A stretch of 47,348 nt of DNA. Source: Macrostomum lignano (taxonomy: Eukaryota). The DNA is taken from contig NIVC01000582.1 of NCBI GenBank assembly GCA_002269645.1, positions 1 to 47,348 on the forward strand, read 5' to 3'. Within the stretch, counting starts at the first letter, position 1, and every line of letters begins with the position of its first letter. The notes beneath the pieces are model-generated. The model was given only the letters and a program-made list of their open reading frames with translations, ran no database searches and had not been told where the DNA came from. This document shows, one piece after another, positions 1 through 47,348 of this stretch. A program made the translations under genes and the position numbers.

Positions 1-127
1 GGGATGTCGACTTTGGACACTAATGCGCAGTAGCATCTGGATTGGGATTTTTCAAATAAAACCGACTCATTGTTCTTTTCTCTGTTGTGTATTTAAAAAC
101 ACTTGCTGAAATTTTAAATTTTGTTTT

Positions 128-508
128 GAAAGACCCTGAAAGACCCTGAAAGACCCTGAAAGACCCTGAAAGACCCTGAAAGACCCTGAAAGACCCTGAA
201 AGACCCTGAAAGACCTTGAAAGACCTTGAAAGACTGAAAGATCCTGAAAGACTATGAAAGACCCTGAAAGACCCTGAAAGACCCTGAAAGACCTGAAAGA
301 CCCTGAAAGACCCTGAAAGACCCTGAAAGACTATGAAAGACCCTGAAAGACCCTGAAAGACCCTGAAAGACCCTGAAAGACTATGAAAGACCCTGAAAGA
401 CCCTGAAAGACCCTGAAAGACCCTGAAAGACTATGAAAGACCCTGAAAGACCCTGAAAGACCCTGAAAGACCCTGAAAGACCCTGAAAGACTCTGAAAGA
501 CCCTGAAA
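128..508. repeat. 10-bp tandem repeat (GAAAGACCCT)n, about 38 copies
   Basis: Directly visible, with variants GACTAT, GACCTT and GACTCT. It explains the repetitive ORF 331..687. Confidence 0.95.
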
Positions 509-959
509 AAGTTATTAGCTACTCTTATATTCCGGATTATTTGTACAATAGCAACTCTGGCTATTATTATATGCAATGAAACCAACTGAAATATTGGCAG
601 AGGCACGATTCCACCACCACAAGTTGTGTTTAGTAGTCCATGAACCGGATTAGGATGAAAGCTCAGAAAGAAGTGGAGTTTAATCAACGAAATGGAACTG
701 GCGGAAAAATAATTATGGGCGAAACCGATAATTTCATTGATGGGAAATAAATAGCCTAGTTCTGGGTTGATTGGCCTTGAAAGACTTCTCTGAAATAATT
801 AAGCCGCATAATTGAATTGCAATAATTGACGGCTTGAATTGAAAGGGCAATATAACAGTTAATATTAGTTTTTTCACGTGACGTTCTTTTTTTTTCTCCA
901 CAGCAATCCAATTGACTACAGAAAGCTAGTATTACATTTAATGACTTATTATTTTCCAG

Positions 960-1129
960 ATTGTCCTCATGATGATCACGGTCGTGGTCATTTTCGCCCT
1001 GTGTTGGCTGCCCTACCAGATCAGCTTCTTCTTTTCTAACAACTCGGCTGCGCTGTTCATCGCGCTGTACTTTCTGGCCATCTGCAGCACCTGGCCGAAT
1101 CCCTTTATTTATTGCAAAATGAACAACAA
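960..1129 (+). CDS. Class A (rhodopsin-like) neuropeptide GPCR, TM6-TM7 exon; 5' exons are not identified in the window
   Basis: Acceptor ttttccag| and donor AA|gtaagc. Translates IVLMMITVVVIFALCWLPYQISFFFSNNSAALFIALYFLAICSTWPNPFIYCKMNN, with the TM6 CWxP and TM7 NPxxY motifs. Confidence 0.9.
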
Positions 1130-1140
1130 GTAAGCGATGG

Positions 1141-1330
1141 GTGTTGGTCTGTTGGAGGCATTGTGGGCTGTTGGTCTGTTGGAGGCATTGTAGGCTGTTG
1201 GTCTGTTGGAGGCATTGTGGGCTGTTGGTCTGTTGGAGGCATTGTGGGCTGTTGGTCTGTTGGAGGCATTGTAGGCTGTTGGTCTGTTGGAGGCATTGTG
1301 GGCTGTTGGTCTGTTGGAGGCATTGTTGGG
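1141..1330. repeat. 27-bp minisatellite (GCTGTTGGTCTGTTGGAGGCATTGTGG), about 7 copies, in the GPCR intron
   Basis: Direct tandem copies lying between donor 1130 and acceptor 1516. Confidence 0.95.
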
Positions 1331-1516
1331 TGTTGGTGAGTTAGATTCTAAAAGACGTTTCATGGGAACTGTTTGAAGATGTGACATAAGTTCTAAAGTT
1401 GAAAAACTTGGTGCATTGCAATGTTCTGTGATGTTTCTGTCCGAAACACGAGAGCTCAAATTTGAGATAGGCTCCCAGCTCCAGCGCAGCCACTCAAAAT
1501 CCTTCAAATCCCGCAG

Positions 1517-1805
1517 TTTTCGCACCGGCTTCAAGCAGGCATTCCGATTTCTGCCCTGCGTGAAAGCCGACCCGGAGCAGTATGCCCTGCTAAAGCTCGG
1601 CAGGGCCAAGGGCCACACGGTGCATAGCTACTCGCGAGCTGCCAACCGCTGCCAGCAGATGTCTCAGCGCCAGCAGCAGCAACACCAGCAGCAGCAGCAG
1701 CAGCAGCAGTCAGTCGCTCTTTTAAGTCGCGATTGCAACGAAGCTCCAGATGGTGGCGGCAAAGTAGATCCACAGTCGATGACTCATTCTACTCAAGAGG
1801 TGTAA
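1517..1805 (+). CDS. GPCR terminal exon (helix 8 plus polyQ-containing tail), tachykinin/luqin/RYamide-receptor-like
   Basis: Acceptor cccgcag|, phase-compatible with the previous exon, giving MNNNFRTGFKQAFRFLPCV. This resembles the tachykinin-receptor helix 8 (NxRFRxGFKxAFR). Stop TAA at 1803-1805. Confidence 0.8.
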
Positions 1806-3374
1806 CAGTTATCGCAATAGAAAATGCTTCTAATTAGCTGCTTGCAAGATTTTTGAGATGAGAATCTTACTTAAAAACGTGGCTTTAGATAAAAAATAAG
1901 TAGTGAAAAAATTTCTCGAAAAAATCATTGTTTTGTTAAACAATTATAAAAAATCAACACGAATTTTCTATCTATACTACTATAGGCCGTGACTAGTCAG
2001 TAGTAGGAAAGGCTTCATTATGTTTTAAAAAATACCCCGAGACAACCTAAACAGCTCGAGTAGCCCGATTTAATCCATGTTTGTTTGTACTTTTCAAACT
2101 CATATTTTTTTGTGCGATTTACAAAATAACGTTTGTTGTCAGTTGCTTGTAAGCGCTTCTATGTAATGCATCATTACCTTCTGCTTACTCGATTCGCTAT
2201 ATGTTATTGATGCATATTTAGCAAGCGTTGGTGACCTGTCGTTTGACCATAGGCACCAAGCCTGTTCCCATGACTAAAAGGCAAGTACGGAGAACGTACT
2301 GGCATGTCCATACTATAGAAATTTTTGAAGGCTCAATAAGTAGGCAAGCCAAATTGGACACCTTTCTCGTCTGATCTCAACTTAGGCAAATGATATTTCA
2401 GAACCAGGGTGACTCCCATGAGCAGGCACACAAGCGCGCGGATACGAACGCAGTCATACGCACAGGCACAATCCCACAGGAGTGTACAGCGGCCCTAACT
2501 TTATTTATCGTTAGGCATAGCCAAGCCGAGATGATCCAATCGGGGTTGAAGCGAAGGAGAAAGAATTAAAATAAAGAGGTTTTGCCATAGACGATTGAGC
2601 CATTGACGATTTCTAATCCCATGCGTAGAGTCAAACTAGAGTTTGCTCTGCTGGCTAAACCAAAAGGTCTCCCTCTTTTGTATAGTCCCATGCCGCTTGC
2701 TCTGTTCAATTCTGACATTAATAAAATTGATCAATGCCCCCCCCCCCCCGATCTCCTAGCGAGTCTATGACGTAATCAATTGCGATAAAAGTTGATTAAA
2801 GATCTTTTCTGCTAGTAGTATTGTGTGCACGAAGTAAAAGTTCTATATTAATGTGTAAAATTATTAGTTATCGTCTGTTTCTCGAGGATAAAAGCAAAAG
2901 TTTATTTACCGTTGTTATGTATAAATGTATGTTTCTTGAACTAAATTGTACAATTTTTAATATTTTAAGCTCCAATGTGATTTGTCCAAGTTATAATCGA
3001 ATTGAAACAACCTGAAAGTACATCGCCGAAGTTGGTTATATCGTGTAATATTTTCGCTAAATGAAATTAGCTTTGAGTTTTATTCAATCAAGGCATCACT
3101 ATCGAATAAGCAGAATGCCCTCACGCGCTCTGAATTCGGCTCAGAGGTACTCTCAGGTACATGTATCCCCTGAATACACCGCAGAATTCACCCCAAAGTA
3201 CCCCCCCCCCGGAATAGAACCCAAAAATACCCTCAAAATATCCTAGGAAGGCGCCTGAATAATAACCAAGAAAGCCTCAGGCTCAGAGTGCACCCTAAAT
3301 AAGAGGATACAACAAATTACGCTCGAAAGCCTCCACAATATATCTTAGAAAACATACCAGGACACCACCAGTTC

Positions 3375-3950
3375 CCCCAAAGATACCTCTCAGAGTCCAC
3401 CCCAAGACACCCCAAAGAGTCCACCCCAAGACACCCCAAAGAGTCCACCCCAAGACACCCCCAAAAGTCCATCCCAAGACACCTCTAAGAGTCCACCCCA
3501 AGACACCCCTAAGAAAGAGTCCACCCCAAGACACCCCTATGAGTCCACCCCAAGGCACCCCTAAGAGTTTACCCCAAGATACCCCTAAGAGTCCACCCCA
3601 AGACACCCCTAAGAGTCCACCCCAAGACACCCCTTAAGAGTCCACCCCAAGACACCCCCAAAAGTCCATCCCAAGACACCTCTAAGAGTCCACCCCAAGA
3701 CACCCCTAAGAAAGAGTCCACCCTAAGACACCCCTATGAGTCCACCCCAAGACACCCGTAAGAGTCCACCCCAAGGCACCCCTAAGAGTTTACCCCAAGA
3801 TACCCCTAAGAGTCCACCCCAAGACACCCCTAAGAGTCCACCCCAAGACACCCCTAAGAGTCCACCCCAAGGCACCCCTAAGAGTTTACCCCAAGATACC
3901 CCTAAGAGTCCACCCCAAGACACCCCTAAGAGTCCACCCCAAGACCTCGC
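3375..3950. repeat. 24-bp minisatellite (AAGAGTCCACCCCAAGACACCCCT)n
   Basis: Direct tandem copies. Source of ORFs 3295..3630, 3723..3953 and 3736..3978. Confidence 0.95.
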
Positions 3951-6900
3951 CAAGATGCAACCCCGGAAGCTCCCCTAAGATACCACAGAATCCATCCAAA
4001 CTAGCCTCTGTGAGACGCCCCAAGGTTTCTCAGAAAATACGTCGGGATACCCATAGAACCTCAGCAAGGTTACCCACCAGATGGCACCCAATGCTCCGCA
4101 GATGTATTTAACGAAGTCTTAAAAATTCAGTTTCATTACAGGGCCACCATGCAGGCACAGGGCAGTACAGTGCGAGAGCACAAAGTCACTGCTTGCTCGT
4201 AGAGAAGCAGGTGACAGAGAAACATATAGAGGCATGTACGAGCCGTATATGCCAAGACGTGTCTGTATAATATGAAGACAGTTATATGGGGTTACACAAT
4301 GCCACACCTGCGTGTGGCATTGACGCCTTAATTAGTTAGTCAGATCCATTTTCGTGATAGATTAATTCTTATCGGCTGGGACTGAGCAAGTTTTGAGATA
4401 ATGTCGTCCTCTCCTCCTAGTCAGAGTTGAGCTATTGGAGTTTTTGAGTAATTAAAATGTACATACAACCCTATCTATATAAGATGGCATTCTTAATTGC
4501 TAACTTCAATCCAACTCATAATAGTGTACGCTTACAGTGAGAAAGATTGCGAGCTGTTCTGACAATATTCTTATCAAAGTTACATGTATATTAATAATTG
4601 TCCTTAATTACTGCTTGATTCTGTGCTCCGACTCTTAGGTTGGAATCAGGTGCCCAGTAATGGGTTAAAATTTACTATCATTCAATGGACTTCTGGAGGC
4701 TCACTTGTTTACTTAATTGCTTAATAGCACCCCAATTTTACCAAGCATTGATAGATGATATATTTCGAGAACGTTATCTCAATTAAATTATATGATTTTC
4801 GCTGGTTTTAACTTTGTATTCGTCTGTAATTACACCATTAGTGTAACGAGCATACGATCGTACAGTGACTAATTGGATTGTATCAAAGTAGATTCAATCT
4901 AGCGGATACATAGTGAATTCATATTACAATTAGCTACAGTTAAAATTCTGATATATAGAGAGCCTCTGGTAAAACACACATGTAGTGTGATACTCGCGAT
5001 GCAAAGGTAATCTGCTGTACACCTTGGCTTTTAACCATAAGGTGGTATAAAGTAGACTAAATTCAACGCAACGCAACGGACGAAAAGGAACCCCTGCTTA
5101 GGATGAAACTGGCTACAATAAACGCAAGCGCCATCAAATACTGTTGAGCCTTATGGTATATAAGTGTTGACACAGCTTTGTACAGGATTTCTCTCTGCTA
5201 TAGCTAAATAAATAGAATAGTTCTGCTTTATGTATCGAAACTGGGCCATTCTCGCACAAATTCGCAGCAAGTCAAAGACTTCAAAGCCATTATGCATATA
5301 TAGTTTCACAGCGCGCGGCTCTTCTGTTGACGGGGGGGGGGCGGGCGGTGAGGAGGTGCAGAGAGGCAATTAGAGGGGGGGAGTGTATAGATGTGAGCGC
5401 CTTTGGCTCTGCGACCATGCACCCACCACCACTCGTTCACGTGCATTGAAAGCTTGATTGCTATTGGCTGATATCGAAGGGAGCCCTGCAGTACAGTTTC
5501 TACTGTAGTTTTTTCTTCAAGTGTAAGTTTGCCGAAATCGTGATAATAAGAGCGAAGACATGCTGTATATGTATGTACTTCGAGTATATATATATATATA
5601 CAGGCCCGAAGCCAAGGCTTCGAATGCAGAGACGCAGACAGGGCACTTAGACTGCGGATCTAACAGCAACACCTAACTGACGTGTGTAATTATAAACTTG
5701 CGTCGCTTCACACCAGGCAATCTGTGATTAATTACTAAGCTATTTATTCAATTAATCCTATGTTTCAGGATCAATTAGAAGGAGCTTTAAAGTTCTTAAA
5801 GTAATATCATAGGTTGCTCGGTATGGTAACGACGTGAAGCATCTATCGAAGTAGATAATTTTACTCTTGATTATCGATTTCATTGTAATTACTATACACC
5901 TTATTGGCTTGTTTAAAAACACTGTAGCAACTTAACTTCTGTGTTTCAGTTAGCATGGTACAAGAAACGGCTGGCTTTTAGACTTCTGGACACACATTGG
6001 ACACATTTCGGACGCATACCGCATCATTGCATCGATAGTGTGAGCTACGAGTAGCTGTTTTTAACCAACTTCATTTTACGTTATGTGATTTAAATTAACA
6101 GCCGAAGCTCAAAAGCGGATTGCAATTTGTTTAAACGATCTGCATGCAGCACAGCAAATCCGAGATGACGGCTAAAAAGCTGCACAATTCGCCTCTACGC
6201 TCACACGGGTTCAACTTTCCCTGCGACTGAAGACTGTTCTGAACCTGCCATGCCACGTATAGCAGCACGGCTTGAATTCGATACTGCAATAATTTGCGCA
6301 GAATAACACAATTTCTTGACACAATAACACAAAACGACTGTGAAAGCGAGAACTGTGTATAATCTGTTATAGTTACTGCTGTTATGCGTATATATATAAT
6401 GTATGCAGTCCACACAGTTGATGGCAAATAAATTTAATTTTCATAGAAGTGCTCTTAACCCTTTTCATTGTACGTGTCACTGATGCATGTACACGTACAT
6501 GTAATTCTTATTTTGTGAATTAGTAATGAACGTAACTATACTTCAGTAGTGCCATGCGCATCGAACTGTAAATTTATACGACGTAGTAGTACCCGATCTT
6601 CGACATCTTATACACCAGCGGCATACATGTTGCTCAAAATTTACATTGTATATCTTTGGTCAAAATAAGCTAAATAAACTGATCTGCACCAACTGAAAAA
6701 ATAGCAATGATGTCTCGAGATGTACATGTAATAAATTACCTCTAAATTTATGTACTTAGTTTGCGCCATCATACAACATGCAGACGGGACAGTTGATTGA
6801 TACGTAGGAGAGACGGGAAAGACGGCCAGAAAAAATAGGGAATTTTCGTCAAAATACAGCACAGCCCGGCCCTCCACCGGCCCTTCACTGATTTCTGCAA

Positions 6901-8872
6901 AAGAAGAAGTCTAAATTGGAACATTTTTTGGTATGTATGCATACATGTATAATGTATTTTTTAGCGGGCTTCGGCTCAATTGCATGTACGACTCGTACGT
7001 GTACATGAACATTTTTCGGAATCCATAAATGTAATTATTTTTACTAATTTGTCTTGCAGTACCTGTAAAGCCCTAAAAGGGTAGCAATGTACGTACATGT
7101 AATGAAAAAAACATGTAAGGATCAGAACTACATGTTATGTACCTCGCGTATAGCGCTGCACACTACTTTTCGTGTACCATGTATATTTTACACTGGACGC
7201 ACAAAAATCTTTTGTTAAAATCTCTGCTATTAGGTAATACAATACAAGTTAAAATATTTGAGGCTGTAAGAGAAAACTATGATTAAATCGCATGCAGCAG
7301 AGTACATTTTAGTACCAGTTAATAGACTGCATTATACTATTGCAATTCTATAATGCTATAGCTTAATTAATGATACGAGCTACATGCAGTGTAAACTACA
7401 GTGTCAGCGCTGTTTCATAGCTTGTCTATATATTGTATAGCATCAAGTTGCAGCAAACACAAAAGAAAATTTGGCAAGAGATGCATGTTCGCGTGTGTAT
7501 TTAAGTATTTACTCAACATTTTTTCATGTATTTTCTTGATTGAACGGATACACCGAAACTATTACGCGTTTTAAGATCTTATAACAAAGAAGCGGGTAAA
7601 AATCCTTCTGCTTTGGTAAAAACGTTTAAAAAAAGTGTATCATAGCAATATAATAGTATTCTTCTTTTATTTTGTAAGAAAAATAAGTTTTGTAGCTGCA
7701 AACTTAGCGTCGTTTCACAGTTTTAACAGACAATCTTGAAAGGTTTAAAACTCCCTGTAAATTGATCATGTGATGTGATTGCTGATTCGACTTAAGAAGT
7801 CAGTTGGACTCCGTCTGCCACTGCTACAAATCGAACAAAAACTGAAAACTTTTAATGTTTAAGTGAACTTATGGGTATGAATTATCTTTTATTTTGCTAA
7901 AAAGCCGTGCCCACCAACTTTATACATGTATAAGGACGATAGTATTTAAATCAAGGCATACACAGCATTCAGAATAATTTCTCCACGCATATGTGTATGC
8001 ATAATGAACGGTACAGTAGAGATAAATGTGCAGATAATACAAAATGACCTTTGTAGCAAAATTTGAGCAATTTTATCTGTTCAGATTTTTTAACTAGAAT
8101 GAATAATGAAATTTAGTGAACTTTCAACAAACTTAAGCATAGCTATCATTAATCATTTTAGACTCAATGGTGATTTTTTTATTTTTCGCTCTTGATTTAT
8201 TTATCTAGTTTATATACTTTTGTTATATTTATTTATCTTTATCTATTAGCATAGCTTTAAAATATTGTCATTGTCAGATAATTTGGATTAGATTAATTAT
8301 TTTATGCAATTTATATTATATTATAATGCCCTTTAAGATCATTAACTAAGATGTAATAGAAGAGCAAGGCTTTTAGTATTAGTGGCAGTCAATATATAGT
8401 ACATAAATTGTTAATAATAATAATTTAAACTTCACTATAATTGGTAACCTTACTAAATACCTGTAGGCCTAATTCAATATTCTTATCTATTAGGTAAAGG
8501 CTTCTAATATTTTATTAGGCCATATATTTTGCATTTAGACAACATATTTTGTCTAAAAATTTTTTACCTGATACAAACAAGAGTATTTGATCATATAGGT
8601 AGGGTCTTAACTATATCACCTTTTTGCATTTAATTGGTGCATGGCAGTCAGCAGTCTAACGTGGCAGCGTGGTAGAGATTTTACACAGACAAACCATCGA
8701 CAATAAAAACTAATTTGTTTTTTAAGTAATTTTTGCCATAGTTGGAAGTAAAGAATGGTGCAGAGAGGACCATACCATACACTAAAATCAGTCTGGTGGA
8801 CAGAGAGGAAAGTGAATGCATGCGTGACTTGTGCTTTTGAGTTTGATTTTCGTGAAATAAGCAAATTATGAA

Positions 8873-9637
8873 TATAGCTTTTTGCAGCCCATTTGGGCCT
8901 ACGCGCATTGAATTTAATCCAAGATACGTTTGCTAATATAACGGAGATTTTGTCTATGGTAGCAAAGCTGGCACAGCGGCATTTAAATTGGTCCAACATG
9001 CATCAATTTGGTCCATAGCTTCATTTGCAACTGTTACGGAGGATCAAGATCAGCCTCATAATTGTGGACCATACGCTGGGCTGTCAAACGAATGCCATTG
9101 GCTTGAGATCAAAGCACTCAACAGAGGTGAACACCCAAAGGACATTGCAAGGTTGCTGAATGTAAAAAAGATGGTTTACAGCATCCATCAGCGCGTTGAA
9201 ACCACTGCCGGCAGAGGTCGCCAGTGACAGGGTGGCAATTGCCAAGGCAAGTTGCGAGAGCCTCAGGTCCAACTGCTACTCGATGCAGTTGAGACGAACC
9301 CTTTGTTGACGGTGCAGAAAATGCAGCAGAAGTTGAAGGAACAGTTCCAGTTGGTTATCAGATTTGGACTATGAGCAGAGCTCTGGAAAGGCGACTGAAA
9401 ATTGTTGGTACAGACGCCGACATTCCAGCGGTACGCAACAACCTGCAGACGGTTGCGAGAAGGTAGGAGTTTGCCGAATGGCTCTTGGAGCGTTTGGACC
9501 AAATTGATGCTTGTTGGACCAAATTAAATGCCGCGGTGCCAGCCTTGCTACCATAGACAAAAGCTCCGTTACATTGGCAAACGTATCTTGGATTAAATTC
9601 AATGCGAGTAGGCCCAAATGGGCTGCCAAAAGCTATA
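8873..9637 (+). mobile_element. Non-autonomous IS630-Tc1-mariner DNA transposon: 761 bp plus TA TSD, 141-bp TIRs, degenerate transposase N-terminus only
   Basis: 8875-9015 is the reverse complement of 9495-9635 (9 mismatches in 141 by manual alignment) and is flanked by TA on both sides. The interior translates, across 2 stops and 1 frameshift, to EIKALNRGEHPKDIARLLNV...GRGRQ*QGGNCQGKLREPQVQLLLDAVETNPLLTVQKMQQKLKEQF...TMSRALERR...PAVRNNLQTVARR*EFAEWLL, a tandem HTH region typical of IS630-like transposases. Confidence 0.88.
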
Positions 9638-10439
9638 GTAGCGAAGAAACCTAATTGCCTGGTTATTTCAGTTCTTAGTCTGTGGTGAATACAAACTTTG
9701 CTGGGCTCTTTGCAACGCACCAACTTGAACGCAGTAAAAAAACCAAATCGGTCGAAAAGGGTGAATCAAAGAAAGCATGATTTGGAGCTTTGTTAGGCCA
9801 AGCCAAATAAGTACATGTATAAAAACCTACTGAAACTCAGTTTGTTATTGAAATGTATCCCACGAATGCAAGGAGCGGAAAATATTGACTAGATTTGCGG
9901 AGATTATGAGTATTCTCCACTCCCTGTATTCGCGGGAGACGTTTTGTCTATGGTAGAAGAAGTTCAACCAACCTCACTCTGGCTTAGGACGTTAATTTTA
10001 TTGTCTATGGCAGCGGAGGTCACTTAGTGAGAATCTCCGCTAGCAAAGCACTAGCGACATAGACAAGGCGTACAGGCAAACTGGGATACTGTTCTGTAGT
10101 CTATGGCCAGGCCCAAATGAGGAATCGCCCAAATGGATGCCCAAATGGATGAATGAAACCTTAGAGAGCGGGAGAAGTTCCTAGAAAGAGAGGAGAACTA
10201 CGTTTAAGTACGCATAAGTGCGCATGGTCCTATAAAGTGAGCGCACTGTCCAGAATTACCGTAACAACAGTTCATCACAATTTACATAAAATTTACTTCA
10301 GAAATACACAGCAAAATCCTTTTGTATTTGTTGAACAACCCTCTTCGATGAGCACAACAAACACGGGCTCCGCTTGCAATTTTGAACTTTCAGAAGATAA
10401 ACTTTCCATTTCAATTATTTGTGTCTTTCTGGTTGATGT

Positions 10440-10620
10440 GCAACTCAGAGAGACTAAAATAAGCCTTAAAAACTTTGCATTCAAAGTTACAGCATGCTGA
10501 AATCTCTACTTGAAGTAAAATTCTAATAAGGTGCATCTGATTTCTGTGGACAACTTTGGGATCTCGTTTTTCTGCCAAAATTCAATCATTTTCTCTTGGG
10601 CACAGTTATCGCTCTGCAGT
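10440..10620 (-). mobile_element. Possible relic of a hAT transposase C-terminal dimerisation domain
   Basis: Minus-strand translation MIEFWQKNEIPKLSTEIRCTLL, then TSSRDFSML after a frameshift, loosely matches the FW..N..P.L / S..ER.FS pattern. Weak, by-eye similarity only. Confidence 0.25.
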
Positions 10621-10642
10621 TAACGCGCTCATATTAATTTCA

Positions 10643-10817
10643 CTGACTGACTGACTGACTGACTGACTGACTGACTGACTGACTGACTGACTGACTGACT
10701 GACTGACTGACTGACTGACTGACTGACTGACTGACTGACTGACTGACTGACTGACTGACTGACTGACTGACTGACTGACTGACTGACTTACTTACTTACT
10801 TACTTACTAACTTACTA
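10643..10817. repeat. (GACT)n microsatellite of about 36 units grading into (TTAC)n
   Basis: Directly visible. Confidence 0.97.
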
Positions 10818-11581
10818 AAAGAGTAATCTCTTGAAACACTTTCTCTTACTTGCTTCTTTCTTCGTCTTATATTGTGGCGTCACTATAACAAATTAGAAAT
10901 GTAAATTAATGAACTAATGTTTTCCAATGTCTCCCAGGCAGCCGCTACCTGGGTGGACGGCTTTGTTTCTACAAACTGCATCTGAGCTCGTGTTTTATTA
11001 CCAAAAAATGGTTGCAGATTATCTGTTCTACTCTAGAGAAGAGAGAGGAGTTAGGAGAGCGAAGAAGCGAGCATTGAACTCAGAGGCAGACTCTATCTCT
11101 CTTTCTCTCTCCACTCGCCACTCAATTTTGTCTTGTGTATCCATGTGAATTTCCAGTGCACACAAGTGTATATATCAACTATAAGTATAATTCCGTATAT
11201 ATTTGCCATCGGTATGAGTTTCCGACCTCAAAGTCTGCTTTATTGAGCCTCTTACTCTCTGTCTCTACCATTTTCTCCGTCAGTTGTCTCATATTATATA
11301 AATAAGATAAAAAGAAGATACAGTGCTCTGCAGTTTTACCCCATTTGTGAGTAGCTATGCTGGCAGCCATGAATTTGTGAAGTCTGTATAATTGACAATA
11401 TATTAAAATACGAATCAGATTGTAAACTATTTATTTGACTGACATTTTCAGACAGGTGAGTTTGAGTGTCAGCTGAGTGTATTTGTAATGGCCACATATA
11501 GACCTTATAAATCAAGTAAGGATTGATGAAACAATAAAAATGTTTTAATGAATAACTGAGATCCGATATGGCACCACACAA

Positions 11582-11790
11582 AGATCTATATGGCGCCAAC
11601 TTAGAGATCTATATGGCGCCAACTCAAAGATCTATATGGCGCCAACTTAGAGATCTATATGGCGCCACTCATAGATCTATATGGCGCCAACTCAGAGATC
11701 TATATGGCGCCAACTCATAGATCTATATGGCGCCAACTCAGAGATCTATATGGCGCCACTCATAGATCTATATGGCGCCAACTCAGATCT
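11582..11790. repeat. 23-bp minisatellite (AGATCTATATGGCGCCAACTCAG), about 9 copies
   Basis: Direct tandem copies. Confidence 0.95.
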
Positions 11791-12393
11791 ATTTTACGCT
11801 TGGAAAGCCCAGAGACTCACAGGCAGCCCCTATGCCTGAACTGCAGCAGCATTAATGATTAATTAGCACAATGAAAGCTTCTATCTTTTTCCTTTCAATT
11901 ACTGCTTTACTTGACAGCGTGGCGGAGAAACCACGAGGGCACGATAGGGAATGGGGGAGAGAGGAATAGCGGAAATGTGCAATAGCTTTGCAGTCTACCC
12001 CAGGTATCTACCGCAGGTGCAGTACACTGATAGATAGATTAGCTAGGCTGCTGACACAGCTCATTGGATGGCTGAGGATGAGGTCTGAGCACGGAACACG
12101 TATTACCATTGTCTTTTTGATCTGTGTGTGTGTGTGAGTGTGTGTGAGCCTGTGTTGATCTTAGCAACCAAGATTCAATGTGCTCCCCAATTCTTAAGAC
12201 AAAGTTAAGAGAATAGGACAGTTTCACAATGTTAGGCAATTTTATTCCTGATTTTATATTTCAGAAGCAGACAAATCTGACTCAGGCACGAGCGCGGAAA
12301 AAATCGATATTCATTCCTGCAACATGCCTTCGTCAGATTTTTGAACTGGCACCTTATCCTTGATAAACTTCATTAGATTGCCCAGCGCATTGA

Positions 12394-12609
<216 letters not shown>

Positions 12610-12629
12610 TAAGACACTTTCATGTCCAG

Positions 12630-13200
12630 TTAAATCTGTCAACCACACCACCACCCAGATTTTATTACCCATAGAATCAGCAGTTTATCAACCATCACCC
12701 AAACTTTATTGCCCATAGAATCAGCAGTTTATCAACCACCACCCAGATTTTATTACCCATAGAGTCAGCAGTTAATCAACCACCACCCAGATTTTATTAC
12801 CCATAGAGTCAGCAGTTTATCAACCATCACCCAAACTTTATTGCCCATAGAATCAGCAGTTTATCAACCATCACCCAGATTTTATTACCCATAGAATCAG
12901 CAGTTTATCAACCATCACCCAAACTTTATTGCCCATAGAATCAGCAGTTTATCAACCACTACCCCAATTTTACTGCCCATAGAATCAGCTGTTTATCAAC
13001 CATCACCCAAACTTTATTGCCCATAGAATCAGCAGTTTATCAACCATCACCCAAACTTTATTGCCCATAGAATCAGCAGTTTATCATCCACCACCCCTAT
13101 TTTATTGCCCATAGAATCAGCAGTTTATCATCCACCACCCCTATTTTATTGCCTATTGAATCAACAGTCTGTCAACCACAGCAACCAACCTAACTTTTAT
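12630..13200. repeat. 44-bp minisatellite (CCATAGAATCAGCAGTTTATCAACCATCACCCAAACTTTATTGC), about 13 copies, CDKL intron 1
   Basis: Period measured from ATAGAA at 12671, 12715 and 12759. Confidence 0.95.
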
Positions 13201-13302
13201 TGCCTATGAAATCACACGTCTATCAATCACGAAATCCCAACTTTTGCTGCTCCTTAAGTATCAGTTTATTAACGGCAAACCTACTCTTAACTGACATTCC
13301 AG

Positions 13303-13497
13303 ACGTTACGCCACGATAATCTCGTGAACTTGTTGGAGGTTTTCCGACGGAAAAAGCGACTGTACCTCGTGTTCGAATATATTGATTATACTGTGCTGGA
13401 TCACTTAGAAAAGTATCCCCGTGGAATCGATGAGATGACCACTAGACGGGTTTTGTTTCAAGTGATTCGCGGTATCGAGTACTGCCATAAGAGCAAT
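13303..13497 (+). CDS. CDKL2: CDKL2-like exon 2
   Basis: ttccag|ACG...AAT|gtaagt, 195 nt. TLRHDNLVNLLEVFRRKKRLYLVFEY...GIEYCHKSN. Confidence 0.93.
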
Positions 13498-13630
13498 GTA
13501 AGTTGGTGATGAGTTTGGGTATATCTTATATATACGAGCTATCTATTTCTATAAATTTATAGCCTTATGATAGAGAAACAAGTTATTAAAATGCAGCAAT
13601 AAGAGCTGTAGATTCATGAAATAAGCATAG

Positions 13631-13837
<207 letters not shown>

Positions 13838-13879
13838 TGAGTTCTCAATCATGTTCTTATCATTTTTATCATATCATGG

Positions 13880-14450
13880 AGACATAACAACCTCCACCTC
13901 TGATGCTCACGGTTATTTAGTGATGTAACATCCTCCACCTCTGATGCTCATGGTTATTTAGTGACGTAACATCCTCCACCTCAGATGCTCACGGTTATTT
14001 AGTGATGTAACATCCTCCACCTCTGATGCTCATGGTTATTTAGTGACGTAACATCCTCTACCTCTGATGCTCACGGTTATTTAGTGATGTAACATCCTCC
14101 ACCTCAGATGCTCACGGTTATTTAGTGATGTAACATCCTCCACCTCTGATGCTCACGGTTATTTAGTGATGTAACATCCTCCACCTCTGATGCTCACGGT
14201 TATTTAGTGACGTACCATCCTCCACTTCTAATGGTCATTGTTATTTAGTGACGTAACATCCTCCACCTCTGATGCTCACGGTTATTTAGTGATGTAACAT
14301 CCTCCACCTCTGATGCTCACGGTTATTTAGTGATGTAACATCCTCCACCTCTGATGCTCACGGTTATTTTGTGATGTAACATTATCCACCTCTGATGCTC
14401 ACGGTTATTTGATGATGTAACATCCCATACCTCAGATGCTCATGACTATT
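13880..14450. repeat. 41-bp minisatellite (CATCCTCCACCTCTGATGCTCACGGTTATTTAGTGATGTAA), about 14 copies, CDKL intron 3
   Basis: Period measured from CATCC at 13929 and 13970. Confidence 0.95.
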
Positions 14451-14608
14451 AGAGATTGAACAGTTAAAATACCCACCACACCTGTAAGCCTAAAAATGAA
14501 CCAGTGCTTGTTACACCTTTCTGTCAAGCCCACTTCTACTCAACAGTGGATGCTAAAACAAAGTTATCACAATGTGCACCTACTGACCTCCAAAAATCAT
14601 TTGCGTAG

Positions 14609-14721
14609 ACCGATCGACATCTGGGCTATTGGCTGTTTGGCAGCAGAGATGCTAACTGGCGAACCCCTGTTCCCCGGCGACTCTGATATTGACCAACTAT
14701 TTCATATTGTTAGATGCCTTG
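14609..14721 (+). CDS. CDKL2: CDKL2-like exon 4
   Basis: cgtag|A...G|gtgagt. PIDIWAIGCLAAEMLTGEPLFPGDSDIDQLFHIVRCL. Confidence 0.93.
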
Positions 14722-14797
14722 GTGAGTACTATATGCTGATAATACTACCACACGCATGGATCGATAAGTTAATTCCGAAAAAAATTTTTTCTTGCAG

Positions 14798-14937
14798 GCA
14801 ACCTTCCGCCAAGGTATCGTGACATTTTCCATAAGAATCCGCTCTTTGTCGGCATGCGAGTACCCGAAGCCAAATCTATTGAACCTCTTGAGCGAAAGCT
14901 ACCAAAGTGTAACAAAGTGGCCGTGGAAATGATGCGG
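14798..14937 (+). CDS. CDKL2: CDKL2-like exon 5
   Basis: ttgcag|GC...CGG|gtgcga. GNLPPRYRDIFHKNPLFVGMRVPEAKSIEPLERKLPKCNKVAVEMMR; phases are consistent with both neighbours. Confidence 0.88.
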
Positions 14938-15066
14938 GTGCGAGCGAAATACTGCCTTTTTTGCTTACAGACTCCTTTTTATACTTTTCGCGTGCATAAG
15001 TGTTCGATCGATTCTATTTAGAGATTGGACACTCACCACACCTTTGAGCTTACAAATACTCACAAA

Positions 15067-16220
15067 ACCTCACCCCTCACACCCCTCACCCCTCAAACCC
15101 CTCACCCCTCAAACCCCTCACCCCTCAAACCCCTCACCCCTCAAACCCCTGACCCCTCAAACCCCTCACCCCTCAAACCCCTCACCCCCTCACCCCCTCA
15201 CCCCTCACCCCTCACACCCCTGACCCCTCAAACCCCTCACCCCTCACACCCCTCAAACCCCTCACCCCTCAAACCCTTCACCCCTCACCCTCAAACCCCT
15301 CACCCTCAAACCCCTCACCCCTCAAACCCCTCACCCCTCAAACCCCTCACCCCTCAAACCCCTCACCCCTCGCCCTCAAACCCCTCACACCTCACACCCC
15401 CTCACCCCTCAAACCCCTCACCCCTCAAACCCCTCACCCCTCAAACCCCTCACCCTCAAACCCCTCACCCCTCAAACCCCTCACCCCTCAAACCCCTCAC
15501 CCCTCAAACCCCTCACCGCTCGCCCTCAAACCCCTCACACCTCACACCCCCTCACCCCTCAAACCCCTCACCCCTCAAACCCCTCACCCCTCAAACCCCT
15601 CACCCCTCGCCCTCAAACCCCTCACACCTCACACCCGTCACCCCTCAAACCCCTCACCCCTCAAACCCCTCACCCCTCAAACCCCTCACCCCTCAAACCC
15701 CTCACCCCTCAAACCCCTCACCCCTCAAACCCCTCACCCCTCAAACCCCTCACCCTCAAACCCCTCACCCCTCAAACCCCTCACCCCTCAAACCCCTCAC
15801 CCCTCAAACCCCTCACCCTCAAACCCCTCACCCCTCAAACCCCTCACCCCTCGCCCTCAAACCCCTCACACCTCACACCCCCTCACCCCTCAAACCCCTC
15901 ACCCCTCAAACCCCTCACCCCTCAAACCCCTCACCCCTCGCCCTCAAACCCCTCACACCTCACACCCGTCACCCCTCAAACCCCTCACCCCTCAAACCCC
16001 TCACCCCTCAAATCCCTCACCCATCAAACTCCTCACCCCTCCAACCCCTCACCCCTCCAACCTCTCACCCCTCAAACCCCTCACCCCCAAACCCCTCACC
16101 CCTCAAACTCCTCACCCCTCAAACCCTTCATCCCTCAAACTCCTCACCCCTCAAACCCTTCATCCCTCAAACCCCTCACCCCTCAAACCTTCACCCCTCA
16201 AACCCCTCACCCCAAACCCC
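15067..16220. repeat. C-rich satellite built from CCCCTCA / CCCCTCAAA (16-bp AAACCCCTCACCCCTC units), about 1.15 kb, CDKL intron 5
   Basis: Directly visible. Source of the spurious 412-aa ORF. Confidence 0.95.
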
Positions 16221-16406
16221 TCTACCGTCATACAAAATCCAACGCCACAAGCTCGTATCCTGAAAAAACCTAGCTCAACAAAACCGCCTTATAATCGCTT
16301 CTCTAATGAAGTATAATGCTTCAAACTACATCTAGCTAAGTCATCCCAGCAGCTCAGTTAATGCACACTTTAAATAAATTTGTAAACTACATAAACCTAT
16401 ACGCAG

Positions 16407-16730
16407 AGTTGTCTACTGATGGAGGCAGACGATCGACCCAGCTGTACGGAACTTCTCGAGCACGACTTTTTCCAATTAAACGATTTTGCTCAACGATTCT
16501 TGGCCGAATTAGAATCGAAATTTGCAAAAACGGACGCGTCAGCTAGTAATGGTTCCGGCGGCGCGTCCGGCAGCGGAGCAGCAGCAAAGTCGAAACGACC
16601 TGCTCAACAGCAGCAGCAGCAGCAGCAGCAGCAACCTAAGCAGCAGTCCCTGTCAACGGATACCTCGTCAACGCGACACAAAGCGTCGGAACTTGCGCCT
16701 GCTGAGCCGTCTCAGGAGCAGCCTACAGAG
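16407..16730 (+). CDS. CDKL2: CDKL2-like exon 6 (end of kinase domain plus Q-rich tail)
   Basis: acgcag|AGT...GAG|gttggc. SCLLMEADDRPSCTELLEHDFF is kinase subdomain XI, followed by a low-complexity tail. Confidence 0.85.
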
Positions 16731-16814
16731 GTTGGCGTTGTATCAAATATGATTGTAGCTTAGTATTCTATTGAGGGGGAGTAGAATTATAATTCATAAA
16801 GCAATAGGTTGCTT

Positions 16815-17090
16815 TTTGTTTGTCATTGGCGGCTGCATCAAAGCTGCTCCGTAGTTTGATTGTTTGTCATTGGCGGCTACATCAAAGCTGCTCCATGGTT
16901 TAATTGTTTGTTATTGGCGGCTACATCAAAGCTGCTCCATGGTTTAATTGTTTGTTATTGGCGGCTACATCAAAGCTGCTCCATGGTTTGATTGTTTGTT
17001 ATTGACGGCTACATCAAAGCTGCTCCATGGTTTAATTGTTTGTTATTGGCGGCTACATCAAAGCTGCTTCATGGTTTGATTGTTTACGCC
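16815..17090. repeat. 44-bp minisatellite (TTGTTTGTTATTGGCGGCTACATCAAAGCTGCTCCATGGTTTAA), about 6 copies
   Basis: Period measured from TGGCGG at 16871 and 16915. Confidence 0.93.
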
Positions 17091-17489
17091 CGCATTACTG
17101 TCGGCTACATCAAAGAGTCTGGATCGTGAAACAGTGGCGGATTTTCAAAACTTTTTTTTTGGAAACTAAACAACAAAATAGATTATTAGTGATAGAAATT
17201 TAACTTTTAAATGTTTCAGACAGTGATTCTGGAATATGGACAGTTTCTCAAGGTGATCTGAGAGATTCTTCTGAGAGTTACTTCACAGACTTTCAGTTAT
17301 ATTACTCAGTCGCACAGCAGTCATTTCATGGAATAAAAATTTAGCAATGCGTCCGTCCTCACTTGACTTGAATGATTTTTAAATGATTGTTCGTATTCAC
17401 AACCAATTTACTGTTGCTTAAGTATGCTAAATAAGTCAAGCTACCGACAGCTATAAATAATAACAATATTACTTGACAAAACTTATCAG

Positions 17490-17632
17490 GAGCTGGTCGA
17501 CGGGCCAAGTCACCACCAGCACCAGCAGCAGCAAGCAAACCAAACAGAATCTGCTGCTTCTGGTGGCAATCAAAACAGCAGCGGAAAAGTAATGCCCCCA
17601 ATAAGCCAGCACTCACAGATGACGTCACACAG
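17490..17632 (+). CDS. CDKL2: CDKL2-like exon 7 (disordered tail)
   Basis: ttatcag|GAG...AG|gtaggc. Open in the expected phase (ELVDGPSHHQHQQQQANQ...) and GC-richer than the flanks. Confidence 0.7.
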
Positions 17633-17789
17633 GTAGGCCTTTCGAATAGTAAACTAAAAGTACATTTTGTACATGGTATATATTGGACTATTGCATATCG
17701 CCTTAAACATATTAAAGTCACCAAGTAGACAACAAAACTTATAGAGATTGAGATCTAGAAAACCCCAGCAAAAAACAACAACAACAACA

Positions 17790-18310
17790 ACCCATTCAGC
17801 ATCCAACAACGCAACAGGAATACAAACCCCATTGAAAAAAACAATAACCCATTCAAAACCAAACGACGCCTCAAGATGACAAACCCTAATGAAACGACAC
17901 ATAACCCATTCAACATCCATCACAGCCTCAAGATGACAAACCTGATAAATAATAAAACAACAATAACCCATTCAACATCCATCACAGCCTCAAGATGACA
18001 AACCTGATAAATAATAAAACAACAATAACCCATTCAACATCCATCACAGCCTCAAGATGACAAACCCTGATAAATAATAAAACGACAATAACCCATTCAA
18101 CATCCAACACAGCCTCAAGATGACAAACCCTGATAAATAATAAAACGGCAATAACCCATTCAACATCCAACACAGCCTTAAGATGACAAACCCTGATAAA
18201 TAATAAAACGACAAAAACCCATTCAACATCCAACACAGCCTCAAGATGACTAACCATCTTGAAACAGCAATAACCCATTCAAAATCCAACAACGCCTCAA
18301 GATAACAAAC
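17790..18310. repeat. 62-63-bp minisatellite (ACAATAACCCATTCAACATCC...AAGATGACAAACC...), about 8 copies
   Basis: Direct tandem copies. Source of several minus-strand ORFs. Confidence 0.9.
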
Positions 18311-18377
18311 CCTATTGAAACATCAGAAACTCGTACAACTCCAAAAAAAACTTATCTACACACACACACTGTTGCAG

Positions 18378-18497
18378 TTTTCCAAACGACACAGAGTCAA
18401 GCGTTTGGTCGGGCAGCGGAGGCGTTGGGCTCGCGGTGCACAATGTGGCACCGGCCTTCTCGCCCGGCGTAGGCGGGGCAGGACACGCTGGATTGCG
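18378..18497 (+). CDS. CDKL2: CDKL2-like exon 8
   Basis: gttgcag|T...CG|gtgaga, 120 nt, phase 2-2. FPNDTESSVWSGSGGVGLAVHNVAPAFSPGVGGAGHAGL. Confidence 0.65.
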
Positions 18498-18599
18498 GTG
18501 AGAGAAGATTTCTTATAATGGGAATTAACTATTACAAAAGTAGAATACTCGTAGGCACTTAAAATTAGGCTGGAATACTGACCCCAATTAGACTGGAAC

Positions 18600-18825
18600 A
18601 TGGATGCCAATTAGGCTAGAATACGGAGCCCGATTGGGCTAGAAAATGGACCCCAATTAGACAGGAATATGGAGCCCGATTGGGCTAGAAAATGGACCCC
18701 AATTAGACTGGAATATGGAGCCCGATTGGGCTAGAAAATGGACCCCAATTAAACTGGAATATGGACCCCGATTAGACTGGAATATGGACCCCGATTAGAC
18801 TAGAATGTGGACCCAATTAGGCTAG
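18600..18825. repeat. 46-bp (2 x ~23) minisatellite (CCAATTAGACTGGAATATGGAGCCCGATTGGGCTAGAAAATGGACC)
   Basis: Period measured from GAATATGGAG at 18665 and 18711. Confidence 0.85.
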
Positions 18826-18894
18826 AATATTTACACCAATGAAACAAACAAAATGAAAATCCATCACATTAAAACCGTTCTCTCCATTTTTCAG

Positions 18895-19238
18895 AACGAA
18901 CGACTCCAAATCGAAGAAGCCGACCAATTTTTATAAGAAATCCACCGCCCTGCAGGGCACTTACTCGCCGGAGAAGTTGACGGGCGTTGGAGCTTCCGGA
19001 GGAGGCGGCGCTTCAACCGGAATCTACGGCTACAGCTACGCAAATGCCGGACAGAAAAAGAAATTCCAGTCGTCTGATAGCTCAGCAACAGCCGCGGCGG
19101 CAACAGCGACAGCGGCAACAGCGGGTTTTGGTCCGGGTATTCCTGGCAAAGGCAACAGTAGTCTGTTGCTGCATTCCCGAGGACTAGGGGACGCCGGAAA
19201 TATTTCCTTGCCGGAAGTGCGCGGTGCCGGGGCGGAAA
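18895..19238 (+). CDS. CDKL2: CDKL2-like exon 9; the true 3' end of the gene is uncertain
   Basis: tttttcag|A, phase-compatible. TNDSKSKKPTNFYKK...NISLPEVRGAGAE, followed by a strong donor A|gtgagt at 19239. Read-through would stop at 19291. Confidence 0.65.
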
Positions 19239-19329
19239 GTGAGTCAGATGAAGAGATGGTAGAGAAGCACTTTTGTGCATTTAAACATTGATTATATGAA
19301 GAATAAGTTGTGGCGGGGTCTAACAGCCA

Positions 19330-20040
19330 AGGTGTGTTGGGGGGGGGGGGGGTAGCTGGAGTTAGGAAAGAAAGGGGTGGTGGGGTTAACAGCCAGGGTT
19401 AGAAAAGAAAGGGGTAGTGGTCACAACCAGGGTTATAAAAGAAAGGGGTAGTGGTCACAGCCTGGATTAGAAAAGAAAGGGGCGTTGAGGTTTAACAGCC
19501 AGGGTTAGAAAAGAAAGGGGTAGTGGTCACAGACAGGTTTAAAAAAGAAAGGGGTAGTGGTCACAGACAGGATTTGAAAAGAAAGGGGTGGTGGGGGTTA
19601 ACAGCCAGGGTTTGAAAAGAAAGGGGTGGTGGGGGTTAACAGCCAGGGTTAGAAAAGAAAGGGGTGGTGGGGGTTCACAGCCAGGGTTAGAAAAGAAAGG
19701 GGTGGTGGGGGTTCACAGCCACGGTTAGAAAAGAAAGGGGTGGTGGGGGTTCACAGCCAGGGTTAGAAAAGAAAGGGGTGGTGGGGGTTCACAGCCACGG
19801 TTAGAAAAGAAAGGGGTGGTGGGGGTTCACAGCCAGGGTTAGAAAAGAAAGGGGTGGTGGGGGTTCACAGCCAGGGTTAGAAAAGAAAGGGGTGGTGGGG
19901 GTTCACAGCCACGGTTAGAAAAGAAAGGGGTGGTGGGGGTTTACAGCCATGGTTAGAAAAGAAAGGGGTGGTGGGGGTTTACAGCCAGGGTTAGAAAGGA
20001 AAGTGGTGGGGGGGTTAACAGCCAGGGTTAGAAAAAAAAG
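19330..20040. repeat. 38-bp G-rich minisatellite (GGGTTAGAAAAGAAAGGGGTGGTGGGGGTTCACAGCCA), about 18 copies
   Basis: Period measured from TTAGAAA at 19687 and 19725. Confidence 0.93.
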
Positions 20041-20689
20041 TGGTTGGGTTAACAGTCGGAGTAGGAATGAGTTGTGGTATGGCTCTCGCCATGTACATTA
20101 GAATGTACAATTGCAGTTTTTTATTACATCGAATATTTTAACGCATCCAAATTTTAGTTCACCAGTCCTCAAAAACTGGAATGTACAATTCGAAGCCAAG
20201 AAAAGGTCAACCTCACTTGCACCTGTGCTAAGCGCTTGAAGCTAACCGACTAAAATTGTTGGAATTGGAGGAATTAGCATCCTTAAACAACTATACTTTG
20301 TTAATCATGCGAATGAGAGCAGCTGCGTAAATCTAATTCGTGAGCTAACAACTATGGTACTCGTACTAACACTCTTTCATCACTACTAATCCAGTAATAA
20401 ACATTGACTTTTGCTTTTTAATTTATAATCTTTAAGTTTTTTCTACGTATAGAAATCTAAGAAATTCGCTAGCTTAAAGCCGTGAATTGTATGAAGGATC
20501 ACTAGAAATGGGGCTGAAAGTTTTTTGAAATAGTAACAAAGGTTCAGCGTTTTTGGAAAATTTAATATTTAATGAGAAAACCGTGACAAACTAAAAAATA
20601 AGCTCTGGCATCAGAAACTTTTCGAATAATTTCTAAGAAACAAAATTTATCTTTTATTCTATGGGCGTAGCGTAGTTTAAAGTAGGGCT

Positions 20690-21355
20690 TTAGCACCAGG
20701 GGCTTTAGCACCAGGGGCTTTATCACCAGGGGCTTTAGCACAAGGGGCTTTATCACCAGGGGCTTTAGCACCAGGGGCTTTAGCACCAGGGGCTTTATCA
20801 CCAGGGGCTTTAGCACAAGGGGCTTTATCACCAGGGGCTTTAGCACCAGGGGCTTTAGCACCAGGGGCTTTATCACCAGGGGCTTTAGCACAAGGGGCTT
20901 TATCACCAGGGGCTTTAGCACCAGGGGCTTTAGCACCAGGGGCTTTATCACCAGGGGCTTTAGCACAAGGGGCTTTATCACCAGGGGCTTTAGCACCAGG
21001 GGCTTTAGCACCAGGGGCTTTATCACCAGGGGCTTTAGCACAAGGGGCTTTATCACCAGGGGCTTTAGCACCAGGGGCTTTAGCACCAGGGGCTTTATCA
21101 CCAGGGGCTTTAGCACAAGGGGCTTTATCACCAGGGGCTTTAGCACCAGGGGCTTTAGCACCAGGGGCTTTATCACCAGGGGCTTTAGCACAAGGGGCTT
21201 TATCACCAGGGGCTTTAGCACCAGGGGCTTTATCACCAGGGGCTTTATCACCAGGGGCTTTAGCACCAGGGGCTTTAGCACCAGGGGCTTTAGCACCAGG
21301 GGCTTTAGCACCATGCAGAGGCTTTAGCACCATGCAGAGGCTTTAGCACCAGGGG
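20690..21355. repeat. 15-bp minisatellite (GGGGCTTTAGCACCA) with 75-bp higher-order periodicity
   Basis: The CAA variant recurs at about 20731, 20806, 20881, 20956, 21031, 21106 and 21181. Confidence 0.95.
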
Positions 21356-22797
21356 CTTAATGGGCGCTAGCTAATGGGCGCCAGCACCATAAAAAGCACC
21401 AATAGCCATCATTTTCCGTTTTATCCGTCTATGTCTGGTAGTGGTAGAAAAACCAATAACCAAGCAAAAAGGAATCCAAACTACTTAAAGTAATAAACCA
21501 ATGTTTTTCAGACTTTTGGCAATCATCTTTTCCAAGACGGTGACTGCAAGCGGCGGTAGTCGGCAACAGCAGGTTATTTCGATTCGAGCCAAAGTTGATG
21601 CGAGTTTTAAAAAAAATCCAATTGTAAAAATGACTGTTTCAATCAACGAATATATTGATTTGCACCTGCTTTCCCGCTTCAGAGATTTGCGTAGTTACAG
21701 AGTTTAGGGATATAGTACTTACTACATAATAGTACTATAGCTCGTGTTTGGCTTGCAGACCTCGTGATTGGCTTGTGGTGCGCGAAAATCATGTCAAGTA
21801 TTCGATTTTATTAATGCTAATTAAAGTTAAAAATATGGATTTGCTTTTCCTCCAGAGTTTGATAGCCGCATAGTTTCTTACTTTGTATCTTTGTTTTATA
21901 GTTCTAGCTTTATAATTTTGTATTCTGATGATTTTTTTGAAATCCTGCAATTTGTTTATTTTCGTAAATAAAACAATTCGTTTTAATGAAAGTGTGCATG
22001 TACTTTAAGGCAAAACAGACTTTAATTTTAATTATAATTTTGGGATTTTTTCGAGACGAACGATGCTATACACTGAATTCAAGTGGGAATAATTTTTCAC
22101 TCTGAGTTTTGCACTTTTATAATCCACAAATAATAGAATCAATCGCTATGTCATTTTTCACCATATAAATCTACAATTTCCTTTCCTACAATTGGCTTGT
22201 TAGGCTCAAAATCCTGTTTGTCCTGACAACTCTCCTAAGGTACTATAGCGTGTATTATATGTTGTAGGCTTGTCTCGTCGCGTTGTGTGCACGGAGTCTG
22301 GTTGTTTTTTTGCCCGATCGAGATCTAGCTCTATGAGTCTATGTCCATTCGATTTGACCTACTTTGTGCCACTTTGGCCTACAAACGTGCACGCTTAACT
22401 AATAAGAATTAGAAAAATTGGCCAATTTTATCCACTTTTTTTATACATCTATGCATGTAATCCCGATTTGATTCCAAGAATATAACTGTTAAAGCCTACA
22501 GGTATATATGGTCAACATAATGCATGTACATGTACTTAAATACAATTAACTTAAACTAATATTTGTCAGTGTCATAATTTTAAAAATTGCTTAGGCCTTT
22601 TGACTAATTGATCAGACCTGACTGATGGGCAGGATGCATGTGTACTTAATGATTTTTTACTATCTTTCAATTATTTGGACTCTGATTTGTAAACAACTAC
22701 AACTTAGAATCAGGATGTGCATTTCTGCAGCTTTCTACGAAAGTAAGATCGAGCTACTTGTATTTAACCTGAGGATTAAATTTAGAATTGTCTGGTC

Positions 22798-23211
22798 TAG
22801 GCGCGTCGCCACGGGGGGGGGACAGGGGCCGGAATGGATCTCCCCCAGTTAAAGCTATGATGGGAGGACATGCCAATTCAATGCTTTGTCCGCCCCCCCC
22901 CCCCAGCCCACCTTGTGACTCGTGTTAATCAACAATTTTTTTCAGGGCGCCAAAATATAGCGCCTTCGGCGCCAAAATGAGTGCCTGCGGTGCCAAAATG
23001 AGTAATGTACCTGCGGCGCTAAAAGGAATGCCTGCTGGGGCGCCAAAATGAGTGCCTGCGGCGCCAAAATGAGTGCCTGCGGTGGTAAAATGAGTAAAAT
23101 GAGCGCTGACAACAAGATTTTCAAAATAATGGTATTGTAGTAACTTAGTCTTGTACATGTTGAATTCTTGGCTCTGTCCCCCTACCCATAAAATCCATGG
23201 CGACTCCCCTG
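22798..23211. mobile_element. Probable old MITE (hAT-like) with internal 21-bp GCGCCAAAATGAGTGCCTGCG repeats
   Basis: Imperfect termini TAGGCGCGTCGCCA...TGGCGACTCCCCTG and subterminal GGGACAG/CTGTCCC. The flanks gtctggtc and tgctggtc (6/8 identical) may be an 8-bp TSD. Confidence 0.5.
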
Positions 23212-23394
23212 TGCTGGTCGCTTAATCGCTGAAGGTAGTCTGTTTATGAATAGAAATATGTCATTTTTTAAATCAAAGATTATTTCGTATTTATATAAAA
23301 CAAACTATCCATACCCACAGAAGATATTATATGGCGATCAATCCTGCTAATTAAGAGTCACAAACGGGCGGGCGGCTAGAAAGTAAAACGGGAG

Positions 23395-23942
23395 CACGAG
23401 AAATGCCTGCAAACGAATTGCCCGCCGAGATTTGCCCGCAGAAGATTTGCCCGCGATCGTGGATTGCCCGCGAGCGAGTTGCCCCCGCGGAGTTTTTTCC
23501 CGCCGAGGTTTGCCCGCAATGCTTTTTTATTGCAGCGCATTTGGCAGCTAGATTCTGTCTGTATTGCCCGGCCCCCCAAAAAATACGCATTTGATATGCA
23601 GTTACTATCAAAACGTTTTGATCGTGTAAATCTCTTTTCAAAGATTTATTACTTGTAATAAGCATTGGGAAGGTGCAGAAAAAATCTGCAGGAAAAAAGC
23701 ATTGCGGGCAAACCTCGGTGGAAAAAAACTCCGCGGCAACTTAACTCGCTCGCGGGCAAATTGCACTGCGGGCAAATCTCGGCGGGCAATTCTCGACGGG
23801 AAAATCTCCACGGGCAATTCGCTCACGGGCAAAATGCACTGCGGGCAAATCTCGGCGGGAAAAGCTCGGCGGGCAAATCTCCACGGGCAAATCTCCTGCA
23901 GACAAATCTCGGCGGGCAATTCGTCTGCGGGCAATTCTCATG
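23395..23942. mobile_element. Foldback/MITE-like element with long imperfect inverted arms made of GCGGGCAAAT subrepeats
   Basis: 23398-23527 is approximately the reverse complement of 23694-23939. Examples: GAGAAATGCCTGCAAACGAATTGCCCGCC vs GGCGGGCAATTCGTCTGCGGGCAATTCTC, and TTTGCCCGCAATGCTTTTTT vs AAAAAAGCATTGCGGGCAAA. Confidence 0.75.
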
Positions 23943-24677
23943 GACCCAAGTAAAGTAAAGGGTAAAACATAGCAAATATAATTTCTTTCAAAATTATTTA
24001 TTTGTTTAGATTCTAAAAACTTCTTCAAAAAGTAGCAGGATTTTTCATTGTTACTTGTTTACGAAGTATTTAAGGCTTTTGTTTTACTGTGCGTAGATAG
24101 CATACTTTTGACCAATACATTTCAAATTAAAGTCTCCATTCCTATAAAACTCACGTTTTACTCCTCTCTCTTTTTTTCCTACTCTTTCTCTCTTCCTTAC
24201 TTTAAAAATAATTTCCTAATAAAAGACATAAAGAAGATATAATAATATGCTAGCATCCTGTAGGCTGTGATGTTAATATCCATTAGAGAATTTACCTAAA
24301 TCTATTTGTATGTATGAATATAGCGGTGCTTAGGCCTACTCATTGCTCATGCTTTGTGAATAGGCCTATTTAAAGCTTAAAAGCGTCTAGAATTAAAATA
24401 ACTTTTATGGTATTTAGCAGCTATTTCATACATTATTTTATCATGTTTTTAATTAAAAAAATGTCTACTTTTTCTATTAGGCAGTTTTTGAGCTACATAA
24501 TTTCAGTCACAGACCTAACCAAATTTACAGGCCCTAGCCATTTCAGCATTTTGGTCAGCAATGGATTTCTACCTATTGTCTGCATTTAAAGTTTATTAAT
24601 ATTAGCATCAAAATGTTTTTGAAAGAATCTGTGGGACCTTTGCAAATGGGGTGCCATCAAAATGGCCACACACAGAA

Positions 24678-25092
24678 TAGAGGTTGGAAAGAGATTGGAC
24701 GGGATTGAAATCTTTGGGCGGGATCGGGATCGGGAATAATTTTTTTCTCGGGATTGGGATCGGGATTGGGATTCAAGAATTGGGATCAGGTCTTTTAGTG
24801 TATTGTCTATGTAAAGTTAAACAAAATTGAGAAAATATTATCAAGATCAAGAAGTAGGCCTAAAACACAACAAAATTGATATGAAGTTTTGTAACTAACA
24901 AAGTAAATAATGTAACGAGTACAAGTTAAAGCAAAATACCTTCAAGTAATCACTAATTCTATAAATTATTAATCGAAAGACCTGTTCCCAAATCTCAAGT
25001 TTTTAGGGTTAGGATTCTGGTCCCACAAGAATTCAATTTTCTTTGGGATCCCAAGATTTCAGGATTGGGATTGGGATCCTGTCCGACCTCTA
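24678..25092. mobile_element. MITE with TAGAGGT(T/C)GGA termini and GGGATC/GGGATT subrepeats
   Basis: TAGAGGTTGGA (24678) pairs with TCCGACCTCTA (25082-25092). The inner AATTGGGATCAGGTCTTT pairs with AAAGACCTGTTCCCAAAT. Confidence 0.65.
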
Positions 25093-25096
25093 ACTC

Positions 25097-25671
25097 TAAC
25101 GCAGAATGGCCACAACAAAATGGCCACATGACAAAATGGCCACATAAAACAAAAAGTATTGCAGGTGAACTTGTTCTACTCTTAATATTGTATGATAAGC
25201 ATAGCTGCATAGCCTCTATTATGAGTATTCTAAACTGTTATTATTCTTATAGTAGGCCTAATATATCACTATCAGTGCTAGTGCTAGACCTATGTTATTG
25301 AGTGTAGCCTACTTCATATTGTTTGGCCTAATTAATTTTAGCTTTGGTAGGCCTACTTGTACCAATTTGCATAAAAATGCAAAAGAAATGAATGCATTGA
25401 GATATTGTGAAATTTATCTGGGCAATATTATTTTTATTGTTAAAAACATTAATTTACCATCAAATGCAAAATTTGAAAAAAAAATGAAAAACAAAAAAAA
25501 TTCATATCAGAGAATAATTGTTACTAACTGCCATAAAGATATTTTGCACTTCTATTACAGATTATTACATCTGTTGTCCTAACAATATAAAATGTGATAG
25601 ACATCTCTAACATTTTGTTCTGTATCGCCTTTTTGACAGTGTGGCCATTTTGTTGTATGGTCATTCCGTAA
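25097..25671. mobile_element. Second MITE-like element with AAAATGGCCACA subterminal repeats
   Basis: GAATGGCCACAACAAAATGGCCACA (about 25104) is the near reverse complement of TGTGGCCATTTTGTTGTATGGTCATTC (about 25640-25666). Confidence 0.55.
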
Positions 25672-28032
25672 TGTAAATTGTAATGTAAATTAGGGCCCCT
25701 AAAGCTTTATATAAAATAAAGGTAAATTTGTGTAGTCTAAAAAGTCAGTGATAAACTGCTTTTAAAAAATTAACAATAAATAAAATTTATTTAAAAAATG
25801 ATTAAATATATAAATTTTGTATCAATATTTTGTAAATTAAATTTAAATTTATTTAAAATAAAAATACTTTTTGTACAAATGCCTTTCTTAAAAACTTAAC
25901 TTGTGAAAACTAAATGACCTTTTTGGTAAACATTTTTCTACACCTTTTCCTCCCAAAGAAACTCCTAAAGATGCTAGGCCTATTATGTGGGGGAAAATTT
26001 TTGCCTATAACAAGGTCTTAGGCAGTCAAATACTGCTTGTATAACATGCAGCAAAGAGTTAAAAAAGTTTTTTTCAATATTGTTTTCGGGGGTGCCACAG
26101 TGGGTGTTGTCGGGGAGCTACAGTGGGTGTTGTCAGTGGAGCTACAGTGGGTGGGTGCTTTGTATAAACAGTGCTACAATTAAAGTTTTTTTGGTGTTAC
26201 CATTATTAAAGCTATGAACTTGCCATTATAGCTATGTCTCACGGGAATTTTTTGGGCCTTTGAAAACATGTGATACTTTTTAAAATGATTATTCTATAAC
26301 AGCAATAAAATGTTTTTATTACTATAAAGTAATATATTATTGTTTAGGTCACTACAATATATAAGCATTTCTATAAGTATTTTTTATCTATTATCTTTCC
26401 TTAAAAATTCAAAAACTTCATTGGATATTGTTTTATAAAATCAAACTCAAAGTCTTTGTAGCTAGCTGCCTTTTGTGGTCTAACCCCCTCCCCTCTGGTC
26501 CATTGGCATATACTTGGTGAATTGATCTAACCCTCTTGTATGCAGGGTGAAAAGCAAAAAAGCACAGTCTATACTTAGGACTATAGACATTTTTGGGAAA
26601 TTTTTTGTTTTTGCTAAATATTGGCAAATATTTAATTTAGATAAGATTCTTGTTCCAACATATATTATATAATTTATAAATTTTCTTATATGATTATAAT
26701 TTATATACTACATTATTATAATATAAAAAATCTATTTTATCTTATTATATCACATTCCATTTTAATTCTTAAGAAACACGAAATGATAGGAAATTGGTAT
26801 ATCTATCTTATAATCTTAACCTCTCTTGACTCTTCCCAAGTGCAGTTGATTAAGATTAGGAATCTATATTCCAGTTTCCCCTTAGCTATGTTACCAAATA
26901 GACTAATTAGGCCTAATAGTTAGACAATATATTTTAAAGATTTTAATAGTCATTGTTACAAATTTTGACTTTTTTGAGATCTTGAAACCAAATTAAGATT
27001 AAGAAAAGTGCCAAGATCTTGATAATCAAGATCAAGATTGAGATCCTATCTTCTGACCCCTATAATTAGATTGGCTAGGTTGGCTAGCAAACATGGCAGT
27101 TGCAGATCTATGCAGTTTTATCTTGGTATGCTAGCATAAATTATTTTTTGAAAACTAGTCTAAAATATTTTGTAACTATCATTGGCTTTTATTATGCTTA
27201 AAATCATAGTTTTTCTTAGATGCCTAACTCCTATCAAAGGCATATAGCCTACTTTAGCTAAAAAATTTAAATAAATATAACTGAAATTTTATATATTGTA
27301 TTAAAAATTTGAAGAACAGCGCTATAAATAGTAGATTAAAAAGTAAATTGTTATGGCTTTAATTATTAAATAACACAATCTACCTAAACAGTTTGCTTAT
27401 GATAATTAGCCATAGGACAAAAAGGAATTTATTTTTTTGATATTAATTTTTACTCTTAAGGTCTTAAAGACACATATTTACCTCTTTTAAAAAGGACAAT
27501 TTGATCTTTGTTGTTTATGTTAATAGAAAAAATAACTGGGTGCTTTACAAAAAGTATAATTATTATTATTTAAATGGAAAGAAAAAAATCATTTAAATTT
27601 ATATACCTTAAAATTTATGAATTCTAAACCTGTTTCTTTGTTGCTTTTTTGAGCTATATAAAGTATTTTGTAGTAGAAATGATGAGTATTTAATTTATGT
27701 TTGGATTTTTGAAGAAAAACCACATTAGAAGCAATGAGATACAACAATAAAATTGGGAGAATTTTAAAAGTATTGATTCTTATTGTGTTTTTTAAGATCT
27801 TTAATATTTTTATTATTTTTTTGATTGATCAGTGTATAAATAACTGCTGCAATTAATTCTTGTTAACTTGCTTACCAAAAATGTTTGGACTTGTTTAGTT
27901 AGCTAAATTTTCCCACTTTATATTATTGTTAATGCTACAGGTTAAGCAAAGTTGGCTATGGTTAGTATCAAGAGTCGAGCTCTTATTACAATGCATGAAA
28001 TTTTCTTCATTGGCCAACTGAATAAACACACA

Positions 28033-28419
28033 ATGGCCGATTCAGCATCCGAGGCTGCCAAGCCAGCAACTGGAGGCGGAAAGAAAGGTAAAAAGCAGAA
28101 CAAAGGCACTAAAATGCATCTAACAGATTTTATTGGCGAGAATGTCGGCGTTGTTGGCAAACTCGAACAACAACCGGCCAGGCCCGCCGCCGATTGGGGC
28201 GAAGTGATGGAAGAAGAGGACCCCGGATTTGTTGGCCTGAACGATTTGCTCAGTTTGCGCAGAAACTTGCCAGCTGCGCCTAAGGCGGCAACTAAACCAG
28301 ATTTGGATTTGAGCAAAGTGCCTAAACAGCCTCCGTTTAAGGTTTATGTTGGCAGTTTGCCATTCGACACATCCGAGGAGAATGTTGCTAAGTTCTTCAA
28401 GGATCTGGACGTTGTCGAG
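28033..28419 (+). CDS. EIF4B: Eukaryotic translation initiation factor 4B, exon 1
   Basis: MADSAS...KKGKKQNKGTKMHLTDF...DWGEVMEEED...LPAAPKA...KVPKQPPFKVYVGSLPFDTSEE contains the eIF4B N-terminal motifs and RRM RNP2. Donor GAG|gtatgc. Confidence 0.9.
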
Positions 28420-28477
28420 GTATGCTATTAAACAATTTTTTTTACATTTTTTACGTTTGAAGCTGACTTTTTGTCCT

Positions 28478-28865
28478 CAGTTTCCCCATTATGGATTGGG
28501 AGCTTGGAATCCCAGTTTCCCTATGGTGGATTGGGAGTTTGGGATCCCAGTTTCCCTATGGTGGATTAGGAGTTTGGGATGCCAGTTTCCCTATGATGGA
28601 TTGGGAGTTTGGGATGCCAGTTTCCCTATAGTGGATTGGGAGTTTAGGATCCCAGTTTCCCTATGGTGGATTGGGAGTTTAGGATCCCAGTTTCCCTATG
28701 GTGGATTGGGAGTTTAGGATCCCAGTTTCCCTATGGTGGATTGGGAGTTTGGGATCCCAGTTTCCCTATGATGGATTGGGAGTTTGGGATGCCAGTTTCC
28801 CTATGATGGATTGGGAGTTTGGGATGCCAGTTTCCCTATGGTGGATTGGGAGTTAGGGATGCCAT
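28478..28865. repeat. 35-bp minisatellite (CAGTTTCCCTATGGTGGATTGGGAGTTTGGGATCC), about 11 copies, eIF4B intron 1
   Basis: Period measured from CAGTTT at 28513 and 28548. Confidence 0.95.
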
Positions 28866-28933
28866 TTTTCCAACAAATATGCCGAGATTTTAAAAGCCTC
28901 AAAACTTTCACGGTGCCGAACCCGAACCCTCAG

Positions 28934-30515
28934 ATTGATCTGCTCCGCAACGAACGCAACAGTCTGCGCGGATTTGGCTACGTGACCCTGCGCACAGCCG
29001 AGGACATGATCAAAGCTCTGCAGATGTCCGATCGCGCGATCGGTACAAGGCGAATCAAAATCGACTTCGTTGACAATCAGGCTGGCCAGGGCCAGCAGGC
29101 GGGCGGCAAGGGTCGGCCAGGACGTGACGGCCTACAAGCTGAGATGGCCTCCGAGACCGATAATAATTGGCGCAAAAGTGCGAGACCTCCGCCTCCTTCG
29201 TCGCCGGCCAACAACGGTTTCACCGGCGGCCGGGGCGGCGGTCGGGATTCTCGCGACGGCGGCATGTCGCGGCCGGAGCGTCGTCGAACGCCCAGCCCGC
29301 AGGGGCCGTGGCGGGCCGGTGCCAAGCCTCAGGGCCCACCGATGCGCGTCGGAGGCGGAGGTCGCGGCGGCGGCGCTGTCGGCGGCGGCATGGAGCGCCG
29401 GCCTGGCTGGGGCCGACAGGGAACCAGTCCGTCACGTGTCGACGCCGACACAAATTGGCGATCCGGTGGCGGCCCCAGGCGACGATCGCCGTCTCCTCGT
29501 TCTGGCGGCGGCGGTACCGCATTCGCTGGCAGGCGTCGCTCGCCTGCGGGTCCGTGGCGTCGGTCGCCTTCGCCGTTGAATCGGCGTCGACGTTCGCCGT
29601 CGCCAGACCGTGAACGTGGCCGGTCGCCTTCGCCGTCAAATCAGCGTCGACGATCGCCGCCGCCCAGATACAGCCGATCGCCGTCACCCAGAAGGCGATC
29701 GCCGTCGCCGAGAGGGCGATCCCCGTCACCGAGAAGGCGATCCCCGTCACCGAGAAGGCGATCCCCGTCACCGAGAAGGCGATCCCCGTCACCGAGAAGG
29801 CGATCGCCGTCGCCGAGAGGGCGATCCCCGTCACCGAGAAGGCGATCCCCGTCGCCGAGAAGGCGATCCCCGTCGCCGAGAAGGCGATCTCCGTCACCGA
29901 GTAGCCGATCTCCCTCGCCCAGAGATCGCCGTTCTCCGCCCAGGGATCGCCGTTCTCCGCCCAGGGATCGCCGTTCGCCGCCCAGAAATCGACGTTCGCC
30001 CTCGCCGCCCAGGCAGCGCAAGAAGCTAGTCCTGATTCCGCGCAGCAAGCCGCCAGCCGAATCAACTGACTCCGCCGCTCAAGCGCCGGCCGCCGCGGCA
30101 CCCGCAATTTTTGGCGCCGCCAAGCCGGTTGACACGGCGTCAGTTGAGCGTCGGATTGAAGAACGTCTGGAACGGGAGCGACAGCAGCAGGCGGCAACAG
30201 CTGGCGGCGAGAGTGGAGCGGGTCCAAGAAGGCAGCACGCTTCGTCGTCTAGCAGTAGAGTTGACGAGAATGAAAATGTCACAAATACTACTGCCGGAGT
30301 AGTAGCGTCGGCAGGTCACAGTCCCGGATCTAAAAAAGTTCGTCAACAGTCGTCATCGTCGGGAACTTCGGAGAAACAGCAGCAGCCACCGCAGGCGCCG
30401 CCTCCGCCCAAGATGGTCGACGCGAAGCCGCCAAGTGTCAACGTCTGGGAAGTTCGCAAGCAGAAGCAACAGCAGCAGCCGTCTGCTCAGCAGTCAGCTA
30501 ATTCGACTGGCAATG
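28934..30515 (+). CDS. EIF4B: eIF4B exon 2 (RRM second half, RGG region, RS/SP repeat domain, coiled coil)
   Basis: ccctcag|ATT...G|gtaaag. RNP1 is RGFGYVTL. KKLVLIPRS and AIFGAAKPVDTASVERRIEERLERE match the eIF4B IFGxAKPVDT...EERL motif. Confidence 0.9.
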
Positions 30516-30589
30516 GTAAAGTTGTGATTTATTCTAAACCGTGCCTTTTTAAGAATCGACCTATCGCGTGCAGCCATTCTAAGAATCAG

Positions 30590-30866
30590 CACAACCCCGC
30601 ATTTTGAAGAATTGCGACAAGCCCAGCATTTCTAAGAATTGCGACAAGCCCAGCATTTCTAAGAATTGCGAAAAGCCTAGCTTTTCTAAGAATTGCGACA
30701 AGCCTAGCATTTCTAAGAATTGCGACAAGCCTAGCATTTCTAAGAATTGCGACAAGCCCAGCATTTCTAAGAATTGCGACAAGCCTAGCTTTTCTAAGAA
30801 TTGCGACAAGCCTAGCATTTCTAAGAATTGCGACAAGCCCAGCATTTCTAAGAATTGTGACAAGCC
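30590..30866. repeat. 27-bp minisatellite (AAGAATTGCGACAAGCCTAGCATTTCT), about 10 copies, eIF4B intron 2
   Basis: Direct tandem copies. Confidence 0.95.
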
Positions 30867-31165
30867 TAGCCTAGTGGTTAGAGTGTCAGAGTCACGACTT
30901 GAATGTCGAGGTTCAATTCTTGACCCACTCGGAAGAACAATTTGTATCCTTGAGCAAGACACTTAACTCTGCATTGCTTCAGTTCACCCAGCTCTAAAAT
31001 GGGTGCCAGCATTAGCTGGGGTAATTGAGGGTGTGTGTGGCGACCCCCCAGTCCTTGGACTGAACAGCCGTACGCAGCCTTCAGATGCGCCACGCAATAG
31101 CTGCGGCTGAGCTCTCGGTTGCACATCTGCCCATTAAGGCAGGTGTAATCAATTATATTAATTAT
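30867..31165 (+). mobile_element. tRNA-derived SINE with a CORE (MIR-like) central domain
   Basis: A box TAGCCTAGTGG (30867) and B box GGTTCAATTC (30910). TTGTATCCTTGAGCAAGACACTTAACTCTGCATTGCTTCAGTTCACCCAGCTCTAAAATGGG (about 30942-31003) aligns by eye to the CORE-SINE consensus TGTGACCTTGGGCAAGTCACTTAACCTCTCTGTGCCTCAGTTTCCTCATCTGTAAAATGGG. The 3' end is AT-rich. Confidence 0.8.
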
Positions 31166-31179
31166 TTTTACAAGCATAG

Positions 31180-32298
31180 AATTTCTAAGAACCGGCACAA
31201 CCCCTAGCATTTCTAAGAACCGGCACAACCCCTAGCATTTCTAAGAACCGGCACAACCCCTAGCATTTCTAAGAACCGGCACAACCCCTAGCATTTCTAA
31301 GAACCGGCACAACCCCTAGCATTTCTAAGAACCGGCACAACCCCTAGCATTTCTAAGAACCGGCACAACCCCTAGCATTTCTAAGAACCGGCACGACCCT
31401 AGCATTTCTAAGAACCGGCACGACCCTAGCATTTCTAAGAACCGGCACAACCCCTAGCATTTCTAAGAACCGGCACGACCCTAGCATTTCTAAGAACCGG
31501 CACGACCCTAGCATTTCTAAGAACCGGCACGACCCTAGCATTTCTAAGAACCGGCACAACCCCTAGCATTTCTAAGAACCGGCACAACCCCTAGCATTTT
31601 TAAGAACCGGCACAACCCCTGGCATTTCTAAGAACCGGCACAACCCCTAGCATTTCTAAGAACCGGCACAACCTCTAGCATTTCTAAGAACCGGCACAAC
31701 CCTAGCATTTCTAAGAACCGGCACGACCCTAGCATTTCTAAGAACCGGCACAACCCCTAGCATTTCTAAGAACCGGCACAACCCTAGCATTTCTAAGAAC
31801 CGGCACGACCCTAGCATTTCTAAGAACCGGCACGACCCTAGCATTTCTAAGAACCGGCACAACCCCTAGCATTTCTAAGAACCGGCACAACCCCTAGCAT
31901 TTCTAAGAACCGGCACAACCCTAGCATTTCTAAGAGCCGGCACAACCCGTAGCATTTCTAAGAACCGGCACAACCCCTAGCATTTCTAAGAACCGGCACA
32001 ACCCCTAGCATTTCTAAGAACCGGCACAACCCCTAGCATTTCTAAGAACCGGCACAACCCCTAGCATTTCTAAGAACCGGCACAACCCCTAGCATTTCTA
32101 AGAACCGGCACAACCCCTAGCATTTCTAAGAACCGGCACAACCTCTAGCATTTCTAAGAACCGGCACAACCCCTAGCATTTCTAAGAACCGGCACAACCT
32201 CTAGAATTTCTAAGAACCGGCACAACCCCTAGCATTTCTAAGAACCGGCATAACCCCTAGCATTTCTAAGAACCGGCACAACCCCTAGCATTTCTAAA
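31180..32298. repeat. 27/28-bp minisatellite (AAGAACCGGCACAACCCCTAGCATTTCT), about 40 copies, eIF4B intron 2
   Basis: Direct tandem copies with ACAACCCC, ACAACCC and ACGACCC variants. Confidence 0.95.
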
Positions 32299-32371
32299 AA
32301 GCGCTGCAGCCCAGTATTTATGATATCCGTTACTCCACTGTTAACGCTTCCCCTTCGACCGGATCCCTCAG

Positions 32372-32658
32372 CTTCCCAATCAGCTTCATCAGCCACCACA
32401 GCTGCTGGCGCCAATCGACCGAGTGGCCCAGCGGCCCGTCAGCAGCAGCAGCCGCAACATCTGAAGCACCCAACGCCGAGTCAGGGCGCTTCATCTGCCG
32501 CTCAAGTTGCAGCCGCTCCAGCGCCCAATAGTGGCACGTTCACTGACGCCCCTAAGCCTCCAGTCAGCGCCTGGTCCAAGCCGCTGAGCATTGCTAAGAA
32601 ATCTGATGACCAGCCGACTGCAGCTCAGACTGTTGCGATTGAAGCCGAGGCTAAACAG
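32372..32658 (+). CDS. EIF4B: eIF4B exon 3
   Basis: ccctcag|CT...CAG|gtacgt; the phase-1 start matches exon 2. ...FTDAPKPPVSAWSKP... resembles the eIF4B C-terminal PPxxNAW motif. Confidence 0.78.
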
Positions 32659-32769
32659 GTACGTGTTTAATTTGTTCTTTTTCAGACGTTATTAGAATCA
32701 GCACCAACGTTGCCCGTAAGAGTTGCTCTTTACATTTCAGAATTGGTCACATCCAAAATCTCCCTTTCC

Positions 32770-33710
32770 GCTTAAAAACCGGCCTTCAAATCTAAGAATG
32801 GCCCTTCTAAGTTTAGAATCGCCTTTCTCAGTTAAGAATCAGCCTTCAAATCTAAGAATGGCCCTTCTCAGTTAAAAATCGGCCTTCAAATCTAAGAATG
32901 GCCCTTCTCAGTTAAAAATCGGCCTTCAAATCTAAGAATGGCCCTTCTCAGTTTAGAATCGGCCTTCAAATCTAAGAATGGCCCTTCTCAGTTTAGAATC
33001 GGCCTTCAAATCTAAGAATGGCCCTTCTCAGTTTAGAATCGGCCTTCAAATCTAATAATGGCCCTTCTCAGTTTAGAATCGGCCTTCAAATCTAAGAATG
33101 GCCCTTCTCAGTTTAGAATCGGCCTTCAAATCTAAGAATGGCCCTTCTCAGTTTAGAATCGGCCTTCAAATCTAAAAAATGGCAGTTCTCAGTTTAGAAT
33201 CGGCTTTCAAATCTAAGAATGGCCCTTCTCAGTTTAGAATCGGCCTTCAAATCTAATAATGGCCCTTCTCAGTTTAGAATCGGCCTTCAAATCTAAGAAT
33301 GGCCCTTCTCAGTTTAGAATCGGCCTTCAAATCTAAAAAATGGCAGTTCTCAGTTTAGAATCGGCCTTCAAATCTAAAAAATGGCAGTTCTCAGTTTAGA
33401 ATCGGCCTTCAAATCTAAGAATTCCCTTCTCAGTTAAAAATCGGCCTTCAAATCTAAGAATGGCCCTTCTCAGTTTAGAATCGGCCTTCAAATCTAAGAA
33501 TGGCCCTTCTCAGTTTAGAATCGGCCTTCAAATCTAAGAATGGCCCTTCTCAGTTTAGAATCGGCCTTCAAATCTAAAAAATGGCAGTTCTCAGTTTAGA
33601 ATCGGCCTTCAAATCTAAAAAATGGCAGTTCTCAGTTTAGAATCGGCCTTCAAATCTAAGAATCGCCCTTCTCAGTTTAGAATCGACCTTCAAATCTAAG
33701 AATCGCCCTC
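32770..33710. repeat. 40-bp minisatellite (TTCTCAGTTTAGAATCGGCC + TTCAAATCTAAGAATGGCCC; a diverged 20-bp dimer), about 23 copies, eIF4B intron 3
   Basis: Direct tandem copies. Confidence 0.95.
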
Positions 33711-33735
33711 ACTGACTGCCATTCAAATTCCACAG

Positions 33736-33966
33736 GAGCCGGCGACGGTAGCAGCAGCGGCCGCAGACTCCACTGCAACAGCAGCCTCCGCTCCATCCGC
33801 TCGTCCAGTTAGACGCGTTGAAGTCTCCGTGAACGATCCCAACAATCCGGTTGTGGTTGCGCCGACAGCGTCTGACAAACCCAGCCAGCGGCCGCGGCCA
33901 GCCTGGGGCAATCAAGGTCGAACAGTCGCCGACATTGTCCGACAAGGTGCCAGCAACAAAGGCTAG
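33736..33966 (+). CDS. EIF4B: eIF4B terminal exon
   Basis: ccacag|GAG, phase 0. EPATVAAAAADS...RPAWGNQGRTVADIVRQGASNKG*. The spliced CDS totals 2487 nt, or 828 aa plus stop. Confidence 0.72.
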   Translation, partial: EPATVAAAAADSTATAASAPSARPVRRVEVSVNDPNNPVVVAPTASDKPSQRPRPAWGNQGRTVADIVRQGASNKG

Positions 33967-35946
33967 TTTGAAATGTATACTTTTGTTTATCTAACACAAG
34001 TTGAATATTTTGTCTAACATTGACCCGATTCTGCTATATATTTGTGTGCGTAAGTGTGTGTGTGATTTCTCTATAATTAGCATGACGCCCGATTGTGTAT
34101 GTGCTGTGTACTGTTATCTTTAAATGTATTATTTTATTGTGTCCTGGTTAATTACCCCCCAGGTATTAAGTAGCCTTAATGTTGATAGGGAGTGGAATGT
34201 AATTTATTTATTGGCTATATTTATTTTTACTACCTCTGTGTAGCAAATACAAAACTATCTTGGTAAGCGGGTTTCACTTCACATTTCCCGTGTTGAAATT
34301 ACTAATTAATTTAATTGCCTGTGCGCCATTTGAAAAGCTGTCATTTTTATTCATAAGAAACGATTAATTATCATTAGTATATTTGTTATAATATTGACGT
34401 TATTTTGTGTCATATTTAATGTGGTAGCTTAAATTAATGCTACAATATTGATTATTTATTCTGTTTTGTCATCTAGATTGTGTTGTCTGTCGGTGCCAGA
34501 ATTTGCTACACTTCCCAACCCACCTTTGTTTTATCCCGGCTGTTCAAATGGGACTCAGACATTCGCTATGGAATTATCCCCTACGGAATTTAATTTCTTT
34601 TGTCTTTAACTTCATTTCCTAAATTATAGTTGTCGTGTACTTTGGCGCTCTACTGATAAGTAGCAAAATGCGCATTTTCTTCTAGTTTTAATTTATGTAT
34701 ACTATTACTAATAATATGCGCTCGCTTTGTCATTTTCATCACTGATGCCGTTTTTTGTTGTCTGTTTTTCTCTTTTTGAATTTGCAACAACGGTTTTTTG
34801 CTTTGGTTTATGGCCAGTTTTTAATTGTCAGTAAGTTCAATGTCAGCCAGTACAGTTTCATGTCAGCTTCATGTCCGCCGCTATGCCTCTGTTGTTGTTA
34901 CTTAATTTTACCTTATAATTCCCCCCCCGAGCTGTGGGCGCCTCTTCCATTCATTTCTCGCGCTTCTGCTTTCAATTTCGGTCAAAATATTATAATAACC
35001 CCTCGCCAGCAGATTAACAAATTAATGCTTGTTCTAACCTGTTTTTTTCGCTGCAATTAAAAAAATTAAGAATTCTTCTTTCAACTGCTGCACCTGCTGC
35101 TTGACCCAATTTTAACAAATTCTTTGAATTGGACGCGTTCCACACTGTCAATGCATCAATTTTCTCTCCCCAAGTGTTTTCGTCTCCCAAATGCAGCGGC
35201 TTACTATAAGTAGAGAGAGACGCGCGTCTCAGCTTATTGTGACAGTAGAAAGAGTTAAGAATATTATAACAAAAACCAATTCGTTTTTTGTTGCCATCTC
35301 TGTGTCAGAAAATTTGATTTGCCCTTTTTTGCGTTCCGCTTTCGCCTATCTAGAGAGATCTGCGAAAAACTGTCGCAAAAAATACAACAGAAAAGCTTGC
35401 GAAGGAATTGAGAGTCTGTTGCAGCCAGCAGGCTTGATTTCAATTCCTAAAAACGATTGTGTGCGTTTTCTGGCGATTCTAAAAAACAGCTGCAAGGCCA
35501 TCTCCCTCTGTTCGTTAATTTGACAATAAATAAGACAATAGGAACAAACAATTTTACAAGCAATAAGCTGAGGTAATAGTATTTTAAGATTTTTAAGTCA
35601 TTTCATTTACTGGCATGAGAAAAGGTAGGAAAAACGGTGATAATAGAAAATCAACAATCATTTCTAACAGCTATTGACAAAAATGGCAATAAAAATCGTA
35701 CAGTTATACTACTAAGTAATCTAAGTAGCATATATAAAGAAGTTCAAATTTTGAATTAATACGAGCGTAGTTAAATTTTGATCGGATCGAATTGCACTTC
35801 AACACGCGGTATTGATTGCTCCGTCTTGATTGGTAAGGAATGGACACTTTTTAGGCTAGTTTAATTGAATTCAGCGAAAATGTGGACAAAAGAAAAATCA
35901 ATCAACCAAAAGTGAAAACTATAAGTAACAACGCTTCTGCTTTTGT

Positions 35947-36108
35947 TCAACCCAATTTTGATCGAATCTCTTTGTGCACATTCAGCAGGAAGTCCACATA
36001 GGAGGAGCCCCAGCCTTCGCCGCTCGCTGAGAAGTCGCTGGCTCGATCTTCAACCAGGAAGTTGAGAAACCACGATTCGAATTTGTCACCGGGTCGGACG
36101 ATGTACAG
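35947..36108 (-). CDS. SEC24C: Sec24C/D COPII coat subunit, terminal exon 10
   Basis: ctacag|CTG. LYIVRPGDKFESWFLNFLVEDR...SYVDFLLNVHKEIRSKLG* is the conserved Sec24 C-terminus. Confidence 0.92.
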   Translation of the reverse strand: MYIVRPGDKFESWFLNFLVEDRASDFSASGEGWGSSYVDFLLNVHKEIRSKLG

Positions 36109-36206
36109 CTGTAGGGGGGCGGCATAGAGTGCTCTGTAGCTTTGCACCCAGCGAGATCAAGAATGACAGACACTAAAACAGACAGACAGACAAAACCCAG
36201 TCCTAC

Positions 36207-36296
36207 CCTGAGATGCCGGCGGCGTCTCAACCGTATCTCGTCGACAAGTCGGCGAATCAGTCTCGAAGCTGGCGTGTCTAGCCGGGGCAGTTCCGT
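36207..36296 (-). CDS. SEC24C: Sec24C/D exon 9
   Basis: cgacag|...AGG|gtagga. TELPRLDTPASRLIRRLVDEIRLRRRRHLR. Confidence 0.88.
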
Positions 36297-36372
36297 CTGT
36301 CGGAAAGCAAATTAATAAATAAGCTTATCCACTGGTCCCTCACAGTACAGACAACATTTTAAAAAGCCTTAC

Positions 36373-36476
36373 CTGATCGCAGCGTACGTTTGCCACGGAA
36401 TTTACTCCGAAAACACTTAAAAGCCAGGTCGAACTGACCTTTGATCCCAGCCAGAGGAACATGACTATGCCGTTTT
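36373..36476 (-). CDS. SEC24C: Sec24C/D exon 8 (gelsolin-like domain)
   Basis: ttttcag|AA...CAG|gtaagg. ENGIVMFLWLGSKVSSTWLLSVFGV. Confidence 0.9.
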
Positions 36477-36705
36477 CTGAAAATACATCAACAATTTCAA
36501 GTGAAAACTCGCTACATTTCTATCAACAGTAACAGTAAAAAGTTTTAGATTCTCAAAAATTAGATTCTTAAAAATGAAGCTAATATCCGCTACTTGCTTA
36601 TTAAAAAGTAGAATAATAAGGCTTTTTTATAAAATAAAATAAGCTACTTTAAAATACATATTTGCTACTTATCTACTAACAGTAGCAGTATGAAGAAATC
36701 CTCAC

Positions 36706-36978
36706 CTAACAAGTAAACACCGTTTTGTTTTAATCGATCAACAGAGCAGCGGATTTGTTTCACATTTAACTCGCACAGATCGGCTGAGTCAGACTCTTTT
36801 CCATCTCCAACACCGTCTTGCGCCTCGTCGCTGTCTGATTCGTCATCAGCTTCTCTAGACGGCGGCAAATGGTGGACGGGCATTAGTCTGGGATAGAAGT
36901 ACACGTTCGAGGCCACGGCGTCCATCATTGAGCACAGGTACATAAGGTAGGACCGATCGTCTGTGGATATGTCAGCCC
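36706..36978 (-). CDS. SEC24C: Sec24C/D exon 7
   Basis: cgttcag|GG...G|gtgagg. ADISTDDRSYLM...YFYPRLMPVH...IRCSVDRLKQNGVYLL. Confidence 0.92.
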
Positions 36979-37057
36979 CTGAACGGAGAGAGCAAATTAA
37001 GGATAGATTTATGCGTATAGGCTGGCAGTCAGACGGTCGCACCGCCGACTAAAAGCA

Positions 37058-37260
37058 AGAAAACAGACAGTCAGAAAGACAGACAGAAAGACAGACAGAC
37101 AGACAGACAGACAGATAGACAGACGGGCAGACAGACAGACAGACACTAAGACAGGCAGGCAGACCCTAAGACAGACGAGCAGACAGACAGGCAGACAAAC
37201 AGACAGACAGACATACAGACAGACAGACGAGCAGACAGACACTAAGACAGGCAGGCAGGC

Positions 37261-37292
<32 letters not shown>

Positions 37293-37300
37293 GGTCAAGC

Positions 37301-37360
<60 letters not shown>

Positions 37361-37440
37361 AGACAGGCAGACTCAGACAGACAGACAAACAGACAGACAG
37401 ACAAACAGACAGACAGAGAGAAAGACAGGCAGACAGACAC
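37058..37440. repeat. (GACA)n microsatellite on the + strand, near the 3' end of Sec24 intron 6
   Basis: Directly visible. Contains CACTAAGACAGG variants at about 37144 and 37240. Confidence 0.95.
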
Positions 37441-37942
37441 TCGAAAAGCATAACAAGCTTTTATAATCAAATAAACATTAATAAACAAGTCCTGTTTAAA
37501 AGGATAAAAGTAAAAAAATCGCAACACACTACTGAAAATGCAGGAAAGAAACAAGAAAACAACTGCCTGTTTAAATAATAAACAAAAACGGTAAAAAAAC
37601 GAGCCAATTGAGCCAGAAGCAGTTCCCAGCTGAAAAAAAACAACACTAGCAAATTCATCCGGCATCCGATGATGAAAGTGAGCAGAGGCTGGAATACTGG
37701 TAGATCATATGCAGGGCCTTTTAAGACCAGCAGCTGACAATTACCCAGCAAATTGGAGTAGCGACTAAGTGCTGGCTTCAACGATTGACAGCTGCCTAAA
37801 TTGTGGCGTGTTCAGCATTCGCTTGCAGTGCACAATGTAATCAAGGGAGTGATTTCTAGACTGCAAGACTACGGGGCTGCGACATGACGCCAAGTCTTGC
37901 ATAAATGCTGCTGTCTTGTGCCAGACTGTGTGCACCCCCACT

Positions 37943-38027
37943 CTGTCTGTCTGTCTGTCTGTCTGTCTGCCTGCCTGCCTGCCTGTCTGCCTGCCTGTCT
38001 GTCTGTCTGCCTGCCTGTCTGTCTGCC

Positions 38028-38100
<73 letters not shown>

Positions 38101-38111
38101 GCCTGCCTGCC

Positions 38112-38162
<51 letters not shown>

Positions 38163-38218
38163 TGTCTGTCTGTCTGTCTGCCTGCCTGCCTGCCTGTCTG
38201 TCTGTCTGTCTGTCTGAC

Positions 38219-38253
<35 letters not shown>

Positions 38254-38299
38254 GTCTGTCTGTCGTCTGTCTGTCTGTCTGCCTGCCTGTCTGTCTGCC

Positions 38300-38348
<49 letters not shown>

Positions 38349-38359
38349 GCCTGCCTGCC

Positions 38360-38402
<43 letters not shown>

Positions 38403-38551
38403 TGTCTGTCTGTCTGTCTGCCTGCCTGCCTGCCTGTCTGTCTGTCTGTCTGTCTGACTGTCTGTCTGTCTGTCTGTCTGTCTGTGTCTGTCTGTCGTCT
38501 GCCTGTCTGTCTGTCTGTCTGTCTATCTGTCTGTCTGTCTGCCTGCCTGCC

Positions 38552-38586
<35 letters not shown>

Positions 38587-38614
38587 TGTCTGTCTGTCTG
38601 TCTGCCTGCCTGCC

Positions 38615-38649
<35 letters not shown>

Positions 38650-38847
38650 TGTCTGTCTGTCTGTCTGCCTGCCTGCCTGCCTGTCTGTCTGTCTGTCTGA
38701 CTGTCTGCCTGTCTGTTGTCTGTCTGTCTGCCTGCCTGCCTGTCTGTCTGTCTGTCTATCTGTCTGTCTGTCTGCCTGCCTGTCTGTCTGCCTGTCTGTC
38801 TGTTGTCTGTCTGTCTGTCTGCCTGCCTGCCTGTCTGTCTGTCTGAC

Positions 38848-38894
<47 letters not shown>

Positions 38895-38912
38895 GTCTGT
38901 CTGTCGTCTGCC

Positions 38913-38965
<53 letters not shown>

Positions 38966-39002
38966 TTTTGTCTGTCTGTCTGTCTGCCTGTCTGTCTGTC
39001 TG

Positions 39003-39052
<50 letters not shown>

Positions 39053-39098
39053 GCCTGCCTGTCTGTCTGTCTGTCGTCTGCCTGCCTGTCTGTCTGTA

Positions 39099-39181
<83 letters not shown>

Positions 39182-39216
39182 GTCTGTCTATCTGTCTGCC
39201 TGCCTGCCTGCCTGCC

Positions 39217-39277
<61 letters not shown>

Positions 39278-39298
39278 GCCTGTCTGTCTGTCGTCTGC
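37943..39298. repeat. (TGTC)n/(TGCC)n microsatellite of about 1.35 kb, at the 5' end of Sec24 intron 6
   Basis: Directly visible. Source of the VCLS/QTDR ORFs. Confidence 0.97.
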
Positions 39299-39331
39299 CC
39301 CAATACTACGCAAAACGGAACCGAACCTCAC

Positions 39332-39914
39332 CTTGAAAGGCGTCGCTCTTCACAATGGCATTAACGTACACCGGCATGAGCTTGAGCGTCTCTGGCAGGA
39401 TCAGCTGGCCCATGGAGCTGCCAGCTGAGACGCAGTGCCGCCTATAGGCAGTCAGGATGCCAACACACCGGCTGACCAGAGCGGACCTGGCTTCTAGCGG
39501 TCCCTTTTTCAGTAACAATTTCAGAGCAGCTTTGACTAACAGATTCAAGGTGGCGTCAACATCGGCCGATCGATACATATCGGCCAGCTGACCTGTGGTG
39601 GCCAAGGCCAGATTGTGCACCCGAACCCGGCGATGCCCGGACAGTCCGGTGTACAGCAGGGCGCACTGGGCCAGCACAGGCTCTGCATCGTCGTCGGCAA
39701 GTTTAGAATCGTGACGCAGTTCAACGGCCACAGCTCGATCGGACGAGAACGCGCCGGCTTCCAGTATGCCTTCGCCGACGATGTTGAAGCCGCCGTGAAT
39801 GTCGGAGCAGCTGATCCCGGCGCTGGTTCGAATCCGCATCGAACAGTCGAATGCCAGACAGTTGGATACGGCCAGTTCTAGATCGCTGGCTAGTTGATTT
39901 CCGTGCGTGTCCGA
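39332..39914 (-). CDS. SEC24C: Sec24C/D exon 6 (beta-sandwich and helical domains)
   Basis: ctgcag|TCG...G|gtgagg. FDCSMRIRTSAG...VELRHDSKL...AQCALLYTGLSGHRRVRVHNLAL...GQLILPETLKLMPVYVNAIVKSDAF. Confidence 0.95.
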
Positions 39915-40054
39915 CTGCAGTAGGTAGTGAGTAGTATAAATAGCGTTTTTTGGAATTATTGTTGCAAATTAGCAAAAATTTGTTGCGAGGTAATTTGGTA
40001 TTGATGCGACATTAAATCAACTGACTTTTTATAACTGTCTGACTTGGCGCCCAA

Positions 40055-40500
40055 GTGGCTGTCTCAGTGTCTTTCTGTCTGTCTAAGTGCTTTTCTGTCA
40101 GCCTGTCTTAGTGCCTTAAGTGTCTCAGTGTCTTTCTGTCAGTCTTAGTGCTTTTCTGTCAGCCTGTCTTAGTGCCTTAAGTGTCTCAGTGTCTTTCTGT
40201 CTGTCTTAGTGCTTTTCTGTCAGCCTGTCTTAGTGCCTTAAGTGTCTCAGTGTCTTTCTGTCTGTCTTAGTGCTTTTCTGTCAGCCTGTCTTAGTGCCTT
40301 AAGTGTCTCAGTGTCTTTCTGTCTGTCTTAGTGCTTTTCTGTCAGCCTGTCTTAGTGCCTTAAGTGTCTCAGTGTCTTTCTGTCAGTCTTAGTGCTTTTC
40401 TGTCAGCCTGTCTTAGTGCCTTAAGTGTCTCAGTGTCTTTCTGTCTGTCTTAGTGTCTTTCTGTCTGTCTTAGTGCTTTTCTGTCAGCCTGTCTTAGTGC
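40055..40500. repeat. 61-bp minisatellite built from TGTC and CTTAGTG modules, about 7 copies, Sec24 intron 5
   Basis: Period measured from CTTAGTGCTTT at 40144 and 40205. Confidence 0.92.
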
Positions 40501-40523
40501 CTTAAGTGTCTTAGTGTCTTTCC

Positions 40524-40567
<44 letters not shown>

Positions 40568-40586
40568 TAGTGTCTTAGTGTCTTAG

Positions 40587-40633
<47 letters not shown>

Positions 40634-40674
40634 CTGTCTGACTGTCTGTCTGTCTTAGTGTCTTAGTGTCTTAG

Positions 40675-40773
<99 letters not shown>

Positions 40774-40818
40774 TTGTCTGTCTGTCTGTCTGTCTATTTG
40801 TCTGTATGTCTGTCTTAG

Positions 40819-40915
<97 letters not shown>

Positions 40916-40955
40916 GACTGTCTGTCTGTCTGTCTGTCTGTCTGTCTGCCTGCCT
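40500..40955. repeat. (TGTC)n microsatellite with CTTAGTGT interruptions, Sec24 intron 5
   Basis: Directly visible. Confidence 0.95.
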
Positions 40956-41011
40956 TAGTGTCCCAGTGCAGAGGCAAAGCAACGCAAAACACGGGCGAAA
41001 AACAGCCTCAC

Positions 41012-41632
41012 CCGAAAGCTGGCATATTTATACAGAGATCCGCCAGTTATGAAAGGCAGCTGGCCCAGCGTGGCCACATCGGCATAAGCCGCATCCGTGC
41101 AGACGAACAGGTCAACACCCAGACCGGAGTCTGAGCACCGCTTAGCCAAAGCTTCGTAATAATCTCCCACAGGAGACAGCAGACTGGATTCCTTCTCAGT
41201 GCCAAGCAGCTTTCTATTGTCTCTTTGCAGCAATTTGCCTGGAGCAGATTCGCAGGTGGGCAGACCCGTGTGCAGCAGAACCAATTTGCCAACACTGCCG
41301 CAGGAAGTGAACGCGTCCAGTGTGGCTTCAACAACTGGTCCAAGTATGATGTCGGAGACTGCTGTGTCAGCGAACTGTTGCGGAATCGATTCCAATAATT
41401 GGTCGATCAACGTTGCCGATGAAGACAAGTCGACTAGGAAACCGCCGGATATTGCTGCTCCTAGAGGAGCGAATGGTTCCTCTAAATCTGACACAATTAA
41501 TGACTGCGGCTGGGACAGACTGGCTGACAGGTTGTAGAAGTGAACGCTGCGGTCGTAGGTCAGAAAGCCGACCCGAGGAGAAACTTGAGTTTGCCAGTCT
41601 GGTGCTGTCTCGCTTGGCAGGAAGGCTGGCAG
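41012..41632 (-). CDS. SEC24C: Sec24C/D exon 5 (vWA/trunk domain)
   Basis: acgcag|CTG...CGG|gtgagg, 621 nt. [16 protein letters not shown]...[18 protein letters not shown]...GVDLF...DVATLG...TGGSLYKY. Confidence 0.95.
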
Positions 41633-41694
41633 CTGCGTTTGAAGGAAGGGGTTTAAAGGGAATTTAATCGGGACGAATGGAGAACGGGAAACTA

Positions 41695-42080
41695 GATAGG
41701 ACCGGAAGTTGAGTATCTAACAATAGTTGACTGGAAGTTGATTATCTAACAATAGTTGACCGGAAGTTGATTATCTAACAATAGTTGACCGGAAGTGGAT
41801 TATCTAACAATAGTTGACCGGAAGTGGATTAGGCTAACAATAGAGAGCGGAAAGTGGATTAGCTACAATAGTTGACCGGAAGTGGATTAGCTAAAAATAT
41901 AGAACCGGAAGTGGATTAGCTAAAAATAGAGAGCGGGAAGTGGATTAGCTAAAAATATAGAACCGGAAGTGGATTAGCTAAAAATATAGAACCGGAAGTG
42001 GATTAGGCTAACAATAGAGAGCGGGAAGTGGATTAGCTACAATAGTTGACCGGAAGTGGATTAGCTAACAATAGATACTG
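41695..42080. repeat. 29-30-bp minisatellite containing ACCGGAAGT(G), about 13 copies, Sec24 intron 4
   Basis: Units such as GACCGGAAGTTGATTATCTAACAATAGTT diverge along the array. Confidence 0.9.
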
Positions 42081-42121
42081 TAATTGAACAGGAAAGCAGA
42101 GAATAACAAATTCTGCCTTAC

Positions 42122-42352
42122 TCGCCGACGCAGATGATCGCAGACCAGCGCAGTGAGGCCGGAGTGTACAGCTCTGTAGCTGACATCGATAGCGAACACG
42201 ATGCCCGGCGGTGGCGACTCGTTGAAGGTGGCGCGGTCGCCCCGGCGATATTCTAGGCCCGGGGCGGGCAGCTCGTAGGAGCCCAGACGCAGTTCCGGTC
42301 GATAGGCGGCGTCAACCCGACAGCCGGTCTGGTCCAGATGGGCGAAGTACGA
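42122..42352 (-). CDS. SEC24C: Sec24C/D exon 4
   Basis: ctgcag|TCG...CGA|gtaagg. SYFAHLDQTGCRVDAAYRPELRLGSYEL...IVFAIDVSYRAVHSG. Confidence 0.93.
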
Positions 42353-42489
42353 CTGCAGATTGTAGGGGGGGGCGCAATATGCATCGATTTTTTATTTTAC
42401 ATGGAGCTAACAGAATAAATAGATACAGACATAAGAAAAGATTAGATAACACAATATATGCTTCTAATTAAAGCATTATCGTTAAAAAC

Positions 42490-43160
42490 CGGACATAATA
42501 ATTAGGGCGCGCATTTAAAAAAAACGAAAATAATAAATAAGGGCGTGGATTCAAACAAACAAAAACAATAATCAAGGCGCGCATTTTAACAAAAAAGATA
42601 ATAAACAAGGACACGCAATTAAACAAACAAAACGATAATGATGGAGCGCGCATTAAGAAACGAAAATAAATAGGGACAAGCATTTAAACAAACTAAAATT
42701 ATAAATAGGGCGCGCATTTTAAACAAAACAAAATTTTGACTAGGGCGCGGATTCAAACAAAAGAAAATTATATAGGGGCGCGGATTCAAACAAAAGAAAA
42801 TTATAGATAGGGCGCGCATTTAAACAAAAGAAAATTATAAATAGGGCGCGCATTTAAACAAAAGAAAATTATAGATAGGGCGCGCATTTAAACAAAAAAA
42901 ATTATAAATAGGGCGCGCATTTAAACAAAAAAAATTATAAATAGGGCACGCATTAAAACAAACGAAAACTATAAATAGGGCGCGGATTTTAACTAAAGAA
43001 AGTTATGAATAGAGCGCGCATTAAAACAAACGAAAATTATAAATAGGGCGCGGATTTTAACTAAAGAAAATTATAAATAGCGCGCATTTAAACAAAATAA
43101 AATTATAAATAGGGCGCGCATTTTAACTAAAGAAAATTATAAATAGGGCGCGCATTTTAA
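42490..43160. repeat. About 34-bp AT-rich minisatellite (TATAAATAGGGCGCGCATTTAAACAAAAGAAAAT), Sec24 intron 3
   Basis: Period measured from AGGGCG at 42843 and 42877. The left part is degenerate. Confidence 0.9.
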
Positions 43161-43165
43161 CAAAC

Positions 43166-43703
43166 CTGAGGCGTATCTGTCCGCGCCCCGCAGAAGCCGC
43201 ACTGGAAGCGCCGGCCGCCATCAAGCCAGGCCATGTAGGGACTCATGTAGGCTCGACAGCGAATGCATCGAACAATCGAATCTTCGCCGCCGCCGCCGCC
43301 GCCGGAGCCGCCTAGCCCGCTAGTTGCTATGGAAACCGAACCGCCCGAGCCGGATTTTGTAGCAGGCATCATTGGCGCTACAATCAGGCCCATAGCCAGG
43401 CCGCCAGACGATTTCAACAGGTCGCTAGTCCGTGGCACCGAACTCAGAGTTGGCCGCATGAACGTAGGCAGACTCGAGCCGCAGTCGGTCATGATCAGCC
43501 GGTCAACCGAGGTCACCAGCGGAGGCGGCCGGCCAATATTGGCCGGGCCAGACTCGTAATGGCAGGTTCCGCTTGACGACAAACTCGCGGAGGCTTGGAA
43601 TCGGCGAAGATCGTCTTCGAGCACGTGGACTGCCGATGGCATCTGGTCGGGATGGAGACTGCGCTGCTGCTGCTGGGAGATCTGCCATTGTTGGGAATAT
43701 AGT
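43166..43703 (-). CDS. SEC24C: Sec24C/D exon 3 (includes the zinc finger); the acceptor position is uncertain
   Basis: HPDQMPSAVHVLEDD...PPLVTS...DCGSSLPTFMRPTL...RCIRCRAYMSPY...FQCGFC. Donor CAG|gtttgt. Confidence 0.88.
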
Positions 43704-43842
43704 CTTTTTCAGTTGGACATTTCTTTGCGCCAAACTCTATACTTTCTACTTATTAGTAGGTAACCTCTAACATTCCGAGTATTATTTAGGATCTTTTAAA
43801 GATTAAAATACACTATAGGAAGTGAAAAATGAATCAGCTAAC

Positions 43843-44522
43843 CGAATATTAGCTGGTGGCGACATCTGATGAATGCCAGGTTGCTGCGCTGATGATTGAG
43901 TCAGCTGATTTGGCTGATAATTTGCCGTTGAAGGTGCCGGATAGCCCAGAGGCTGTTGCGGGTAGCCCTGGGTAGGAGGCGGCGGAGGATGTCTCTGGGG
44001 CGCTTGCGGGGGCGGAAAACCCTGGGACGGATGACTCTGTGGCGGTTGTGGGGGCGGAAAACCCTGGGGCGGATGACTCTGCGGTGGTTGCTGGGGCGGA
44101 AAACCCTGGGGTGGATGACTCTGCGGTGGTTGCGGGGGCGGAAAACCCTGGGGTGGATGACTCTGCGGTGGTTGCGGGGGGGAAAACCCTGGGTGGATGA
44201 CTCTGCGGTGGTTGCGGGGGCGGAAAACCCTGGGGTGGATGACTCTGCGGCGGTTGCGGGGGTGGAAAACCCTGGGGTGGATGACTCTGCGGCGGGTGTG
44301 AGGGCGGGTGGCTCTGGGGCGGGTGTGGGGGCGGAAAACCTTGGGCGGATGACTCTGGGGCGGGTGTGGAGGCGGATGACTCTGGGCGGATGTGGGGGCG
44401 GATGACTCTGATATGCCTGTGGCAGTTGCAGTTGACCAGGAGGCCCATTGTATTGACTAGGTGGCACTGGTGCCCGAGTCTGCTGTCCATTCTGAGCAGG
44501 GTGTCGCGCTGGGGGAGGAGCG
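43843..44522 (-). CDS. SEC24C: Sec24C/D exon 2 (Pro/Gln-rich N-terminus, coding 42-bp repeat); frameshifted as given
   Basis: tttcag|C...CG|gttagc. QGFPPPQPPQSHPP repeats are split among three frames by single-base deletions in G/C runs. Confidence 0.7.
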
Positions 44523-44606
44523 CTGAAACAGATGTTTGATCAGTTTACATAATTAATTGGGTAATTAACTTGTCAATGAGTCAATTAGACTTAAAAAAGA
44601 ACTTAC

Positions 44607-44686
44607 ACAGCTTGGCTAACCCCAGTTGAATTGTATTGAGCTGGTGCCCATTGCTTCTGTTGTATCTCTGGCTTCTGGCTTTTCAT
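44607..44686 (-). CDS. SEC24C: Probable Sec24C/D first coding exon
   Basis: ATG at 44686 with an upstream in-frame stop. MKSQKPEIQQKQWAPAQYNSTGVSQA, then a perfect donor GT|gtaagt whose phase matches exon 2. Confidence 0.6.
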
Positions 44687-45889
44687 TAAAGGCAGTTGTC
44701 AAATAAAAGCTGAAATTCAATGTGCGTCAAATGCAAGATACTCATTAAAGCGTCATGGACAAAAAAGACAGTTTAAACTGCAAAGACATTTCTTTTGTGA
44801 CTTGTTAATGTAATGAAATTTTGCCATAGGAACTGTGATCTATTGGTGCCGTTTTTAAATTTATTTTCTTATACCTTTTCAATGGCTGAGCCAATTTATG
44901 TGATTTAATAAATGTTGTCCTTGCTTTCTCTTTTTGAAAAATAAGACATTAATGTTACTTGTTCTACAGAAACTTCACTATTTGGTCGTAATATTCTGTA
45001 TCAGATTTACTGACAATAAGGTAAGACGTTTATCAACTACACTAAGCTTTATGAACATTTAAAACTTCGAATAAATATTATATGATACTTTCTCTTTGTT
45101 ATATCTAGTCTTAGTTTGTACAAGTACTAAACATTTTAGTTACATAGTAGGTGATATATAATGCTAGTATTAAACCGTCATTTTGTTATATTGATTACAT
45201 ATGATTTTTTATTTAGATTAATTATTCTATTATTATATCGATGTCACATTTACACACATCCGAAAGCTCCCTCTTTCACCTGCTCTGCTTATAGCTAGTC
45301 AGAGGTGACTAATTGTGTAGACTCAGAGTCATGCTAACAAGCAAGCAGGCATTGGATGCGCTGTCATAAAATAGCTGGCACTCTCAGTCGAGAAGATCAG
45401 AATACCTTGGCTGGAAAGGTTACTCGACTAAAGACCTGCATTCAATACCTCCATCGCTTACCCCAAGGATGAGGAATATGAAGCCTTTGACTACCGTAAC
45501 TGTGCTTGAGAAGCTGCTCAGGGAAGAGTAGTTGGTTATCGCGAATTTTGGCTCTAGCTTTGAGCCAAGGCCTGCTGACGTTTGCAGTGTCTGTAACGTT
45601 TCTCATAGGAGCTGTGTGGTGCTGATGAGGCTTTCAAGGACAAAGCTGTAGAGGTTCACAAGAACTTCACAAACAACTTGCAGCTCATGATGCTGTGATT
45701 GCGCAGCTTTAGCGAAAGATCTCAAATCATCTCAAGCTCAGGGTGCTTAACCAGAAACTGTATCGTGTTAGATCACATTTGCAATTCCTTTCTGGTGACA
45801 ATTCCAGTGCAGAAGGCAGGCTAAATCCGGCAAATAACAAGAACAAGAAGTAGTGCAAACGGTGGTTTGATTTGAAATGCAGGCTAGGG

Positions 45890-45990
45890 CAACTCCAGCT
45901 GCAGCTGCAGTCTGAGTAGTCAGTTGCCTCATTGCCAGGCAAGTTGGATGATGCCCATATCCAGACAATGGAGCCTCGCGCGTCTGGAGG
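45890..45990 (-). pseudogene. Possible relic of a non-LTR retrotransposon RNase H C-terminus
   Basis: Minus-strand IVWIWASSNLPGNEATD (GH appears in the adjacent frame) resembles the RNase H motif VWIPGHxxIPGNExAD. Confidence 0.35.
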
Positions 45991-47348
45991 CTTAGTTCAC
46001 CACGAAGGTGCTTCAAGTCTGCATGCAGCTTATCCTTCAGTGCCACATCCTACCGATGCATGTGCCAACCAGCATTCGCATAGTATTCGGCACAATTGGA
46101 TGCTTCAACATGCTGCAGCTTTGATTGCCGGTGTTGTGCCCGGGTGCACTTAATTGCACTGATGAGTAATCTCTAGCTCTTAGTCAAGTCTGCCCGGCGG
46201 ACCTTTCTCTGCGCTCCCTAAGCTGCTAACTTATTTGTGCCCCACCCCATTTTCTCTGCCGCCCTAAGCTGCTTCCGCGCGCAGCCCCAACCCTCCAATT
46301 ATTCTGCTGTGATTGGTTGACCCGCCCCAAGCTGCCTGTACCCTTCTCTGCCCTCTGATTGTCTATTGGTTTTTTAACCTGGCTTGAGGGTCTTGAGACC
46401 CTAGGACAATCGTAGGGAAGGACTGATCACGTCTCTTGAAGCGATCCCAAGGCAGCAACCCTTGACAAGGTATTTTTGATGCCAGCGGATCGTCTATTCA
46501 CACTGCTCAGTATCAGGTATGTGAGCTGCTGTTTGATGCTCTAGTCCATATTTGTTAATCTAAGACAGCTATTCATTGAATCAAATTTGCCTGAATAGAA
46601 CATATCTTTATCGTACACTTGATTTCATTCTTGCCCAGCACTTAGACGTTGGAAATCATCAGCGAGTGGCGCTTGCCATTTGTAAAGTGGAAGGTGGCAC
46701 TGCTGCCATCTACTCATCGGAGCTCAATGTGTCCATCATTGAGCTGGTGGACATCTTTGCAAGAATCAGAGTTGTCAGTTCTGCCGAAAAAAAAATATGC
46801 ACCCGCCTGTATCAAACTAATTTCCGGTAGCTTCCCATAACGTTTAATGATGTTAATTTGATGTCAATAGTTCTTTTATCAGTCACAATAGTATAATGAT
46901 GAAAGAGTAACAATAATAGTTTAATATACCGGTATTACTTATTAACAGTTCCCATTTATTTATTGTACAAAAAAAGAATGGCTAGGACTGTATTAATCTT
47001 AGCTGTAGCCCCCACCACTGCATCCACACAATGTGCATATGGAATAAAAAATCTCTATTGCTTGAGTTCCCAACCCTAGGGACTTGAAAGTTCTCTAAAC
47101 AAAAGCTTTAAAACTGACAACATTCATTTAGCTCGTATTTCTACTGTTATATCCCCTTCTCACCTATTAAATCAAGGGCTCCAATGATTTTTAAAGCCTT
47201 TCAAGTCGTCAGCACACGACACAGGTGAAAAAGGTTGGAGAAGTCATCGGTGAGACTGTCACAAATATTGATAGGATTTTCGAGATCCATTGGCTATTGC
47301 AAGTAACTGTTATATACTCGCTGGTTCAAAAACCTAAAAACAGCTTCT

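What the first reader, a model, noticed from the sequence alone, without database searches (positions are those of the whole stretch)
29480..30010. eIF4B whose DRYG region is replaced by an SR-protein-like (RRRSPSP)n domain encoded by a coding minisatellite
Seen: between the RRM/RGG region and the conserved KKLxLxPRS / IFGxAKPVDT block lie about 11 near-perfect 21-bp units (GAAGGCGATCCCCGTCACCGA) encoding RRRSPSP, then RDRRSPP x3, plus scattered RRSPSP copies, all in an intact frame. Established: vertebrate eIF4B has a DRYG-rich region here that mediates self-association and eIF3a binding, while R/S/P repeats of this kind typify SRRM1-like splicing coactivators and are SRPK/CLK/CDK substrates and transportin-SR import signals. 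Inference: a translation initiation factor that may be phospho-switched, nuclear-shuttling or condensate-forming, linking splicing-type regulation to initiation.
Basis: partly seen in the sequence, partly recalled or inferred. Interest (0 to 1): 0.72.

Follow-up and report, generated by a model that had tools for sequence, protein, structure and literature searches.

The report
Flatworm eIF4B with arginine-serine-proline repeat linker
The flatworm Macrostomum lignano makes a normal-looking translation factor eIF4B, except that the acidic, tyrosine-rich stretch other animals have after the RNA-binding domain is replaced by a strongly basic run of RRRSPSP repeats; the repeat DNA still varies in copy number, and the protein probably needs phosphorylation to regain the usual charge balance.

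Summary
Window 29687-29917 holds 11 tandem 21-bp units encoding PRRRSPS. They are followed by RDRRSPP x3 plus one RNRRSP unit (29918-30001) and preceded by older scattered RRRSPSP copies. All lie in one open frame inside a 1.58-kb exon.

The window is a whole Macrostomum lignano contig. The gene is an eIF4B orthologue by every collinear motif except the DRYG region. The deposited RNA-seq-guided model (PAA80418.1) equals my four-exon model and keeps the repeat.

Across 111 other eIF4B linkers, net charge per residue is about 0 (maximum +0.16) with at most 5 Ser/Thr-Pro sites. This linker is +0.23 (net +70), has 43 such sites, and has the lowest aromatic content. Full phosphorylation would bring it back to about neutral.

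It is not an SR protein: 27% RS content, no alternating runs, and 39 of 44 serines precede proline. RSP-type repeats are not unique to it. A Ciona-like eIF4B has (PPRRRDS)n in its linker, and fireflies have RRRSPD repeats C-terminally. Short tandem repeats in this linker are common.

Verdict: real, a new variant of a known kind, moderately interesting. The function is inferred only. Other flatworm orthologues could not be retrieved.

The parts
28033..28419 (+). Exon 1 of eIF4B. It holds the ATG, the N-terminal KKGKKQNKGTKMHLTDF basic motif and the first half of the RRM, and ends GAG|gt.
   Evidence: translation, GT donor. (the N-terminal motif is invariant across eIF4Bs). (the deposited model is identical).
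28478..28868 (+). Intron-1 minisatellite, 35 bp x 11.2. It is context for the finding, not coding.
   Evidence: Intron 1 is 100% identical in the sister locus.
28934..30515 (+). Exon 2 (1582 nt). It holds the second half of the RRM, the RGG/WR region, the RSP repeats, the KKLVLIPRS and IFGAAKPVDT blocks and the PPPP...NVWEVRK region.
   Evidence: The exon has an AG acceptor and a GT donor.
28342..29059 (+). RRM domain (aa 104-171), split by intron 1.
   Evidence: Pfam RRM_1, E=2.6e-11, profile positions 1-70 of 70. The best solved-structure matches are human eIF4B, E=1.8e-18, against eIF4H at 4.7e-12.
29087..29473 (+). Gly/Arg-rich part of the linker with xWRxxxxP motifs (NNWRKSARP, GPWRAGAKP, TNWRSGGGP). 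It holds one early RRRTPSP copy at 29279.
29474..30007 (+). RSP-rich segment (aa 310-487, 178 aa). It has 44 Ser and 39 Ser-Pro sites; a slightly wider 183-aa cut counted 63 Arg, 47 Pro and 5 Asp/Glu. It occupies the position of the DRYG region.
29687..29917 (+). Young coding minisatellite: 11 units of 21 bp (CCG AGA AGG CGA TCC CCG TCA = PRRRSPS).
   Evidence: The sister locus has 12 units.
29918..30001 (+). Second 21-bp array: PRDRRSP x3 plus PRNRRSP.
30020..30046 (+). KKLVLIPRS, the conserved [RK]PKLxLxPR[ST] block of eIF4B.
30107..30136 (+). IFGAAKPVDT, the eIF4B signature block. It is followed by ERRIEERLERER.
   Evidence: F, G, A, P, V, D and T are invariant in 16 sequences.
32372..32658 (+). 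Exon 3. A second annotated acceptor lies 18 nt downstream at 32390.
33736..33966 (+). Exon 4, ending with the stop codon.

Best explanation
This is the eIF4B orthologue of Macrostomum lignano, 828 aa from the ATG at 28033. In other animals the disordered linker between the RRM and the KLxLxPR/FGxAKPVDT block is a charge-balanced Arg/Asp/Tyr/Gly region, itself often built of short tandem repeats. Here the linker has been rebuilt as a Gly/Arg-rich part followed by about 180 residues of RRRSPSP-type heptads.

Shown: the youngest heptads are an 11-unit 21-bp minisatellite. It changes copy number in whole units between near-identical gene copies. This is expected from replication slippage or unequal exchange in a genome where 15% of the DNA is simple or tandem repeat. 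Variation between units falls on third codon positions. Older copies encode the same peptide with different codons, so the peptide itself has been kept.

Inferred: the segment does the usual job of this linker, that is multivalent disordered contacts with RNA, the 40S subunit, eIF3 and itself. Negative charge is supplied by phosphorylation of its 43 Ser/Thr-Pro sites instead of by Asp/Glu. Unphosphorylated it is a polycation (net +70). Fully phosphorylated it is near neutral, like every other eIF4B linker. That would make its RNA binding and self-association tunable by proline-directed CMGC kinases (CDK, MAPK, DYRK, CLK).
For: Identity: the N-terminal KKGKK..L.DF motif, the RRM, the WR motifs, the KLxLxPR[ST] block, FGxAKPVDT and IEERL are collinear with 15 other eIF4Bs. 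The RRM's best solved relatives are human eIF4B, E=1.8e-18. The nearest named hits are annotated eIF4B.

Gene model: four exons with canonical GT-AG borders. The model equals deposited PAA80418.1 on this 47,348-bp contig. That annotation is RNA-seq genome-guided (PMC5730564).

Frame: 6 of 7 variable columns in the units are third codon positions. Changes are 11 synonymous to 4 non-synonymous in the RRRSPSP frame, against 0 to 15 in the KAIPVTE frame used by two UniProt models. Older copies use CGT/CGA codons where the array uses AGA/AGG.

Instability: the sister locus differs in the coding sequence by one nucleotide and exactly one 21-bp unit.

Outlier status: net charge per residue is +0.23, against a median of +0.01 and a maximum of +0.16 in 111 other linkers. 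Ser/Thr-Pro sites number 43 against at most 5. Aromatic content is 0.026 against a minimum of 0.049. Net charge is +70, and +5.5 to -16 if all sites carry -1.5 to -2.

Repeat-built linkers are a family habit: 47 of 111 have a 5-mer present three or more times.

The DRYG region mediates self-association and eIF3a binding through Arg/Asp and Tyr contacts, and its conservation is already reported to fade outside mammals (PMC11464913). CLK accepts Ser-Pro and SRPK does not (PMC8040976).
Against: No phosphorylation, localisation or binding data exist for this protein, so the charge-neutralisation argument is arithmetic only. The synonymous bias among units is modest: by my hand count, 5 of 8 distinct variant types are synonymous against about 32% expected. 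The antisense frame shares the same wobble positions. The deposited model of the sister locus lacks 105 nt (5 units) of its own genomic array, so some transcripts may carry fewer units. A genome this rich in minisatellites could produce such an array with little selective meaning. The survey covers 111 sequences from the best 150 profile hits and contains no other flatworm.
Confidence: 0.55

Rival explanations
1. Tolerated spacer. The RSP array is a nearly neutral by-product of genome-wide minisatellite instability. The linker only has to be long, disordered and Arg-rich, and phosphorylation plays no particular part.
For: About 25 distinct tandem arrays lie in 47 kb, and 15% of the genome is simple or tandem repeat. 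Copy number differs between near-identical copies. Linker repeats of many compositions occur in other eIF4Bs. DRYG conservation is known to fade outside mammals.
Against: Charge balance is kept in all 111 other linkers and is broken only here unless phosphate is added. The same heptapeptide is kept with diverged codons in older copies. Variation between units is biased to third codon positions.
Confidence: 0.25
2. Constitutive polycationic RNA-binding arm. The unphosphorylated Arg-rich array acts like an extra arginine-rich motif that clamps mRNA or rRNA. It would compensate for the lost DRYG contacts.
For: The linker has a net charge of +70 and is 26% Arg. eIF4B already uses an arginine-rich region for RNA binding, and removing DRYG lowers RNA affinity (PMC11464913). 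The yeast 7-repeats region binds single-stranded RNA and the 40S subunit (PMC8762332).
Against: Nearly every serine sits in a Ser-Pro kinase site, which a pure RNA clamp does not need. No other eIF4B linker tolerates such a charge.
Confidence: 0.12
3. One reading: an SR-protein-type domain that makes eIF4B shuttle to the nucleus through SRPK and transportin-SR and couples splicing-type regulation to initiation.
For: The composition is rich in Arg, Ser and Pro. Low-complexity hits of the array are splicing-related RS proteins. M. lignano trans-splices about 39% of its genes, which is circumstantial only.
Against: RS/SR content is 27% with no alternating runs, and the domain is internal, not C-terminal. 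Serines followed by proline are not SRPK sites. No PWI domain or other splicing domain was found; Pfam finds only the RRM.
Confidence: 0.05
4. The array is not translated as RRRSPSP. Either it is spliced out as an internal intron, or it is read in the KAIPVTE frame as in UniProt A0A1I8G7U0 and A0A1I8G1N2.
For: Two database models read the other frame. The sister locus's deposited protein lacks 5 units.
Against: The other frame needs 35-nt and 22-nt 'introns' and meets a stop codon in the last unit (my reading). It gives 0 synonymous to 15 non-synonymous unit changes. No GT-AG placement exists for the 105-nt gap. The RNA-guided model for this contig keeps all 11 units in the RRRSPSP frame.
Confidence: 0.03

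Closest known systems
Human and other animal eIF4B with a DRYG-rich linker
   Same: Same order of parts: N-terminal basic motif, one RRM, xWRxxxxP motifs, a disordered Arg-rich low-complexity linker often made of short tandem repeats, the KLxLxPR[ST] block, FGxAKPVDT, IEERL, and a C-terminal PPP..W region.
   Different: The linker has almost no Asp/Glu (5% against a median of 21%) and Tyr+Phe at 1% against a median of 7%. It has 17% Ser and 20% Pro, net charge per residue +0.23 against about 0, and 43 Ser/Thr-Pro sites against at most 5. At 310 aa it is the longest of the set (median 147, maximum 266).
Yeast eIF4B (Tif3) 7-repeats domain
   Same: A lineage-specific repeat region after the RRM takes the place of DRYG. 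In yeast it binds the 40S subunit, single-stranded RNA and eIF4A (PMC8762332). This shows the position tolerates wholesale replacement.
   Different: The yeast repeats are about 26 aa, imperfect and not RSP-rich. No sequence relation was detected.
SR proteins and SR-related proteins (SRSF family; SRRM1/SRRM2-type RS domains)
   Same: Arg/Ser(/Pro)-rich low complexity next to an RRM. Many predicted CMGC-kinase sites. The array's database hits are RS-domain proteins.
   Different: RS/SR content is 27% with no consecutive RS runs. The domain is internal. There is no PWI domain. The rest of the protein is eIF4B. This is a resemblance of composition, not membership.
Unnamed eIF4B from Logan run SRR28167754 (P0022/L002). 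Its closest named relative in my set is Ciona savignyi.
   Same: A 21-nt coding tandem repeat ((PPRRRDS)n, at least 6.7 copies, cut by the contig end) and further RSP-rich sequence (RRRTPSPQ, RRRPSPR) lie in the eIF4B linker, upstream of the KIVLQPRS block.
   Different: It keeps a DRYG-like GGDRYERGG stretch after the RSP part. Each heptad carries an Asp. It is a distant lineage, so the resemblance is probably convergent.
Firefly (Photinus, Pyrocoelia, Abscondita) and Mormon cricket eIF4B
   Same: RRRSPD/SPRRRSP-type repeats occur within an eIF4B.
   Different: Their repeats lie C-terminal to FGxAKPVDT. Their linkers remain acidic-basic DRYG-like.

Membership tests
eIF4B | N-terminal basic motif GKKGKK..x..L.DF | tested here: met
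   GGGKKGKKQNKGTKMHLTDF aligns with all 15 others, and the K, K, K and F columns are invariant.
eIF4B | A single RRM closest to the eIF4B RRM | tested here: met
   Pfam RRM_1, E=2.6e-11, full length. Top PDB matches are eIF4B 6fec/2j76/1wi8 at 1.8e-18 to 4.4e-17, with eIF4H at 4.7e-12.
eIF4B | Conserved [RK]PKLxLxPR[ST] ... FGxAKPVDT ... IEERL block after the linker | tested here: met
   RKKLVLIPRS, IFGAAKPVDT and RRIEERLERER are present. F, G, A, P, V, D, T, I, E and L are invariant.
eIF4B | DRYG-rich linker (Asp/Arg/Tyr/Gly, charge-balanced) between the RRM and that block | tested here: not met
   Asp+Glu is 5%, Tyr+Phe 1%, and net charge per residue +0.23 against a median of +0.01 in 111 others. 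DRYG is already known to be poorly conserved outside mammals and absent in yeast, so this does not exclude orthology.
eIF4B | Stimulates the eIF4A helicase and binds eIF3/40S | not testable with these tools
   This needs biochemistry.
SR proteins (SRSF; definition recalled from Manley and Krainer 2010, my own knowledge) | RRM(s) followed by a C-terminal RS domain of at least 50 aa with more than 40% RS content in consecutive RS/SR dipeptides | tested here: not met
   27% of residues lie in RS/SR dipeptides. The longest alternating run is 3 residues. The domain is internal, with about 340 aa following it.
SRRM1-type SR-related coactivators | PWI domain plus an RS/P-rich region | tested here: not met
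   Pfam finds only the RRM. The RS/P-rich composition alone is shared.
Coding minisatellite | Head-to-tail units of 10-100 bp, period a multiple of 3, open frame, copy number varying in whole units | tested here: met
   21 bp x 11.2 at 92% identity, frame open. The window has 11 units, the sister locus 12, that locus's deposited transcript model 7, and UniProt A0A1I8G7U0 a further arrangement.

The most novel reading that the evidence does not exclude
In this flatworm the conserved charge balance of the eIF4B linker has been handed over entirely to kinases. eIF4B would be an obligate phosphoprotein whose RNA, 40S and eIF3 contacts and self-association are switched by proline-directed (cell-cycle or stress) kinases acting on about 40 sites. 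This would tie bulk or selective translation initiation to CDK/MAPK/CLK activity in a stem-cell-rich, regenerating animal. It would be a natural experiment in which Asp/Glu are swapped for phosphoserine in a condensate-forming disordered region.
Probability: 0.25. Interest if true: 0.7.

Novelty: new variant of a known kind. Interest (0 to 1): 0.42.

Why it matters
eIF4B's DRYG region is the part that drives self-association, eIF3a binding and phase separation in human cells (PMC11464913). How much of that depends on the exact residues is an open question. Here a natural orthologue keeps every other eIF4B landmark but replaces the acid/tyrosine chemistry with Arg plus Ser-Pro sites. The number of sites is about what is needed to restore neutrality if all are phosphorylated. 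If that holds, it is a ready-made test of whether charge pattern, not sequence, is what the linker needs. It would also be a case where a housekeeping initiation factor has become kinase-gated. M. lignano has RNA interference (my own knowledge) and transgenesis (PMC5730564), so this can be tested. If it does not hold, the locus is still a clean example of a coding minisatellite turning over inside an essential gene.

Tried and rejected
1. Other flatworm eIF4Bs. Three word-indexed protein searches were run: the full protein, a repeat-masked protein, and the conserved blocks only. They returned only M. lignano's own copies plus arthropod, sponge, fungal and unnamed sequences. The profile search lists only its best 150 hits. 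The 30 representatives I looked up by name included insects, a springtail, chelicerates, tunicates, a lamprey, a nemertean, a mollusc and a sponge, and no flatworm. The phylum question stays open.

2. A canonical second paralogue. No other M. lignano protein appeared. The closest non-self hit, P0047, proved sponge-like (nearest to Ephydatia). Sensitivity is limited, so absence is not proven.

3. Direct cDNA evidence. P0001 maps only to the genome assembly. The gene identifiers were not found in the text or supplements of M. lignano papers.

4. P0008 and P0164, whose RKKLVL-type block resembles the flatworm's, were considered as possible flatworm relatives. They cluster with the springtail Orchesella and were rejected.

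5. Splicing of the 105-nt gap in the sister model. No GT-AG placement exists, though five GC-AG placements do. I judge it a mapping artefact or a shorter allele, but this is not proven.

6. Rfam and tRNA scans of the window found nothing.

7. A literature search for RS-like or Ser-Pro-rich eIF4B found nothing.

Full report
WHAT IS THERE

Tandem Repeats Finder gives a 21-bp array at 29675-29910 (11.2 copies, 92% matches) and a second 21-bp array at 29916-29997 (3.9 copies). In codon register there are 11 units from 29687 to 29917: eight PRRRSPS, two PRGRSPS and a terminal PSSRSPS. Then come PRDRRSP x3 and PRNRRSP. The consensus unit occurs 10 times within 3 mismatches, against none in 100 shuffles. 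Six older heptads of the same type (RRRTPSP, RRRSPSP, RRRSPAG, RRRSPSP, RGRSPSP, RRRSPPP) lie upstream at 29279-29665. One frame is open from 28784 to 30607.

ORGANISM AND GENE MODEL

The closest database proteins are from the flatworm Macrostomum lignano. A cluster look-up shows that PAA80418.1 (BOX15_Mlig012539g2, 838 aa) sits on a contig of exactly 47,348 bp, which is this window. I built the model independently. The four exons are 28033-28419, 28934-30515, 32372-32658 and 33736-33966, all with GT-AG borders, giving 828 aa from the first ATG. It equals the deposited protein apart from a 10-residue 5' extension flagged as partial.

That annotation comes from a genome-guided RNA-seq assembly using StringTie, TACO and mapped de novo transcripts (PMC5730564). 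The retention of the repeat in exon 2 therefore has transcript-level support, though not long-read proof.

Two UniProt models from an older assembly (A0A1I8G7U0, A0A1I8G1N2) read the array as KAIPVTE. To do so they need micro-introns of 35 and 22 nt, and that frame meets a stop codon in the last unit. This is my reading.

WHICH FRAME IS REAL

Of the seven variable columns among the 11 units, six are third codon positions in the RRRSPSP frame. Changes from the consensus are 11 synonymous to 4 non-synonymous in that frame and 0 to 15 in the KAIPVTE frame. The antisense frame that shares wobble positions scores similarly (12 to 3). Only the sense frame, however, is continuous with the RRM upstream and the eIF4B blocks downstream.

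The older scattered copies encode the same heptapeptide with CGT/CGA Arg codons, where the young array uses AGA/AGG. The peptide theme therefore predates the recent expansion and has been kept while the DNA diverged.

IT IS AN eIF4B

An alignment with 15 eIF4Bs shows the same order of parts:
- the N-terminal GKKGKK..L.DF motif;
- one RRM;
- xWRxxxxP motifs;
- a low-complexity linker;
- [RK]PKLxLxPR[ST], FGxAKPVDT and IEERL;
- a C-terminal PPP..W region.

Pfam finds a full-length RRM_1. The RRM's best solved relatives are human eIF4B (E=1.8e-18), ahead of eIF4H (4.7e-12). Named relatives are annotated eIF4B in insects, a springtail, chelicerates, a lamprey and a mollusc.

HOW UNUSUAL IS THE LINKER

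A profile search of 1.84 billion representative proteins gave 531 hits below 1e-30, and I analysed the best 150. For every sequence in which the RRM core, the KLxLxPR block and FGxAKPVDT could be located, I cut out the linker. This gave 111 sequences besides M. lignano's own copies.

| Measure | 111 other linkers | M. lignano linker |
|---|---|---|
| Net charge per residue | median +0.01, range -0.06 to +0.16 | +0.23 (85 basic, 15 acidic, net +70) |
| Ser/Thr-Pro sites | median 0, maximum 5 | 43 |
| Aromatic fraction | minimum 0.049 | 0.026 |
| Length (aa) | median 147, maximum 266 | 310 |

If every Ser/Thr-Pro site carried -1.5 to -2, the net charge would be +5.5 to -16, which is back in the range of all other eIF4Bs. 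This is arithmetic, not a measurement. It is the main reason I favour a phosphorylation-dependent reading.

WHAT IS NOT UNUSUAL

Building this linker from short tandem repeats is a family habit. Of the 111 linkers, 47 contain a 5-mer at least three times and 21 at least five times. Examples are (GGDRDRGY)n in a nemertean, (GDRDGGRSF)n in an abalone and (DDFRRPEPTPRS)n in a springtail-like sequence.

RSP-type repeats also occur elsewhere in the family. An unnamed eIF4B fragment (P0022, Logan run SRR28167754) has a 21-nt array encoding (PPRRRDS)n that runs off the contig end. Further RSP-rich sequence follows, and then a DRYG-like stretch. Its closest named relative in my set is Ciona savignyi. 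Fireflies and a cricket carry RRRSPD-type repeats C-terminal to the FGxAKPVDT block.

The literature already notes that DRYG conservation fades outside mammals (PMC11464913). Yeast has an unrelated 7-repeats domain at this position (PMC8762332).

THE ARRAY IS STILL CHANGING

A second M. lignano locus (NIVC01002857.1, L001) is syntenic. Its coding sequence differs from the window's by one nucleotide (30206 G/A, Gly/Ser) and exactly one extra 21-bp unit. The assembly is known to hold duplicated chromosome copies.

That locus's deposited protein (P0001) equals its genomic exon 2 minus 105 nt, which is five units. No placement of that gap has GT-AG ends, though five have GC-AG. I read this as a shorter transcript allele or a collapsed short-read assembly mapped back, but real internal splicing is not excluded. 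One UniProt model shows yet another unit arrangement.

The window as a whole carries about 25 distinct tandem arrays in 47 kb. This fits the reported 15% simple/tandem repeat content.

IS IT 'SR-PROTEIN-LIKE'?

Only in composition. In the 178-aa segment (aa 310-487):
- 27% of residues lie in RS or SR dipeptides;
- the longest alternating run is three residues;
- 39 of 44 serines are followed by proline;
- 22 serines are R-S-P;
- 12 sites fit the full S/T-P-x-K/R pattern.

By the usual definition of SR proteins (recalled, not tested against a database) this fails. There is no PWI or other splicing domain. CLK accepts Ser-Pro while SRPK acts on Arg-Ser (PMC8040976). CDK, MAPK, DYRK or CLK-type kinases are therefore the likelier writers; this is an inference. 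Nothing here speaks to nuclear import.

MOST LIKELY EXPLANATION AND RIVALS

Shown: this is an eIF4B orthologue whose DRYG-position linker is an RGG region followed by an RSP-heptad region. The youngest part of it is an unstable in-frame minisatellite with signs of constraint on the peptide.

Inferred: the segment does the linker's usual multivalent job, with phosphoserine standing in for Asp/Glu, which makes it kinase-tunable.

Rivals:
- a tolerated, nearly neutral spacer;
- a constitutive polycationic RNA-binding arm;
- non-translation of the array.

Probabilities and refuting results for each are given in the structured fields.

LIMITS

No other flatworm eIF4B could be obtained, so I cannot say whether RSP linkers are widespread in the phylum. 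A second, canonical paralogue was not seen, but the searches were not exhaustive. There are no expression, phosphorylation or localisation data.

VERDICT

This is a real feature, correctly observed. It is a new variant of a known kind: lineage-specific turnover of the disordered linker of eIF4B. It is made more interesting by its extreme charge and by the near-exact match between the number of kinase sites and the missing negative charge.

Noticed in passing
window 1-47348: Tandem repeats are extremely dense: 48 Tandem Repeats Finder rows, about 25 distinct arrays with periods of 4 to 124 bp. Examples are a 16-bp unit x70 at 15068-16222, a 28-bp unit x40 at 31177-32297 and (TCTG)344 at 37942-39297. 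Many lie in introns.
   Followed up: partly
window 30577-30870 and 31177-32297 (intron 2): Two different minisatellites (27-bp and 28-bp units) share the core AGCATTTCTAAGAA. A roughly 300-bp unique segment (30871-31176) separates them. By eye it looks like a tRNA-derived SINE, but ARAGORN and Rfam find nothing there.
   Followed up: partly
window 32372 vs 32390: Two annotated acceptors for exon 3 lie 18 nt apart and in frame. The six residues SQSASS after the junction are present in PAA80418.1 and PAA54818.1 and absent in the UniProt models. This could be alternative splicing.
   Followed up: no
UniProt A0A1I8G7U0 / A0A1I8G1N2 (P0002, P0003): These models read the repeat in the wrong frame (KAIPVTE) by means of 35-nt and 22-nt micro-introns. 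They look like gene-prediction artefacts and hide the RSP domain from database users.
   Followed up: yes
L001 11685-11936 (NIVC01002857.1): The sister locus has 12 units, but its deposited protein PAA54818.1 has 7. The 105-nt gap cannot be given GT-AG ends.
   Followed up: yes
L002 1-250 (Logan SRR28167754 contig 5213): An unnamed, Ciona-like eIF4B carries a 21-nt coding repeat (PPRRRDS)n that runs off the contig end, next to a DRYG-like stretch. It is an independent RSP-type linker repeat.
   Followed up: partly
P0004, P0071/P0218, P0059 (fireflies); P0007 (Anabrus simplex): Firefly eIF4Bs, and less strongly a cricket eIF4B, carry RRRSPD/SPRRRSP repeats in the C-terminal region, with 7-21 RSP-like sites. 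Their linkers stay DRYG-like.
   Followed up: partly
window 27958 and 27991: In-frame ATGs lie upstream of the 28033 start. The deposited transcript model begins at about 28003, so 28033 is the first ATG in that mRNA.
   Followed up: no
window 29687-29917: The young array uses AGA/AGG Arg codons, so each unit contains the purine-rich GAGAAGG. The older copies use CGN codons. Purine-rich repeats of this kind can act as exonic splicing enhancers, which may matter for a 1.58-kb exon.
   Followed up: no
window ~36000-44000 (minus strand) and ~19500-21500, by synteny with L001: In the sister locus the annotated neighbours are a Sec23/Sec24-family gene downstream on the opposite strand and a protein-kinase gene upstream. 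The Sec24-like gene's introns hold kilobase-scale (ACAG)n/(TCTG)n tracts.
   Followed up: no
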